Virus record (IMG/VR): IMGVR_UViG_3300035698_008855
From: an uncultured virus (IMG/VR IMGVR_UViG_3300035698_008855)
Lineage: Duplodnaviria; Heunggongvirae; Uroviricota; Caudoviricetes
Reading direction: 5' to 3' (one strand)
Length of the DNA: 64,000 nt
A program made the position numbers and the translations under genes. Under the pieces are notes generated by a model. The model searched no databases, was not told where the DNA came from, and saw only the letters and a program-made list of their open reading frames with translations. Positions 1-64,000 of this stretch are shown here, one piece after another (the first letter of the stretch is position 1; every line of letters begins with the position of its first letter).

Positions 1-2
1 AA

Positions 3-170
3 CGTCAGAAGCGGATTGGTGACGCGATTCCCGCTCTTGCGGAAGGCAACGACCGCTGGCGCATGGCGGCGGAGCGACAGCTTGATGCAGAGTGTCGCCA
101 GCGCAAGCTAGCGGCGTGGCAGGAAGAAGCTGAGAGGCTTGCCGCCGAGCTTCTTGACGACCCTACATGA
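3..170 (+). CDS. 3' end of a hypothetical protein (5'-partial)
   Basis: Frame 3 is open from the window edge (RQKRIGDAIPALAEG...LLDDPT) to TGA at 168-170. Confidence 0.5.
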   Translation, partial: RQKRIGDAIPALAEGNDRWRMAAERQLDAECRQRKLAAWQEEAERLAAELLDDPT

Positions 171-197
171 TCCATCATTGGAGGAAAGGAAAGCGCA

Positions 198-722
198 TTG
201 AAGAGCAGACAGAAGCAGTACTATGCAGGCACGTCTGTTCGACTGGATACGGTCGAGCAGGTAGTTCTCAACGCAGCGATGCTTCAAGGTTTCAAACCAC
301 CCAACCGTCTGGAGATCCGGAAGTTCTTGCAGGGTATTGAGGATGACCTGCAAGCTGCTGCGTGGCAAGGCTTGCTTACTCGACTCGCCGAGGAAGTCAG
401 TAAGCTCCAAGACGAGAGGAAGAGGTCAGCAGGCCCCGATACCAAGAAGTGGTTGGCGGAGAACATCGTAAGCCATGAGTGTGTCTGTCAGCACGACAAG
501 GACTATGATGTTACGACTATCTGGCTCAGAGGAGACACGGAAGCGATATGTATGCATTGCCTTCGACCCTACTATGGTAAGGATGTGCCGTTAGGCGATA
601 CCTACGTGCGATGCCAGGTCTGTACCTCCGTTATGGTCAAGCGCGACAAGGCGATGTGCTACGACTGCGAGAAGGAAGGCCGTAAGCCCACAGATAGGCC
701 GAAACCGCCGAAGGATGACTGA
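198..722 (+). CDS. hypothetical protein with CxxC Zn-ribbon motifs
   Basis: GGAGG/AAGGA upstream of TTG; CMHC, CQVC, CYDC. Confidence 0.65.
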   Translation: MKSRQKQYYAGTSVRLDTVEQVVLNAAMLQGFKPPNRLEIRKFLQGIEDDLQAAAWQGLLTRLAEEVSKLQDERKRSAGPDTKKWLAENIVSHECVCQHDKDYDVTTIWLRGDTEAICMHCLRPYYGKDVPLGDTYVRCQVCTSVMVKRDKAMCYDCEKEGRKPTDRPKPPKDD

Positions 723-805
723 TGGCGAACATGACGCTGACATGTTAAGTTCAGCGACGACAACGACTACATCAGTAGGTATGTTTACCCTAATCCGGAG
801 TGATT

Positions 806-2230
806 ATGATCATCGATGGCATCAGGTTTGGTCACACAACCAACAGTTCGTCGACGCACAACGCCGTGTTCGTGCCTCAGTCGGTAAGAGATACCACTGA
901 GGTCAAAGATGACTGCAACAGCGGTGAGTTTGGATGGGACTTCTTCACTGCAGTTTCTGAGCGTCAGAAGCGCATCTATGCGGCTATCGCTGTTCGAGAT
1001 GCCTGGTCACGGCTTGTTCCCTCCGAGTTGCTTCGGTTCATCATCAAGCAGTGCGCAGGGGTCACAGAGGCGGACATATCTGAGGTCATGGACGGATACA
1101 TCGACCGCCAGAGTCGGCCCTACCTTCCCCTGGAGTACGGCAGGAATACGCCGGACATGGAGTACGCCCGCGATCTTTCGAACTTCTTTGCCCGTGAGGA
1201 CGTAGTGATCCTTGGTGGCAACGACAACGACGAGAAGGTACACCCGCTGGCCGAGTTCAAGGGTGTTGAGGAAATCAGTAAGCCGTATCTGGAGGATCAC
1301 TTCCCCTCGCGATGGGTATGTCGTAAGGAGCTTGAGGGATACTGGTCCCTCTTTGACCGCGACTACGGAACGATGGTTCGTTTCGCCTTTCAGGATGACG
1401 TGGAGTTTACACCTTCAACGCCGGAGATGGTTGACGTCAAGATTACCAACTGCTGCGACGTTGGATGCCCCTATTGCATGGAGAACAGCGAAGAGCAGGG
1501 CAGACACGCCCCAAACTTGTACGCGCTGGCCAAGATGATTGGCGATGCGAAGGTGTTTGAGGTGGCTGTCGGCGGCGGCGATCCCCTACGTAGCCCGGAC
1601 TTCTGGACGTTCATGTACACGTTGGCCGATGGCGGGGTTGTGCCTGGGTTCTCTTCTCGTAACAAGACATGGCTGTCTAACAACGCACAGGTAACATGGT
1701 TCGCTGAGAACGGTGGCGGCTATGGTTGCACGTGCGAGTCGAAAGAAGACGTCCGGGAGCTGAACAGCATGCTGGATCTATGTGTTGCACCGAAGGTGAT
1801 GCGTAAGCGCACCAAGGTCCACATGATCCTTGGCATCTCTGATATCAGCAGTCTACTGTTGGAGTGTTCCCTCCTCGGTATCAACGCACTCATCCTCGAC
1901 TACAAGCATCAGGGACGCGCAGACGCGAAGCCTCCCAGAAGTACCAATCTGCTGAAGGAGCTTCAACACACTCACATTCGTGGTATTTCGGTCAGTGTCG
2001 ACGCTCCCATCGCCAAGAGATACGGTGAGACGTTAGAGGACCGAGGTACTCCGCGTTTCATGTTGCCGCGTGACGGCGTATATAGCTGTTTCATCGACGG
2101 CGTAACCGGCCGTATTGGGCCGTCGTCGTACTGCGATGACAGCCAGATGCGTCCGTTTGACGTTCATGCCTGCACGCTGGGCGAGCTGTTCCGTGAAGTA
2201 CAGGCCACCGAGCAGGAAGGAGACGTATGA
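806..2230 (+). CDS. radical SAM protein with N-terminal TNSSS-motif domain
   Basis: CxxxCxxC (CDVGCPYC) followed by GGGDP; C-terminal GPSSY; GGAG RBS before ATG 806. Confidence 0.85.
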   Translation: MIIDGIRFGHTTNSSSTHNAVFVPQSVRDTTEVKDDCNSGEFGWDFFTAVSERQKRIYAAIAVRDAWSRLVPSELLRFIIKQCAGVTEADISEVMDGYIDRQSRPYLPLEYGRNTPDMEYARDLSNFFAREDVVILGGNDNDEKVHPLAEFKGVEEISKPYLEDHFPSRWVCRKELEGYWSLFDRDYGTMVRFAFQDDVEFTPSTPEMVDVKITNCCDVGCPYCMENSEEQGRHAPNLYALAKMIGDAKVFEVAVGGGDPLRSPDFWTFMYTLADGGVVPGFSSRNKTWLSNNAQVTWFAENGGGYGCTCESKEDVRELNSMLDLCVAPKVMRKRTKVHMILGISDISSLLLECSLLGINALILDYKHQGRADAKPPRSTNLLKELQHTHIRGISVSVDAPIAKRYGETLEDRGTPRFMLPRDGVYSCFIDGVTGRIGPSSYCDDSQMRPFDVHACTLGELFREVQATEQEGDV

Positions 2231-2559
2231 AGTTCACGAATGAAGAAGCTAGCTTACTCATGTTCCTTGATACTTGCGCGGTCGATCGCGCAGGTAAGAT
2301 TGATCCCCGCAGACTCAACCGGGACGACTGGGGTATCCTCGAACGCTGGGAGACAGACAAGAAGCTCTTTTGCGGTCGGTTGCCCTTTGAGCACGTTGAG
2401 AAGCTCGCCAAGTCTCATTACCCCGCCACACACTGGGTTGTCCTCTCCAGTGAATGGGTAGCGCATGCTACCCATCTACGTGAGGAACGCACAAGTCGGG
2501 GCAAAGACTGCCTCGCTAAGATTGTTGGAGGAAGGATATGGGAAAGTCACGTGACGTAG
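2227..2559 (+). CDS. hypothetical protein
   Basis: ATGA overlap with the upstream gene; AAGGAG RBS. Confidence 0.7.
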   Translation: MKFTNEEASLLMFLDTCAVDRAGKIDPRRLNRDDWGILERWETDKKLFCGRLPFEHVEKLAKSHYPATHWVVLSSEWVAHATHLREERTSRGKDCLAKIVGGRIWESHVT

Positions 2560-2804
2560 CGAAGAAGAAGACCGTTGTGGCCGCGTACTATCGCAAGCCC
2601 ACAGATGTAACTTACAGTCTTATCAACTGGGTGGGTATCCTTGATCCCAGGGATCATGAGCGTATCCTCAACGGCGTGAAGGTCGTGCAAGACGAAGTGA
2701 AGAATGAGGGCTACGAGACTACCGGCTTGGTCATTGTGATTTTGCCTGAGGTTGAGATGGATGCAGTGCCGCCGGACTACCTTGACATGGATTCGTCGCC
2801 ATGA
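2538..2804 (+). CDS. hypothetical protein
   Basis: GGAGGAAGGA RBS; tight gene packing. Confidence 0.6.
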   Translation: MGKSRDVAKKKTVVAAYYRKPTDVTYSLINWVGILDPRDHERILNGVKVVQDEVKNEGYETTGLVIVILPEVEMDAVPPDYLDMDSSP

Positions 2805-3181
2805 GCAAGACAATACGCCCAGCTAAGACCTGTTTCGGCATGAAGGTTGAATTCTTCATAGAGACAGGCTGGATGGCACAAGTCATTGAAGCGATCGTTA
2901 TGGTTGGCGGGATCCGTAGTCCCGGCTACACGTGGTCCGATGACAACCTGCATGAATGTCACATCGTGCAGATCTACAGTGGGGCTGTCTTTCTCGATGC
3001 GCTTGAAGAGCTGAGTGTCCACGCTATCGTGGATGTTTGTGACTTCGAGGATAGCGACGGGTTAGACGCGCTGAAGCGAACGATAGGTGAGATGAAGAGT
3101 CACGTGCGCCAGTGGCGTGCATTCTTTGCCAGCGACTCAGGCAATACATCATTGGAACTCTGGATAGATATGGGAGATTAA
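2801..3181 (+). CDS. hypothetical protein
   Basis: ATGA overlap upstream, TAATG overlap downstream. Confidence 0.65.
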   Translation: MSKTIRPAKTCFGMKVEFFIETGWMAQVIEAIVMVGGIRSPGYTWSDDNLHECHIVQIYSGAVFLDALEELSVHAIVDVCDFEDSDGLDALKRTIGEMKSHVRQWRAFFASDSGNTSLELWIDMGD

Positions 3182-3867
3182 TGAGTACAAACGATTGGGA
3201 GCGAGGCATCATCAAGCTCCCGTCTAAAGAATATGTGCCTTTCAAGAGGGCACTGCACAAGTTCCTGAGAGCGCAGGCTGCTAAAGAGTTAGAGCAGTCC
3301 AGGCGCATCTACACAAAGCTGATGGAACAGTTAAAGGGCAGGAGTATTAGTGCCTATGAGTTCCGTCAAGCATTATCTGATGCCGTATGGCCCCCGCAGA
3401 GGATAGCGGGCGGCGGCATCCGCACAGACTTCAGTAAGTCCTGCGACGTGAACAAGTACCGCATCGCTGAGGTTCTTGGGCGTGAGTGGGGCCATACCAA
3501 GCGCACACGGCCCATACGTCCGTTGAAGAGGCATTTCTCGGTACCCAAGCAAAAGGACATGCGGGTGAGGGCTGACGAAGCCTACATCATGTTCAACGAT
3601 GCGCATAAGACGGTGCTGTGGGAGGTTCCGGGGAACAACCACGCGTGCGAGATTGCACGCAACAGTCCCGAAGGCCAAGAGTTCTTCAAGCTTCTTGGTC
3701 TGGTCAAGTGGACCCGAGGCTCAGGTGGTGAGATCATTGGTAACGATGAGTACAACCAAGACTCGGACTGCGTTGGCGGCGGAGGTAACTACTCCAAGGC
3801 ATATTACGGGCCGAAGAGTAAGCAGCAGCAACGCCGAAGGCCTACAATTCTCTCAGGGAGGTACTGA
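3181..3867 (+). CDS. hypothetical phage protein
   Basis: TAATG coupling; C-terminal NNHA...WTRGSGG...GNDEY motif. Confidence 0.7.
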   Translation: MSTNDWERGIIKLPSKEYVPFKRALHKFLRAQAAKELEQSRRIYTKLMEQLKGRSISAYEFRQALSDAVWPPQRIAGGGIRTDFSKSCDVNKYRIAEVLGREWGHTKRTRPIRPLKRHFSVPKQKDMRVRADEAYIMFNDAHKTVLWEVPGNNHACEIARNSPEGQEFFKLLGLVKWTRGSGGEIIGNDEYNQDSDCVGGGGNYSKAYYGPKSKQQQRRRPTILSGRY

Positions 3868-4574
3868 TGCCAAATTGGGTAGCACACCGCGTATTCGTCA
3901 AAGGATCTGAGGCGGACGTCAAAGCCTTTAGGGATCTGATGTTTGTTCCACTCTCGGAAATCAAAGGTGATGACTGGGACAACGATACGTTCATGTTTGA
4001 CTTCAACCGTATCATCCCGATGCCTGAGTGCCTTACTGGCACCACAAGCGGCACTACGCCTGACATAGGCTGTGCCGCCCTGAGTGACAACCCTAAGGAC
4101 TCTGCTAGTTGGAGAGCGTATGACTGGGTGAAGAAGGAAGGCGTCACGACCCACGAGGAGTTCCGGACGTGGGTGGAGAGAGATAGGCCTGAGTCTATCA
4201 TTGAAGGCAAGAGGTGTCTTGCTGCTAAGGCTGAGACAGGCCACTGCGACTGGTACAGTTGGTCGTGTGAGCAGTGGGGTACGAAGTGGAACTCAAGCCA
4301 TTGCAAAATCCTGTGTGATGAACCTATGGAGATTGAGTTTCAGTTTGATACCGCATGGTCACCACCAGAGCCTGTGTTCCGTGCTCTCTCTGACAAGTTC
4401 CCCCATATCATCATTGAGGTAACGTGTTTCGATGAGGGTTGGAACTTCGCGTGTAAGGGATCTTTTCACGGTAGCAAGCAGTATCTTGACGACGTAACTC
4501 CGAACGACGACGTTTATGAAGCCGTCTACGGTTATCGGCCGGAGAGAGAAGATCCAGAAGACGGCAAGCACTAA
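3867..4574 (+). CDS. DUF1281/YubB-like ferredoxin-fold protein
   Basis: MPNW, FDFNRIIPMP, WYSW..EQWGTKWN and FDTAWSPP motifs. Confidence 0.8.
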   Translation: MPNWVAHRVFVKGSEADVKAFRDLMFVPLSEIKGDDWDNDTFMFDFNRIIPMPECLTGTTSGTTPDIGCAALSDNPKDSASWRAYDWVKKEGVTTHEEFRTWVERDRPESIIEGKRCLAAKAETGHCDWYSWSCEQWGTKWNSSHCKILCDEPMEIEFQFDTAWSPPEPVFRALSDKFPHIIIEVTCFDEGWNFACKGSFHGSKQYLDDVTPNDDVYEAVYGYRPEREDPEDGKH

Positions 4575-4602
4575 CGCGACATGCAAAGGAGGCTTTAGTT
4601 AA

Positions 4603-4848
4603 GTGATTGTAGCCTCAGCCGTAAGACGTGACGGACGCGTATGGACAGGACAGCAACACTCGGAGTGCATTCGTAAGGCAGTAGCTGATGGGTGTACGCC
4701 GCCGATCGTAGGACGCGAGCAGGGGTTTGTGACGTCCATAGGTACTTTTGTGGATCGTAGACTTGCCTACAAGCTCGCACTCTTTCATGGTCAGATTGAA
4801 CCAAAGGGCGGAGATAGGCCGGAGCTCTTCTCTGAGGACCTTTGGTAG
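4603..4848 (+). CDS. small hypothetical phage protein
   Basis: AAGGAGG RBS; QGFVTSxGxFVDRxxA...LFSEDLW motif. Confidence 0.7.
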   Translation: MIVASAVRRDGRVWTGQQHSECIRKAVADGCTPPIVGREQGFVTSIGTFVDRRLAYKLALFHGQIEPKGGDRPELFSEDLW

Positions 4849-4867
4849 AAAGGAACGCGTTACAGAC

Positions 4868-5587
4868 ATGGAGCCCCTAAGACCTGTGTATTCTGAGCAT
4901 ATCGACGGGGATTTCATCAGACAGGTCTACACAGATATACCTGTACACGCTGTCGTCGGCGTAGACAGAGCACTACCTATGTTTAACGAACGTAACGGGA
5001 TGTGGCTCATCTACAGCCGCAGCGAGGACGGCTACTGGTCTAACAGGCTAGGATGGGTGGAGTCAGATGTAAACGCCACCTACTTTACCGGCCGAGAGAG
5101 GACTGGGTACCATCTTCCTGGCCCCGATGGCGCGCGGATTCCGCGTGCTACGTGGGACTTCAGCTGGAACTATACCCGAGTCATGGAGCGGCGTATACGC
5201 TCTGTGATAGCTGCGGATCCTGGGTTTAACAATTCAGAAGCCAGGACGTTTGCTGTAAATGAAGGGTGGATATCCGAAGAGCGATATGAATTTCTTAAAA
5301 CTGTCCAGCCGTACTTGGACGAGCTTGTCAACGATAACGGCAAGTGGAACATTACTCGCGAATCGGGTACTCCCGGTGGGATTGTCAAAACGCGTTACAT
5401 GCCAGACAGGATCTTGGACGTAACGGAGATGTTTTGCTACCTGGGCCTTACGGATTTGCACATCAGTATCAATGGGCGGCAAGACGGACAGGCCATCGTT
5501 GTTTATACGGCGTACCCCGAAGACTCGCCACTCGCAGGGGTCATCTCAAATGAGTTCCGTATCACCGCACTCGACGAGGAGGCCTAA
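4868..5587 (+). CDS. hypothetical protein
   Basis: Long ORF; ATG 4868 chosen after AAGGA. Confidence 0.6.
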   Translation: MEPLRPVYSEHIDGDFIRQVYTDIPVHAVVGVDRALPMFNERNGMWLIYSRSEDGYWSNRLGWVESDVNATYFTGRERTGYHLPGPDGARIPRATWDFSWNYTRVMERRIRSVIAADPGFNNSEARTFAVNEGWISEERYEFLKTVQPYLDELVNDNGKWNITRESGTPGGIVKTRYMPDRILDVTEMFCYLGLTDLHISINGRQDGQAIVVYTAYPEDSPLAGVISNEFRITALDEEA

Positions 5588-5696
5588 TGGGGTAGCTTAA
5601 CCTGCACGGCGCAATGCCGACATATAGCCGCTATTCACCCCAGAACAGTTTGACGTGTGACTACAGCAAGCAGCCATAAAGAAAGGAGCTGCTCCC

Positions 5697-5921
5697 ATGG
5701 GGGTACCGCCTATCAGCGTGGAGAGAGGCAACGTAAAGAGTGAGAAGCGAGCTCGAGATATGGTATTGGCCATCATCGGTCAACGACAGCAGCTGAGGGA
5801 ACTCCGCGTGATACGTAGACGCGGAGAACACTTCCTGTTGGAAGCCGTATGCAGAGACTGCAAACAACTCTTTCGTACCAACGATCCATTCAAAACATGT
5901 TGTGATGTGTGTCGGAGCTAG
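5697..5921 (+). CDS. small Zn-ribbon hypothetical protein
   Basis: AAGGAG RBS; CRDC...CDVC; followed by a terminator. Confidence 0.6.
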   Translation: MGVPPISVERGNVKSEKRARDMVLAIIGQRQQLRELRVIRRRGEHFLLEAVCRDCKQLFRTNDPFKTCCDVCRS

Positions 5922-5934
5922 ACCGATACGCTGT

Positions 5935-5969
5935 AAAAGGTCCCTTTCGGGGGACCTTTTTTTTTAGCT
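5935..5969 (+). terminator. intrinsic terminator ending in TTTAGCT
   Basis: AAAAGGTCCCT-TTCG-GGGGACCTTTT hairpin with a T9 run. Confidence 0.85.
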
Positions 5970-5997
5970 CTAAACAGCTAAATAAACAGGCGTTTTC

Positions 5998-6015
5998 CGT
6001 TACTATTTCTTGAGA
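5998..6015 (+). promoter_or_regulatory. candidate phage promoter motif CGTTACTATTTCTTGAGA
   Basis: 17/18 identical to 9558-9575; GTTACTAT core also at 6882 and 14563; all copies intergenic. Confidence 0.55.
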
Positions 6016-6404
6016 AGAAGGTACGCCATTAGGCGCGCCTGTCTTCGGAACTATGGTGTATGGCACAGGACCCATGTCGAGGCTAAGCAACCGACTCGAG
6101 CATGGGTGATCGTACGCAGGTGCTCCAGCGTCGCGGAATGCGGCGGACCTGAGAAGGGATGTAGCCTGCCGCATATTGGTAAGCCGGGTAGCGCCCGAGA
6201 ATGTAACAGCCTCTGGGCGTCAACGCGTAGTTGGTGGGCTAGCATCCACGCAACGAGGCGCCGCCTAAGAAAAGCTCAGCTCCGGAAGATTGGCAGGGCC
6301 GGACACTCGTAGCAAGACTACGAGGAAGTCAACAGGGTGGTATCCCCTGCTCTGCACACAATATGACCTGTTGTACCCGGCCCCCATTCGAGGGGCTGTT
6401 TTTT
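6016..6404 (+). ncRNA. candidate structured non-coding RNA (~390 nt)
   Basis: Lies between the promoter motif and a terminator; stems 6022-6060 (with CUUCGG), 6070-6107, 6306-6324, 6333-6349; overlapping ORF lacks an RBS. Confidence 0.35.
6379..6404 (+). terminator. intrinsic terminator
   Basis: GGCCCC...GGGGCT stem followed by T6. Confidence 0.65.
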
Positions 6405-6438
6405 GGTTGATGGTAGGGCGAAAGCCCAGGAGAGTAAG

Positions 6439-6798
6439 ATGAAGGTGCAACTCATAACACGCGTGATTGGCGCTGGCTCGTCGGACTATCTCAAGCGTGC
6501 GATGCACATCGACAACCAAGATGTTGTTGTTGTGCTCCGCGAGGCCATACTTCAAGGTAAATATGACGACGACGTCTCCTACGTCACGGGAGCTCAGGTA
6601 CATCTGAAGGGGAAAACATTGACGGTCAGGCCGTTTGGTGGGAAGCATGGGCTGGCCGCGCTGAGCGGCCCACTCGACAGAAGACGCGAAAAGTTTCCAC
6701 GTGTGGACGATATGTTCACAGACACTACGCCGTTCAACACGGCGTGGAAGCTCATAATGCTTTTGTTGAATCCAACGCCCGTTTTGTCGGGCGTGTAG
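6439..6798 (+). CDS. hypothetical protein
   Basis: AGGAG RBS before ATG 6439; terminator downstream. Confidence 0.65.
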   Translation: MKVQLITRVIGAGSSDYLKRAMHIDNQDVVVVLREAILQGKYDDDVSYVTGAQVHLKGKTLTVRPFGGKHGLAALSGPLDRRREKFPRVDDMFTDTTPFNTAWKLIMLLLNPTPVLSGV

Positions 6799-6821
6799 CA
6801 CTCTGGGGGAGTCCAGCTAGC

Positions 6822-6868
6822 GAGCCCCTGCCTACGGGCGGGGGCTCACGCGGGCTCTTCTTTAGCTA
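6822..6868 (+). terminator. intrinsic terminator ending in TTTAGCT
   Basis: GAGCCCCTGCC-TACG-GGCGGGGGCTC stem, then TCTTCTTTAGCT. Confidence 0.65.
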
Positions 6869-6881
6869 TGCGTATAGACAG

Positions 6882-6889
6882 GTTACTAT
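6882..6889 (+). promoter_or_regulatory. candidate promoter core GTTACTAT
   Basis: Recurrent intergenic motif directly after a terminator. Confidence 0.45.
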
Positions 6890-7002
6890 AAGATGAAACT
6901 ACTGTGGTCTTTGTTATCTAGTGGCCTATGTGCGTAGGCGTCAAAGACCATAACGCCGTCTATTCTTAGGTGGTGTGGAATTAGAAAAGGAGAGTAGATC
7001 GA

Positions 7003-7737
7003 ATGGTACAGACAATCAGGAGGGTTGTCGTTGGGAGTCTCTGCCCAATGTGTAAGGTGGAGCTAAGGCCGACGATCACCGTCAAAGGAGAACGCGTTAT
7101 ACTGTCTACGCCCAGAGTGTGCGAGAATTGTAATCAACGAATCCGGGACAGAACGGACGGGTTGCGCTTTGAAGGGTTGGAGGGAGCGGTTAACAACCTC
7201 GAGACGTTTCCCGAACCTGTCGAGACGGGAGAAGACGCAGAAACATCCGTCTACGTCCCCATTGAGCCACTGCGCGCAACTTCCGGAGATCGGCCCCAAC
7301 CACAGGACCCTGGAGCCGAGGTCCATGGAAGCAGACCTGAGTCGGCTCCAGCAAGTACTGGCCCAGTCGCACGTGAGGATGATGAGGCTGAGAGGTATAT
7401 CATAGACTTTTATCGTCCCAACACAATTGTCCCCGAGTTCAGCCACGGCTGCAACACCTGCCACTTTCTCGGTACCGCTATAACAAATGACGACGCACGT
7501 CATGAACTCTACTTCTGTGACAGGGCTCCAGACGATCCGAACGTTGAATCCGCAGTACTTGCCCGTTACGGCAACGCGTTTACCGATTACACGTCGGGTA
7601 GCTATACGAATCACCCGGCAATCCAGCTTGCCGTTTTCCGAGCCTACGAGGAGGGTCGCGGCGGCCGCAGCATAAGCGATGCACGCCAGTCAGCCATCGA
7701 TCAGGGTCGAGCGCCTGATCCGGGGTTCTGCACATGA
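7003..7737 (+). CDS. hypothetical protein with N-terminal Zn ribbon
   Basis: AAGGAG RBS; CPMC...CENC; HGCNTCHFLG. Confidence 0.7.
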   Translation: MVQTIRRVVVGSLCPMCKVELRPTITVKGERVILSTPRVCENCNQRIRDRTDGLRFEGLEGAVNNLETFPEPVETGEDAETSVYVPIEPLRATSGDRPQPQDPGAEVHGSRPESAPASTGPVAREDDEAERYIIDFYRPNTIVPEFSHGCNTCHFLGTAITNDDARHELYFCDRAPDDPNVESAVLARYGNAFTDYTSGSYTNHPAIQLAVFRAYEEGRGGRSISDARQSAIDQGRAPDPGFCT

Positions 7738-8297
7738 ACAGCTACCCTTGCGTTCCACGTGTACTTGACCACCTGCTTCTTGCAATGCAAGCGCATAGTG
7801 GTCAACTCCGTAAAGATGGCGGGCCGTATATCCTGCATCCAGTTAGGGTTGCTCAACGGGTATCAAGGTCTTATCCGGGCACAGGCGGCTTTGTCCCTAG
7901 CGAGTGGATTTGCGCGGCTCTCCTTCATGACGTTATGGAGGATACCGACATGGATCTTCTCGACGAGGACGTCAACCCGGACATCATTCGTATCGTTGAA
8001 CTCCTCTCTCATGACGGCGGGTACGAGGATTCGAAGATGGATGCGGTTCATCAGGTCAAAGGTAACTCTGGTGCTATCATGATCAAGATCTGTGATCGCC
8101 TTGACAATATGGGGAGGGAAGATGAACCCTCTCTCATTTATCGCCGTAGGCCGATAGTACGTACATCGACGCGCATGCTGCTCGATTATGCACAAGGCAT
8201 CGAGTTTGATGACGGCACACCGTTTGTGGCGTCTACTCCGTTCCGGGCGCTCACACAGCTGCTTGAGATCATTAATCGTGAGGAAGGAATCACATGA
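7734..8297 (+). CDS. HD-domain hydrolase, RelA/SpoT hydrolase (small alarmone hydrolase/Mesh1)-like
   Basis: HxGQxRKDGxPYIxHP, AALLHDVMEDT and IKxxDRLDN motifs. Confidence 0.85.
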   Translation: MNSYPCVPRVLDHLLLAMQAHSGQLRKDGGPYILHPVRVAQRVSRSYPGTGGFVPSEWICAALLHDVMEDTDMDLLDEDVNPDIIRIVELLSHDGGYEDSKMDAVHQVKGNSGAIMIKICDRLDNMGREDEPSLIYRRRPIVRTSTRMLLDYAQGIEFDDGTPFVASTPFRALTQLLEIINREEGIT

Positions 8298-8881
8298 AGA
8301 AGATCGACGAACTTCTTGTTGTGGACGTGGAGTCGACCTGTTGGGAGGGTATGCCTCCGACGGGGCAGTACTCTGAGATCATCGAGATCGGGATAGGTAG
8401 GATTAACCTACGCCATCCCTTCGTCTCGGTACCGCCGAGTAGCATCTTGATCCGCCCGGCATTCTCCTTTGTGAGTGAGTTCTGTACAAGTCTCACAACG
8501 ATCACGCAGAAGATGTTGGACGATAAAGGCGTCTCTTTCCGGGTGGCGTATGAGATGCTTACTACCCAGTACCGTTCTCGCGATCAGATATGGGCGAGCT
8601 GGGGCGATTACGATAGGCGTCAGGTAGAGAACGTCTGTCACCTGCACCACATACCGAACTCTCCGTTTGGTGTTCGGCACATCAACCTCAAGACTCTCTT
8701 CTCTATCTCTCGTGGTTTCCACGGAGAGGTAAGCGTGGAGGACGCGCTGGAGACTATGATGTGGGAATTTAAGGGTACACTCCATCGGGGTGTAGACGAC
8801 ACATACAACATCATGCGGTTGGCGAAAGCCATACTGCGGTCCCTCGGTAACATTGGCCAGTACGCTGGAGGTGAGACTTAG
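8294..8881 (+). CDS. DEDDh 3'-5' exonuclease (ERI-1/KapD-like)
   Basis: VVDVESTCW, EIIEIG, SWGDYD and HRGVDD motifs. Confidence 0.85.
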   Translation: MKKIDELLVVDVESTCWEGMPPTGQYSEIIEIGIGRINLRHPFVSVPPSSILIRPAFSFVSEFCTSLTTITQKMLDDKGVSFRVAYEMLTTQYRSRDQIWASWGDYDRRQVENVCHLHHIPNSPFGVRHINLKTLFSISRGFHGEVSVEDALETMMWEFKGTLHRGVDDTYNIMRLAKAILRSLGNIGQYAGGET

Positions 8882-9303
8882 TGCCTGGATACAAGAGTCA
8901 GATTGGTGACAACACCGACGATTCCGTTGAACTGCCCACGTCCGGAGATGTGGAGTATCCCGGCCAGCGCGACAACAGCGAGCTTGGAAAAGTCGTTTAC
9001 CCAATGGGTAAACACAAAGGCAAGACGATTGCACAGATCGCTAACGAAGCTCCGAGCTATTTGGAGTGGGTGCGCGATAACGTCGAGAAAGAGGTTGGCA
9101 ACACAGTTCGCGCGTTTCTCGAACAGAACCCCGGTGTTATTTCCATGCCGGGATCGTACGTTCTGGCCTTTGGGAAGCACAAGGGACTGTCGTTCTATGA
9201 CCTTGAGGCGGAGGGTGAGATTGACTACATCGAATGGTGTGCTAAAAACCTCAAAGGAATCGCCAGAGATAAAGCCAAGGCCTATCTCGGACACGACGAC
9301 TGA
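8881..9303 (+). CDS. protein with two (M/F)GKHKG repeats (DUF3820/ExoX C-terminal-like)
   Basis: YPMGKHKGKTI..PSYLEW and LAFGKHKGLS..DYIEW. Confidence 0.7.
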   Translation: MPGYKSQIGDNTDDSVELPTSGDVEYPGQRDNSELGKVVYPMGKHKGKTIAQIANEAPSYLEWVRDNVEKEVGNTVRAFLEQNPGVISMPGSYVLAFGKHKGLSFYDLEAEGEIDYIEWCAKNLKGIARDKAKAYLGHDD

Positions 9304-9541
9304 GTTTCCGGCTTGCGTTGGGTGCGGCTACTGCTGTTTACAGGCGACGTGTCTTCAGGGGCTATACGAAAATCCTGGATTGCCTCTCGGTGTTGTCTGC
9401 CCTGAGCTGGTATGGCGCGGGACGATGTACCGGTGTCTGCTGGCCGAGAGGTCAGCCGAGGGTATGGCGTGTATACTCGCAGGTGTGGGGTGCTGTTCCT
9501 CCCTTAATACGTGGCGCCAAGATGTACGGTTCCGCGATTAA
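9293..9541 (+). CDS. small Cys-cluster protein (YkgJ-like); start uncertain
   Basis: CVGCGYCC...C...CPEL...YRC; no clear ATG/GTG nearby. Confidence 0.45.
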   Translation, partial: TTTEFPACVGCGYCCLQATCLQGLYENPGLPLGVVCPELVWRGTMYRCLLAERSAEGMACILAGVGCCSSLNTWRQDVRFRD

Positions 9542-9557
9542 ATTTACGGCTGCAACG

Positions 9558-9575
9558 CGTTACTATCTCTTGAGA
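9558..9575 (+). promoter_or_regulatory. candidate phage promoter motif CGTTACTATCTCTTGAGA
   Basis: 17/18 identical to 5998-6015; intergenic. Confidence 0.55.
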
Positions 9576-9627
9576 TGGTCAAGCATTGTGCTTGTCCGTA
9601 ATTTTGGTATCCGTGGAGGATGTAGCA

Positions 9628-10206
9628 ATGACGATGGGAAGACACATTTTGATGGTCGTGATCATATCGGCGGTTGTGTCAATGTTTATGTCGATGTTCG
9701 TGTTGATCTCGGCGAGGGTGTACTTGAATCGTCCAGTCGTCCTCACTGAGACGGCTACGCATGTGGCTGAGTACGCGAAAGCCAACACTGAGCGGGCGCG
9801 TAAGGCTACGTGGGACGTATACATGCAGAAGCCTGTGTCTACGTTCAAGGATCTCTTTGACGCGGTCTGCACAGTCGCGTCAGGCAACGACGACGGTCAC
9901 CACGGCAAGTATGGTGAACGTGGTCCCGCGCAGATATTGCCTATATGCGTAAAAGACTGCAATGAGATTATAGGCAAGGAGATCTGGGGCATCGAGGATC
10001 GAAGCTCCAGAAAGTTGTCGTACGAGATGTTCTACACGTACATCCCCTTCTACCTAGAGGGGTTACGGGACATGGTAGACATGTCGGTGCTCGAGGCAGC
10101 GGCAAGGATATGGAAGGGTGGCCCGTCGGGTTACCGTAAGAAGTCAACTGAGGCTTACTGGCAGAAGGTTGCCAGGCAACTGGAAGTAATGAAGAACGCA
10201 CGCTGA
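9628..10206 (+). CDS. membrane-anchored lysozyme-like protein (i-type/transglycosylase-like), possibly inactive
   Basis: N-terminal TM helix; GPAQI, DR, ARIWKGGPxG..KKST..YWxKV; VASG where VESG is expected. Confidence 0.7.
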   Translation: MTMGRHILMVVIISAVVSMFMSMFVLISARVYLNRPVVLTETATHVAEYAKANTERARKATWDVYMQKPVSTFKDLFDAVCTVASGNDDGHHGKYGERGPAQILPICVKDCNEIIGKEIWGIEDRSSRKLSYEMFYTYIPFYLEGLRDMVDMSVLEAAARIWKGGPSGYRKKSTEAYWQKVARQLEVMKNAR

Positions 10207-10299
10207 CTGGTACCAAGGCGTGTTGGTGAATAGCTCGAGGGAAAGGAGAGACGTACTGAAGTTTCGTAGCTACGACGTATTTCCAGTACAACTCTAGAG

Positions 10300-10554
10300 A
10301 TGAAGGGTAGCATTACGGCTACATCGGACGAGAGACGAGTCGGCGACCTCATCCTCGCACAGGGTGAGTTCGCGCTGGTGCAGGACGGAGCCGATGGCGG
10401 CGTTCAAGTCATCGTCGGTCCCGCGAAGAGCCCGGTTGGAGAGACGGACTCGCGCGTGGGCGGTACGGTGGTTAGGCGAATGTGGGCGTTGGAAGCGAAG
10501 TTAGCTGCGCAGCCGTTGCAGCCTATCGTGCGGAGCGTTAGCGCGGCTGCGTAA
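10300..10554 (+). CDS. hypothetical protein
   Basis: ORF in a co-oriented run; weak support. Confidence 0.4.
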   Translation: MKGSITATSDERRVGDLILAQGEFALVQDGADGGVQVIVGPAKSPVGETDSRVGGTVVRRMWALEAKLAAQPLQPIVRSVSAAA

Positions 10555-10599
10555 CACAGGGGGCCTTCGTGCCCTACATTTTCGGAAAGGCAGGGTCGT

Positions 10600-10863
10600 A
10601 TGCCAGAAATGGACAAGATGTTTAGGGGCTTTCTCAGTTACTACACAGCTCTCCTTAATCGCGGCATTGACGCCAATGTTGCGGCTCAGGTAGCCGCACA
10701 GCTCGTGTTGGCGTCATGTGTTTCTGATTTGACTGAAGCCGTCAAGTACCCGACGCCCGGCTTCATGGATGATCACGTGCGCGAGATGCAGGCCTTCGTT
10801 GAGGAGATAACCAAGTTGCCTGGTGCTGTACGTCGGGTTGCTGCGGCGATTGAGGGCCGCTAG
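10600..10863 (+). CDS. hypothetical protein
   Basis: ORF followed by a terminator. Confidence 0.6.
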   Translation: MPEMDKMFRGFLSYYTALLNRGIDANVAAQVAAQLVLASCVSDLTEAVKYPTPGFMDDHVREMQAFVEEITKLPGAVRRVAAAIEGR

Positions 10864-10873
10864 GTACATGGGT

Positions 10874-10920
10874 GGGGGGTTGCTGCGTAAGCAGCCCCTC
10901 CCCTCTCTTTTTTTTAGCTA
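10874..10920 (+). terminator. intrinsic terminator ending in TTTAGCT
   Basis: GC-rich stem with GTAA loop, then T8-AGCTA. Confidence 0.75.
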
Positions 10921-10932
10921 TGGCTAATCTCG

Positions 10933-10961
10933 TTGACCTTCATCCGTATGTGAGTTACACT
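10933..10961 (+). promoter_or_regulatory. sigma70-like promoter TTGACC-N17-TACACT
   Basis: Near-consensus boxes, 17-nt spacing, intergenic after a terminator. Confidence 0.6.
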
Positions 10962-11001
10962 ACAGTTGTTCTCGTTCTACGCGGTAACTGGAGGTTTGAC
11001 C

Positions 11002-11280
11002 ATGGCTGCGAGCTTCTTGAGACGTTTTGCATTTTGGCGAGGTCCTCTCTACACTCCTGAGGAGATGTACGCTCAGCTGGCGTCCGTGCTCAGCCATACG
11101 ATGGACGAGCGCGCGGTGGTTGAGGCAATCCATGAGATCGACAGCTTCGATGCGGGGGCTGTAGACGGCCCGTTGCACGAGAAGGCTATGTCGGTTCTTC
11201 GTCGTTTGCGTATGCTGGATAGGGTGCAGGACATCGACGCGTTGCGTAAGGCAGAGGCCTACTTGAAGAAGATGCGTTAG
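11002..11280 (+). CDS. hypothetical protein
   Basis: GGAGG RBS before ATG 11002. Confidence 0.65.
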   Translation: MAASFLRRFAFWRGPLYTPEEMYAQLASVLSHTMDERAVVEAIHEIDSFDAGAVDGPLHEKAMSVLRRLRMLDRVQDIDALRKAEAYLKKMR

Positions 11281-11382
11281 TAACGCGTTGCAGAGGATAG
11301 AGGAAGATATGTATGCCTGAGAGGAACAGCGCCCAAGCGTATACAGACGCGGGGTGGAACATCATCCACATCGAGCGAGACC

Positions 11383-13962
11383 ATGGCTAAGAGTGATGCT
11401 GCCCCCGGACTACCCGACTTTACTCGCTACGGGAGTACACGCACCCTTCCGCTCAACAAGCTCCTTCCCTACGTCGTACAGGAACACAAGGCGAAGAGAG
11501 CGGGATGCTTTACAGCAGATGCATTGGTGTTAATGGCAGACCGTACACATAAACGTATTGCAGACGTATGTGTAGGCGATTACGTAGCCACCCCTTTTGG
11601 TGATGCAGCAGTATCAAATGTGTGGTACAATGGAGTTACGAAAGATTGGTTCAGCGTGCAGTGTGGAGCTGAATCAACTACGGTAACGCCAAACCACGCC
11701 TACTTTGTTAGGGGCGTTGGCGCGGTACCCGTTGAACTACTGGAGCATTATCATGGCGCCGTCAACAACTACGGAGAAATTGAACTCTCAGCGCAAGACT
11801 TGCGAAGTGTGCGGGAAGCCGTTTGTCGTAAAAAAGACTCGGGCTGCTTACACGAGGAAGACGTGCAGAGGGGCGTGCGCAACCAAGTTGGGGCACAAGC
11901 ACAGCGGGCTAAGGCACATCAAACGATCGAAGGAGGGCATAAAGAGGGCTGCGAAGAGCGCGGTGGAGTTTCATCATACACGCCGGTTAGCGCGTTACTC
12001 GGCGTTGCGGGACGTGAAGAGAATAGTGAGGGCTATCTTAACAAACACCACAGTAGCCAGCGCAGCCGTCAGCCTAGAATGCCCGCCGGAAAGGTTGAGA
12101 TCGGAGCTACGGTATTTGGGTCTACCGATACCAACGCCAGCAGAGATGCCGAAGGAGTTAGGCGACGCAAAGGTTTTAGAGGATCTATATGTAAAACAGC
12201 GGAAATCGCTAAATCAGATCGGCGAGATGCTAGGGGTCAGCAGGATGACAGTATCTCGTGCATTTCAACGGTTGAAGCTGTCGGTATCTGCGTTGAAGAA
12301 GGAAAAGGGTACCACGTCAATTTACAACGCGAGATACCGCAAAAAGCGGGAGGCCGCGCTGGTAGCGTCAAACGGAAAATGTGTATGGTGTGGGCGGACG
12401 GACAACGTAGATACACATCATTGTATCCCGGGTACCCTGCTGACACCGTCGCAAGATTACGATCTGTGGCCCATGTGTCGAAGGTGTCACCGGAGGTTGG
12501 AACAGCTATTTCGCCGAATGGCCGGAGAACTTTTTGTGTCAAAAGGTTGCCCAGGGTTTCAAGATGCCGTTATGATCTTAAGGTCAAAGATGTCCACATG
12601 TACGTAGCTGGTGGGTGTCTTGTTCATAACAGTCATTACGACATTAGGTTCGGACCCGACCAGCTTTTTTCATGGGCGACGAAGAAAGAGCTCCCGGAAG
12701 CAGGGGAGCGGATCGCCGTCTATCAGCAACCTCTCCACCGAGGCTCCTACGCTGAATTTGAAGGAACCCTCGCTGAAGGATACGGGGCAGGTACCGTCAA
12801 GCGTAAAGACAAAGGGTTTGTCCTCGTCACCAAAGTAGACGACGACAAGATCTCTTTCGTTGTTGCCCACAAGAAGTTCCCCGAACGCTACACGCTGGTG
12901 CGCAACAAGAAGGCGCCAAAGACGTGGTATCTGATCAACACGACGCCTATGGATGTCGGCCGCATGCTGGCAGGTAAGAAGGTAGACCCTGGCGGGCAGA
13001 CGTCTGAAGCGATGGGCATCAACAAGGTGAGGTACACGAAGATTCCCGCCGAGCAGGTGGAGAAGCTCTTCAGCGGAGACTACCTCAACTCAGAGAAGAT
13101 CGACGGAGCTGCGGCGTTGTATCACGTTCTCTCCGATCGTATTGAAGCGCTGTCCTACCGAGCGAGTAAAACCGGCAGGCCCATCATACATACGTACAAG
13201 GTAGGGGGACTTACCGGCGTAAATATACCTAAACAGCTCGTAGGATCAGTTCTTCGAGGAGAGATCTGGGGTGAGCAAAAAGGTAAGGCCATCCCACCCC
13301 AAGAACTCGGCGGACTACTGAACTCGTCTGTGGCTAAGAGTCTGCAGGATCAGAGTTCACGCCAGATCAATATGCGTAATGCCCTCTTTGACATCTACCG
13401 GCTGGGCAAAGAGCCAGTCGATCAGAGTCTTCCGTATGAGGAGAGGTTGGCCAAGCTACGCGAGGTACTCAAACACATGCCGGAGGGGAAGTTTCACCTT
13501 CCGCAGATGGCTTCGACGCCCGAGGGATCGCGTAAGCTATGGGACGACATCCAGTCTGGACGTAACCCCAGAACATCAGAGGGCATCGTTGGGTGGCCTA
13601 AGGCTGGAGGTAGACCTGTTAAGGTTAAGCTGTTGGATGAGCGTGATGTGTGGGTAAAGGAAGTGTTCCCCGGCGCCGGTAAGCTGAAGGATAAGGCTGC
13701 GGGTGGATTCAGGTACTCGCTCTCTCCCAAAGGTCCTGTAGTGGGTGCTGTAGGCAGCGGGTTCACTGAAGACACACGCAGGCAGATGTGGGAACAGCAG
13801 CAGGATTGGATCGGCAGAATGGCACGAACAAAGAGTCAGGCTCAGTTCCCGAGTGGCGCACTACGCTCTCCTGTCTTTCATGGACTTCATGAAGACTACC
13901 CCTTGAAGAAGTCAGCTGCGTGGCGGTGTGGGTATACATGTAGTGTGCAGAAACCTCAGTAA
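11383..13962 (+). CDS. LigD-type 3'-phosphoesterase / ATP-dependent DNA ligase fusion, intein-containing
   Basis: YVVQEH..[intein]..HYDIR, SWA, FEG..GYGAG (phosphoesterase); SEKIDG, GEIW, FDI, EGIV, KVK, VGSGF, LRSPVF (ligase and OB fold). Confidence 0.9.
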   Translation: MAKSDAAPGLPDFTRYGSTRTLPLNKLLPYVVQEHKAKRAGCFTADALVLMADRTHKRIADVCVGDYVATPFGDAAVSNVWYNGVTKDWFSVQCGAESTTVTPNHAYFVRGVGAVPVELLEHYHGAVNNYGEIELSAQDLRSVREAVCRKKDSGCLHEEDVQRGVRNQVGAQAQRAKAHQTIEGGHKEGCEERGGVSSYTPVSALLGVAGREENSEGYLNKHHSSQRSRQPRMPAGKVEIGATVFGSTDTNASRDAEGVRRRKGFRGSICKTAEIAKSDRRDARGQQDDSISCISTVEAVGICVEEGKGYHVNLQREIPQKAGGRAGSVKRKMCMVWADGQRRYTSLYPGYPADTVARLRSVAHVSKVSPEVGTAISPNGRRTFCVKRLPRVSRCRYDLKVKDVHMYVAGGCLVHNSHYDIRFGPDQLFSWATKKELPEAGERIAVYQQPLHRGSYAEFEGTLAEGYGAGTVKRKDKGFVLVTKVDDDKISFVVAHKKFPERYTLVRNKKAPKTWYLINTTPMDVGRMLAGKKVDPGGQTSEAMGINKVRYTKIPAEQVEKLFSGDYLNSEKIDGAAALYHVLSDRIEALSYRASKTGRPIIHTYKVGGLTGVNIPKQLVGSVLRGEIWGEQKGKAIPPQELGGLLNSSVAKSLQDQSSRQINMRNALFDIYRLGKEPVDQSLPYEERLAKLREVLKHMPEGKFHLPQMASTPEGSRKLWDDIQSGRNPRTSEGIVGWPKAGGRPVKVKLLDERDVWVKEVFPGAGKLKDKAAGGFRYSLSPKGPVVGAVGSGFTEDTRRQMWEQQQDWIGRMARTKSQAQFPSGALRSPVFHGLHEDYPLKKSAAWRCGYTCSVQKPQ
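11506..12630 (+). mobile_element. intein (375 aa) in the ligase phosphoesterase domain
   Basis: G|CFTADALV..., TPNH block B, ...YDLKV...LVHN|S; removal restores HKAKRAG-SHYDIR. Confidence 0.9.
11753..12607 (+). CDS. HNH homing endonuclease (Zn finger + HTH + HNH) in the +1 frame inside the intein
   Basis: GGAG RBS at 11742-45, ATG 11753; CEVCGKPF..TC..AC; HTH SLNQIGEMLGVSRMTV; CVWCG..DTHH..LWPMCRRCH. Confidence 0.85.
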   Translation: MAPSTTTEKLNSQRKTCEVCGKPFVVKKTRAAYTRKTCRGACATKLGHKHSGLRHIKRSKEGIKRAAKSAVEFHHTRRLARYSALRDVKRIVRAILTNTTVASAAVSLECPPERLRSELRYLGLPIPTPAEMPKELGDAKVLEDLYVKQRKSLNQIGEMLGVSRMTVSRAFQRLKLSVSALKKEKGTTSIYNARYRKKREAALVASNGKCVWCGRTDNVDTHHCIPGTLLTPSQDYDLWPMCRRCHRRLEQLFRRMAGELFVSKGCPGFQDAVMILRSKMSTCT

Positions 13963-13988
13963 GAGTATAAACCTTGCAGGTACAATCA

Positions 13989-14540
13989 ATGTTCGATGAG
14001 TTGGCATCACGTTCCGGTCTCAAGTTGGAGCTTCGACAACTGACCCGATCGGATGTGGAGTCTGTCCGACAGTTCTTTGATAATCTCTCTGAGAAGTCTT
14101 ACCGATGCTTCCAGGCCCACGCGTTAGATGAGGAGACGGTTACCGCCCTCATGGAAAGATCGGAGTTGGAGAAGGATCTTGTCTTTGGCGCCTTTGATGA
14201 AGAACGCATGGTCGCTTACTTCTTCCTCTGGTACTACGACACACCTATCCCCATCTTAGGCGTTGGGGTGGATGATGATTATCAAGGTGTAGGTTTCGGT
14301 GAGGCGGCGATGAATGTCCTCATCGACACGGCAGACGCGAATGGGCGTGAGGGAATCGTACTTACCGTGGTACCCGAGAACTACCGAGCAGTTGCGCTCT
14401 ACACGAAGATGGGGTTTGTAGATTTTGGTCCGACTGAGAACTTAACTGGAGAAGGAGAGATCACGATCGAACATAAGATGTTCCTCTCACTTCAGCCCGG
14501 GGCTTACCCAATAAACATTGAGTACGCCCCACCCCTCTGA
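13989..14540 (+). CDS. GNAT family N-acetyltransferase
   Basis: V..DYQGVGFG acetyl-CoA motif; NYRAVALYTKMGF. Confidence 0.9.
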   Translation: MFDELASRSGLKLELRQLTRSDVESVRQFFDNLSEKSYRCFQAHALDEETVTALMERSELEKDLVFGAFDEERMVAYFFLWYYDTPIPILGVGVDDDYQGVGFGEAAMNVLIDTADANGREGIVLTVVPENYRAVALYTKMGFVDFGPTENLTGEGEITIEHKMFLSLQPGAYPINIEYAPPL

Positions 14541-14561
14541 GATTATTTACCGATAATAACA

Positions 14562-14576
14562 CGTTACTATATATTG
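14562..14576 (+). promoter_or_regulatory. candidate promoter motif CGTTACTATATATTG upstream of the Cas7-like cassette
   Basis: Matches the CGTTACTATnTnTTG pattern at 5998 and 9558. Confidence 0.5.
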
Positions 14577-14722
14577 GACTGATGGTTGTGCAGTCCACGT
14601 CCCCCGGATGGGCCTCAGGTTTACCCCTGAGGCCCACCTTGTTTTCTTTGGGAGAGGAGAACAGGGGAGAGGAGGAGTGTAATGTTCATATGCAGGTCCC
14701 TACTCGAAAGGAGCCAACTACA

Positions 14723-15628
14723 TTGGCCAAATCAAAGGGAGCCGCAAAGAAGGACACGCCACCGAACGCGTCGAAGACGATGGAAGAGTTCGTTGGGCAG
14801 CAAGTCTCATCCGGTACGATCCGACAGGAGGCGACGCAGGTTTGCCTGCTCACGCTCAGCCTGACGGGTCTGACCCCGCTTATCATGCACGCCAAGGGCC
14901 CGATCATGCAGTACGGCATGAAGTGCTCCGTTGGCCTGCTGCCGAGGCCCGCGAAGAAGCCGCCCCGCAACCAGGGGGCGGAGCTCGTCGACTCGATGTA
15001 CCTCATGGAGCCGTGGGTGGAACCGCCTCCCATCGACCCCATGAAGGGTCCGATCTACACGAACTATCCGTCGATGGCCGAGATTGCCGCGCTTCCGTCG
15101 CCTGTGGTGGGTCTCCCCGCCGAGGCGCTGAAGAAGGCGATCGTCAAGGCCGTGACGCGGTTCAGCGATGTTCGTGGTCTCACCGGCACGAAGGTCTCCG
15201 GAGCTGTGTGGGTTCATGGTATCCACAGCCCCGTGTGCCGCAGAACGCTGCTCCCAGTGGAGTATGAGCAGCTGCTCGTCAATGAAGCCGTGGTCCCGAT
15301 CGGTGGCTTCGGTTCCAACAGTACCTCCGACGTTCGCACCCGCCCGGAGTTCCACGGCTGGACGATCAAAGCGCCGGTTACGTTCAACCCCCTCGTCATG
15401 TCGCCGAACATCCTTCTCGAGCTGGTCAACATCGCCGGGCAGTCCATCGGCATTGGCGACCACCGTATCGAGAAGGGCGGAGAGAACGGCGCCTTCAAGG
15501 TCGCCGACGGCTACAAGGACACGGTGGTGAAGACGACCCTCGAAGCGATGTACGAGGGCTACTACCAGGGTGGGCAGCTTCCCACGGCGAAGAAGACCAG
15601 CAGAAGGAAGAAGAAGGCGGCGGCGTAG
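14723..15628 (+). CDS. Cas7/RAMP-like RNA-binding protein (standalone, phage type)
   Basis: First strand LSLTGLTPLIMH; helix GLPAEALKKAI; RTRPEFxxW; Gly-rich loop AGQSIGIGDHRIEKGGENGAF; AAGGAG RBS before TTG 14723 (alternative start ATG 14690). Confidence 0.75.
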   Translation: MAKSKGAAKKDTPPNASKTMEEFVGQQVSSGTIRQEATQVCLLTLSLTGLTPLIMHAKGPIMQYGMKCSVGLLPRPAKKPPRNQGAELVDSMYLMEPWVEPPPIDPMKGPIYTNYPSMAEIAALPSPVVGLPAEALKKAIVKAVTRFSDVRGLTGTKVSGAVWVHGIHSPVCRRTLLPVEYEQLLVNEAVVPIGGFGSNSTSDVRTRPEFHGWTIKAPVTFNPLVMSPNILLELVNIAGQSIGIGDHRIEKGGENGAFKVADGYKDTVVKTTLEAMYEGYYQGGQLPTAKKTSRRKKKAAA

Positions 15629-15750
15629 AACGCCTAACATCCTGAGTATCTGTTCCTCCTTTTCCCCTCATCTCCCATGACGTACCTTATATGGCCCCTC
15701 CTGTGCGGGCCTATTTTCCTGTGGAGAAATGACTCCTGAAAGGAATCTGT

Positions 15751-16488
15751 ATGGCTGCAAAGAAAGCCGCGAAGAAGAAGCCGAAGCCTCGCGCGAAGCT
15801 TGGTGGTGTCGGTAGAGGTAAGGGTTTCACCCTCAATGTCGCTGGGCTCGGGCCCTGTGAGAAGTACATGTTCAAGGCAGCACCTGGAGCGCTTTACGGA
15901 AACGATAAGGCGCAAGAGATCGGCGATTGGATTGTCGCTCTACTTCTCAGTCGGAAGGTCAATCATCTCACCACGCAGGAGCTGCATGAGGAGATGACCA
16001 CCGACGCAGCTTGCCCGGCTCATGAGGTCTACCAGTGGGACGACGATAAGGCCGCTGATCAGTTCCGCAGGACGCAGACGCGCCAGATTGTCAATCATCT
16101 TCGTGCCCGTGTCATTGAGATCGATGTCGAGCCGATGCCGCCCGAGTTCCTTCGCACCATGCCCGATACGGAGATCGATCTTCGCTTCCGTAGTGTCGAC
16201 AGACCTACCGACGGCGATGATACCGACACGGGGGCTGGGTGCAAGGCTTACTACTTGGATCCGGCGATCAAGAGCGACAAACAGCTCCGTTTGGCAACGG
16301 TCCAGAGGGCGATGGTCGAGATGACCCAGTGGGCCAACCGCTACGAGTACTTCAATGAAGATCCTCGCATCGCGACGATCATCCGTGCCATCAACCGTGC
16401 CAACCCCGGTTGGAAACGGAACAGTGTGGTGGCGAAGGCTCGTAGGGCCAAGAAGCAAAGAAGAAGTGATCAAGGCGATCGCGGCTAG
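15751..16488 (+). CDS. partner protein of the Cas7-like gene, unknown function
   Basis: AAGGA RBS; Lys-rich termini; LT..E......PxH..YQWDDxKAAxxFRxxQxRxIV motif. Confidence 0.75.
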   Translation: MAAKKAAKKKPKPRAKLGGVGRGKGFTLNVAGLGPCEKYMFKAAPGALYGNDKAQEIGDWIVALLLSRKVNHLTTQELHEEMTTDAACPAHEVYQWDDDKAADQFRRTQTRQIVNHLRARVIEIDVEPMPPEFLRTMPDTEIDLRFRSVDRPTDGDDTDTGAGCKAYYLDPAIKSDKQLRLATVQRAMVEMTQWANRYEYFNEDPRIATIIRAINRANPGWKRNSVVAKARRAKKQRRSDQGDRG

Positions 16489-18080
16489 TCTCGCCACGTC
16501 ACGTCCTTCTTCGTCATGGCCGTCTCGTCATTACTCGGCTCGTCTCAACCAGGCCTGTCCGCTCAAGGCCGTCATGGCTCGACCTGCCACATCCTGCCAG
16601 GCCAAGGCTGTCGTGACAAGCCTTGCCTCGTCTGCGCATGCCTCTCCAGGCCAAGGCCGTCTCGGCTCCTCTGAGCAGGTCTGACCTAGTTGCACCCAGT
16701 CACGGCCGTCATTGTGCCCACGTACGTATTGCGTGGGCCACTCTTGTCTTGTCCGTTCGTGTCACGGCCGTCTTGTCGTGACTGAACTACACGTACCGTG
16801 TCGAATCGAGACACACCACCGCAATCTCAAGGCCGTCAGCTCATGTCACGTCAGTTCATACCTAGTCTTTTCTTGCCTAGTCTCTCCAAGGCCGTCAACT
16901 CAGGTTCTTTCGAGCCAGCGCTGGCCTCATCTCGTCTAGTCGTATCGTGTCTAGGCCGTCATGTCGACGCGTATCCTGCCAGAGCAAGCTCTGTCAAGGC
17001 CGTCTGGTCGTCTCGTGGCGACACCAGGCAAGCCACGTCTCATCAAGGCCGTCCTGTCATACCCGATCGAGTCATCACGTATCTAGTCGGGCCAATACTT
17101 GCCCCCTCAAGGCCGTCGAGGCGTACCCTGTCAGCACCGAACCAGTCACGCCCAGTCCTCTCAAGTCGGGCCAAGGCCGTCTTGGCTAGTCCCGTCTGAA
17201 CTTGTCTTGTCTTGCCGAAACAAACCAGGGCCGTCTAGGCGCGCCTTGTCTCATCTCGACACACCTAGCCTCCTCCGGGCCGTCACGTCAAGCCCCGTCT
17301 CGCCAAGTTAGAGCAGTTCTTGTCTGGGCCGTCATGTCGCTGCCAGACTCGTCTCATCTTCTCGTACCTTCTCACCGCTGGGCCGTCTAGGCTCGTCGCG
17401 GCTCGTCTCAGCTTCACCCGTCTCCTCCGGGCCGTCTAGTCTGGTCCCGTCAGACCTCCTCTGGTCGCTACCATCTGTGTCAAGGCCGTCTAGTCCAGTC
17501 ACACCTCGTCCCGTCCTATCTCCTCGTGCCACGGCCGTCAAGCCACACCATCCCCCGTCATCCCCCCTCCGGTCGGGTTGTTACGGGTCAGATCGAGGCC
17601 GTCATGTCCGTTCCAGCCAGCTCAAGTCGTCGCCTTGCCCCCTCATGGCCGTCTGGTCTTGCCTTGTCTCGTCCAGTCTCCCCTTGACTTCACAGGCCCG
17701 GGCCGTCAGGTCATACCTAGCCCCGTTGTGTCACGTCTCACCTAGTCGCGTCACATCAAGGCCGTCTAGACTCGTCGCGTCTCATCCAGTCGGCGCCTAT
17801 CCCCTCGGGGCCGTCGGGTCCAGTCCGCTCGTTTCACGCCCAGTCTCGTCTTACCACGGCCGTCTTGGCGCGTCCCTCCATGTCCTGACAACACCGTACC
17901 GGCCCCGGCCGTCGGGTCTGTTCGACTCTGGTCCAATCTCCTCCCCTCACCCCTAGGCACGGCTGTCGCGTCTAGGCAAGTCGTATCGAGTCTTGTCCTC
18001 TCATCTCCGGGCCGTCATGTCGCCTCATTTCGTTTCGGGACCAGTCGCGACGAGTTATGCCAAGTCATGACGTCTCCTGG
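16474..18080. repeat. non-coding array: 29 GGC(C/T)GTC-punctuated units of 5-nt xYC-NN modules (candidate guide-RNA array)
   Basis: 27 GGCCGTC and 2 GGCTGTC between 16518 and 18010, plus degenerate GGCGATC at 16474; 25 of 28 spacings equal 5n+4 (39-64 nt). Confidence 0.9.
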
Positions 18081-18092
18081 CCAAATGAACAC

Positions 18093-18131
18093 AGGGGGTG
18101 GCGCTTCGGCGCTGCCTCCTTTCTTTTAGCT
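18093..18131 (+). terminator. intrinsic terminator closing the array, ending in TTTAGCT
   Basis: AGGGGGTGGCGC-TTCG-GCGCTGCCTCCT followed by TTCTTTT. Confidence 0.85.
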
Positions 18132-18132
18132 A

Positions 18133-18161
18133 TTGCGTCGGTACAAGATACGAGATAGACT
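18133..18161 (+). promoter_or_regulatory. sigma70-like promoter TTGCGT-N17-TAGACT
   Basis: 17-nt spacing; intergenic, 50 nt before ATG 18212. Confidence 0.5.
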
Positions 18162-18211
18162 AAAGGGTGAGATCGAAACTGTACAGTCGACACGGACTCT
18201 GAGGTTAGACC

Positions 18212-20647
18212 ATGGCCAGATATCCTCAGACGCTTTCCGTCAAAAAGCGGAAGCGGGTGAAGGAACTACTGCACGGAGATAAACCCGATTACGGCGTCCA
18301 TCCACACGGAGGGGCTGGCCGTATCGTTGAGGAGAAGAAGAACCCTCAGCGTGTACACACGTGCAAGAACAACATACCTCGGGGCATGGAGAAGGAAGCG
18401 TTTTGGCCTCAGCTACTTGCTCTCAGCGCCAAGGCTATCGCAGCTTTAAGCGCCGCAGGGGCAGGTACGTCAGCGCTCGAACGTAACGCGCTGGGCAAGC
18501 TCGTTGCAGCTAGGGGTAAGCTCAAGAAGTTTGATGACCAAGATAAAGTGCGTAAGGCGACGATGAAGCGGCAGTTCGGTCGATACGCAACAGGTCTTCC
18601 GGAGAAGAAGGAACGTGGCCGGGAGGCATTCAAGAAGTTTCTGTCGGCGAGGTATAGGGGTGAGTTTGATGCTGAGCGCTTTCGTCGAATTGAAACGGTC
18701 CTGGACGCGTGGGGAAAAGGGGATGATCCGCAGGCGTGGATAGAGTATCTCAAGACTCAAGAGCGTGACGAAACCGGTAATATGGTTGAAAGCCCAGGGC
18801 TTTTTATCCGGAACCAGGCTATTAAGTCTATGCAGTCTACAGGGGGATTCGACGAAAAGACAGCAGGGACACATTACGATACGCTCGTGAAGAATGGTCT
18901 CATTCAACCTGAGAAGTATCAGCTTGGCCCTGGTAAAACGGCAGCAGACTACGCCTTGCTACCTGACTTGAAGAGTATGGGGACTGTCAACCTCGCAGGC
19001 CCTCAGGGTTCTCAGAAGATGCTTGAGCTTGTAGGTCGAGGTGTAGATCCAAGGCGTGTGCGGGCTGGAGTGCATATGCTCGAGAATTGGGGCATGACGC
19101 GTAACCTCGCAGCGCAAGAGGCTGTACACAGCGAGGAGAAACCGCAGCTGACGCTCGCGACTATGAGGATGCGGAGCGCCGACTTTGACCCAACAACCGC
19201 TCGCAACTTTGCCGCGCAGCTTTCAAGCAAGGGTACTGAGATTACGCCTGCGCTGATTAACGGCATCATAAAAGATAAGTCGGTTCAAGCCTACGTAAAG
19301 AATCAGAAAGAACAGGCGGATCTGCAGGAGCTCTATGGGGTCGCAGCAAAACAAGCTACACCTATGACGATGCCTGACCTCACAGCTATTGGTCAGGCTC
19401 ATGCGGAAAACGTTGGCTGGACGAGCCTAAGTCCAGGAGCTGGAGCTATCATGGCGGATGTGGCTGGTCAGGCTGCACGGGTAGCGACTAAAGGTAGGCT
19501 CTTTTCTGGAGCCACCCAAACAGGTAAAGCCTTAAACGCCGTTAGACAAGCGATACAGACTGCAGGTGGCGGTATTGGTGGGACTGTTAAAACGTTGGGG
19601 CGCTCTTTAGGTTCTACTGCGGGATACATGGCTGCGGCACAAAGTTTGATTAACACAGGGATGGCTACGCCTTCACTTTTACATGATGCAGTCGACACAG
19701 CGGGAGGCGTAGGCGCTAACCTTTTGGGTAAAGAGTGGAGGTACGGTTCCGGATCTCTTGATAACCCGGAGTTCAGGGAGTACGAGCGCGCAGGCCGTAA
19801 GAACGTCGAAGAAGCACAGGCGCGGGGTGACTCAGATCTTGGCGACACAGCTCTACAAGCTGGAAAAGGTGCGGTCCGTTTTGACCCTGGTGCAGATCGT
19901 AACTCGATGGCTGTAGCCATCAACGCTGACGCGGGAACCCCGGAAGCCCAAGAGAGTTTCATGCGCCGCGAGCGTCTGAAGCATCTCGGTCTACCCTATG
20001 AGTGGGCGCGTAACATGATGATGGGACGGTACTACCTCAACGCGATGCGTAAGGGACAGAGTTACCCGGGTGATCGCCAAGAGTTCCTGCGTCGCTTCAT
20101 GGTTAGGCCGCAGGTAGCCGAGGAAGAGCGTACAGCTAATCGCGGCACGTCACTCATGCCGGGCACCATCTACATGAAGGACGTTTATGGCAACGAGTTC
20201 GGCACAATGGACGAAGCCATGAAGTATTGGAAGAAGAAGTACCCGAACATGATGAACGTCAGCCAGCGCGGCACGTGGATGAAGAATACGGCTGGCGGAC
20301 AAGAGTCTGATCCATACTACTACTACGCACAGGGGCTTCAGTATGTTCCTGAGTCCAGGTGGGGAACGACGAAGGCGCAACCAGCCATTGACTCCAAATC
20401 TGCAGTAGATCTAATTCAGCGCGGGCTTGATCCCAAACCGTTTTGGAGCGCGAAGACCCACAGACGTGATATACTGAACCCAAGAAAAGATGAGACTGTC
20501 CGAGTTGTGCCTGACACGGATAGAGGTATAGCCAGCAGCACTAGGTCTATACAAGATACTCTCAGTCCCCGGTCTATATTGAAGACCCTTACAGAGAGTG
20601 CAAACAAAGGCATACAGAGGCCGCACTTTGACGACGCGAGTCTGTAA
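18212..20647 (+). CDS. large hypothetical protein, possible inner-head/ejection protein
   Basis: 811 aa; GAGGT RBS; EKEAF and EKTAG motifs; Gly/Ala-rich helices. Confidence 0.7.
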   Translation: MARYPQTLSVKKRKRVKELLHGDKPDYGVHPHGGAGRIVEEKKNPQRVHTCKNNIPRGMEKEAFWPQLLALSAKAIAALSAAGAGTSALERNALGKLVAARGKLKKFDDQDKVRKATMKRQFGRYATGLPEKKERGREAFKKFLSARYRGEFDAERFRRIETVLDAWGKGDDPQAWIEYLKTQERDETGNMVESPGLFIRNQAIKSMQSTGGFDEKTAGTHYDTLVKNGLIQPEKYQLGPGKTAADYALLPDLKSMGTVNLAGPQGSQKMLELVGRGVDPRRVRAGVHMLENWGMTRNLAAQEAVHSEEKPQLTLATMRMRSADFDPTTARNFAAQLSSKGTEITPALINGIIKDKSVQAYVKNQKEQADLQELYGVAAKQATPMTMPDLTAIGQAHAENVGWTSLSPGAGAIMADVAGQAARVATKGRLFSGATQTGKALNAVRQAIQTAGGGIGGTVKTLGRSLGSTAGYMAAAQSLINTGMATPSLLHDAVDTAGGVGANLLGKEWRYGSGSLDNPEFREYERAGRKNVEEAQARGDSDLGDTALQAGKGAVRFDPGADRNSMAVAINADAGTPEAQESFMRRERLKHLGLPYEWARNMMMGRYYLNAMRKGQSYPGDRQEFLRRFMVRPQVAEEERTANRGTSLMPGTIYMKDVYGNEFGTMDEAMKYWKKKYPNMMNVSQRGTWMKNTAGGQESDPYYYYAQGLQYVPESRWGTTKAQPAIDSKSAVDLIQRGLDPKPFWSAKTHRRDILNPRKDETVRVVPDTDRGIASSTRSIQDTLSPRSILKTLTESANKGIQRPHFDDASL

Positions 20648-20678
20648 CCGATGGCACGTATGACCGAGAGGAGAAGTG

Positions 20679-21869
20679 ATGACTGAGGAAGCGACCACAC
20701 CTGAAGAAACTGTTGATGAGTCTGTGTTTGATGCAGATGTTGTTGACATCCCGGATATCCCCCTCCCAGATGTAAGCGCACAAGAGGTGGCGATTATCGA
20801 CGAGTTCAGCGCAGCGTTCAGAGTCGCGATCGTTGGTGTGGGTCAGGGAGGCTCCCGCATCGCGGAGACGTTCTACAAGATGGGATATCGCCGGGTCTGC
20901 GTGGTCAACACCGCGCTGCAAGATCTTGGTGGTATTGCTATCCCCGAAGAGAACAAGCTCGCGATTGATACGCACGGCGCCGGTAAAGACCCTGCGAGAG
21001 CACACGCGGCTTTTGTGAAGAACGAGAGCGACGTCTACGACCTTATGCGTCGTAGCTTTGGACATGACTTTGACTGGATCCTCGTCTGCGCCGGTGCAGG
21101 CGGAGGTACCGGCGGAGGTATCGTGCTCGACACCATCAAGCTCTCTCATGAGCTGATGCGTACGCTCAAGCTCGAGCCTGAAGGCAAGTGTCGCGTTGGC
21201 TCGATCGTTGCGTTGCCGAAGAACTCTGAGGGCGTTAAGCCCGCAGCCAATACGTTCAAGCTCATGAAGGAGCTGTTCCCCCTTGCGATCGGGACGAAGA
21301 AGGTTAAGCGGTCGATCTCGCCGTTGATCATCATCGACAACGAGCGTATGCGACAGCTCTACCCGCGCGTCCCTGTCACGAAGCATTGGGATCTGGCCAA
21401 CCAGAGCATCTGTTCGCTTTTCCATCTGTTCAACAGCGTCTCCATCAAGGAGTCGAAGTTCACCTCCTTCGATCAGGCGGACCTCGAGACGATTTTGGAG
21501 AGTGGCATCCTCACGTTTGGCGCCACCCCTGTTGCGAAGTGGGATGGTCTGACTGATATTGCCTTTGCGCTGCGCGATAACCTGAGCAAGAACATTCTTG
21601 CGTCAACGTCAACAGATGGTGACATTGCGGGCGCCGTTGTCATCGCAGGTCGTAGTATCCTCGACCAGCTACCAGCTGCCAACATCGAACATGGGTTCGA
21701 GCAACTGAATCGCATGATGAAGTCCGGCAGCACTCTCCATCAGGGCATCTACCCTGGGGGGAAGCAGACGCTGGTTGTTTACACTGTACTCGGCGGTCTC
21801 GACGTTCCTGAAGAGCGCATGAAGGAGATGGAGGCCGTAGGTCAGCTACGAGATTGGGATGGAGCCTAA
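20679..21869 (+). CDS. tubulin/FtsZ-family GTPase (PhuZ/TubZ/CetZ-like)
   Basis: VGVGQGGSRIA, VNTA, GAGKD, signature GAGGGTGGG, IIDN, FDQAD. Confidence 0.9.
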   Translation: MTEEATTPEETVDESVFDADVVDIPDIPLPDVSAQEVAIIDEFSAAFRVAIVGVGQGGSRIAETFYKMGYRRVCVVNTALQDLGGIAIPEENKLAIDTHGAGKDPARAHAAFVKNESDVYDLMRRSFGHDFDWILVCAGAGGGTGGGIVLDTIKLSHELMRTLKLEPEGKCRVGSIVALPKNSEGVKPAANTFKLMKELFPLAIGTKKVKRSISPLIIIDNERMRQLYPRVPVTKHWDLANQSICSLFHLFNSVSIKESKFTSFDQADLETILESGILTFGATPVAKWDGLTDIAFALRDNLSKNILASTSTDGDIAGAVVIAGRSILDQLPAANIEHGFEQLNRMMKSGSTLHQGIYPGGKQTLVVYTVLGGLDVPEERMKEMEAVGQLRDWDGA

Positions 21870-22741
21870 TGGCTAACGCCAACGACGCATACGATAAACC
21901 GTCGATCCCGGAGCCTACCGACTCTACGAGCGGTGCGGAGACCAGTCAGAGCCCAGACTTTAGCGAGACTGGGCTTGACGATAAGTCCGTTGACGAGCTC
22001 ATGAAGCTAAAGCCCGGCAGCGGGCCTAGTATGGGCGGGATACGGCAGGGTTATCGTAAGTGGATGGCTCAGTCGCCGATGCACGCGTCTATATCTCACA
22101 GCGTTCCGCTTGCGCTGCTTGGATATTATGGGCTGCCTTGGATTCTGCGTAAAGCGTTTGGCGCCAAGAACATTCGTGAGAGACGTTCTAAGATTGTAGG
22201 CGCTATCCTCGGCGGGTTGGCGCCTGCGCTTCCTGCGAGTATGTGGTATCGTGACCGACAGATGGACCCGAAGCGCGACTGGAGCACGACAGAGGCTCTG
22301 CTCGAGCCTAGTGAGGATCTCTGGAAGAAGAGCTCCTTCCCTTTAGGCGTAAGTCAGGGAGCTGTAGAGTACACTCAGCCAGCGTTTGCGATGCTTGGAC
22401 AGGTTACAAACAATCCAGCGCTAGACCGTCCCTCTATCGGTTTGAACACAGCGCTTGCTACAATAGAAACCGATCCTAACCTGTCGCCAGGACAACGACT
22501 GCAGGCTAAGGCGACGGTACAAATGGCCGCCCAAGCAGCAGGACAGACCAGCAAGGGTGGGCTGGTATCTACAAACGACCTGATCAGAAGCGCGATAGGT
22601 GGCGGTGTCGGATATGCTGCTGGACGAACCGGCGGTGCGTTGATGGGAACATTCTTTGGACTTTCGCCACTCATGCAACGGCGGTTAGCTCAAGCCGGAA
22701 TGGTGGCGGGTATAGCTAGAGCGACAGGAATATGGAAATGA
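21869..22741 (+). CDS. hypothetical protein with hydrophobic Gly/Ala segments
   Basis: TAATG coupling. Confidence 0.7.
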   Translation: MANANDAYDKPSIPEPTDSTSGAETSQSPDFSETGLDDKSVDELMKLKPGSGPSMGGIRQGYRKWMAQSPMHASISHSVPLALLGYYGLPWILRKAFGAKNIRERRSKIVGAILGGLAPALPASMWYRDRQMDPKRDWSTTEALLEPSEDLWKKSSFPLGVSQGAVEYTQPAFAMLGQVTNNPALDRPSIGLNTALATIETDPNLSPGQRLQAKATVQMAAQAAGQTSKGGLVSTNDLIRSAIGGGVGYAAGRTGGALMGTFFGLSPLMQRRLAQAGMVAGIARATGIWK

Positions 22742-23112
22742 CAAAGAAAGAAGCATTCAAGGCTGGGTTCCTATTGAAGTTCGCCGAGATGGGCGTAACT
22801 CCCGACGAGATGGTAGAGTTGGTCAAGACGTCCGGCGTACTCTCGCAGGGCGCCCAGGGCTTGTGGTCGGGCGCTAAGAGCGCTATTGGCGCCACAGGTA
22901 AGTTGGGCATTCTTGCACTTCTTGGTATTCCAACTGTCGTCGGAATGACTGGAGGTATGATTGCCAGCAAGGCCTCCGGGCCTGACGATACAGATGTCGC
23001 GTTGACGCGTAAGAAACTGAAGCTGTTCCGATACCAGCAGATGCTGAATGAGGTTAATCAACGACGTGCAATGAACAGGGTAGGTCGCTCTCGCGGCGAG
23101 AGCATGTTCTAA
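22732..23112 (+). CDS. hypothetical virion-associated protein
   Basis: KKEAFKAGF and VKTS motifs; one hydrophobic segment. Confidence 0.7.
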   Translation: MEMTKKEAFKAGFLLKFAEMGVTPDEMVELVKTSGVLSQGAQGLWSGAKSAIGATGKLGILALLGIPTVVGMTGGMIASKASGPDDTDVALTRKKLKLFRYQQMLNEVNQRRAMNRVGRSRGESMF

Positions 23113-23125
23113 CGAGGAGTAACCG

Positions 23126-23539
23126 ATGGTAGATGGCAGGGACGAAGCACAAGTGGTAGAGGATGAGGACAAAGTACAGGAGGTAGAGGAAGCGGAAGAA
23201 GGTACACCGGCGAGCGTATCCATTTCTCTTGATCCCGAAGATGCGTTGAAGATGGCGGGTAAGCTACACTTTCCAGGTATTGACGGGAAGCCTTTTCTTG
23301 GAGACAAGGTACCCCAGATCAAGGAAGGCGACTCGCCGGAAAATAGGCCGAAGATCACACCACACGCACACGTGCGTGTTTTCGATGTGAGTAAGGAAGA
23401 TCATCTCCGTGCGTATGAAGCTATTAGTAGACGCGCGGCGGAGCAACGGACGCAGATCTCGTACGAGGAGCGTGAGTTCTCTGAAAAGAATGGAAACTGG
23501 CTCATACTGATTCGCTGGATCGACTATTACGTGTCGTAG
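23126..23539 (+). CDS. hypothetical protein
   Basis: GAGGAG RBS. Confidence 0.75.
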   Translation: MVDGRDEAQVVEDEDKVQEVEEAEEGTPASVSISLDPEDALKMAGKLHFPGIDGKPFLGDKVPQIKEGDSPENRPKITPHAHVRVFDVSKEDHLRAYEAISRRAAEQRTQISYEEREFSEKNGNWLILIRWIDYYVS

Positions 23540-23557
23540 AGATGAAGGTGGAGAACC

Positions 23558-24784
23558 ATGGCTAAAAATCTACTCAGCTGGTTGGGCGTAGGCGAAGATA
23601 TGACTCCTTCCGCTTCTGTTGGCCCCGCTGCTTCCGTGCAGAAGGATTACTATACACCTACGCAGAGAACCGAACTTGCGGGCGACTTAGTGAGCCGCGT
23701 TGGTTATCGCTATGGCACGCATCCCGAAGCCCAGCGTGCGGCTATCATGCAAGACTTGAATACACCTGACGGTCTGCGTCGTCTTGCCGGATATACGCGT
23801 GAGTTCAACGAGGCAAAGATCAGGGCTTACCAGGCCGACATCCAGCGGCAGCACGACGACGAGGAAGCTGGAGCGGTGTCTGAAGGTAACAACTGGCTTG
23901 CGAACGGCGCCATGGCCGCAGGTCTTGCCGGTAGTGGTCTTGCCCTCTACAAGTGGCTTACCAGCAGACGTCCTGAAGACATGATTGAAGAAGAGGGTAT
24001 GGAGGCCATGCCGGGTACGTCGTTTACAGGCATGCCTTGGATACCTGGGCAGCAAAAGACCAGTGCGCTTAGAAAGCAAGCTGGGAATGTTGGGGAACTA
24101 GCGCTTGCTGGCGCAGGTGGCGCCGCTGCTGCGTATTACAAGAAAAACATCAAAAACGCGTACAACGCCGCGAAAGGCCGCGCTGAATTGGCGATGAAGC
24201 CCAGGCACCCGATGCAGCTTCCCTACATGCTTCCTGCGTTGGGCTTGGGTATTCCAGCTATAGCTGGCCTGACGTACATGTTGACGAATAAAGGCATTGG
24301 CGCCGCGCGTCATAGTTCAACGGACGCCGAGATTGAGGCACTGAAGAACAAGCTGAAGCAGGCGTTGTCCGACGAGTACTCCGAGTCTCAGAAAGCAGCA
24401 CACGTGCTCAACAGGCTTGCGGACACGTGGGAACGAAATGAGCTCTTTGAGAAACAGTCGGACGAACCCTTGGCGCTAACGCCGGGGGGAGCCGCTGAGG
24501 AGGCTGAACTCCAACGCAAAGGCAAAATCAGTCTTAGGTCTAGCCCGACTCAGGGTTGGATCCCTGCGGTTGGCGGAGGGCTTGGACTTCTCGCGGCGGG
24601 ACTCCTACTCACGTCTTACGCTGCGTCGAAGACGATGTTCGACAAGGGAGATCCTCGTCGAGCTAAGGTTAAGGCGTTGCGTGATGCACTCCGGCAGAGG
24701 ATGCGACTGAGTCAGCCGCACATTCAGCTTCAACTCCCAGGCACCACGATGGGAACTGCGGCTAATGATTTTGCTGCAGAATAG
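23558..24784 (+). CDS. hypothetical virion-associated protein
   Basis: GGAG RBS; KTS, KQA, KAA, KQS motifs; several Gly/Ala hydrophobic segments. Confidence 0.7.
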   Translation: MAKNLLSWLGVGEDMTPSASVGPAASVQKDYYTPTQRTELAGDLVSRVGYRYGTHPEAQRAAIMQDLNTPDGLRRLAGYTREFNEAKIRAYQADIQRQHDDEEAGAVSEGNNWLANGAMAAGLAGSGLALYKWLTSRRPEDMIEEEGMEAMPGTSFTGMPWIPGQQKTSALRKQAGNVGELALAGAGGAAAAYYKKNIKNAYNAAKGRAELAMKPRHPMQLPYMLPALGLGIPAIAGLTYMLTNKGIGAARHSSTDAEIEALKNKLKQALSDEYSESQKAAHVLNRLADTWERNELFEKQSDEPLALTPGGAAEEAELQRKGKISLRSSPTQGWIPAVGGGLGLLAAGLLLTSYAASKTMFDKGDPRRAKVKALRDALRQRMRLSQPHIQLQLPGTTMGTAANDFAAE

Positions 24785-24810
24785 ACCGACGTATAAGGAA
24801 TGACGATCTG

Positions 24811-27800
24811 ATGCCAACGCCTAATGTTCTCGGCAAGGACATCTTCTCGTTCGATGATATCCCGTCAGCACGTCGGGATATCTTTGATCGTACACTTGGC
24901 GCCTTCCAGAAGCACTACCCTCTTGAGAACTCCAGATACAGGCTGCGACTGAACAACCTTCAGTACGACCCCAAGGACTTCTCAATCAGTGATCAGAAGA
25001 AGGCGCTACTGCAGCATGGTACGCTTTCCAATCGCCTCAAGGGTACATGGGTACTGGAGGATAAGGCAGACGGTCGAGAAGTAGACAGAGCTGATCGTAT
25101 CGTTGCGCACGTACCATATATGACGAACAGAGGTACCTTCATCCATCAGGGCCGCGAATACACGATCACTAATCAGATGCGGCTGAGACCTGGAGTTTAT
25201 GCGCGGGAGAAGGAGAATGGAGCCCTCGAAGCGCACTTCAACGTCAAGCAAGGAACCGGATCCTCTTTTCGAGTTTACATGGAGCCTGAGACGGGCGTAT
25301 TTCGGCTCAACATTCATCAAGCCACTCCTAAACTGTTTCCGATCCTTCGTGCGTTGGGCGTTGACCGACGAGAACTCATCAAGTGGTGGGGAGAAGAACT
25401 CGTAGGCGTCAATGAAAAGGCCGACGATCCCAAGGCGGTCAAAAGACTCTACGACATCCTGACGCACAAACGCGCGAAGCAAGGTACAGGCGACAAAGAG
25501 GATATTGTCAAGACGCTGCGCGATGCGTTTGAAGCTATGCAGCTCGACGAAGAGACCACTAAGTCTACACTCGGCGCCGCCTACAAGAATGTGTCAGCAG
25601 CGACCGTACTAAGAGCTACGCAGAAGCTGATTAACATCCAGCACGGTAAGGAAGAGGCCGATGACAGAGACTCTCTTAGATATCAAACTTTCCACACCCC
25701 CGCAGATTTCTTCTCGGAACGTGTCAATCTCGACTCGGGCCAGAAATCCAGAAGACTTCTCTGGAGATCAACCCTTCGGGGTGGTGTACAACACATGCCG
25801 GGCGGCGCTCTTACCTCGCAGCTTGAAAGCGTTCTTCTCCACTCCGGTCTAGGTCAGCCACTGGAGGAGATCAATCCGCTGGACATTCACGACCAGCGTC
25901 ACCGCGTGGTGCGTACAGGTGAGGGTGGTATCTCTTCGATGGACAGGGTCCCCGAGGAATGCTACGACGAGGATACGGAGGTCTTTACGCAGGAGGGGTG
26001 GAGGTTTTGGGACGAGGTAGACAAGACAACAAGATTTGCCTGTCGAATTGATGGTAAGTTGGAATTTCACGCTGCTAAGAAGTTGATACGAGATGAATAT
26101 CAGGGCGAACTATACTGTGTTCAAACACAGCATCTGAATCTTCTTGTAACACCAGGGCACCGGATGTTTGTGAAGAAGTACCGAAAAAATCATAAGCTGT
26201 TTGATTATTTGTTCGAGAGAGCTGATGACGGGTACAGAAAGCCTCGTCTTTTTTGTATTTCGCACGCTCCACTTGACACAGACTGTGCCGGGACGTTCAC
26301 GCTGCCGGAGGTTTGCGGATCAAGAAAGGTCTTGGCCCCCATTGATCTCGACGACTGGGCGGAGTTCCTTGGGTGGTATGTTTCAGAGGGTGGTATTGAC
26401 AGCTACGCTTTGCGGGAACGTAGTAAGTACCACATTACGATTAGTCAGGTCCGATCGAAAAACCCTGAGAACTGCGACAAAATAGATGCGTTGTTGTGCC
26501 GCATGGGTATTCAGTATTCTTATCAGTCGGACCACAATTTCGTTTTTGTAAACAAGCAGTTAGGCGAGTATCTCAAAAGTCTTGGCGTTGGCGCGCTCAA
26601 CAAGCAGCTTCCGCACTGCGTATTCTCCTGGCCGGTATCGGCGCGAGAGCGGCTGCTTGATGCTCTGATTGCCGGGGATGGTAGCATTCAGAAGTCAGGG
26701 CACAGGACGTTCTTCTCAACGAGTAAGGAACTCGCGTCTCAAGTATCAAGGTTAGCGACGTTAAATGGTTACGCGTCACACGGTGTTAGTACGTCGGTAA
26801 GAGAGAACCCGGCGCATAACGATCTGTATGCGTGCTCTATTTTAACGTCTACTGAAACCGGAGTGACGTCCGAACGCCAGTACGATACATCTTATCGCCG
26901 TGTAAGGTACGACGGCGAGGTGTTCTGCGCACAAGTACCAGGGGAGCTTCTCCTAGTTCGTCGCCACGGGTCTGTACCGGTCTGGAGCGGTAATAGCCGG
27001 AACGTACAGCCCTCTTATTTCGGTCTCATCGATCCGATACGAACGCCAGAGAGTGTCAAAGTTGGTGTCGACAACCGCATTGCCCACCGTACCTACTACG
27101 GCAAGGACGGTAAGTTCTACTCGCAGCTCCAAGACACGCTGACGGGAAAGACTGAGTTCGTAGACGCGGCAGAGATGTCTCGATCGACGATCGCGTTCCC
27201 TGGCGAGATGGAGAAGAAGGGAACCAAGGTACGCGCGATGGTTGGCGGCGCGCGTGTAGAGTACGTCGATAAGAAAGACGTGAACTATACGCTTCCCGCT
27301 AGTACACAGATGTTCAACTTTCACTCTAACCTTGTACCGTTTATCAGCGGTATCAAGGGCGGCCGCCTTCTCATGGGGTCTAAGTTCTTCAACCAGGCAC
27401 TGGCGCTACGTCAGGGGGAAGCGCCGCTCGTTCAAGCGCTGGACCCACACGAGACCGGTCTCCGGGGTGTAGACACTAGCTTTGAGGACTTGGCGGGCAC
27501 GAGCCTTGGCGCCATGTATGCTGGAGAGGCGGGCCAGGTTACGAAGGTGACGGGAGATGAGATTACCGTCAAGTCGAGTGATGGTAAGCTACATACGTAT
27601 GAAACGTACAGAAATTTTCCATTTAATCGCAAGTGTATATGCGGCAACACCTTACTACAAGTCTGGCGCAAAGATAACACAATGTGGGTTGGAGAGGTAC
27701 AGCACTATATCTTTACGTCGGGAGACCGTACGCTCTCCATCGATGAGCACACGAAACAGGCTGTGTGGAAAGACATACGCGCGATTGTTAGGCTGAAGAA

Positions 27801-30800
27801 TGATAAACGGCTATTTCGTGTCAGACTGCAATCCGGGCGCGAACTGACTACCACGGAGGACCATGCCTGGTTATCTCTCTCAGACGCCGGGGATCTCATA
27901 TCCGTGGATGCATCGAAACTACGGGTGGGTAGCTACACGCCGCGTATTCTCCAGACTCCGGCGACTATCAGTGATTCCGATGAGGTTGTGTTTGGCGCCA
28001 GATCTCATAGGGAGGCGAGGACCTTTAAGCTGGACAATACTTTTGGATGGTTTGTAGGTCACTGGCTTGCTGAGGGGTGTTGTAGCGGTAAATACCAGCT
28101 AAACTTTGCGATCTCAAACGTAGCAATGCAGCGTAGATTTAGGGACGTCTGTGAAACGCTTAAGTTAACGTGCCACACGTACGCAACCACGAGTTACGCG
28201 AATTCTGTGCAACTCGTTGAATGGCTGAAGTTGAACTTTGGATATCTAAGCGGCGGCAAGCGTATACCTGGATGGTTGCTTAACGCTCCGGAATCGTTCA
28301 GGCGGGGCGTGCTTTCCGGTTATTGGGATGGTGACGGGGAAGTTTCGCTACTAAAGTCTGGGGCAGTTGGTATCGTTGCGGGAACAGCGAGTCAGCAACT
28401 CCGCGATGGGTTGGTATTACTTTGCCACACACTTGGACTGGATACGGCTATCCGCGTACAACCTATACGAGGTGGCAAGCCCTCGTATCAACTCCGGATT
28501 TTATCGGAGTATGCGCATAGGATGCCTCTCCTTTCGCACGCAAGAAAACAGCGTCGACTCGATGAGGCAAAAGTTTCTGCGCATAGCTCTTACGCACGGG
28601 TACCGGCATTTGCATCCGCGTTCCAACAGGTTATGGATGTTTGCCCTCGCGAGCAGTACCAAAGCTATTATCAAAAGGGATATCGAGGTCACTGGGATAA
28701 GGAAACGCTACATGCGTTGAATTTGCCAGAGTCGTCTACACTGCGTCAATGGTTGGACTCCGACGTTATTTGGGATAAGGTAGCACATATCACAGAGGTG
28801 GAGCATGAGGACGCTGTGTACGATGTAGACATGGGTGACTCCAATTTCTGTTGTAGTCTCGGTGTGTTCGTACACAATACCTTCATCCATAACACACCCA
28901 CCGTGCAGCCGGGCGACGTCGTCAAACCGGGGCAGATCCTCGCACGAAGCAACTACACAGATGAAAATGGTTCGCTATCGATGGGCGTCAACCTCCGCAC
29001 AGCATACATGCCCTATAAGGGGCTGAACTTTGAGGATGCGATTGTCATCTCGGCGAGCGCAGCGAAGAAGCTGGCGAGCGAGCACATGTACAGTCGCGAC
29101 CTCGATGAGACTGAGGGTGCGAAGGTCAGCCGCCGTAACTTCATCTCTCTATTCCCGTCCAAGTATGACAAGGCGCAGTTTGATACGATCGACGACAACG
29201 GTGTAATCAAGCCGGGTACGGTAGTCCAGAAAGGTGACCCTCTTCTTCTTGGTGTAGCCAAGCGGCCGCAGTCTAAGCTCTACCGTGGTGGTCGTGTCTC
29301 GATGTTCAAGGATGTCTCTGTTGCGTGGGATCACGACTCCGAGGGGTTCGTGACTGACGTAGAGAAGAAGAAGGGTGGCTGGAACGTCATCGTTAAGTCT
29401 TACGAGCATCTGCAAGAGGGCGACAAGCTCTCAGGCCGCTATGGCGATAAGGGTGTGGTGTCGAGAGTCATCCCAGATGAGCAGATGCCTCACAGCGCTG
29501 ATGGTGGCCACTACGAGGTGTTGCTCAATCCGTTGGGTATTGTGAGTCGTACCAACCCCAGTCAGATCTACGAAGCTCTTCTCGGTAAGATTGCCCGTAA
29601 GCGCGGCAAGCCCTACAAGGTGCCCGCGTTCATGGACCAGTCACTCATTGACTACACACGTCGTGAGATGGCGCGTCATAACGTCAGTGACACTGAAGAC
29701 CTGATTGACCCCACCACAGGGAAGAAGATCCCGGACGTACTGACGGGCGAGCGTTTCATCCTCAAACTGCAGCATACCGCAGAGTCAAAAGGTAGTGGAC
29801 GCTCACAGGCGTCTTACACGACAGAGGGACTCCCCGCAGGTGGTGGCGACGAGGGAGCTAAGAAGATTGGTCAGATGGCTTTGACCGCACTCCTCTCTCA
29901 CGGCGCCAGCGAAGTGATCAGAGATGCAGCCGTCGTTCGAGGTCAGCGTAACGACGACTACTGGCGGGCGTTTCGTTTGGGGTACAGTCCGCCCACCCCG
30001 AAGGAAACGCTCGTCTACAAAAAGTTCCTTGAGAGTCTGAAGGCCGCAGGCATCAACGTCTCTAAGCGTGGTGACTCGGTACACGTCTTTGCGCTTACTA
30101 ACAACGACGTCAGCAAGATGTCACACGGGGAGATCAAAACCTCTGAGACGCTGGACGCGAAGAGTGGCCGTCCTATCCCTGGAGGCCTGTTCGACCAAGG
30201 TGTTACGGGTGGCATCGGCGGTAATACATGGGGGCACATCAAACTGCCCGAGCCGATTTTGAATCCGATCATGGAGAAGCCAGCGCAGATCCTACTTGGG
30301 CTCACTGGGCCGCAGTTCATGAATGTCGTGTCAGGCAAGACACCTATGTACGGTAAGCACGGCGGGCATGCGTTGACGGCAGCGCTGAAGCGTATCAACG
30401 TCTCCGACGAGATCGACAGGACGAAGCAGGACATCAAGTCTGCGTCAAAGACCACAAGGGACCGTGCAGTTAAGAGACTGGGCTACCTGAACGCGATGGA
30501 GAAGCATGGCGTAAGCCCCCAAGACTTCATGTTGGACGCCATCCCTGTGCTGCCCCCGTCTTTTCGTCCGATCGTGATGCAAGATAAGATGAAGCTCGTA
30601 GCTCACCCTAACCTGCTCTACAAGGATATGCTGGACGCAAAGAAGGACTTCAACGATCTCTTCCCGCAGTTGGGTGACGAGGGAGTGAAGGACGAGCGTC
30701 TGCGTATCTACAACTCTTTCAAAGCCGTGGCCGGGCTAGGTTCGCCTGTCTCTCGTAAGTTGCAGGAGAAGAGCGTGCAGGGTCTCCTTGGTCACATTTT

Positions 30801-32535
30801 TGGTGGCAGCCCGAAGTGCTACGACGACGAGACTGACGTACTTACTGAAGAGGGGTGGGTCCCATGGCCATCCTATGAGGGTGATGCGAGGTTGGCAACC
30901 GTTAATCTTAATACAGGCGTCTTTGAGTGGCAGGAGCCGCTGGACGTGATTCATGAGCGGTATATTGGGGAAATGGTCCATACCCAGATGTCAAAATTTG
31001 ATCTCCTTGTGACGCCTACGCACTCACATTGTCTCGCTAGAAGGTTAAAGACTGGAGGGGAGACGATCTACCTGCCATATGAGAAGACTCCTGCATACGT
31101 TTTGGCGGGCCGAACGACGGACCACGCGCGATTGCTTGCCTCTGCGGCAGGGTGGGATGGAAGCACTCCGGATTACGTATGGGAAGGTGTGCCCGTAAAT
31201 CCAATAGCCTTCGCTCGTTTCTGTGGGTGGTATCTCTCTGAAGGCTGGATACATCCGGACAGGGGTACCTCGTATGTCTGTCAGTCTATTGGTGGAAAAG
31301 AGGTATCACGTATAGATGACGACCTGCAACCTCTTTCTGGCCTTGTGAAGCGCGCGGAATACCCTAGAGGGAAAGCGGGTGTGGTCTACTGGTCTATTAA
31401 CAGTAAGAGTCTTGCAACTTGGTTGGTGAAGAACCTTGGGCGTCTTTCACATGAGAAGAAGCTGTCTCATGAGGTTAGGAACTGGCCGCGTGAGATGTTG
31501 GAAGCATTATTTGTCTCCTACTTAGATGGGGACGGGGAGACAGTCGCGAGGGTTAACGATGACCCTCATAAGAATAAAACAGGGTTCAATCGTAGCCAAA
31601 TCACACAGCGGAGGCATCGTTTCACAACGACTAGCCTAGGGCTCGTGGATGACCTGCAAGAAATTGCCACGAAGCTTGGGATACGTGTTAAGCTGACGGA
31701 TGAAATACCTCCGGAAGTGCCGGAACATAGAATACGCTATCGGGCATCTGTATTGGGATTTTCTTACGCAGTGTTGACAGCAGGACAATCACATTTTGAA
31801 TGGTATGACGGAGATGTTCATTGCGCCGAGGTGCCGAATGGTACGCTCGTTGTTCGTCGAAAAGGCATTACGTGTGTAAGCGGAAACTCAGGGTCTTTTC
31901 AGCGCAGAGTCTTGGGTATCCCCACAGACATGGTGGGGCGTGCGGCCATCACGCCTAACCCGTCTCTCAATATGGACCAAGTAGGTCTGCCGGAAGAGAA
32001 GGCGTGGACGATATATCGTCCCTTCATCATTCGAAAGATGGTACGCCGAGGCATGGGTGCGATGGCGGCGGCTAAAGCGGTAGCGGGTAAGAGCGAGCCT
32101 GCGCGTCAAGCGATGCTTGAAGTAGCGAAGGAGAGGCCGGTACTGATTAACCGTGCGCCCACGCTGCATAAGTTTGGGCTGATGGCTGCATGGCCGGTAA
32201 TCGTTAAGGGACACACGCTTCAGATTCCTCCGATTATCACAGGTGGCTTCAACGCTGACTTTGACGGCGACGCGATGAACTATCACGTCCCTGTGACAGA
32301 TGAAGCGGTCAAAGAAGCCATCGACAAGATGCTCCCGAGCCACAACCTTCTGTCTGTGTCAGACTTCAAAACGCACTACCACCCCAAGAATGAGTTCTTG
32401 CTCGGACTCTACCTTGCGAGTAAAATGAAAAAGAAGAAGCAACAGGCAAAGGTGTTCAACACCAAAGAGGATGCGCTTAAGGCTTATGCGCGTGGAGAAG
32501 TTTCCGTAGACGATCCCATAATCATTAACTCGTAG
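24811..32535 (+). CDS. rpoB-rpoC(N): multisubunit RNA polymerase: beta fused to N-terminal beta', with 3 inteins (~1457 aa after splicing)
   Basis: beta motifs YMTNRGTFI, NFEDAIVIS, GDKLSGRYGDKGV, NPLGIVSR; beta' motifs GEIKTSET, GHIKL, PVLPPSFRP, NRAPTLH; catalytic NADFDGD at 32251-32271. Confidence 0.95.
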   Translation: MPTPNVLGKDIFSFDDIPSARRDIFDRTLGAFQKHYPLENSRYRLRLNNLQYDPKDFSISDQKKALLQHGTLSNRLKGTWVLEDKADGREVDRADRIVAHVPYMTNRGTFIHQGREYTITNQMRLRPGVYAREKENGALEAHFNVKQGTGSSFRVYMEPETGVFRLNIHQATPKLFPILRALGVDRRELIKWWGEELVGVNEKADDPKAVKRLYDILTHKRAKQGTGDKEDIVKTLRDAFEAMQLDEETTKSTLGAAYKNVSAATVLRATQKLINIQHGKEEADDRDSLRYQTFHTPADFFSERVNLDSGQKSRRLLWRSTLRGGVQHMPGGALTSQLESVLLHSGLGQPLEEINPLDIHDQRHRVVRTGEGGISSMDRVPEECYDEDTEVFTQEGWRFWDEVDKTTRFACRIDGKLEFHAAKKLIRDEYQGELYCVQTQHLNLLVTPGHRMFVKKYRKNHKLFDYLFERADDGYRKPRLFCISHAPLDTDCAGTFTLPEVCGSRKVLAPIDLDDWAEFLGWYVSEGGIDSYALRERSKYHITISQVRSKNPENCDKIDALLCRMGIQYSYQSDHNFVFVNKQLGEYLKSLGVGALNKQLPHCVFSWPVSARERLLDALIAGDGSIQKSGHRTFFSTSKELASQVSRLATLNGYASHGVSTSVRENPAHNDLYACSILTSTETGVTSERQYDTSYRRVRYDGEVFCAQVPGELLLVRRHGSVPVWSGNSRNVQPSYFGLIDPIRTPESVKVGVDNRIAHRTYYGKDGKFYSQLQDTLTGKTEFVDAAEMSRSTIAFPGEMEKKGTKVRAMVGGARVEYVDKKDVNYTLPASTQMFNFHSNLVPFISGIKGGRLLMGSKFFNQALALRQGEAPLVQALDPHETGLRGVDTSFEDLAGTSLGAMYAGEAGQVTKVTGDEITVKSSDGKLHTYETYRNFPFNRKCICGNTLLQVWRKDNTMWVGEVQHYIFTSGDRTLSIDEHTKQAVWKDIRAIVRLKNDKRLFRVRLQSGRELTTTEDHAWLSLSDAGDLISVDASKLRVGSYTPRILQTPATISDSDEVVFGARSHREARTFKLDNTFGWFVGHWLAEGCCSGKYQLNFAISNVAMQRRFRDVCETLKLTCHTYATTSYANSVQLVEWLKLNFGYLSGGKRIPGWLLNAPESFRRGVLSGYWDGDGEVSLLKSGAVGIVAGTASQQLRDGLVLLCHTLGLDTAIRVQPIRGGKPSYQLRILSEYAHRMPLLSHARKQRRLDEAKVSAHSSYARVPAFASAFQQVMDVCPREQYQSYYQKGYRGHWDKETLHALNLPESSTLRQWLDSDVIWDKVAHITEVEHEDAVYDVDMGDSNFCCSLGVFVHNTFIHNTPTVQPGDVVKPGQILARSNYTDENGSLSMGVNLRTAYMPYKGLNFEDAIVISASAAKKLASEHMYSRDLDETEGAKVSRRNFISLFPSKYDKAQFDTIDDNGVIKPGTVVQKGDPLLLGVAKRPQSKLYRGGRVSMFKDVSVAWDHDSEGFVTDVEKKKGGWNVIVKSYEHLQEGDKLSGRYGDKGVVSRVIPDEQMPHSADGGHYEVLLNPLGIVSRTNPSQIYEALLGKIARKRGKPYKVPAFMDQSLIDYTRREMARHNVSDTEDLIDPTTGKKIPDVLTGERFILKLQHTAESKGSGRSQASYTTEGLPAGGGDEGAKKIGQMALTALLSHGASEVIRDAAVVRGQRNDDYWRAFRLGYSPPTPKETLVYKKFLESLKAAGINVSKRGDSVHVFALTNNDVSKMSHGEIKTSETLDAKSGRPIPGGLFDQGVTGGIGGNTWGHIKLPEPILNPIMEKPAQILLGLTGPQFMNVVSGKTPMYGKHGGHALTAALKRINVSDEIDRTKQDIKSASKTTRDRAVKRLGYLNAMEKHGVSPQDFMLDAIPVLPPSFRPIVMQDKMKLVAHPNLLYKDMLDAKKDFNDLFPQLGDEGVKDERLRIYNSFKAVAGLGSPVSRKLQEKSVQGLLGHIFGGSPKCYDDETDVLTEEGWVPWPSYEGDARLATVNLNTGVFEWQEPLDVIHERYIGEMVHTQMSKFDLLVTPTHSHCLARRLKTGGETIYLPYEKTPAYVLAGRTTDHARLLASAAGWDGSTPDYVWEGVPVNPIAFARFCGWYLSEGWIHPDRGTSYVCQSIGGKEVSRIDDDLQPLSGLVKRAEYPRGKAGVVYWSINSKSLATWLVKNLGRLSHEKKLSHEVRNWPREMLEALFVSYLDGDGETVARVNDDPHKNKTGFNRSQITQRRHRFTTTSLGLVDDLQEIATKLGIRVKLTDEIPPEVPEHRIRYRASVLGFSYAVLTAGQSHFEWYDGDVHCAEVPNGTLVVRRKGITCVSGNSGSFQRRVLGIPTDMVGRAAITPNPSLNMDQVGLPEEKAWTIYRPFIIRKMVRRGMGAMAAAKAVAGKSEPARQAMLEVAKERPVLINRAPTLHKFGLMAAWPVIVKGHTLQIPPIITGGFNADFDGDAMNYHVPVTDEAVKEAIDKMLPSHNLLSVSDFKTHYHPKNEFLLGLYLASKMKKKKQQAKVFNTKEDALKAYARGEVSVDDPIIINS
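25960..26994 (+). mobile_element. intein 1 in RNAP beta (345 aa, LAGLIDADG)
   Basis: E|CYDEDTEV..TPGH..FLGWYVSEG..IAGDG..WSGN|S. Confidence 0.9.
27634..28878 (+). mobile_element. intein 2 in RNAP beta (415 aa, LAGLIDADG)
   Basis: K|CICGNT..TEDH..GHWLAEG..GYWDGDG..VYDV..FVHN|T. Confidence 0.9.
30817..31887 (+). mobile_element. intein 3 in the RNAP beta' part (357 aa, LAGLIDADG)
   Basis: K|CYDDETDV..TPTH..GWYLSEG..YLDGDG..VSGN|S. Confidence 0.9.
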
Positions 32536-32543
32536 GGAGATGA

Positions 32544-33062
32544 GTGGTGCGTATACTTGATTCGCTATTCACGAAGAGTTCAACTGATGACGTGATGGTC
32601 AAGGTTGCACACGCCTTCGATACGTTCAAGATCGCTAACGCTTTCACCGTGGCAACCGAGAAGGTTGCTGTCGACGCATGTCCGCAACCTGACGGGCTCG
32701 CACAGGGCTCTCCGGGTAAGTGTATTTGTCCGTCTTGTGGAACGACAGCTACACACGCTGTTGGTGGTCGCTGTAATGCAATGACCTGTTCAAAGTGTGG
32801 TGCTGCGATGCGACGCGCCCCGTTATTGCAAAAGGTTGCGTGTGCCTTCGCTGTAGCAACCGAGAAGGTTGCGGGTAGGAGACGCAGGCCGAAACGTAAG
32901 GCAAAGCGTTCTCCCGTCGATGAGGCGGCTGAACGCGTCGGCATGAAGGATAACGAGAGCCTTGACGTACTCATGGATATGCGTCGCGAAGCTGCGGCGT
33001 TGAGGCGAAAACGCAAGAAGAAGGCGAAGGCTGCAAGAGCTGCGGCAGCAGGCAAAAGGTAA
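32544..33062 (+). CDS. Zn-ribbon protein with repeated AFxVATEKVA
   Basis: CICPSCG..H..GGRC...CSKCG..MRR; basic C-terminus. Confidence 0.7.
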   Translation: MVRILDSLFTKSSTDDVMVKVAHAFDTFKIANAFTVATEKVAVDACPQPDGLAQGSPGKCICPSCGTTATHAVGGRCNAMTCSKCGAAMRRAPLLQKVACAFAVATEKVAGRRRRPKRKAKRSPVDEAAERVGMKDNESLDVLMDMRREAAALRRKRKKKAKAARAAAAGKR

Positions 33063-33066
33063 GTCT

Positions 33067-33276
33067 ATGCCCGAACTAAGCAACAGCCCGCTAACCTTCA
33101 AGATAAGGAAGCCGTTGACTCCAGAACGACTTCCGAAGAGAATAGGTATTGAGGATCAGCGTGTGTGGCAGCAACTGTACGATATGCTGGCCGCACCTCA
33201 ACAACGGATAGTCGCGTCACACGACCGCGCCCGACAACGGGTCAGAAGCATGTTCCAGCGATCGGGTGTACTCTGA
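33067..33276 (+). CDS. small hypothetical protein
   Basis: Fills the gap in an operon-like run. Confidence 0.55.
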   Translation: MPELSNSPLTFKIRKPLTPERLPKRIGIEDQRVWQQLYDMLAAPQQRIVASHDRARQRVRSMFQRSGVL

Positions 33277-33297
33277 CAGAACAAGGAGGACGTACGC

Positions 33298-33978
33298 ATG
33301 GCTGCCATCGATAAGGACTTGCTGGCGAAGATACAAACCAGTTTTGAGAAGCAAGGGTTTATTCCTATGGGCGCTGGCGGCGCCTCAGGTCCTCCGCCCC
33401 CCGATCCGGCCGCAGGCGGTCAAATGGCACTTCCTCCTGGCATGGACCCCGCGATGATGGGTGGTGCTGGTGGAGCACCTATGCCCCCGATGCCTCCTGG
33501 CGCACTGATGGATCCGGCGATGATGGGTATGGACCCTGCCGCGATGGGTGGAGATCCTGCTGCAATGGGCGGAGATCCCGCTGCTGCTGGCGGTGAGATG
33601 GCTACCGTAAGTATGGATGACCTTCGTCGCCTCGTACAAGAAGTAGGCGGCGGCGCAGGCGGTGGACCTACATCTGATCCCGCTGCAGGTGGAGCACCTG
33701 TCAAGCCCGCCAAGTTCGACCCCGCAGTGCTCGACACGAAACTTGACGGCTTGAACTCACGTCTTGATCAGCTGATCGGCGCGATCTCCGGCGGCGAGAT
33801 GGGCGTACAGCTTCCCCCTCCCACTGACGAGATGCCGTCGCCTACGGAAGAGACGGTTCCCGGCGCTCCCCTTGATTCATTGATGGGCGCCCCGAAGGCC
33901 GCAAGCGCTGAAACAGTTGTCAGCCAGTCTGTTGCTGGGCTTGCTGCTCGACTCCGTGCGAGTCTGTCACAGGACTAA
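33298..33978 (+). CDS. Pro/Gly/Met-rich protein with DPAAMGG repeats
   Basis: AAGGAGG RBS; FEKQG; low-complexity repeats. Confidence 0.8.
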   Translation: MAAIDKDLLAKIQTSFEKQGFIPMGAGGASGPPPPDPAAGGQMALPPGMDPAMMGGAGGAPMPPMPPGALMDPAMMGMDPAAMGGDPAAMGGDPAAAGGEMATVSMDDLRRLVQEVGGGAGGGPTSDPAAGGAPVKPAKFDPAVLDTKLDGLNSRLDQLIGAISGGEMGVQLPPPTDEMPSPTEETVPGAPLDSLMGAPKAASAETVVSQSVAGLAARLRASLSQD

Positions 33979-33984
33979 TGCCAA

Positions 33985-34230
33985 ATGAAAATACGTATTC
34001 AATCCGGTAACATCTTGGCGGCTCCGCCAGTAGAGATGCCCGACGTGGGTTCAGCTGTGGTCTACGACGACTACGGTCAGCCCATTCTTGTCATCCAGAG
34101 CCAAGACGACGGACAGATCTTGATGGCTCGTGCTGGTGAGCCTAAGTTTCAGGAGTTGCTGAAAATCCTTGGCATTGGAATGAATGCGACTATCACTGTC
34201 GGCGCCTTAAGTGGCGGGAGGATAAATTAA
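33985..34230 (+). CDS. small hypothetical protein
   Basis: Tight packing. Confidence 0.65.
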   Translation: MKIRIQSGNILAAPPVEMPDVGSAVVYDDYGQPILVIQSQDDGQILMARAGEPKFQELLKILGIGMNATITVGALSGGRIN

Positions 34231-34231
34231 G

Positions 34232-35698
34232 ATGAGTCGCCAACAGGTTGAAGCACAGCTTACCGCTTTCTTTAACGGCATTGATCGTTTTGGTAAGGAA
34301 GCGTCGTTGTCTCCGAAGCATATTGAGCACATCAAAGACAACGCCCTTCTGCAGTTGTGGAAGGAAGCAGCAGCCCCAGGTGAGCGGAAGACCCAAACAC
34401 ATGGCGGGCAGGACAATGCAGTCGATCCTAAGGGACCTGATACACCTGCCACAGTAAAGCCTGTTGCGAAGCCCGCAGATCTTCCTACAGTAATGCCGCC
34501 GGAGCCTCAAACTACGGCTTCGGTGGTACCCGCTGCAAGACCTGCTGCGAAGCCTCAGCCTACGCCTGCGGTCGCGGGTGTCGCTGCTCCTGCCCCAACA
34601 GCTGTTGCGCAGCCGCAAGCGAAGAAGCCTGCGGGGAAACCTGTAGCAGATGCTTCGCCGAACCGTGGCAGCATGTGGAAACAAATTCTTGGCCACTTCA
34701 TGAACAACCCGGGCCGCCTATCCCTCTTGCTCTCTGGCCTTGCCCTCGGCGGTGTCGGCGGTGGTATGGCTAACGGATGGAAAGGCGTACTTGGCGGCGC
34801 ACTCGGTGGCGGTATGATGGGATATGGGATGAGTTACATCCCACAGCTACGCAACGCGCTTGCTGGCGCAGAGCAAAGTGCATTTGGTATGACGCTACCC
34901 AAGGCAACAAAGCAACAAGCACCCGCTGCCGCTAAAGATGATATGGAGAATGTTTCCCCGGTTACACCTGCGACCGTGGCCACTCCTGGTACACCTGCAG
35001 CCGTAGCTGGCGCACCTACTGCCCCAACTTCAGCAGCGGTACCCTTTACGCCTACGTACATGTACGACGGTAAACAGAACATATCTTCGAGTGTAGCGGA
35101 TTGGGCCAACGGCGGCTTTGATACTGACAGCGGGCTTGCTGACCCTGCACGGATTCCGGCCTTTGCAAAGAAGCTGTCTGAGTTTGAGTCTACCCCCGGA
35201 AACGAAGGAATGATTCCTTTCCAGGGAATTACACCTAAACAGTACGAACATATGCGTGGGCTTTATGGGATGAAGACACCCTGGGCGGCGCATACAGGTT
35301 GGGCCACGTATAAGCAACCCGGTGCGGCAGGGGAAGAAACCGTAAACCCTAATCCCAACGCAGCGGCCGCGACCGCTGCAACAGAACCTGTTAGCATCTC
35401 TCCTGAGCAGAGCGCGTCCCTCTCGGAGCTTGCAGCAAGCACGAGAAGTAGGGATTCGAAGGGTATTGTTATGCTCATTAACGGTTACAACGTTCTTGGA
35501 TACCTGGACGCAACCAGAGAAGCAAACAAGGCGAAGTTCAGGGAAGCTATCAAGATGTATGACCAACATATGGCTTCTGGCGCCACAGGACCTATGGCCG
35601 GTGTTAGCCAAAGTGATTGGCCTGAGCTGCAACGTATAGTACAGTCCGTTAAGATGTACCCTACACTATTCCAACCTAGTAACGCGTCACAGACATGA
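34232..35698 (+). CDS. Pro/Ala-rich hypothetical protein with a Gly-zipper hydrophobic segment
   Basis: GGAGG RBS; KEAS and KEAA motifs; ATGA overlap with the beta'C gene. Confidence 0.75.
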   Translation: MSRQQVEAQLTAFFNGIDRFGKEASLSPKHIEHIKDNALLQLWKEAAAPGERKTQTHGGQDNAVDPKGPDTPATVKPVAKPADLPTVMPPEPQTTASVVPAARPAAKPQPTPAVAGVAAPAPTAVAQPQAKKPAGKPVADASPNRGSMWKQILGHFMNNPGRLSLLLSGLALGGVGGGMANGWKGVLGGALGGGMMGYGMSYIPQLRNALAGAEQSAFGMTLPKATKQQAPAAAKDDMENVSPVTPATVATPGTPAAVAGAPTAPTSAAVPFTPTYMYDGKQNISSSVADWANGGFDTDSGLADPARIPAFAKKLSEFESTPGNEGMIPFQGITPKQYEHMRGLYGMKTPWAAHTGWATYKQPGAAGEETVNPNPNAAAATAATEPVSISPEQSASLSELAASTRSRDSKGIVMLINGYNVLGYLDATREANKAKFREAIKMYDQHMASGATGPMAGVSQSDWPELQRIVQSVKMYPTLFQPSNASQT

Positions 35699-37545
35699 TC
35701 AGAACGACACTGGGACAAGTACTCGTGAACGATGCGCTTCCGGAAGACCTCCGAGACTATGAGCGTGTGTTTACGAAGAAGACTGTCCCGGCTCTATTCA
35801 TGGCTCTGGCGGAGAAATACCCGGAGAAGTACCGCGATGTCACTCAGCGCTTGATGAACATTGGGCAAAAGGTATCGACACGCTACGGCCGCAACGCGAG
35901 CTTGTCGCTGAAGGATGTGGCCCCTCCGGAAGAGCGTAAAGCTATCCTCGAGACACTGCAAGGGCAGATCGACGCGATTAATGATGATCCATCCCTCTCT
36001 CACAAAGAGAGGAACAAGCGCATCGTTCTTCGCGTATTGAAGGCCCAGACAACGCTGAAGGATATCAACATGAAAACCGGCGAACGTGACGGTAACACGT
36101 TTGCCTTACAGATACTCTCTGGAGCACGCGGAAACCCCAACCAGTTCGCGTCGCTTCGAGTTGGAGACGGGCTTGTAACAGATCATCGCGACGAGCCCAT
36201 CCCGATTCCCATTCTCCACAGCTATGCCGAGGGGCTAGACCCCGTCGAGTATTGGGCAGGGTCTTATGGGGCGCGTAAAGGAACAATGGCCGGTAACCTA
36301 GGTACGCCCAAGTCCGGCTTCTTCGGCAAACAGATGGCGCTGTCAGCTCACCGCATCACAGTCACCGAGAAGGATTGCGGTACCACGAATGGTATTCCGG
36401 TAAACGCCAACGATCCCGACAACGAGGGAGCGCTGCTTGCACACAGCTACGGCGACTACAACGCCGACACCGTCATTACGCCGCGTATCACGAAAGACCT
36501 TAAAGGGGAGAAGACAATACTTGTGCGCTCCCCCATCACCTGCGCTGCTTCCGGTGGTGTCTGCCAGAGGTGTGCAGGTATCCGTGAACGTGGAGGGTTC
36601 CCCCCTCTTGGCGACAACATTGGCGTGACAGCTGCGACAGCTATTTCTGAACCTATGACTCAGGCGCCTCTTTCAGCTAAGCACACAGGTGGTGTGGCTG
36701 AGGAGAAAGACAAGAAGGTGCAAGGCTTCGACGCTATTAACCGCCTTGTGCAGATCCCCAAAACCTTCCCTGAAGCCGCGACCGTGTCGAGCGTTGACGG
36801 CGTTGTTACAAATATCTCACCCGCGCCGCAGGGTGGTTTTTATATTGAAGTAGGCAACGAGCGTCACTACGTCCCCGAAGATCGTGACATTGACGTGAAG
36901 GAAGGTCAGACCGTTGAAGCTGGTGACCCTCTCTGCGACGGCGTTCATAACCCTGCAGACGTTGCGAAGTACAAGGGCATCGGTGAAGCTCGTCGCGTGT
37001 TCATGCAACAGTTTCGCCAGGTAGCAGATAACACAAACATTCGCGTCAACCGCAGAAACCTTGAAGTTCTATCGCGTGGTATCGTCAATCACGTGCGTGT
37101 CAATGACCTGGATGGAGTAGACGATGCGCTGCCGGGGGACGTCAGAGAGTTTGACTCTGTAACGCGTAACTATCAACCACGCTTTGGATTCAAGACGTTA
37201 CCGCCTACGCGTGCAGTGGGTAACTACCTCGAGAGTCCGATCAACCAGTACTCTATTGGTACTCGTGTAACTCCCAGGATGGCTAAGGAACTGGGTGGTA
37301 TGGGCATTAAGCAGTTGACAACCCATACTGACCCGCCTTCCTTTGACCCTGAGATGCGTCGTATCATGGAGACGTTGTCGTACTCCGATGATTGGATGGT
37401 TCGTCTCGGAGGTTGGTACCTTAAGAAAGGGCTGGGAGAGGCTGCGCATGTTGGTTCAACATCAAAGAATCATGGCACCTCGTATATTCCAGCCTTGGCT
37501 CAGGGTACAGAGTTCGGTAGAGTAGAACCTGGGAAAGGTTACTAA
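35695..37545 (+). CDS. rpoC(C): RNA polymerase beta' C-terminal part (RpoC2-like split)
   Basis: TTLGQ, SGARG, SYAEGL..YW...GARKG (bridge helix), EKDCGT, RSPITC..GVCQRCAG, SEPMTQ..HTGG (trigger loop). Confidence 0.95.
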   Translation: MIRTTLGQVLVNDALPEDLRDYERVFTKKTVPALFMALAEKYPEKYRDVTQRLMNIGQKVSTRYGRNASLSLKDVAPPEERKAILETLQGQIDAINDDPSLSHKERNKRIVLRVLKAQTTLKDINMKTGERDGNTFALQILSGARGNPNQFASLRVGDGLVTDHRDEPIPIPILHSYAEGLDPVEYWAGSYGARKGTMAGNLGTPKSGFFGKQMALSAHRITVTEKDCGTTNGIPVNANDPDNEGALLAHSYGDYNADTVITPRITKDLKGEKTILVRSPITCAASGGVCQRCAGIRERGGFPPLGDNIGVTAATAISEPMTQAPLSAKHTGGVAEEKDKKVQGFDAINRLVQIPKTFPEAATVSSVDGVVTNISPAPQGGFYIEVGNERHYVPEDRDIDVKEGQTVEAGDPLCDGVHNPADVAKYKGIGEARRVFMQQFRQVADNTNIRVNRRNLEVLSRGIVNHVRVNDLDGVDDALPGDVREFDSVTRNYQPRFGFKTLPPTRAVGNYLESPINQYSIGTRVTPRMAKELGGMGIKQLTTHTDPPSFDPEMRRIMETLSYSDDWMVRLGGWYLKKGLGEAAHVGSTSKNHGTSYIPALAQGTEFGRVEPGKGY

Positions 37546-37585
37546 TCGTTTAGTGACGTCGACGTAGGAACCCATAAGGAGGTAT

Positions 37586-38140
37586 GTGATGTCGGACGAT
37601 CAGAGACAGGCTGCATACGAAGCAGGCTTCATCCTCGGAGCCAACGATTTCCAGAAGCGCGCGGGGATGCTTAGCGACGCCGCTTCCTCGCTCGGTAGTA
37701 TCGGCGGAGGTTTGGCGCCCGCAGCGCAGGCTCCTGTCATGGGCGGCCTCGGCGGTGCAGGTCTCGCTGGGATTCTCTCGCTCCTTACGGGCAAGAAGAA
37801 GACCCCGATGTGGCAGCATCTGCTCGCAGCTCTCGGCGGCGGCGCACTTGGTGCTGGCGGTGGGATGATGTACAACCAGCTCGGACAGGGCGCAGAGGCA
37901 GCCCCGGCCGCAGCGGCGTTACCCCCCAACCTCTCGGGCCTGCCTGCTGGCATTTTGGAGGACGGCCCTGTGCAACAGGAGGCTCCCCCGGTCGCAGAGG
38001 CTCCTCCGGCCACATTGGACCCCCCGGCTGCAGCAGCTCCTCCAGCAGAGAAAGCAGATAAACCTGCTGGCGACAAGCCTAAAGATGAAACCGCACGCGC
38101 CGAGAATCCGCACAACCAAGACAACAATGACCCCGGCTAA
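37586..38140 (+). CDS. hypothetical virion-associated protein
   Basis: AAGGAGG RBS; AAYEAGF..FQKRAG; Gly-zipper. Confidence 0.75.
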   Translation: MMSDDQRQAAYEAGFILGANDFQKRAGMLSDAASSLGSIGGGLAPAAQAPVMGGLGGAGLAGILSLLTGKKKTPMWQHLLAALGGGALGAGGGMMYNQLGQGAEAAPAAAALPPNLSGLPAGILEDGPVQQEAPPVAEAPPATLDPPAAAAPPAEKADKPAGDKPKDETARAENPHNQDNNDPG

Positions 38141-38238
38141 GGTATGCCCGAGTAGTTATCGGTAAAGCTGGTGTAGTAACGGCAGACGTATGACCTGTAT
38201 AGTCTGACTAGGGAGTTCAGTAGCAAGTCAGTTGCTTG

Positions 38239-38267
38239 TTGAGCGTGAACCAAATCCGTGTTAGACT
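38239..38267 (+). promoter_or_regulatory. sigma70-like promoter TTGAGC-N17-TAGACT with extended TG
   Basis: 17-nt spacing; TG-N-TAGACT; intergenic. Confidence 0.5.
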
Positions 38268-38307
38268 GAAAATAGAATGGTAGTTGCAACGGAGGATCAA
38301 GAAAGCC

Positions 38308-40509
38308 ATGCCTGGATCCCAACTCGAATCAGCGTTCGCGAATCTAGCTCACGCTCGACTGAAAGATCGGGCTCCGGGTCTGCTGGATTTTCTGATCGGA
38401 TTCCAGCTGCTCGATAAGAACGAGGAAGAGACGCGCGCTGTTGGCGTATTTGGTTTCAAAATATCCGATGAATGGTATTACAACCCCGTCTTTTACCTCA
38501 ACGGCCGACTCAAAGGTGAGGAGCTCTTGTACATTAAGAGCCAAGACGCCTTCGTGCCGTTGCAGGAGAACTGGGTCAACTACCTGACCAGTCGACGTCC
38601 GCGTCTGCTGGGTGAGTTCGAGCCGGAGGAACCGAGCGAGCTTGGCTTCCTCGAGCCTGACCTCTCTATTTTCAAGAACACTGACTTCCTTAACAAGGGG
38701 AGTTCCTACCCCGTCGACCAAGATGGTATTCGCTCGATGTGTGTTGCCAACCCCTTCGCTGAGAAGTTCGAAGGGCTTGCGAGCAAGTTCCATCTGCCTA
38801 CATTCCTGAAGGAAGCGGGTCTTCGCCATCTTGAATGTCTTGTACAGACCATGGTTACTCATGACAAGTTTGCGGAGGTGATCTTAAACTTCTACGATTT
38901 CGCCGAACTGGCGGAAGCCCGCTTCCAGAAGGTCATGAACAAACAAGCTGCTGCTGAGCCGGAAAGCGGCAAGCTCGTTATCGTCTCTCGCCGTGATTGG
39001 GACGACATGCCTGACGGTCTCAGCTGTGAAGCTGAGGATAGGCTGCGGAAGCAGCTGGTCAAGAAGACGATAGCGATTGAAGACAACCGTGAAGAAGAAG
39101 ACACCACCGCTGTCTACAACGCCGAGACGTTGGGCAAGAGCCTGATGAATCCCGACGAGAGTGGCATCTTCAGTATGCTTATGCGTAACGGTGACATGAA
39201 GGAAGTAATGCTCTTCAAGTCACCCTGCATGCTTGGCTCCGGCTCCGACTACGACGGCGATGGTTTCAATAAGGTCGTGATCATTGACAGGGAGACGAAA
39301 AACTTTGGTAACTGTTGGGCGGACGCAATCTTCGTAACACCTGCAAAGCCTTCAGCAGATGACGGGTGGCAGGCGATCTTTAACAAGTTGCCTGACGCCA
39401 CAACTCTTGAGGTCGACGGCACGTACGTTCTAGTTAACGAAAAGATGCAGGCCTCAACGCCCTTCAAGGTCACCAAGACGATTACGAATCCTGAGGGGCG
39501 CGTCACGGCCTCCATACAGACTCGCGACAGTATGAGTTACCGCAATCGCCATGACCGCCTCAACCCGCCTCCAAGTAGGCGTTACGGTGGTTACGGCGCG
39601 CTGTGCGGTAGTTCCGCCAACGAAGTAATCCTGACGAAGAAACCCGGTGCAAGAATCACACAGTTGAGTCGCTCTGCGTACGTTCCAACTGGCTACAAGG
39701 TGATCAAGTTGTCCGACGAGTTTGGTCCCAACAAGATCATTGACCCGGGTACGATCTCTGACCTTGAGCAGCAGATCTTCAAGGTCGGTAGCCTTCGACA
39801 CCTTAAGGTCTACACCGCTGACGGACGTGAGTACTTTATCAACGCCGAAGACAAGGAATATCTGGAGCCGATGTCAAAAGACGCCGCGCTCAAGTCTCTT
39901 GTTGCGCAGCACGGCATTCAAGTTGATGTTGCTCAAGACATGATCGGTCGAGCAAAGCGCGATAAAGCTGCCCGCTACATCGTCAAGTACGCCGGTGGCT
40001 ACCCTTCCTTTGCGTTCCCCTCTGCAGAGATGCCTCGTGGATACGACTCAGATCTGGGTGTCGACGAGATCGAGCCGTGGAATACTGAGCAGAAGATTGA
40101 CATGCCGGGGGATGCGCCTGAGGATGAACCGGACATGCCGGATGAGGTTCGTCGATTGGCGGCAGATGCTGGTAACACCGGCCAGAAGGAAGTCCTCGAC
40201 ACGTCTGTGTTGACCGGACTGGTCAAGACCGTGAACTCTGATGATGTGACCGACAGATATCTTGGAGATATCCTCCTGGGTCTCGACCGTGTTGGTCGTA
40301 TCCTCTTCATGTTCTACTGGCACAACGACAAGTTCCGCGAACGTTACGGCCAGCAGGACATACCTGAACTCGAAGATAGCCTCCGCAACGTATTTCAGCA
40401 GATGGGCGACCTCTCGTTGTTCCTGAAGCAGAAGACCGTTGAGCCCGAACCGGGCGACGATGAGGCTGAACTGGATCTTGATAGCGTAGCTGCCGGAGGG
40501 ATGACGTAA
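38308..40509 (+). CDS. large hypothetical protein, probably structural/head
   Basis: GGAGG RBS before ATG 38308; LKEAG, NKQAA and VKYAG motifs. Confidence 0.8.
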   Translation: MPGSQLESAFANLAHARLKDRAPGLLDFLIGFQLLDKNEEETRAVGVFGFKISDEWYYNPVFYLNGRLKGEELLYIKSQDAFVPLQENWVNYLTSRRPRLLGEFEPEEPSELGFLEPDLSIFKNTDFLNKGSSYPVDQDGIRSMCVANPFAEKFEGLASKFHLPTFLKEAGLRHLECLVQTMVTHDKFAEVILNFYDFAELAEARFQKVMNKQAAAEPESGKLVIVSRRDWDDMPDGLSCEAEDRLRKQLVKKTIAIEDNREEEDTTAVYNAETLGKSLMNPDESGIFSMLMRNGDMKEVMLFKSPCMLGSGSDYDGDGFNKVVIIDRETKNFGNCWADAIFVTPAKPSADDGWQAIFNKLPDATTLEVDGTYVLVNEKMQASTPFKVTKTITNPEGRVTASIQTRDSMSYRNRHDRLNPPPSRRYGGYGALCGSSANEVILTKKPGARITQLSRSAYVPTGYKVIKLSDEFGPNKIIDPGTISDLEQQIFKVGSLRHLKVYTADGREYFINAEDKEYLEPMSKDAALKSLVAQHGIQVDVAQDMIGRAKRDKAARYIVKYAGGYPSFAFPSAEMPRGYDSDLGVDEIEPWNTEQKIDMPGDAPEDEPDMPDEVRRLAADAGNTGQKEVLDTSVLTGLVKTVNSDDVTDRYLGDILLGLDRVGRILFMFYWHNDKFRERYGQQDIPELEDSLRNVFQQMGDLSLFLKQKTVEPEPGDDEAELDLDSVAAGGMT

Positions 40510-41198
40510 TGAGTGCCTACGAGTCAACAAGTCTTGCCAAAACAGCACAACGTTCCTTCGAGAGCCAGCCTGACAAGTTGATAGGTTGGATGTCGAAGCA
40601 TGGCGGCGAGATGCCTCGGACTGATGCGGAGTGGGTGGACGCCTGGAAGTCAGCTATGTCGCCGGACAGCTACGTCAAGCAAGCGTCCGCCGATGACGTC
40701 GTGCTGGATACCATGCACCATCTGACACTCGCGACGCGCGGGTTCACAAAGATTGCACAGTGCGTTGCGATGTCTAAGCAGGCCGGATCTACCGCCAATC
40801 AAGGGCTGTCAACCGGCGCTGGTGGAGCTGCAAAGCCTTCTACCCCGGTGAAGGCGCCAAATATGAATCCCAACGCGACGGGAGGGGATAGCTCGCCTGC
40901 ACACGTTGGCAGGCTGCGCGAGATGCGTATGAAACTTGATTCTGAAGAGCCTGCCAGCGCTAATGCTACACCTTCTCCGGCTCCTAGCCCCGGACCTAGC
41001 TCAGCTAGCGCAGTAGGTCGTGCTTTGGGTAAAGGTATGGCGGGAGCAGGGGCGGTGTCGGCCGCGCGTAGCGCAGGTAACGCTCTCCCTGTGTACGGTA
41101 TACGTGGAGCTTTGGGCGGCCCCAAGACGACCCCTAAACCGGCGGGCGCTGTCGAGAAAGCTCTCCAGCGTTTCGGCTACAGCTTGTACGGGAAATAA
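40509..41198 (+). CDS. hypothetical protein (shares a motif with 41458-41829)
   Basis: TAATG coupling; HHLTLATRGFTKIA..SKQA. Confidence 0.7.
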   Translation: MSAYESTSLAKTAQRSFESQPDKLIGWMSKHGGEMPRTDAEWVDAWKSAMSPDSYVKQASADDVVLDTMHHLTLATRGFTKIAQCVAMSKQAGSTANQGLSTGAGGAAKPSTPVKAPNMNPNATGGDSSPAHVGRLREMRMKLDSEEPASANATPSPAPSPGPSSASAVGRALGKGMAGAGAVSAARSAGNALPVYGIRGALGGPKTTPKPAGAVEKALQRFGYSLYGK

Positions 41199-41200
41199 AG

Positions 41201-41461
41201 ATGAACAAGAGTGCAGCATGGCAACTAGGCTTCGCCCATGGCGCACAGGCGCTAGGGGTTCAGCTTGGCCTTGAGAAACAAGCCATTCGTAGCTGGCTCT
41301 TTGGCCGAGAAGCAAAGAAGAAAGAACCTGTTGCTGCTACGCCGCCGGACCATAAGGATGAATCACCCCATATTCCCGTGAAGGCCGTACTACCCAAACG
41401 GGAAAGTCGGAATAGGGGTGCCGTAAAATCCGCCCCTGGTCTTTTAGGTAAGTTACGATGA
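41201..41461 (+). CDS. small hypothetical protein
   Basis: MNKSAAWQLGF..EKQA. Confidence 0.65.
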   Translation: MNKSAAWQLGFAHGAQALGVQLGLEKQAIRSWLFGREAKKKEPVAATPPDHKDESPHIPVKAVLPKRESRNRGAVKSAPGLLGKLR

Positions 41462-41829
41462 AGAATTCAACCACTCGTGACGCGCTACATCAGCTAGTAC
41501 TGGCGGTTAGAGGTTTTACAAAGATCTCGAGGCGTATCGCTGTGGCTAAAAGCGCGGCGCTAGTAACGCGACCCGCGTCAGTACCGAAGGTACACCCTGT
41601 GGCTAAAAAAGCGCCCGCAGTAACGGCGCCTACGCCAACGCCGAAGGTGAATCCAGTGGATAAAGCAACACCTAAATCCGTTAACCCGTGGGCTGGGATC
41701 AAACCAAAAAACGTCCCCGGGTGGGCGAAGGATGTTACCCCATTGCCGGATACGCTGGAGCAATCGTTGAAGTCGCATGCGGCAAAGCCCGCTACGCGCA
41801 GGTACTTTGTTGACAAACTTGGACAGTAG
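41458..41829 (+). CDS. hypothetical protein
   Basis: ATGA overlap; HQLVLAVRGFTKIS..AKSA. Confidence 0.65.
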   Translation: MKNSTTRDALHQLVLAVRGFTKISRRIAVAKSAALVTRPASVPKVHPVAKKAPAVTAPTPTPKVNPVDKATPKSVNPWAGIKPKNVPGWAKDVTPLPDTLEQSLKSHAAKPATRRYFVDKLGQ

Positions 41830-41871
41830 ACGGTAACTGGAAGTAGTACACACTGTTATGGAGGTCTAACA

Positions 41872-42084
41872 ATGGCGATCGTACAAACCACGATCACTAA
41901 CACGTCGGGTGCGACTCGACGGTTCACGTGGCTCTTGCCTCATGGCGCGGAGCTCGCGAACGGTGGAACGAAGACGGTTCTCGGCTGCATTGAAAGCCGT
42001 TTTCCGCATGAGCGTGACCGCACACAGTTTGCAGCTGACGTCGCTGCGAGTAACGTAAGTGTCACACATACCGGCCTGAGCTAA
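41872..42084 (+). CDS. small hypothetical protein, paralog of 57380-57655
   Basis: GGAGG RBS; ITN..W..PHG..LA..G..ES..ADVAA. Confidence 0.75.
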   Translation: MAIVQTTITNTSGATRRFTWLLPHGAELANGGTKTVLGCIESRFPHERDRTQFAADVAASNVSVTHTGLS

Positions 42085-42087
42085 GCC

Positions 42088-42909
42088 ATGATCGATTTAT
42101 CGCGAGCACCAGACCATAGGTGGGAGCGCGTCGATCAGCTGGTAGATGCAGGGAAGAGGCCCAGTCGCCAGTATGACGATGAGCGCATCCGACGAGGACA
42201 CTGTTTTCTTACTCGTTACAATAAGGGTAAGGCCCTCGGCTATGCCCGGCTGAAATCAGACTATCCCGATGTCTGGCAGGCGTACAACTTGTGGATTGAG
42301 ACTGTTGGTCCCAAGTGGCTCATCGAAGCTGCGATACTTGCCGGTCGTACCTTAGAGGAGATTCAGGACTACCTCAAGTGCTCCATGGGTCAGCTCAAGA
42401 TGTACGAGCGGTATTTTTACGACGTTCGTGAAGGCCTCGATTCAAAGGGATGGGTCGTAACGCGTATCCTTCTTCCAGCGGTAGCTCGTCGGTTGGTCAA
42501 TCGTGATTACGATTTTCTGTGGAAGTCCTTGGCTTACTTCGGCGGCTGGGATGTTCTCGATTCGTTCATCGAGTTCAAGAAGCTGCCCTCAGAAGTTGAG
42601 ATCTTCCTAACGGACGCCACTCGTGCTAAGATGGTCAAGGACGGGTTTGTTGCCGCGCATATACGCGACGTCAACAAGTACAACGCAACCGAGATCCTTT
42701 CACAGTGCATCGAGCTGAAACGTCTGGAGATGGAAGCTGGACAGGAGGGCGTGCAAGACAAGCTCTCCAAGGGTCTTGAAGCTGTCTTTGGTACGTTGCA
42801 GGTTGCAATGATCCCAAGTGATGCGAGAATGGAAGCCAACGAGCCAAGAGCTATGGAGTTGATCTCCGGCACAAGCGTGCCACTCATGGCGCCCGTGAAG
42901 AAGAAATAA
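42088..42909 (+). CDS. hypothetical protein
   Basis: 273-aa ORF in an operon-like run. Confidence 0.75.
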   Translation: MIDLSRAPDHRWERVDQLVDAGKRPSRQYDDERIRRGHCFLTRYNKGKALGYARLKSDYPDVWQAYNLWIETVGPKWLIEAAILAGRTLEEIQDYLKCSMGQLKMYERYFYDVREGLDSKGWVVTRILLPAVARRLVNRDYDFLWKSLAYFGGWDVLDSFIEFKKLPSEVEIFLTDATRAKMVKDGFVAAHIRDVNKYNATEILSQCIELKRLEMEAGQEGVQDKLSKGLEAVFGTLQVAMIPSDARMEANEPRAMELISGTSVPLMAPVKKK

Positions 42910-42913
42910 CGAG

Positions 42914-44239
42914 GTGAAGGAGATGGAGAAGCTCGGAAAGGACCAAGAGCAGAAGGTGCTCAACGCGCTCGAGTCGGCCATCAAGCTCGCCAATGCGGGT
43001 GAAAAGCCGTCGGACGCGATCTATAAGGTCGCCAGCGAAGAGAAGATGGGTCAGGAGTTCGTTCGCCGGATGGTTGAGGCGTTCAACGTATCCAAGACCC
43101 TACATCACCTTCAGCACGCTGGCGGTACGGAGAAGGGCGCCAGCTTCGACCTGGCAAACGCCGACGACATCATTGACCGCATGTGGCCAAAGGACGTTGA
43201 AGCGCCTGCGCCGTTGCAGAAAGCTGCGTCGGATAATGGTCTTGGCGCTATGTTCCTCGACGATGATCTCATGAAGCTTGGTACCAGCCGCACAGGTGAC
43301 CTCTTTGAGAAGATCACCGTAGAGGAGTATCAGCAAGACCCCGAGATCGTCGCCAACAAGTGGTACGATCGACGCAGCCACTTCCAGAAGGCCGCGTCAA
43401 CCGCCCTTTCCGACTATGGCATTCAGTGCATCCGTTTCACAAACGCGTTACTGAAGGTTGCCGAGCACTTCCGCAACGTTGACCATGAAGACCCTACCGA
43501 GTTCGCGGAAAAGGTTCTCTGGCGGCATGGTGCGGTTGGTAAGCATGTCGTCGACTTCGTTAAAGGCGCCGACAGCTCTTTCCCCGACATTGACGTCGAC
43601 ATCCCCGAACGCCCGCGTGTCTGTCCTCATCGTTCGCCCTATACGGACATCGACGACGCGGTCTCCGCCGTTCACAGCATGGTTGATCATGCAGAGAAGC
43701 AGGCGCAGGCAGAGATGGATCTAGTGGAGTGGGAAACCAACTCCCCTTTTGAGAAAGCGGCCGTGTTGGAAAAACAAGCTATCGGTCTTGGTATCCCCGA
43801 GGCTGTAAGCCATCTCCACACGGCAACATCCCTAGCTCAGTCCGGTGGTATGCTTCCCGACTCGGCTAGTGGGAAGAACAACTATGAAGCTGGGCGCCAG
43901 CAGATCCTCGATGACCTCTTTGACCCGAGCGATGAGCTGGAGTTTCGCAAGGCACGTACGCAGATCCTTATGAATGACATGTTGTCGAATGATCCGATCA
44001 TTGCCAGCTACGATCAAGATAAGGTAGTATCTGCGTACAATCAGTTGGTACAGCTTGCGCCGCAAGCAGCGCAGCAGCCGATCATTCTGCGTAGCCTCCT
44101 ACGTAAGCTACTGACGACAGAGGGAGGCCTCGAAGACTTCGACATTAAGTCCATGACGGACGTCGAAAAGGACCTCCGTACAAGATCCCCGCTGCCGCCT
44201 TCGTTGACCCAAGTTCCGGGGGAACACCTGAAGCCATGA
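42914..44239 (+). CDS. hypothetical head-associated protein rich in K-x-A motifs
   Basis: KLA, KVA, KGA, KAA and KQA recur along the protein. Confidence 0.8.
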   Translation: MKEMEKLGKDQEQKVLNALESAIKLANAGEKPSDAIYKVASEEKMGQEFVRRMVEAFNVSKTLHHLQHAGGTEKGASFDLANADDIIDRMWPKDVEAPAPLQKAASDNGLGAMFLDDDLMKLGTSRTGDLFEKITVEEYQQDPEIVANKWYDRRSHFQKAASTALSDYGIQCIRFTNALLKVAEHFRNVDHEDPTEFAEKVLWRHGAVGKHVVDFVKGADSSFPDIDVDIPERPRVCPHRSPYTDIDDAVSAVHSMVDHAEKQAQAEMDLVEWETNSPFEKAAVLEKQAIGLGIPEAVSHLHTATSLAQSGGMLPDSASGKNNYEAGRQQILDDLFDPSDELEFRKARTQILMNDMLSNDPIIASYDQDKVVSAYNQLVQLAPQAAQQPIILRSLLRKLLTTEGGLEDFDIKSMTDVEKDLRTRSPLPPSLTQVPGEHLKP

Positions 44240-45822
44240 GTATCACATCTCTAGACCGCGTTGCACAAGTACTCGCGGAAATCACGCTTGAGAATCGTCC
44301 GCTTGAGAAGCAGGCAGCTGACGCTAAAGCCGCAACTCCTAAAGCAGCAGCTCCTAAAGTCGCAGTTGACCCGTTTGCGGAGGCAGTGAGGGCGGACGGA
44401 CAGAGAAAGTCGGTGCAAGACGCTATACGTGGTAATCATCCGGCTCTTAGCCAGACAGCCGTGACCATCGCAGCTCAACAAAAACTGAAGGATGAAGCAA
44501 AAGAGCGCGGCCCGGTCAAAACTGAGATAGAGCGCGCTTGGCAAGACTACAAGCGCAACAAGTGGATGTATGCCGGAGGCGCTGCAGCGGGTAACATCCC
44601 TGTGGTGCCTGTAGCCAAAGGTGTAGCCAAAGGTGTGTCTAAAGCTATAGGTGGAGCGTTTAGGATGCCACGTACGCTATATAGTGGCCTCAACCCGAAA
44701 CTTGTACCTCGTGCTTCTGCAGACAGTATTACTAGAGCCCTGGCTAGTAACGTGGGGGATGGGATTAGTGAAAACCCAAGTCTGCGTGAGCTGATCCTAA
44801 ATCGAAGTAAAACGGATGCTGCGTTTCCATCCACAGCAGGTAAGATGACAGCAGCGCGAAATAAGTTGCTGGCTGCTGCAGGAAAGACGCGTCTCCCGGG
44901 TACATCTGTAACCACGTATGATCAGGTCCTGAAGCTAGACGACGCTCAGTTCAATGACTTTGCCTCTAAAGCAAAACTAGGGCGCAATACGATAGATAAA
45001 CTAAAGGGCCTGCGTCTAAACCAGAGAGTCCCCAAGATTACTGACCCGCAAGCTCTGATTAAAGCTAATCTGAGGGCTACGCAGCTACGCGATATCGTGA
45101 TGGATAAGGCTACGAAGCTCAAGTATATGACTCAGGGCCCATTGGTCAAGACATTTGACGATCTGGTTAAGCTCGACGAAGAGACTCTGCGGCAGCTGGC
45201 AGCCACGAAACTTACCCCTGAAATGCGTAAGACTATTGAGCTTGTTCGAGCGACACGGGCGTCGGCGTCTACGATAGCTGAAGGACCGTCGGCACTGCAA
45301 GAGGCAAAGTCTAAACTGTTGAGCCCAGGCAAACAACCGACGCCAAAGTCCCCACCGACCATTACAGCTGCTAACAACAAGGTGCCAACAGGCAGGATCA
45401 GGCGCCTGGCGCGGGGTGCGGGAAACGTGTATCGAAAAGCGGTTGGTAGCCCAATACCTAAACCTCTTCCAGTAGCGAAGACTGTGCTCACACCCACACC
45501 GCGAGTTACTCCTAGCGCTACGGCGAAACTGATTCGTGCTTCAGCCCCTAGCGTAGCTCCTGGCACGCCAGGGGTAGCAGCAGCAGCGCGCTCGCCATGG
45601 GGTATTGGCGGCAGTATCGCTGGCTCCGCTATTAAGAGTGGGATTGGCGGTCTAGGTATAGGCGCCATAAGACGTTTTGGTGGTTGGTCGAAAGAGGTAG
45701 ACTACGCTGCTCAGGCAGCTGCCGCGCTGGAGGCCAATAAAGCGAATGCATCAAAGAATGAAAAAGACAAACTCAATGTCGAGTTGCGTAAGCTCAGGCC
45801 GTCGCCCATAAGGTCAAGGTAG
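44236..45822 (+). CDS. basic Ala/Lys-rich hypothetical protein with an internal duplication
   Basis: EKQAA; TYDQVLKLDD vs TFDDLVKLDE repeats. Confidence 0.7.
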   Translation: MSITSLDRVAQVLAEITLENRPLEKQAADAKAATPKAAAPKVAVDPFAEAVRADGQRKSVQDAIRGNHPALSQTAVTIAAQQKLKDEAKERGPVKTEIERAWQDYKRNKWMYAGGAAAGNIPVVPVAKGVAKGVSKAIGGAFRMPRTLYSGLNPKLVPRASADSITRALASNVGDGISENPSLRELILNRSKTDAAFPSTAGKMTAARNKLLAAAGKTRLPGTSVTTYDQVLKLDDAQFNDFASKAKLGRNTIDKLKGLRLNQRVPKITDPQALIKANLRATQLRDIVMDKATKLKYMTQGPLVKTFDDLVKLDEETLRQLAATKLTPEMRKTIELVRATRASASTIAEGPSALQEAKSKLLSPGKQPTPKSPPTITAANNKVPTGRIRRLARGAGNVYRKAVGSPIPKPLPVAKTVLTPTPRVTPSATAKLIRASAPSVAPGTPGVAAAARSPWGIGGSIAGSAIKSGIGGLGIGAIRRFGGWSKEVDYAAQAAAALEANKANASKNEKDKLNVELRKLRPSPIRSR

Positions 45823-45827
45823 ACGTT

Positions 45828-48473
45828 ATGCTAAAAGCAATCTGCTCAACTAGCTTCGACTACGATGGTCCGGCGATGCGTCTAATTGACGTACACAGTC
45901 GTGGCGTCGATAGTGCGTGGATGGAGAAGCGTTCAGCAATCTTCACCAATGAGATAGCCAGCATTCGGCCTGAGCGTGGACGTTCGTTCATCCACCTTAT
46001 CGCCATGGGCTCGTCTGATCGTTATGGGTGTTTTGTAGCTGGAACGCCGGTAGTCATGGCCGATATGTCTTTACATAACATTGAAACTGTGCAAGTAGGG
46101 GATGAGGTTGTTACGCACAAAGGACGTCCGTGTGAAGTGACGCGTATTTTTCGTCGTCATGTTAATGAAGAACTTTGCCGCGTTTCAATTCTCGGACTTC
46201 TTGACCCCATTGATTCGACACCGAATCATAAGTATCTCATAATTAGGCGCGAACAGCTTGTCTGCGAGATTGATACCGCGAAACGTTGTACGCCAAAAAC
46301 ACTGCAAAAAATAGCTATATGTCAATCTCGTAAATGCAGTAGACAGGGGATCAATATCTTCCCGGAATGGGTACGCGCAGATTCTCTTCGTAACGGGGAT
46401 ATGGTATTGATCCCGCGCTGCGGTCATAACGTGGGTAAACAAGGCTGGAAATATTCCTCTTCACTCATGCGTGTAATTGGTTACTGGTTGGCGGAAGGAT
46501 GCTTCCTGAAATCGAAGCAACAAAACAAAATCGGGTTATCCTTCTCTTTTGGCATTCATGAACAAGAAATAGTTGAAACACTGCTTTCTTGTTTACGTGA
46601 TATTTCTGAGCAATACTCCGATCTGCACGTTAACGGTCCTTATCCGCACGAACTGGATAACTCGATTCAAGTTAATGTACGAAGTCGAAATCTTGCTGAT
46701 TTCATGTGCAGATTTGGAGAATACTCGGGTGGGAAAAAACTAGATGGCTCCGTTTTTCGACAGCCACACGACGAAATTCAACAACTTCTTAGCGCATACT
46801 TCGAGGGCGACGGTACGTTACAGCAAAATCGTTATACCGTTAGCTCGGTTTCTCGTGAATTAATACTGGGTATACAGATGTTGTGCCATCGTGTGGGCGT
46901 TGCGACGGCTCTCTGTGTACACCCTTCCGATAATGAAAAACATCAGGATTCTTATAGACTTTCCGGCGTCGAGACCACCCTATGTGACGGTACGATTGTG
47001 CGGCCCAACTTCTACGGAAGACCTCCAAAACAAAACAAAGCATGGACTTTCGAGTGGAATGGATACATTGCCCGACCGGTACGAGAAGTATGCGTGATTT
47101 CCGGCGATGTTGATGTATTCAACCTGGAGGTTAGAGAAGATAACAGCTATCTAGTGGGTCCAGGGATTTCCGTCCATAACTGCAATCGCAACGGGGATAT
47201 GTTCCCAAAGACAGCGATGGAATTCGAAGTGCCTTACCCGGAGGAGAATCCGGATAAGGATCAGAGCAGCATCGTCAAGGTGAGTTGTGGCCTCATTGAA
47301 CGTCATGACACTTTCGTGAAGTTTGGTCATGTTTTTAGCCATCACAAAAACAAAGACCCGAAGAAGGCGAGTGGGCTCATCCACGCTTCTGCTTGGAACC
47401 CTGAAATGGATCGTGTTGAGTTGATCATCAACGTTGACAACGGTATGTGGGAACGTGATCTTACGAAGATGGCAAGTGGCGAGGATATCCCCGTGAGTAT
47501 GGCTACGAAGGTGCCATATGATTTTTGTTATGCTTGTGGTCATCAGGCACGTAATCGTAACGAGTACTGCTCTCACGCCAAAAGCATGCTGACACAGATC
47601 ACGAAGGAAGGTCACCTTGTTGGCGTACTCAACGAGCGCCCGACCTTCTTCGACATTTCTCGCGTACTCCGACCCGCAGACCGTATTGCGTGGTCACTGC
47701 AGAAGGTCGCGTCCGCTGGCGTTATCGACGTGCCGCACGATGTCATCTCGTCGTCGGCTCTCGCTGAACAGATGGGGCTTGTTGCCCCTCTGGCGGTAGC
47801 GATGGATGTTCCTCTCATCATGATGAAACGCGCAGTACAGCTGCGTAAGCTATCAGAAATGGAGAAGGAGGTTGAGGGGGAACTGCAGGGTAAGGGTAGT
47901 AAGCATGGAGTCATGCGGCTAACGATCTCGGTGCCTTCAGATGATCAGCTTGACGAGAAGGACACTAAGACGTTACGTTCGGATGACCTCAACAATGTCC
48001 TGGGCCAGATGTCGGGTAAAGGCGTCAGTCTTGGCCTGAAGGACTTCCTCCGCCTGGTGATGGGCGATATCGGTGATCTTGGTGGAGTCTTGCCTACGGC
48101 CAGCTCTATGCTGCCCTCGGTCTTTCGCGACATGATTGAAGATGGCGACGCGGAAGAAATGGCAAGCGACTCCACTTACAAACCGACGAAGGGTAAGGTC
48201 TCCAAAGACACGGAGGCCGTGACAGACAAGTTGACGGAGAAGTGTTCAATTCTTCGCGGCCCTGTTGTGCGGCGTGTCATGATTATGCAGATCAGCCCGC
48301 GTCGGTCTAAAGCGTCAGAGGACGATCAGGTGGAGAAGGCTTCGGCCGAAACCCGGTCAAAAGCGAAGGTGCTTGCGCGCGAATATGCCAAGTACAAAAT
48401 CGCTTTTGCGTCTGATCATTCTACCGACGAGTCAATAAACGTCTTGACCGTGTTACAAAACTTCGTACAATGA
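45828..48473 (+). CDS. putative prohead/capsid maturation protease, intein-containing
   Basis: NRNGDxF, HHKNKDP, VELII, VSM..V..D.C..CG...YCSH; lies just upstream of the scaffold and capsid genes. Confidence 0.65.
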   Translation: MLKAICSTSFDYDGPAMRLIDVHSRGVDSAWMEKRSAIFTNEIASIRPERGRSFIHLIAMGSSDRYGCFVAGTPVVMADMSLHNIETVQVGDEVVTHKGRPCEVTRIFRRHVNEELCRVSILGLLDPIDSTPNHKYLIIRREQLVCEIDTAKRCTPKTLQKIAICQSRKCSRQGINIFPEWVRADSLRNGDMVLIPRCGHNVGKQGWKYSSSLMRVIGYWLAEGCFLKSKQQNKIGLSFSFGIHEQEIVETLLSCLRDISEQYSDLHVNGPYPHELDNSIQVNVRSRNLADFMCRFGEYSGGKKLDGSVFRQPHDEIQQLLSAYFEGDGTLQQNRYTVSSVSRELILGIQMLCHRVGVATALCVHPSDNEKHQDSYRLSGVETTLCDGTIVRPNFYGRPPKQNKAWTFEWNGYIARPVREVCVISGDVDVFNLEVREDNSYLVGPGISVHNCNRNGDMFPKTAMEFEVPYPEENPDKDQSSIVKVSCGLIERHDTFVKFGHVFSHHKNKDPKKASGLIHASAWNPEMDRVELIINVDNGMWERDLTKMASGEDIPVSMATKVPYDFCYACGHQARNRNEYCSHAKSMLTQITKEGHLVGVLNERPTFFDISRVLRPADRIAWSLQKVASAGVIDVPHDVISSSALAEQMGLVAPLAVAMDVPLIMMKRAVQLRKLSEMEKEVEGELQGKGSKHGVMRLTISVPSDDQLDEKDTKTLRSDDLNNVLGQMSGKGVSLGLKDFLRLVMGDIGDLGGVLPTASSMLPSVFRDMIEDGDAEEMASDSTYKPTKGKVSKDTEAVTDKLTEKCSILRGPVVRRVMIMQISPRRSKASEDDQVEKASAETRSKAKVLAREYAKYKIAFASDHSTDESINVLTVLQNFVQ
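46029..47180 (+). mobile_element. intein (384 aa, LAGLIDADG) in the putative protease
   Basis: G|CFVAGTPV..TPNH..GYWLAEG..YFEGDG..VFNLEV..SVHN|C; visibly more AT-rich than its flanks. Confidence 0.9.
48444..48471 (+). promoter_or_regulatory. sigma70-like promoter TTGACC-N16-TACAAT
   Basis: Near-consensus boxes at the end of the protease gene, upstream of the scaffold/capsid genes. Confidence 0.45.
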
Positions 48474-48519
48474 AGTAATAGAGAACACGGTCGTTCAGTC
48501 ACTTAGCAAAGGAGACAGT

Positions 48520-49806
48520 GTGATGGCCAAGACCCCGGACCTGCTCGGAACCATGCGAGGCTTCCTTGAAGAAGTTCGTATGACAAAGCAGGCGGCTGCG
48601 GGTGGTCAATCGGATCCCGGCACGTCGCATCCCGTCGGGAGTGTTGATACGCAGACCCAGACCGCAACGGAAGGGTCTCGTTCTTCCGAGAACACCGCAG
48701 ACGTCAAGGCCGGTATTGGAGCTCCCTCTGTGGACTCCAGTGAAGGCGCAGAAGCGGCCCCTGATAACAGCACCAAGGGCCAGGGTACCGAGATTCAGGC
48801 TGCTGACGAAGTGAAGGGTAACGTGCAGACGCCTGGCACCGCGCCCGACAAACCGGAGAAGCACACCGGTGGGGCCGAGTCGCCCTCTCACCCGTCGAAC
48901 CAGACCTGGAACGAGAAGTATTCGGCGCTCACCACTACCGGTAACCAGATCCTCGAGCTTCTCAGTAAGCTCGACGGTGGCGTACCGGAAGAAAAGAAGG
49001 CGGAGGAGGCTGAGCAGGCTCCTGTAACCCCGTCCGTCGCACCCGCCGCAACCGCCGAAGTTGAGAAAGCTGGACAAGACGGCTATCTCGCCGGGCAAGT
49101 ACTCGCCGGTCAGCTCGGTATGGACAAGTCAGCAGCCGAAGAGAACGCCGCTGTCGTCGGAAGCATGATTAAGTCGGCCGAGGAAGACGCGCAGCTCTTT
49201 GCGGACTACCTGCAAGGCTACAACGCAGGCGAAGCGGAGATGCACAAGCAGTCTATGGTTCCTGCCGCCGCCCTCGAAGAGGACGCGGGACAGGAAGCAG
49301 CCCCGGCCGGTCCCCCCTCGCCAGAGGAGGAGGCTGCCATGGCCGCCCTTGCAGGTGGTGGTGGCGGAATGCCCGGAATGGAAGGCGGCGGAATGCCTCC
49401 CATGATGGGTGAAGAAGCTCCCCCTGAAGCGGGTCTCGAAGGAGGACCCGGTGCTGAGAACGCTATCATAGAGCTCATTCAAGCGCTCGAAGAAGCCGGT
49501 ATCTCCCCTGAGGAACTCATGGCCGCGCTTAGCCAAAGCGAAGGCGGCGGTGAGATGATGGGCGGTGGTGGTGAGATGGGCGGCGGAATGCCCCCCATGC
49601 CTCCCGAAGCAGCCCCTCCGGCGGAAATGCCTCCCGGTCTCCCCGGGGAGGAAGCCAAGCTCGCCTCGCTGCAACAGAAGGCCAAGGCTGAAGGTATGCT
49701 CTCGGGCATGATCCTCAGCCAGCCGACTGAAAAGCGAGCCGCGCTTATGGCTCATGTTCAGGGGAAAGTCCGATACCTGCTCGCCGCTAAGGCGCGGAGA
49801 GCGTAA
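48520..49806 (+). CDS. putative scaffold/inner-head protein
   Basis: AAGGAG RBS; acidic, low complexity, many K-x-A/S motifs; between protease and capsid genes. Confidence 0.6.
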   Translation: MMAKTPDLLGTMRGFLEEVRMTKQAAAGGQSDPGTSHPVGSVDTQTQTATEGSRSSENTADVKAGIGAPSVDSSEGAEAAPDNSTKGQGTEIQAADEVKGNVQTPGTAPDKPEKHTGGAESPSHPSNQTWNEKYSALTTTGNQILELLSKLDGGVPEEKKAEEAEQAPVTPSVAPAATAEVEKAGQDGYLAGQVLAGQLGMDKSAAEENAAVVGSMIKSAEEDAQLFADYLQGYNAGEAEMHKQSMVPAAALEEDAGQEAAPAGPPSPEEEAAMAALAGGGGGMPGMEGGGMPPMMGEEAPPEAGLEGGPGAENAIIELIQALEEAGISPEELMAALSQSEGGGEMMGGGGEMGGGMPPMPPEAAPPAEMPPGLPGEEAKLASLQQKAKAEGMLSGMILSQPTEKRAALMAHVQGKVRYLLAAKARRA

Positions 49807-49823
49807 CTAGGAGGAAACCTGAG

Positions 49824-50225
49824 ATGCCAAATGATATGATCAAGGTCCCCAAGGGTCTCCTCCCGTTGATGGTGAACTTTGTCAAGCAGTCCAGCGAACT
49901 TCTCGAAGAAGCTGGTACGACGATGTCCACCGGGCAGGAGAAGACAGCGGCCGATCAAGAGGCGCTCATGCAGAAGGCTTCGGCCGCTGTGGGTGAGTGC
50001 ATTGCGAGTGGCCTGATGTCCGACGCAGCTCGTGAGAATGCTGTCAGCAAGTTGTCGACAGACCACCTCACCGCGTTGGCGTCACTTGAGAAAATCGCTC
50101 GTGATATCCGCCCGTTCGCTTCGGGTGGACCATCGCCTACATCGAGCGACACTGGCGGATCTCCGGGTAGCAACAAACGGGCATCCGATTCCAAATTCGA
50201 ACAAGCATTGGGCTTCACTGGCTAA
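49824..50225 (+). CDS. hypothetical head-assembly protein
   Basis: GGAGG RBS; EKTAA and QKAS motifs. Confidence 0.7.
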   Translation: MPNDMIKVPKGLLPLMVNFVKQSSELLEEAGTTMSTGQEKTAADQEALMQKASAAVGECIASGLMSDAARENAVSKLSTDHLTALASLEKIARDIRPFASGGPSPTSSDTGGSPGSNKRASDSKFEQALGFTG

Positions 50226-50256
50226 CGCAGCCGGAGTCCTCGTCCAATAGGAGGAA

Positions 50257-50790
50257 GTGAGCATGGGTAACATGACCCCGGGTCAGATGTACGACCATGA
50301 GCTCAACCCCGTGAAGGGGTGGCCTTCCCCGTACGCGATCGACTACGCTGCGGGCGTTTCGGCCAACGAGACCAACACGATTGAAGCCGGTATGGGCTGC
50401 TACCTGGACGCCAATGGCGAATTCAGGCTCGGTAGTTCCGCTGGTGCCGTGACTATCCTCATGCTGCAGGGCGTCGACGATTTCGATGCGAACTCCGACG
50501 TCGGAAACATTTCCGGTGGCGTGATGAGCGGCTTGCCCTGTGTGGCAAGCTATGAAATCTGGACAACCGAGTTCGTCGCTGGCAACTACGTTCCCAACGA
50601 TTATCTCCAGATTCAGGCCACCGGCGCCAACATCGGCAAGGTTGTCGAGGGTAACGCCTACATCGATCAGATCTGCGGTATCGTCTCGCAAGGGACGTTC
50701 ACCAACGAGCATCAGGTCGACGTACTTCAGTTCTGGACCTTCCACCTGCCGCCCATGAGCACGTCCAGCTCATCCAGCAGCGCTGGCTAG
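50257..50790 (+). CDS. putative head decoration/cement protein
   Basis: Beta-rich; directly upstream of the major capsid gene; C-terminal poly-Ser. Confidence 0.55.
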   Translation: MSMGNMTPGQMYDHELNPVKGWPSPYAIDYAAGVSANETNTIEAGMGCYLDANGEFRLGSSAGAVTILMLQGVDDFDANSDVGNISGGVMSGLPCVASYEIWTTEFVAGNYVPNDYLQIQATGANIGKVVEGNAYIDQICGIVSQGTFTNEHQVDVLQFWTFHLPPMSTSSSSSSAG

Positions 50791-50902
50791 CCGTTTGACA
50801 CCTAAGCCCGGAGGCTACTAGTCCGAGATATACGGGGTAGCCTCCGGGAGAGCTGCCGCAACAGTGACACGTTACTGACGCGGCTAACAAAAGGAGAGAA
50901 GA

Positions 50903-51829
50903 ATGCCTGATCCGACCGCTAAAATGGTCAACGAGGCACTTCTGGACCGCCTCGCAGACGACGGCATGAAGAAGGAAGCTCAAGACGCCGTCACGGACTA
51001 TGTTCGCATGAGAGTTCGTGAAGACGGCTTCCTTCGCCGTATTATGAACCCCGTCCAGATCAGCAACGATCAGCTCGACCGTCAGGTCGACACCGACAAG
51101 CCGGTGAAGATCGTCGACATGGAGCCGGACAGCCCGGCCGCGCAGAGCGTGCCCTTCGCCACCCTGCCCTCCAACCGCTACATCCGTGGTCGGAGATGCC
51201 GAGTGATGTTCGACAGAATCGAAACGCCCCGATTCACCAAGGACGTTACGGAACTGCGAACATACGACATGGACATCCGTCAGGTCTTGTCGGACAACGC
51301 GATCAAAGACGTTCTCGCCGAAGAGGATGGCAAGTTCGTTACCGCTATCGGCCAGATCATCGGCGCGGCGGGTTCCACGGTCACCGAGACCGGCAGCATT
51401 CAGCATCAGGATATCTCTGGCGGCATCACCCGCGATACCATCGCCGATGCCATGAAGATTCTCCCTGGCACCCCGAGCCATCTCAACTGCGCGACTGTCC
51501 TGGTGAACAACATCACCATCTGGGACATCGTGAAGTGGGAGCGCCCGGAAGTCGGCGGTGATCTCGCCCAGGAAATTCTGATCAACGGTTTCGCCGAGCG
51601 TACCCTCATGGGTTGCCGGTGGATCATCACGATCAAGACTTCGCTCGTTCCGACGAACAGCATCTTCCAGTTCGCCGAACCGAAGTTCATGGGCAAGTTC
51701 TTCATTCTCGAAGACACAACCATGTACATCGATCGTAAGGCCTTCTTGCTCGAGTTCTTCGCCTACGAAGAGATCGGTTGCACGATCGCCAACGTCGCGT
51801 CTGTGGCTCGCGCCAACTTCACGGCGTAA
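50903..51829 (+). CDS. major capsid protein (HK97-like fold inferred)
   Basis: REDGFLRRIM, D..AEED.KF, FFAYEEIG..IAN; strong codon bias; AAGGAG RBS; gene order. Confidence 0.75.
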   Translation: MPDPTAKMVNEALLDRLADDGMKKEAQDAVTDYVRMRVREDGFLRRIMNPVQISNDQLDRQVDTDKPVKIVDMEPDSPAAQSVPFATLPSNRYIRGRRCRVMFDRIETPRFTKDVTELRTYDMDIRQVLSDNAIKDVLAEEDGKFVTAIGQIIGAAGSTVTETGSIQHQDISGGITRDTIADAMKILPGTPSHLNCATVLVNNITIWDIVKWERPEVGGDLAQEILINGFAERTLMGCRWIITIKTSLVPTNSIFQFAEPKFMGKFFILEDTTMYIDRKAFLLEFFAYEEIGCTIANVASVARANFTA

Positions 51830-51914
51830 GCGGCGCTGTACGCCAATAACTAATCAGTTGGAGGCGGGGTGACTCGCCTCCAGCTGGTATCAAAGTAAGA
51901 GAAGGAGTAACGAG

Positions 51915-52259
51915 ATGTCCCAAGAACAGGCCCTCGAAGCTCTTCAGACGCTTTCGACTCAGGTCTACGTCCCGCGTTTCCTCGAGAAGTGCGCGAAACT
52001 CGGTATCAACATTCAGACCGAGGAAGACCTGCAGAATGCTCTGGAGACTACAGCGATCCTGAAGATGGGGCAGGCCGAAGAGTCGGCTTCTCTTATCCAG
52101 CGAGGCGCGGACGCGTTGCGTGAAAACGCAGGCGTTGCTACCTCGGCGGATCAGGCGAAGCAAGCCTCCGAAGTCGGTCTCATTGAGACAGCAGTAGCAG
52201 ACCCCAACATCAGCGAAGCCCTCAACACGCTGCGGCTTGCCGCGCAGGCTGAAGCCTAA
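51915..52259 (+). CDS. hypothetical protein
   Basis: AAGGAG RBS. Confidence 0.75.
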   Translation: MSQEQALEALQTLSTQVYVPRFLEKCAKLGINIQTEEDLQNALETTAILKMGQAEESASLIQRGADALRENAGVATSADQAKQASEVGLIETAVADPNISEALNTLRLAAQAEA

Positions 52260-52275
52260 GTAAGGACAGAGACGC

Positions 52276-52653
52276 ATGCCAGGTACAAAGTCACATGATT
52301 TCGATGTAACGTATATCTCGGCGCGAGCAGCCCTGCGTACGGCTACCGCCCCTGAAGCAGATCCTTCGGCAATCGTCGCAGGTGAGCTTGTTACGCTATC
52401 GGAAGATCGACACGGATACAACGGCCGCATCTTCGTTGCAGCTACCATTCCAGGTACTACATCGAGTGTAACCGTGGGACTCTATCTGGATGTGCTTGGT
52501 GACGGAGTATCGTGGGTGCTGGCAGATTCAGCGATTACCACGGTGTCCGCACTGCTTCAGTTCACCGGCCTACCTCCGGGTAGTTACGCTGTCCTGATGA
52601 CCGCACGGACCGGTAGTGGCACGATCACGTTCTACGAACAGCATACTGCGTAA
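52276..52653 (+). CDS. hypothetical beta-rich virion protein
   Basis: AAGGA RBS; Thr/Val-rich. Confidence 0.65.
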   Translation: MPGTKSHDFDVTYISARAALRTATAPEADPSAIVAGELVTLSEDRHGYNGRIFVAATIPGTTSSVTVGLYLDVLGDGVSWVLADSAITTVSALLQFTGLPPGSYAVLMTARTGSGTITFYEQHTA

Positions 52654-52729
52654 CGGCACGCTTTGAACGGTTACTGGGGCGGCTAGGATACAACTCTTAG
52701 CCGTCCCTGCTTTTAGAGGCGCCAGATAG

Positions 52730-53428
52730 ATGGCCACATACCTCAGAGACTGGCGGTACGTAGCAGCGTGCGTGCTTACCCTTACTCTCACGGGGTGCTC
52801 TCTGTTCTACGCCAATCAGGTGAAGGGGCCCGTCTCTTCGTTCAGCGAGGCGGAAAAGACGACTTTCCCCGATGGTAAGATTGTCGAGAAAGAAACGAGG
52901 ACGCTGTCTGGCGGGGCGGTGTACCAGGGCGACGCAACCAAGAAATTGAAGCTCGGCGAGACTGTGGCGACGAAGGAAGAGGGAAAGACGAAACAGACTA
53001 CCCTTGAGATGTGGAAGCTCAAGATCAAGGGGAAAGAGATATACATCTTCTACGGCGTGGGCGCCTTCATTATTGTGATTGGTTGGGTCATGGGGTACTA
53101 TATAGGTAGCTGGAAGCTCGGAATGGTCATCAGCCTTGGGTCCGTATCTGGGATCGCGGCAGTTGTTCTTTTTGAGCGGTACCCTTGGATAGTACTCATT
53201 CCGGCTTTGCTGTTTATCGGTGGAGGTATCTTACTTCTCTACCACCTCGCCCGAGGTAAGTCGATAAAGCAGGCATTTAGTATAATCGTTGAGGGTGTGG
53301 AAGACAGCGCTGAGTATGCTCCAAAAGTAGCAGCGGCCACGAAAAAGAGCATCAAACGTCGTGCGGGTAAGTTCGGCGCTCTTGTAAAGCGTGAGGTCTC
53401 TACTATTAAGCAGGGGTTGAACCTGTAA
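52730..53428 (+). CDS. lipoprotein-signal protein with C-terminal TM helices
   Basis: Lipobox LTGC; about 3 hydrophobic helices; basic tail. Confidence 0.7.
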   Translation: MATYLRDWRYVAACVLTLTLTGCSLFYANQVKGPVSSFSEAEKTTFPDGKIVEKETRTLSGGAVYQGDATKKLKLGETVATKEEGKTKQTTLEMWKLKIKGKEIYIFYGVGAFIIVIGWVMGYYIGSWKLGMVISLGSVSGIAAVVLFERYPWIVLIPALLFIGGGILLLYHLARGKSIKQAFSIIVEGVEDSAEYAPKVAAATKKSIKRRAGKFGALVKREVSTIKQGLNL

Positions 53429-53928
53429 TGGCCGACAGAAAACCAGTGATCATCAGGAACGCTGTGCATGCCGAATTGCAGGCCGGTGAGCAACTTGTTG
53501 ACTCTGATGGAAATCCGTACCTTGCTTCCGCAGGGGTAAGATATCCTGTACCAATTATGTTCACGATACTCGGCGACGATGATCTGAACACACATCTCCA
53601 TTTTCAGGTTCAGATTGATGCAGCTGACGACTTCTCTGATCCGACTATCGACGTGGAGAGTAAGACGTCACAGACAGATTGGTACTACTCTGATGGTTCC
53701 GTATGGCAATCTCAACCTTCAGGGGGGGTACTAGCATACTACGAATATGAGCAAGACGGCTACGGACAGTGGATACTTACAGCGCAGGAGTATACTGGAT
53801 ACGAGGCACGATACGACGTGCCTTCTGGTTTAGTCTTTGGCACGTACTACTACGTGCGATTCAGACAATGGGATGTAGAGGGTGACACTGATGGAAGTTG
53901 GCATCTCCTCACCCCCTTCACAGCTTAG
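53428..53928 (+). CDS. hypothetical beta-sandwich (FN3-like) protein
   Basis: HFQVQID...F...GTYYYVRFRQWD. Confidence 0.65.
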   Translation: MADRKPVIIRNAVHAELQAGEQLVDSDGNPYLASAGVRYPVPIMFTILGDDDLNTHLHFQVQIDAADDFSDPTIDVESKTSQTDWYYSDGSVWQSQPSGGVLAYYEYEQDGYGQWILTAQEYTGYEARYDVPSGLVFGTYYYVRFRQWDVEGDTDGSWHLLTPFTA

Positions 53929-53936
53929 GAGCAAGT

Positions 53937-54188
53937 ATGAAGACTCACGCGATATTCATCGTACTTATGTTCGCACTGGTTGGATGCCAAACAGTTGTAA
54001 CGTTCCAGCCTGGTAGAATTACAGCAAACGCCTCTGGGGTGACAGCCTTAGAGGAGATCAAAGCAGATGGTTCGATCGTCCGTTCGATCGATACGAAGCA
54101 ACAGACATGGTGGGATACGTTGAAGAGCCAAGTGTCACAGATACTTGATGCTCTTGCAAAAACGAATCCTGCTGTGACCGTCAACTAG
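53937..54188 (+). CDS. small lipoprotein
   Basis: AGGAG RBS; lipobox LVGC. Confidence 0.65.
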   Translation: MKTHAIFIVLMFALVGCQTVVTFQPGRITANASGVTALEEIKADGSIVRSIDTKQQTWWDTLKSQVSQILDALAKTNPAVTVN

Positions 54189-54206
54189 TATAGGAGGAGA
54201 AGTAAG

Positions 54207-55031
54207 ATGAGAATTTTTGGTATCACCCTGGCGGTACTCGTGGCTCTCAGCAGCATCATTCAGGCAGAGTTCACGGAAGCGGCGTTAGACACTAAAATCG
54301 CAGAAGTTGTCACAGCCCGCAAGGTGGTAGCGATGGCAGAGAAAGCTATTCCGGTTGTGGGTGCTGATGTCATCAAAGCGAAGATTGCACTGAGAGGTTT
54401 TACTCGTGCCCTTGATATTTATTGCCTCAAGGGACGAGATGATCTTACGTCGCTGACTCTTGCAGAAGCACGGTATGAGCTTCTTGGGTCCAAGGATGTT
54501 TTGACGTTCACCCCCACTAAGCGATTGCACAGTTCTATTCCCCGCAAGCCAGGACTTGAAGTGCAACAGGCAATGTATACTAAATATGCCTTGCCGCTCA
54601 TACAGAGGGGAAAAGCTACGGATGGCATGTGCTTTACAGCGTTGCGAATTGGGGTTGCTACCCCAGCATCAGCTATTCGGGCTTTGGCTTATGCGTTTAG
54701 GCCGCGAGTTAAAGCGAAGTACTCTCGCGAAGTGTTGCGAGCGCTTACCCTGATTCCTGTTGATGAGCAGCTTGATGCTATGCAGACGGCTATGGGTAAC
54801 TTTGAGTCGTATCCTTACGCAAAGCGAGCCTTCCAATCGATCAAAGTTCACGGGTCGTATTTGGCTATGGTTGTGCGTATTGAAGGAGATAATGTTGCCA
54901 AGGTGAAGGCGAGGTTCGACCGAATCAGGAAGGTTATCATCCCAGAGATTCTTGGGGATAATAAAGCGGAAGCAACCGGTCTTCTTCGTGAGCTCTACGT
55001 TGTCTACGATGCTCTTGGGATCCCCAGGTAG
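54207..55031 (+). CDS. hypothetical protein with signal peptide
   Basis: GGAGG RBS; hydrophobic N-terminus ending IQA. Confidence 0.7.
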   Translation: MRIFGITLAVLVALSSIIQAEFTEAALDTKIAEVVTARKVVAMAEKAIPVVGADVIKAKIALRGFTRALDIYCLKGRDDLTSLTLAEARYELLGSKDVLTFTPTKRLHSSIPRKPGLEVQQAMYTKYALPLIQRGKATDGMCFTALRIGVATPASAIRALAYAFRPRVKAKYSREVLRALTLIPVDEQLDAMQTAMGNFESYPYAKRAFQSIKVHGSYLAMVVRIEGDNVAKVKARFDRIRKVIIPEILGDNKAEATGLLRELYVVYDALGIPR

Positions 55032-55042
55032 AGGAAACCCGT

Positions 55043-56287
55043 ATGAAGCCTAAGTCTAAAGTTCTAACGGGGATTATGGCAGCTACCGCGACGGTAGCTG
55101 TCATAGTCACATCCGTAGTGATGCAGACTCCCAGCACGGTGGATGCAGTACCGGAGCCCGTCAACATACCGAATATACCCGCCGCATTTCCAAACGATTA
55201 CGCTGACGGGTTTGACATCTTGTTTGCGCCGAGTTTTAACCTCGGTAGTAACGCGTTTGTGAACTCGTCTGGTGTCTCGAGTCGAAAGTCTGTAACGTTG
55301 AGCACCCGTACCAACGAATTCGGGTCTTTGTTTGATGTGAACCCCGGAGTAGCTACACCTGAAATATTTAGTGTCTCGAGTCAAAAACAACCAGCAAACT
55401 TTGGTATAGTGCGTGTGGATCGCGCCAAACAAAAGATTCGATACGACAAACGTCAACGTTCTGATCATGCCGTGAAGGTTCGTAGCCGTCGCGGACTACA
55501 TCGGCGTTCAAAGCTGCTCGTACGTTTGAGGTCCGCTCTGAGATCCAACTCAAGGTCAAAGATAGAAGCGGTGTCTGCCGAGGCTGGTATGCCCGTGACG
55601 GTTCGTGATCGAGTCACGCCGACGTATCCCTTCTTTTCAGCGGTCTTTATTCACGGGCCTCATGTTATGACAGCGATGCCCCCCTATTCAGCCCGTCAGA
55701 CGTATAACGTAGATCGTCAATGTGTCATTCTCGATGCAGGCAGAGAAACAGATGCAGCGTCAAAACGTGCCAGCCAGATTGTTGGTATCGTCGATATCGC
55801 TGACCCGGAGTTTGAACAAAATCGATTGATGGAGGTGTTCAAGTACACCTCATTCGAGCATGTTATCGTGGGATGGGGATCGATCAATAACATCGACAAC
55901 AAAGACCTGAGTAGGTACTCGCGGTACGCGAAAGAGGTAAAGCGGATCGTGCAGTGGATAAACCTTCGTTCCCCGAAGACGATGGTTTGGGTAACGGCCT
56001 GCTACGGTACGTGGTCTTACAAGAGATGGATGAACACAGTTGGTAAAGAGGGTGACGGTATTGCCCTATGGGGTCCGAACTTCTTCCCCGCCGTACCACG
56101 TTTCAAGAAGGTTGTCGACAGGGTGAGGGCCGCAGTTGGTGGGCGTCCGGTAATCCTGAGCGGGTTCTTTGGCAAGAAGCACACTGCTAAGAGATCATGG
56201 GGCGATGAGGAAAAGTATAAGCTTGCGGAAGCGGCAGCGAAGAAGGCTGGGTTTGCTGGATTTATCCGAATAGAGTGGCAACCATGA
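55043..56287 (+). CDS. membrane-anchored hypothetical protein, possible alpha/beta-barrel C-terminus
   Basis: N-terminal TM segment; GRPVILSGF...AGFAGF resembles the end of a glycosidase barrel (weak). Confidence 0.6.
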   Translation: MKPKSKVLTGIMAATATVAVIVTSVVMQTPSTVDAVPEPVNIPNIPAAFPNDYADGFDILFAPSFNLGSNAFVNSSGVSSRKSVTLSTRTNEFGSLFDVNPGVATPEIFSVSSQKQPANFGIVRVDRAKQKIRYDKRQRSDHAVKVRSRRGLHRRSKLLVRLRSALRSNSRSKIEAVSAEAGMPVTVRDRVTPTYPFFSAVFIHGPHVMTAMPPYSARQTYNVDRQCVILDAGRETDAASKRASQIVGIVDIADPEFEQNRLMEVFKYTSFEHVIVGWGSINNIDNKDLSRYSRYAKEVKRIVQWINLRSPKTMVWVTACYGTWSYKRWMNTVGKEGDGIALWGPNFFPAVPRFKKVVDRVRAAVGGRPVILSGFFGKKHTAKRSWGDEEKYKLAEAAAKKAGFAGFIRIEWQP

Positions 56288-57093
56288 AACTGATCAGGAT
56301 ACTCCCGTGGCTTCTCATACCGTTGGTCACTCTCGGCTGGCTTCTGTCCAGTCCTCCTGAGGGTCATATTGAGACAGCGGGACACGCTGACGGCGTCGTC
56401 TACGCGTATACGGAGACTGCGGTAGTCAACGTGCTTGGAACGGCACATAATGGCGGCGCCAGTTTGGGGGTGGCGAATGTTCGCGGTATCGTCTACTCCA
56501 TCTACCGATGGAAGGACGTCAACCGCAACCAAGCCGCAGATGCCAACGACGAGCCGATTGGCATTACAACTCTTGACGGTGGGATCAATGATACTGTAGC
56601 AACCATCAACCTGGTGAAGGGGTCATTCTTCTTGTCGACCGGCTTCATCAAAATAGGTACAGAAGTTATCAAGTACACCGGGCGTACCGCAAACCAGCTT
56701 ACGGGCTGTACTCGGGGATACAACGAGACGACGGCAGCATCGCACTTGACGGCTACGACCGTTGAAGCCATTCAGGTATGGGAGCTGATCTTAACGGTGG
56801 TGTGTGACGGGGCGCCTTATGACGTGTTTGGGTGGGACGCCGGGCAGGGCGCTGATGGAGGTACTGAGGGCGATCTTCTTCAACGAGGATCACAGACAGT
56901 CGCGCAGGGCGAATATTGGCTGTGGAAAATTCGAGTGGTTGATGCCAACGGTAACACGAACACTGAAGTAGCCGCCATAGACGTATTTGCCACCTTCGGT
57001 ACAAACGCTTATGTCGGTGCAGATGGAAACGTAGACCTCGGTCTTGAAGATGACGAGGTGTGGCAGTTTCGTGTAAACAAGAGACCCAGGTAA
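56284..57093 (+). CDS. signal-peptide protein with a phage virion-type repeat domain
   Basis: ATGA overlap; TTLDGGI..GFIKIGTEVIKYT..LTGCTRG..TTAASH. Confidence 0.65.
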   Translation: MKLIRILPWLLIPLVTLGWLLSSPPEGHIETAGHADGVVYAYTETAVVNVLGTAHNGGASLGVANVRGIVYSIYRWKDVNRNQAADANDEPIGITTLDGGINDTVATINLVKGSFFLSTGFIKIGTEVIKYTGRTANQLTGCTRGYNETTAASHLTATTVEAIQVWELILTVVCDGAPYDVFGWDAGQGADGGTEGDLLQRGSQTVAQGEYWLWKIRVVDANGNTNTEVAAIDVFATFGTNAYVGADGNVDLGLEDDEVWQFRVNKRPR

Positions 57094-57104
57094 GAGGAGT
57101 ATGC

Positions 57105-57293
57105 ATGATGAAGAACATCGTAAAATACATCAAAGGCCGTAAGACGTATTGCACCGTGATCGCTATCCTGGTTGTTAGCGTCATGAAACGTTATGGGTTC
57201 GATATCCCGACTGAAGCATGGGGGGCTTTGGCTGCTCTCGGGCTCGGCTTCCTTCGCGCAGGTGTGACAAAGGCGGGTAAGACTGAAGGTTGA
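57105..57293 (+). CDS. holin-like small membrane protein
   Basis: GAGGAG RBS; two TM segments; GRKTY..LGLGFLRAGV. Confidence 0.6.
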   Translation: MMKNIVKYIKGRKTYCTVIAILVVSVMKRYGFDIPTEAWGALAALGLGFLRAGVTKAGKTEG

Positions 57294-57379
57294 CTAGGTT
57301 ACGCATTTCGACGAAACTGTAGCTAGAGAGCCGCACCTATGATGTGGCTCTGACCCTGTAGAGAAAGAGAGCCCTGACA

Positions 57380-57655
57380 ATGAGTACCCTTTTTACGAGA
57401 ATCACGAACGAAGCACGCATCGAGAAGCACTATGTATGGATCCCGCCCCACGGCAAGACACTTGCCGTTGGCGCCCACGTTGACGTCATGGGCATCCTTG
57501 AAAGTCAGATTAACATCGGCGAAGGTAAGAGCGCACTGTCTCCTATGGAGATTGCGTTCCGCGCAGACGTTGCTGCGGGTAACGTCACGGTTGAGCACAA
57601 TGTGGCCTACGACAACGGTAGCAGCAGCAGTTCTCTTATCCCGGCTGTCCTATAA
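57380..57655 (+). CDS. small hypothetical protein, paralog of 41872-42084
   Basis: ITN..W.PPHG..LA..G..ES..ADVAA; poly-Ser. Confidence 0.7.
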   Translation: MSTLFTRITNEARIEKHYVWIPPHGKTLAVGAHVDVMGILESQINIGEGKSALSPMEIAFRADVAAGNVTVEHNVAYDNGSSSSSLIPAVL

Positions 57656-57683
57656 CATCGACTGGACTTGAAGGGCGGTACAA

Positions 57684-58493
57684 ATGAGCTTTGCCCAAGA
57701 CTGCATTGATTCGGGAGCCAACCTTAAGACAGTGCCTGTGCTGAATGTAGGGCAGCGCACTGCTGGGGAAGCTTCGCTTATAGTCCGTGATCGTAACGGT
57801 AGCCCTTATGATCTAACCGGCAAGTCTGTTCAGTTCGTCGCTAAAGAGCTGTACACGGACAATGTCGCGTACGTTGATAAGGCAATGACGGTCGTTGACG
57901 CAGCCGAAGGTGAAGTCAAGCTCGTATATGGAGCATCTGATGTTCAATATGCGGGCGCGTGGGTAGCTCAGGCCACAGTACGAAACGGCTCTGGCGTTAA
58001 CGAGTACGTCTACCCGGTCTACCTTTACGTAGGTACATCGCTTGACTCCCTGACCTCGGAACACGTGGGTGTGCCAAATATCTACGAGATCCGACTGGCG
58101 CTGCGGGACACCGAAGACGTTGACAACTATTTGCTCGACGACGTGGAGTTCCGTGACGAGGAGATCATTACGGCTATCCGTTGGCCGATTGATCAGTGGA
58201 ACGAGACATCTCCACCAGTGACGCGTTACACCCCTGCGAGCTTCCCGTGGCGGTATTACTGGATCAGAGCGATCGTTGCACACCTCTTGGAGATCAAGGC
58301 GTATAGCTACCGCCGCAACCGCATGGCGTATCAGATCCAGGGCGGTCACGTAGACGACAAGAACAAAGCCGATGCGTATGAGAAGCGCGCGTCAGAGCTC
58401 ATGGCCGACTGGAAGGACTGGATGATCAACAAGAAACTGTCGATGAACATGTCTAGAGGTTGGGGTTCAATGAGCTCCGGCGTCTATCGATAG
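57684..58493 (+). CDS. putative head-tail adaptor/neck protein with an N-terminal Ig-like domain
   Basis: PYDLTG...AEGEV Ig/BppU-like region; IRxxLRD...NxLLD..EFxDEEI..WNxxxP. Confidence 0.6.
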   Translation: MSFAQDCIDSGANLKTVPVLNVGQRTAGEASLIVRDRNGSPYDLTGKSVQFVAKELYTDNVAYVDKAMTVVDAAEGEVKLVYGASDVQYAGAWVAQATVRNGSGVNEYVYPVYLYVGTSLDSLTSEHVGVPNIYEIRLALRDTEDVDNYLLDDVEFRDEEIITAIRWPIDQWNETSPPVTRYTPASFPWRYYWIRAIVAHLLEIKAYSYRRNRMAYQIQGGHVDDKNKADAYEKRASELMADWKDWMINKKLSMNMSRGWGSMSSGVYR

Positions 58494-58511
58494 TGACCCG
58501 TTACAGAAACG

Positions 58512-59441
58512 GTGAGTGATGTGGACTGTGACGTCTTCAGCAGAGTCAGCGTGGATGCATGGGTTCCAGGCAACTCAGTTGTCTACTGGAGCTTACGCTC
58601 GGACTTCAGCTACACCGGCGACATCCATTTTTACGTAGATCACGCCCGCCCGGGCGGTGATTGGGAATGCCTTAACCCTGAAACCCCCGTCATCAATAGT
58701 TGTGCTTACACCGACTCCACAAAGCGTAACTGGGGTACGCAGAAGCAGAGCTACTACCGTGTCCGTATGATTACACCTCCTGGTGACGCGGAGACCTACC
58801 ACTCGCAGCCACAGTCCATCTTCGGCAATCTTAATCGCAACGACTGGCTCATTCTTCGCGAAACCGCCAGACAGAAGTACCTCGAATACGCGAAGGGCGA
58901 TGGTCAGCTGGGTTGGCTCCTCAAACGTAGGCGTTGGGGCGTTAAGTGCCCTACATGCCTCGACTATGACACGGACGAGCGTACGAACTACAACTGCAAC
59001 CGCTGTCTCGGTACAGGCATCCTGTACGGTTACTTCCCCGCCATCGCGTTGCCTATGTCGATTACCGGCCGGGCGCCGCGCAGGAAGATCACACAAGAAC
59101 AGGTGGGGGTGATGGATCCTAAACAGGTAAAGGGCGAGTGTGTCGCCTATCCCATGCTTGAGACAGAAGACGTATGGGTCGACACGGATACTGGCGAACG
59201 CTTCTTTGTTCAACGTCTTGATATTCAGTCGTCCGTTCGAGGCATGCCCATCAACTACTCTGTGGAGTTGAGGCTTGCTCCGTTCACCCATTTGATTTAC
59301 TCTGTACCCTTGGAAGGGCCGGAGGCAGCGAGTAGCTCGTCCTCGTCCGTGTCTTATAGTAGCGGGCAATCTTCAAGCAGCAGTTCTTGGGCAGTACTTC
59401 AACGCGAGTGGCGACAGGCATTAGCCTCAGATGAATGGTAA
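58512..59441 (+). CDS. putative neck/head-completion protein with Zn motifs
   Basis: RRRWG.KCPTC...CNRCLGTG..GYF; gene order; poly-Ser tail. Confidence 0.55.
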   Translation: MSDVDCDVFSRVSVDAWVPGNSVVYWSLRSDFSYTGDIHFYVDHARPGGDWECLNPETPVINSCAYTDSTKRNWGTQKQSYYRVRMITPPGDAETYHSQPQSIFGNLNRNDWLILRETARQKYLEYAKGDGQLGWLLKRRRWGVKCPTCLDYDTDERTNYNCNRCLGTGILYGYFPAIALPMSITGRAPRRKITQEQVGVMDPKQVKGECVAYPMLETEDVWVDTDTGERFFVQRLDIQSSVRGMPINYSVELRLAPFTHLIYSVPLEGPEAASSSSSSVSYSSGQSSSSSSWAVLQREWRQALASDEW

Positions 59442-59474
59442 AGGTTCTTGCCACGCGTACAGGATGGACATACA

Positions 59475-59660
59475 ATGAGTAAGAAGACTGGCGAGAGGGT
59501 AATGAACCCGACTTACTCAATCTTTGAGTTCGAGCCTAGGGAGGAAGACGTGGAAAAGGCGCTGTATGGCCAACCACCTACGCTTGACGCGGAAGCTAAA
59601 GCCGAGATACAGAAAAGCGTCCGCATGGAATTGGAACGGGAAAGTGGAATAGCTCGATGA
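59475..59660 (+). CDS. small hypothetical protein
   Basis: GGA RBS; ATGA overlap downstream. Confidence 0.45.
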   Translation: MSKKTGERVMNPTYSIFEFEPREEDVEKALYGQPPTLDAEAKAEIQKSVRMELERESGIAR

Positions 59661-60292
59661 GCGACCCAACGTATACGTTTGAACAGATCAGTTCATTTTG
59701 CCAGCAAGGCGTGAAACCACGCTACATCACTGGTGCTATACGTTGGATGCTAATCGCGCATTTTTCAAATGCGGATCATATCGAGCAAGAACACATGAAG
59801 GGCTATATCTGGGATGCAGACGAAACCCAGTCGAAGCTCCTCATCGAATCGACTCACCGATGGAACGTTGTGGCGACGCAACAAAGACCCGCGCTTTTGA
59901 TTAAGCGCAACGAGGTCCGGCCACGCAAGTTGGGACTAGATCACGGCATGACAGCTGGGATCAACAAGACTGGAACAGAGCAGTTCCAGGGCGATACGAA
60001 GACATGTGCCATAGTTGGAAGCCACACGATCTTTTGCATCGGCCAAACAGGAGCTGAGGCGGAAGCTCTCGGGCAGGAAGTCCTGCAAGAGCTGCTCGAA
60101 TTCGGTCCCGTCATTCACCGTGACATTTGCCTGGCGAAGTGGGAAGTGGCCGGAATGGGTGGAATTGGCAAACTCGAGGAATCACGCGAGCACTTTGTGG
60201 TGCCTGTGACGGTTGCTTGGGCTTACTTTAACACCTGGATGCTCCGTCCCGTTGGCCCCTACCTACATAAAATCGTCGTCAACACGGATTAA
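59657..60292 (+). CDS. putative tail terminator/completion protein
   Basis: RPALLIKR motif; directly upstream of the sheath gene. Confidence 0.55.
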   Translation: MSDPTYTFEQISSFCQQGVKPRYITGAIRWMLIAHFSNADHIEQEHMKGYIWDADETQSKLLIESTHRWNVVATQQRPALLIKRNEVRPRKLGLDHGMTAGINKTGTEQFQGDTKTCAIVGSHTIFCIGQTGAEAEALGQEVLQELLEFGPVIHRDICLAKWEVAGMGGIGKLEESREHFVVPVTVAWAYFNTWMLRPVGPYLHKIVVNTD

Positions 60293-60319
60293 TTCTTAGG
60301 AACCTAGGAGGACTGACTT

Positions 60320-63130
60320 ATGCCTAGCTACATTCTTCCGCAGACGCTGGTATATCAGGAGTTCACTGATACACCCACTGCAATCACCGATCCTCTGCGC
60401 GCCTGTATCGTTGGCGCCAAGTACGACCTCTTCAGGTACGACACGGCCGCCGAAAAGGCGCTCACGACCCTCGGGGCGTATGACCCCTCGACGGACACAT
60501 GCTACAGTTGGCCCGGTCGCGCTGCTGGTACCATCGTTGACCAGGACTACACCAAGGTCTACATCGACGACGCGCTCTGCCAGTACTACCACGACCCCGT
60601 GGGGAGCCTCTCGACGATTTCGGCACCCGCAGGCACGCAGCGTAACCGTATCCGCTCTGATACGTTGATCTTCAAGGCTGGTAACACTTACTCTCGCAGC
60701 GCGGCCTTCTACGACCGCGACGTGACGGTTGGCGATATGATTCGCCTGACCAGCACGGCCTGCGGGCGTAACACAGAGCTCCTCACCACCATCATCGGCA
60801 TCGTAGCTGAAGATGTTGCTGACATCATCGCCACCGCTGGAACGGACTCGGGCAACCAGGGTACGCTCGTAGCCTCTAGCAGCGTTTCGCAGACGGCCGG
60901 TACGGTCAACGATGTTTGGGCGGCTGTTGACGCTGCCGCTTACCTTGGCCTTTATGATGGTGATCCCTCGGAAACGTACGTGATCACAGTCACCGAGGCC
61001 TCCGTAGGTGAAGACGCCACATCCGCTGAACTCTCGGTGGTTAGCGCGAGCGGTAATGATGACGTGGCACAGGTCACGCCCGCTCAGTTCAACTCGCCTA
61101 CCACGATTGGTACACGCGGACTGACCGTTACCTTTGATATGTCCGGCGCCGCCGGTGGTAGCTCAAGCTCGAGCTCCGCAAGTGTCACCGATTCTGACGA
61201 CTTTGTGGTCGGTCAGGTTTGGACCGTCGTCGTACAGGAAACCTACACTACAGGTGTCCTGGCTTCTGGTGGAGACTACACTGGACTGGTTGACGACGTC
61301 TACATCATCGAATGCACGACTGGTGGCTATAACGCCCTGACAAAGCCGCAGGTGACTTGCTACAACGCGAGCGGTACCGACGTCAGCGGGCCTACGGCCG
61401 TTACAACCGCTGTGGCCTTCGCAGTAGGTACCCTCGGCGTTACCGCAACACATACTGGCGCGTACATGTGTAAGGGTGACATGTGGACCATCGCCGTCAC
61501 AGCTGAGTCCAGCGGCCCCTTCCGTACACTTACGCTTGCCAATAACCTGCCGGACGAGATGCTCGGCGAGTGCAGTGGTTGGTACGACTCCAACTCAAGC
61601 TCTTCAAGTCTGAGCTCTGCGCCTGGTGATGTAGACATGAAGCTCTACATCAAGAAGGACATCGAAGTCACTGAGACGCGTACAGGCGTTGCGGGCACCT
61701 ACAACTGGACCCAAAGCGCTACGCAGATCTGTCTCGAGGCTGGTGTCACCGCTTACGATTCCACGTGGATCAATGGCACGACGCTGCTTTCGATGACCGT
61801 TATGGGCGGTACGATCTACCCTGAGTACCGTGCTCTTGATCCGACAGGCGCCTCCACACTCGGTAGCCTCTCTGACGTCAGTGAAATCCCCACTGCGCTC
61901 GGCGTGATCGACGTGGATAACCCCATCGCCTACGGCGCTTACAAAGCCGTGAGCAACTCCAATGGTACGGCTGTCAAGTATCTCAACATTGCCGCCGATA
62001 CTACAGCGGGCTGGGCCGCCGCACTCGGTGTCCTCAAGGGCAGCGACGAAGTCTACGGCCTTGTCCCCATGTCTTGGGATGAAGATATTCAGGATCTCTT
62101 TGTAGCACACGTTGCCTCTATGTCGGCTGCTACCGAAGCCAGATGGCGTATGACCTGGCTCTGTACCCCCACGGCGGCAACCTACGTTCTGGTTACGGCG
62201 AATGCCTCTGGCACGACCCAGCTGGCCACGATTGCTGACGACCCCGACGCCGCTGGCACTCAGTACACCCTGCTGACGGGTGTGGACAGTGCTTTCCGCG
62301 ATGTTGTAGTTCGTGCTGGCGATACCGTCCGCTGCAAGTACGCAGGTGACGGATGGTCCGGCGTTAGCTACGAGGAGTACCTGGTCGACAGCGTCGTCAA
62401 TAACGACACCCTGCGACTCTACACAGGTCCTTCCTCGCCGACAGCTGTCCCTTCAAAGATCGAGATCTGGCGTACACGCACGAAAGACGAGCAGGCTACC
62501 TACATCGCCACTAAGAGTGGTGCGTACGCCAGCCGTCGTGTCATCAACGTATGGCCGGACTACCCGATCGTCAGCGGCGTTTCAGTAGCGGGTTACTACC
62601 TCTGTGCTGCGCTGGCCGGTCTGAAGTCCGCCGTGGTTCCGCATCAGGGTCTGACGAACGTTGCCATCACAGGCTTCGACGACATGACTCGTACCATCGA
62701 CTACTTCAACCGCGATCAGCTCAACACGATGGCTGCCGCTGGTACCTGGATCGTGACGCAAGATACGGCCATTGGTACCATCTACACGCGCCATCAGCTG
62801 ACCACGGACTCGACGAGCACCAACACCAAGGAGCTCAGCGTTACGACTAACGTGGATAGCATCAGCTACCTGTTGCAGTCGACTCTCGCGCCTTACATTG
62901 GTCGCGGTAACGTGTCAGAGACGATGATCTCTCTGATCCGCCATGACGTCATCGGTGTCCTCGAGTACTTCGGAGGTGTTGTCTCTTCAGAGCGTCTCGG
63001 GCCGCAGCTTGTTAGCGGCGAGATCAGTACGGTTGAGCAGCATGCTACGCTGCTGGATCGTGTCACGGTTATCGTTAACCTTGAGCTGCCGTACCCGCTC
63101 AACAACATTGAAGTCAAACTGGTTATCTAG
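60320..63130 (+). CDS. contractile tail sheath protein
   Basis: 936 aa; N-terminal P..LVYQEF; C-terminal AALAG..HQGLTN, RHQLTT, ELSV..NVD, LPYPLNNIEVKL. Confidence 0.85.
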   Translation: MPSYILPQTLVYQEFTDTPTAITDPLRACIVGAKYDLFRYDTAAEKALTTLGAYDPSTDTCYSWPGRAAGTIVDQDYTKVYIDDALCQYYHDPVGSLSTISAPAGTQRNRIRSDTLIFKAGNTYSRSAAFYDRDVTVGDMIRLTSTACGRNTELLTTIIGIVAEDVADIIATAGTDSGNQGTLVASSSVSQTAGTVNDVWAAVDAAAYLGLYDGDPSETYVITVTEASVGEDATSAELSVVSASGNDDVAQVTPAQFNSPTTIGTRGLTVTFDMSGAAGGSSSSSSASVTDSDDFVVGQVWTVVVQETYTTGVLASGGDYTGLVDDVYIIECTTGGYNALTKPQVTCYNASGTDVSGPTAVTTAVAFAVGTLGVTATHTGAYMCKGDMWTIAVTAESSGPFRTLTLANNLPDEMLGECSGWYDSNSSSSSLSSAPGDVDMKLYIKKDIEVTETRTGVAGTYNWTQSATQICLEAGVTAYDSTWINGTTLLSMTVMGGTIYPEYRALDPTGASTLGSLSDVSEIPTALGVIDVDNPIAYGAYKAVSNSNGTAVKYLNIAADTTAGWAAALGVLKGSDEVYGLVPMSWDEDIQDLFVAHVASMSAATEARWRMTWLCTPTAATYVLVTANASGTTQLATIADDPDAAGTQYTLLTGVDSAFRDVVVRAGDTVRCKYAGDGWSGVSYEEYLVDSVVNNDTLRLYTGPSSPTAVPSKIEIWRTRTKDEQATYIATKSGAYASRRVINVWPDYPIVSGVSVAGYYLCAALAGLKSAVVPHQGLTNVAITGFDDMTRTIDYFNRDQLNTMAAAGTWIVTQDTAIGTIYTRHQLTTDSTSTNTKELSVTTNVDSISYLLQSTLAPYIGRGNVSETMISLIRHDVIGVLEYFGGVVSSERLGPQLVSGEISTVEQHATLLDRVTVIVNLELPYPLNNIEVKLVI

Positions 63131-63200
63131 GCCCTAAAGGTGGAGCACCCCCTACGCGTTGTGGGGGGTGCGTTCTACCTGTGGAAAAGGAGTAGGAACG

Positions 63201-63719
63201 ATGCCTGCTACAGACATTTTTAATCGTACAAGTGAGATCGGTGCTCCGTACAGATCGGATCAGGCGAAGCTGATTCTTCCCTCCGCCGACGGCGCTGACG
63301 TTACGCTGGTGGTGCAGAATCTCAACGTTCAGTACCAGCAGCAGGTCTCCCGCATCTGGGAGATCGGCAGTAACAAGCAGTACTTCGTTGGTGGCCGCGC
63401 GCAGGGTAACCTGCAGCTGGGTACCGTGATTGGACCGAAGCCTATCAACACCGCGCTTATCGAAAAACTCGGAGATGTTTGCGGGATCACCGCCACTGGT
63501 GTGAACGCCATTAGCTTTGAGATGAGCAATCCGTGCGAAACGATACACGCCGACGTGATTAACCTAGTCTGTTCCGCATGTGTCCTCACCAGCATTGGTT
63601 TCCGCGTGGCTTCTGCTGACATGATCGTCAATCAGGATATGACCGTCATGTTCGCTTACCTAAAGATCGCAGTAACCGGTGGAGTAACTGTCGGTAGCAA
63701 TGATGATGCTGTTCGGTAG
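63201..63719 (+). CDS. tail tube protein
   Basis: Follows the sheath gene; VQNLNVQYQQQVSRIWEIGS; AAGGAG RBS. Confidence 0.7.
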   Translation: MPATDIFNRTSEIGAPYRSDQAKLILPSADGADVTLVVQNLNVQYQQQVSRIWEIGSNKQYFVGGRAQGNLQLGTVIGPKPINTALIEKLGDVCGITATGVNAISFEMSNPCETIHADVINLVCSACVLTSIGFRVASADMIVNQDMTVMFAYLKIAVTGGVTVGSNDDAVR

Positions 63720-63831
63720 CAGCCGGGAGAGGGTACGGTAGAAAGCCATCGGTCTCCGACCTCTCCCTTCGGGAGGGCGACTGTCGCCGCCAGTCGCCTT
63801 CCCACCTCTTACATGGAACTGGAACTGGAAC

Positions 63832-64000
63832 ATGCCTGGACTCTATGGAAACGTAGGGGACACGGATAGCGCGGCAGAGGACCTCGGTCCTGTCGTCGGC
63901 CTTCTTTCCGGTCTCTCAACAGGCGGACCTTCTAACGTTGTATCCGGGCAGATCCTCAACGTCTACCCCGCGATGCAGTGCTACTCTGTTGCCGTAGACA
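63832..64000 (+). CDS. 5' part of a hypothetical (possibly baseplate) protein, 3'-partial
   Basis: Frame open from ATG 63832 to the window end (..GQILNVYPAMQCYSV..). Confidence 0.4.
   Translation, partial: MPGLYGNVGDTDSAAEDLGPVVGLLSGLSTGGPSNVVSGQILNVYPAMQCYSVAVD

Follow-up and report, generated by a model that had tools for sequence, protein, structure and literature searches.

With a probability of about 92%, the pentamer array described here encodes the guide RNAs (vrRNAs) of a VIPR system in a jumbo-phage-like virus. VIPR (Viral Interference Programmable Repeat) is a CRISPR-related phage weapon that was first described in 2026, in a preprint (10.64898/2026.04.26.720920). Systems of this kind are known, and the locus is a genuine one that stands out by its size and by its use of GUC instead of GGY as the fixed triplet. 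This reading is based on the anatomy of the array, its linkage to genes of the Vipr and vap families, the recurrence of this trio in other viral loci and the RAMP fold modelled for the family, all of which are shown by this analysis. The window, by which we mean the whole stretch of 64,000 nucleotides that was analysed, belongs to a jumbo-phage-like genome that has its own multisubunit RNA polymerase genes and occurs in salt-lake metagenomes. The features discussed below are collected in Table 1.

Table 1. Coordinates of the features of the window and of the SUSP1 reference gene
Feature	Position	Strand	Description
vipr, putative minimal Cas7-like RAMP	14582..15628	+	ORF of 348 aa; blastp, PHROG, family model and hhalign
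vap-like accessory gene	15751..16488	+	245 aa, between vipr and the array
Staggered vrRNA array (predicted)	16483..18082	+	30 units of 7-13 pentamers each, fixed triplet and variable NN
Atypical unit	16704..16765	+	62 nt, off the pentamer grammar, 9-bp hairpin
Intrinsic terminator	18093..18128	+	12-pair stem, TTCG loop, T-rich tail
SUSP1 Vipr	KT454805.2, 28474-29061	minus	Escherichia phage SUSP1, type II VIPR

Anatomy of the array

The original prediction listed 29 starts of the form GGC(C/T)GTC, and every one of them was recovered at exactly the position given, 27 as GGCCGTC and two as GGCTGTC. The motif GGC[CT]GTC was matched only nine times in the remaining ~62 kb of the window, while the reverse complement GACGGCC was found three times in the window and not once within the array region. 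The start-to-start spacings also agreed with those predicted: 49 nt (12 times), 54 nt (five times), 64 nt (four times), 59 nt (twice) and 44, 39, 62, 65 and 50 nt (once each), with 25 of the 28 equal to 5n+4 and 62, 65 and 50 as the deviants. The last unit, which extends over 69 nt up to a closing GGCC at 18079, is in phase too, and counting it raised the number of unit lengths equal to 5n+4 to 26 of 29. The example unit at 16518 was spelled as the prediction gave it. An extra unit of seven pentamers begins at 16483, within the stop codon of the upstream vap-like gene, and the array of about 1.6 kb holds 30 predicted guides.

The triplet is mostly GUC, with a nearly invariant C, and the units are parted by a step of 4 nt, GGC-C, after which GUC follows. 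It had been proposed that GGCC acts as punctuation to an integer number of pentamers. The quantised architecture stood, but GGCC is better read as GGC with one N instead of two, that is, as a short step that shifts the phase by -1. The units abut via this step, shortened by 1 nt, and this produces the 5n+4 spacing. Our phasing analysis counted 27 steps of 4 nt in the array of the window, across which the boundary GGCCGUC was almost invariant.

Autocorrelation of the array at lag 5 was 0.416 versus 0.274 in 200 dinucleotide-preserving shuffles (z=14.1), a period-5 signal far above that of shuffled sequence, and z was 13.1, 10.5 and 8.8 at lags 10, 15 and 20, respectively. The logo was computed on the 243 pentamers of 25 in-phase units, with the three out-of-phase units and the last unit excluded. 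It showed that position 3 was a C in 236 pentamers and a T in seven, never an A or a G (1.81 bits), which bears out the claim that the third base is nearly always C. Position 1 was a G in 62-63% and position 2 a T (U) in 59-60% of the pentamers (0.49 and 0.44 bits), whereas the NN at positions 4 and 5 held only 0.05 and 0.01 bits; the triplet is informative and NN is more variable, as had been expected. At positions 1 and 2 the triplet is less strict than the canonical one. The composition of the array strand is skewed (C 37%, G 24% and A 15%). All 29 units were distinct, again in agreement with the prediction, and the closest pair of equal length was 71% identical.

No long direct repeats were reported by Tandem Repeats Finder over positions 15000-20000; the sole repeated element is the 7-nt GGCCGTC, and the stretches between its copies are themselves the pentamer tracts. 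A search of Rfam over positions 15500-19000 gave no match. The fold of the whole array as RNA was no more stable than that of 20 shuffles (z=-0.94), and the atypical unit folded with an MFE of -30.4 kcal/mol (z=-1.95). Comparison with 17 short-contig pieces from four salt-lake DNA runs showed that 15 were identical to the stretch, while one differed by one letter and one fitted partly; with 15 pieces free of any difference, no population variation of the units was seen in these runs. No run listed as carrying the stretch is registered as RNA.

The vipr and vap genes and their recurrence

The original prediction named neither a protein nor a system. For the vipr gene, the ATG at position 14690 (312 aa) is a likelier start than that of the full ORF, as AGGAGG lies upstream of it and the resulting N-terminus, MQVPTRK, is like that of a homologue. 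When the window Vipr was compared by blastp with the proteins encoded next to the arrays at three viral loci, the E values were 3e-13, 8e-9 and 7e-5; these homologues come from unrelated viral contigs. The alignment showed that the motifs T.D.R.R and G.G[DE].R..(K/R)G are kept in the window Vipr, whose G-loop reads GIGDHRIEKG. Both this protein and its homologue at locus L121 matched PHROG 4652.

An AlphaFold model was made of a representative of the Vipr family, which is not the window protein itself, and reached a pLDDT of 91.2. Foldseek returned 90 PDB matches to this model at E<=1e-3 (best 3.3e-6), and the top ones were all Csm3/Cas7-type RAMPs (Csm3, type VII Cas7, Cas7-11 and Cmr4). The alignment of the family profile with SUSP1 Vipr spans 164 columns, among them those of the G-loop (hhalign 95.7%, E 8.6e-9). 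Homology and the family model together argue that a Vipr, by definition a minimal RAMP with an RRM core, a thumb and a glycine-rich loop, is encoded beside the repeats.

The window Vipr is divergent. Of the 902 relatives that a full HMMER search with it returned at E<=1e-3, none reached E<=1e-30; the best was 41% identical along part of the protein (E 9e-20). No close relative was found in metagenome contigs or by a word-indexed protein search. It had no tblastn match in 50,697 phage records, in which the family representative matched only five Gordonia phage records, at 28-29% identity. A near-identity search of these records with positions 15700-19000 gave no match either, and relatives of the 811-aa protein encoded downstream were absent from viral contigs.

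The vap-like protein is 21-22% identical to the products of the genes that follow vipr at L121 and L123, with which it shares H..WD, Q.R and other invariant columns, and both it and its L121 counterpart matched PHROG 15946; homology of these genes is weakly suggested. A vap relative was present in 79 of the 80 related loci, mostly directly after vipr. The AF2 model of the vap member at L125 had a pLDDT of 87.2 and was mostly helical. Searches with this fold gave no Foldseek match at E<=1e-3, and the only matches of the wide VIA search were generic helical hairpins, at residues 100-155 (Z<=8.7).

The large ORFs around the array are all on the + strand, the array sets in at the vap stop codon and a strong terminator of the same strand lies downstream. 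The vipr and vap genes probably form a two-gene operon, and we infer that vipr, vap and the array constitute one transcription unit that is closed by this terminator.

Recurrence was studied in the best 80 viral loci encoding a Vipr relative, three of which were too short, leaving 77. At a strict threshold, the vipr/vap pair was followed by a period-5 array in 65 of the 77, and of the 12 others, 11 had a period-5 tract in the same place when the threshold was relaxed. No period-5 tract was found away from that place in 587,898 bases. Steps of 4 nt predominate in the relatives' arrays, where they are taken as GGCA, GGCG or GGCT; the distance from step to step equalled 5n+4 in 399 of 491 cases, and the commonest distances were those that prevail in the window too: 49, 54, 59 and 64. 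Among the arrays compared here, only two near-identical ones of 2.4 kb exceed that of the window in size. The proposal that a protein measures the units as guides of 7-12 modules, which would set them apart from satellites and coding repeats, is supported by the upstream Cas7-like gene and its partner, by the gene pair with a period-5 array in these 65 loci and by the SUSP1 preprints; the window array would, on these grounds, act as guides.

Comparison with known systems and search for targets

The array is made of tandem pentamers with a conserved triplet and a hypervariable NN; as the triplet is GUC-like, it belongs to the 'related consensus' class and not to GGY. Its architecture appears to be the staggered one, in which the end of a guide is the start of the next, with an overlap of 1 nt, as the preprint describes it (10.64898/2026.04.26.720920), and such an overlap leads to the 5n+4 spacing. 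In that account, staggered arrays lie outside the architectures confirmed by small-RNA sequencing (10.64898/2026.04.26.720920). Like other staggered systems, the locus has a phage-borne vipr, a vap and tandem pentamers, with no long conserved 3' tail between the guides. It differs from them by its GUC triplet (G 63%, U 60% and C 97%) in place of GGY, by its almost unvarying boundary GGCCGUC and by its 30 guides over 1.6 kb; its units have 7-13 pentamers compared with the 9-16 given for the characterised clades (10.64898/2026.04.26.720920). The window Vipr is also longer (312-348 aa versus approximately 195-257 aa) and has a His at the position where Trp or Phe stacks.

In the SUSP1 system, as reported in two preprints, each pentamer is occupied by a single Vipr protomer, and NN serves as the guide that reads the DNA, with every third base skipped (10.64898/2026.04.26.720920, 10.64898/2026.04.26.720927). 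The GGY/NN guides of SUSP1 are visible beside its Vipr gene. The two loci are alike in that their Vipr proteins are homologous at the profile level, that vap follows and that the pentamer guides are on the strand of the genes. However, the four guides of SUSP1 are ~100 nt long and carry individual flanks and a structured 3' tail each, whereas the 30 guides of the window abut and are tailless.

Departure from GGY is already in print, since 21 clusters of non-GGY period-5 arrays beside Vipr-like folds are described, for example GAC/NN, CAC/NN, WGT/NN and TGH/NN (10.64898/2026.10.21.760802). GTC is absent from the text of that preprint, whose complete list of patterns is its fig. S10A; a GUC-type consensus may already appear in that figure or in the type tables and figs S17 and S18 of 10.64898/2026.04.26.720920.

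The RAMP fold and the G-loop are shared with the Class 1 CRISPR backbone (Csm3/Cas7 on crRNA), as are the single protomer per fixed RNA step and the thumb that displaces bases, according to the structural preprint (10.64898/2026.04.26.720927). The step of VIPR is 5 nt with three bases buried, compared with 6 nt and one flipped base in Class 1 (10.64898/2026.04.26.720920). The window locus further differs from Class 1 systems in that scans of the window revealed no CRISPR repeats, Cas10, Cas5, Cas6, adaptation genes or other cas genes nearby, and PHROG searches of the 27 larger window proteins gave no Cas family. A type III CRISPR-Cas locus was rejected, as neither 24-40-nt repeats with spacers nor further Cas families were seen.

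The following proposal for RNA loading, DNA targeting and biological role is modelled on the systems described in the preprints. The vipr and vap genes and the array would be co-transcribed on the + strand up to the terminator. Vipr protomers would polymerise along the RNA, one per pentamer, with the fixed triplet buried, the C of G-U-C in a pyrimidine pocket and the two variable bases exposed, and each unit would be one guide. By analogy with SUSP1, the exposed NN would base-pair with double-stranded DNA and pass over every third base. This skip would match the periodicity of codons, and binding would silence the genes of rival phages, satellites or prophages.

The guides matched the window and 1.66 Mb of related loci no better than shuffled guides did under any skip rule. 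The scan of viral contigs covered four guides, three of which gave no matches. The other gave two matches, approximately the number estimated for chance, whose extensions agreed at 19 of 24 and 21 of 24 positions, and the better match places the skipped base at codon position 1 and not at the wobble position. The Spearman correlation of NN composition was -0.48 with sense codon positions 1-2 and +0.27 with antisense, neither being significant.

The fixed triplet and alternative explanations

A G is found at triplet position 2 in 11% of cases in the array of the window compared with 40-85% in 70 of 72 related tracts. W178 of SUSP1 Vipr is described as stacking on the second G of the triplet (10.64898/2026.04.26.720927), and the G-loop residue aligned to it is a His in the window Vipr. 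Among 82 family members this residue was W in 51, F in 19, G in seven, Y in four and H in one. Other GUC-type arrays were sought with a 21-base pattern. Metagenome contigs gave 106 loci, with a period-5 tract in three, clear at L234 and L239 and doubtful at L254, and viral contigs gave no loci; genome contigs gave at least 120 loci, with a period-5 tract in none among the matches listed. L234, a second GUC-type array, adjoins a Vipr with a Gly at the W178-aligned place. At the positions that align with the contacts to G1 and Y3, the window Vipr keeps the residues (His/Asn, Asp and Arg). We tentatively suggest that GUC/NN may be a 'dialect' of its own within the VIPR code. The G-loop residue stacking on the triplet's second base would set it, being aromatic for G and His or Gly for U or A; we hold this possible rather than probable.

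The rarity of G at position 2, the His of the window Vipr and the Gly beside the L234 array would also fit a VIPR locus that is decoded differently, with another skip length, by RNA binding or orthogonally to the GGY-type systems, and the scans that were run found no target with a skip of 1 nt. We consider this unlikely, as GGY-type relatives have the same NN spacing and unit lengths and the G1 and Y3 contacts are kept, while the absence of targets is expected if the rival elements of this habitat are missing from the collections. It is very improbable that the units are decoy or 'solo' vrRNAs which redirect the Vipr of a rival instead of arming the phage's own. Standalone vrRNAs used in this way by satellites and phages are described in a preprint (10.64898/2026.10.15.759431), and the related contig G002 has four arrays with no vipr within its 45 kb; however, in the window an intact vipr and an intact vap lie directly upstream in what is probably one transcription unit, and the unusual triplet accompanies an unusual G-loop in the adjoining Vipr.

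TRAP reads triplets that are 2-3 nt apart, and T7-type primases recognise GTC. The array could on this basis be a sponge RNA for a TRAP-like protein, a ring or filament that binds RNA by triplets with 2-nt spacers, or a cluster of GTC primase sites at an origin, or else a decayed pentanucleotide satellite, and its strand asymmetry would suit a single-stranded role. That it is no guide array at all is nevertheless the least probable of these explanations. A decayed satellite would have eroded all five positions alike, whereas position 3 stays 97% C and NN is random, and the triplet of the relatives is GGY and not GTC. Pfam searches found no TRAP (TrpBP) family in ten proteins, seven from the window and three from related loci, and the linkage to a Cas7-like gene in the 65 loci accounts for the array without these ideas. 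TRAP-type attenuation was rejected, as no TrpBP or other RNA-binding ring family was found by Pfam among the seven window proteins near the array and the neighbour is a RAMP. A sponge for Rho or another host factor, TRAP-like binding, a primase-site cluster and G-quadruplexes were early ideas that were set aside once the gene next to the array turned out to encode a RAMP.

As a staggered guide array of a VIPR system, the locus adds a large array, a jumbo-phage-like carrier and a clean staggered example to systems whose bench-characterised members are so far of the GGY type only and come from enterobacterial and Pseudomonas phages. If the dialect is real, a GUC-type Vipr would load only its own guides and be blind to rivals' decoy guides of the GGY type, and one cell could have several VIPR systems at work without cross-talk. 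At this locus a change in the triplet naturally goes with a change in an RNA-contact residue, and this offers a direct and cheap test of loading specificity, which matters for the use of Vipr proteins as orthogonal programmable DNA binders.

Grammar of the array

A total of 29 GGC[CT]GTC boundary words had been predicted in 16474-18080, and our scan of the window recovered every one of them at exactly the predicted position, with just 9 more matches over the remaining ~62 kb and no reverse complement of the word within the array region. The predicted start-to-start spacings were also obtained, namely 49 nt (12 times), 54 (5), 64 (4), 59 (2) and 44, 39, 62, 65 and 50 (once each), and 25 of the 28 intervals are equal to 5n+4. 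When phased after each GGCC, the units followed an xxC-NN pentamer grammar throughout, in which NN denotes the two variable bases. Comparison with 200 dinucleotide-preserving shuffles showed that autocorrelation at lag 5 was raised (0.416 vs 0.274, z=14.1), and the signal was still present at lags 10-20.

A per-position logo was made from 243 pentamers of 25 in-phase units, without the last unit or the three that are out of phase; the last unit is itself in phase, because 69 nt separate its start from the closing GGCC at 18079. Position 3 was the near-constant C of the original prediction (C 236, T 7, no purine), position 1 was G in 63% and position 2 was T in 60%, and the NN positions were nearly without information (0.05 bits at position 4 and 0.01 bits at position 5). 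The 29 units are all distinct, as had been claimed, the closest pair of equal length being 71% identical. An extra unit of 7 pentamers was found upstream of 16518, starting at 16483 within the stop codon of the preceding gene, and the array thus has 30 guides in 1.6 kb. Its composition is strand-asymmetric (C 37%, G 24%, A 15%), no ORF spans the region and Rfam gave no match in it. The atypical unit of the table may represent a guide that has decayed, or it may act as an internal signal.

Features of the window and of related loci
Feature	Sequence	Coordinates	Strand	Remarks
859-aa protein	window	11383-13962	+	LigD-type 3'-phosphoesterase and ATP-dependent DNA ligase domain
Protein A (vipr)	window	14582-15628	+	E 3e-13, 8e-9 and 7e-5 to homologues in three other loci
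Protein B (vap)	window	15751-16488	+	conserved with genes upstream of related arrays
Atypical array unit	window	16704-16765	+	pentamer grammar dropped; 9-bp hairpin GCCCACGUA...UGCGUGGGC
Intrinsic terminator downstream of array	window	18093-18128	+	12-pair stem
Multisubunit RNA polymerase beta/beta' piece (2574-aa ORF)	window	24811-32535	+	matches to several phage RNA polymerase beta/beta' PHROGs
Multisubunit RNA polymerase beta/beta' piece	window	35695-37545		PHROG matches
Array	L122	about 7800-8650		GGC/NN pentamers
Array	L122	about 9425-10250		GGC/NN pentamers
Array	L122	about 11875-12225	-	GGC/NN pentamers
Array	L122	about 16175-16600		GGC/NN pentamers
Array	L159 (viral)	5401-7800		staggered; GGC ~45%, GTC ~25%
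Array	L161 (viral)	4951-7400		staggered; GGC ~45%, GTC ~25%

The vipr-vap gene pair and identification as VIPR

When the window ORFs were compared with those of contigs bearing similar arrays, a pair of conserved genes was found immediately upstream of the arrays and on the same strand. Neither protein A nor protein B had a family in Pfam or NCBIfam; protein A and its homologue share PHROG 4652 and protein B and its homologue share PHROG 15946, both of 'unknown function'. In a metagenomic protein collection the protein A family numbers over 1,130 members and, among 120 relatives listed, the source name was 'hypothetical protein' wherever one was shown. For a relative of the window protein in this family, AlphaFold gave a model (pLDDT 91.2, 57-sequence alignment) that matched Cas7-type RAMPs throughout the PDB results (Csm3, type VII Cas7, Cas7-11 and Cmr4), with 90 matches at E<=1e-3 and a best value of 3.3e-6. 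An alternative ATG at 14690, preceded by AGGAGG, lies 108 nt inside the annotated-length vipr ORF and is probably the true start; the product from this ATG begins MQVPTRK, and the homologue of locus L124 begins alike (MPTRK).

The recently described VIPR systems (Viral Interference Programmable Repeat) combine a minimal RAMP called Vipr with an accessory gene, vap; their guide RNAs (vrRNAs) are built of 9-16 pentamers, each a GGY triplet plus a hypervariable NN (10.64898/2026.04.26.720920). The NN bases pair with double-stranded DNA, one base in three being skipped, and natural targets lie in rival phages and satellites (10.64898/2026.04.26.720920). Seven types are distinguished, including 'staggered arrays with overlapping vrRNAs' whose neighbours overlap by 1 nt; the RNA-sequencing confirmation reported in the text of that source covers the hammerhead-interspersed and single-guide architectures, and the staggered kind is therefore unconfirmed in that text (10.64898/2026.04.26.720920).

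In Escherichia phage SUSP1 (KT454805.2), which served as the model phage of that work and has a type II VIPR, a 195-aa gene sits between two intergenic GGY/NN tracts. The protein A profile aligned to this 195-aa protein with 95.7% probability (E 8.6e-9) over 164 columns including the G-loop, and therefore protein A is assigned as Vipr, protein B as this clade's vap and the feature as a vrRNA array. Judged from sequence, the feature is thus a VIPR vrRNA array with its own vipr and vap genes, and its position beside these genes supports the guide-array reading of the original prediction. As in the published staggered arrays, the 5n+4 spacing corresponds to a 1-nt overlap of guides of n+1 pentamers.

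The SUSP1 filament is right-handed with one protomer per repeat, and G1, G2 and Y3 are buried by two adjacent protomers, which leave NN exposed; H17 and D177 read G1, R138 and W178 flank G2, and the Y3 pocket excludes purines (10.64898/2026.04.26.720927). We infer that the window operon RNA would be coated by Vipr protomers in the same way and that each array unit would yield one guide of 7-13 NN pairs.

Every large ORF in the window is on the + strand. Further PHROG matches were to a major head protein and a tail sheath, and an RNA polymerase piece was ~29% identical to those of jumbo phages; because of these matches and the lack of a close phage match, the window is considered part of a large tailed phage without a close cultured relative. 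Within the 2574-aa ORF, short matches to PHROGs labelled ribonucleotide reductase and thymidylate synthase may indicate that a fused polymerase gene harbours inteins or homing elements, and the 859-aa protein had weak N-terminal Hint/Vint (intein-like) matches. Short contigs from four salt-lake metagenome DNA runs covered parts of the window, 15 of 17 pieces being free of any difference; the sequencing runs listed as matching included none of RNA.

Recurrence in other viruses

Viral contigs were scanned for the boundary word in three spaced copies. Most matches were due to chance, but four loci share the window grammar, with a GGC or GGT triplet. A protein A relative was encoded in 578 of the 600 pattern matches listed for viral contigs (at least 578 in all). 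Among the best 80 viral loci encoding such a relative, 79 also encoded protein B. Three loci stop too soon after protein B to be judged; a period-5 tract adjoined the gene pair in 65 of the other 77, a relaxed threshold added 11 of the remaining 12 at the same place, and none was found elsewhere in the 587,898 bases of the surveyed loci. Relatives repeated the window pattern: their commonest boundaries were 4-nt steps (GGCA, GGCT or GGCG) before a GGC or GTC, and step-to-step distances were equal to 5n+4 in 399 of 491 cases, most frequently 49, 54, 59 and 64. Arrays longer than that of the window were present in only two near-identical loci of the survey (2.4 kb, ~40 steps; L159 and L161 of the table).

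Locus L122 (G002:C1:25100-45046), on a 45-kb viral contig, has four pentamer arrays interspersed with tail genes. The 45 kb available from this contig, which is estimated to be 28% complete, contained no Vipr-family gene; the arrays may be solo vrRNA arrays, or the vipr gene may lie in the missing part.

Guide targets and the GUC triplet

When guides were decoded with 0-3 skipped bases, their matches to the rest of the window and to 1.66 Mb from other loci were no better than those of controls whose NN order had been shuffled. Four guides were also searched exactly against viral contigs, at 9-10 NN pairs each; one yielded two matches, about as many as chance is estimated to give, and the other three none. 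On extension the two agreed at 19/24 and 21/24 positions, and the skipped base of the better match lies at codon position 1. The Spearman correlation of NN composition with sense codon positions 1-2 of window genes was -0.48 (p=0.06), and that with antisense was +0.27 (not significant).

The triplet of SUSP1 and of the vrRNAs characterised at the bench is GGY, whereas that of the window is of the GUC type: at position 2, U accounts for 59% and G for just 11%, compared with 40-85% G in 70 of 72 related tracts, and the C of position 3 is the sole near-invariant base. According to the alignments, the residue equivalent to SUSP1 W178 is a histidine in the window Vipr (GIGDHR). This residue was W in 51, F in 19, G in 7, Y in 4 and H in 1 of 82 family members, and in the best 150 of the window Vipr's 902 distant relatives it was W in 92, N in 9, Y in 6, H in 6, G in 4 and another residue in 9, with 24 lacking the motif. 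The arrays of the seven Gly variants were richer in A at position 2 (mean 0.26 vs 0.11-0.13). These variants, from loci L143, L165, L167, L168, L173, L178 and L183, have the motif GVGDGRPEK, and their arrays are enriched in GAC triplets, with up to 52% A at position 2.

A second clear staggered array of the GUC type was obtained from a pattern scan of metagenome contigs (L234; GTC in 59 of 75 pentamers), directly following the gene of a 240-aa member of the Vipr family (hhalign 98.4%, E 4.9e-15) with a glycine at the W178-equivalent position. Period-5 arrays with non-GGY triplets, for example GAC, CAC, WGT and TGH, have been described next to Vipr-like folds in 21 clusters (10.64898/2026.10.21.760802); the string 'GTC' is absent from the running text of that source, and a GUC-type pattern may be shown in its fig. 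S10A or in fig. S17 of 10.64898/2026.04.26.720920. A single His case and a further Gly case, with residue equivalence drawn from alignments, are suggestive of co-variation between the triplet and the G-loop residue.
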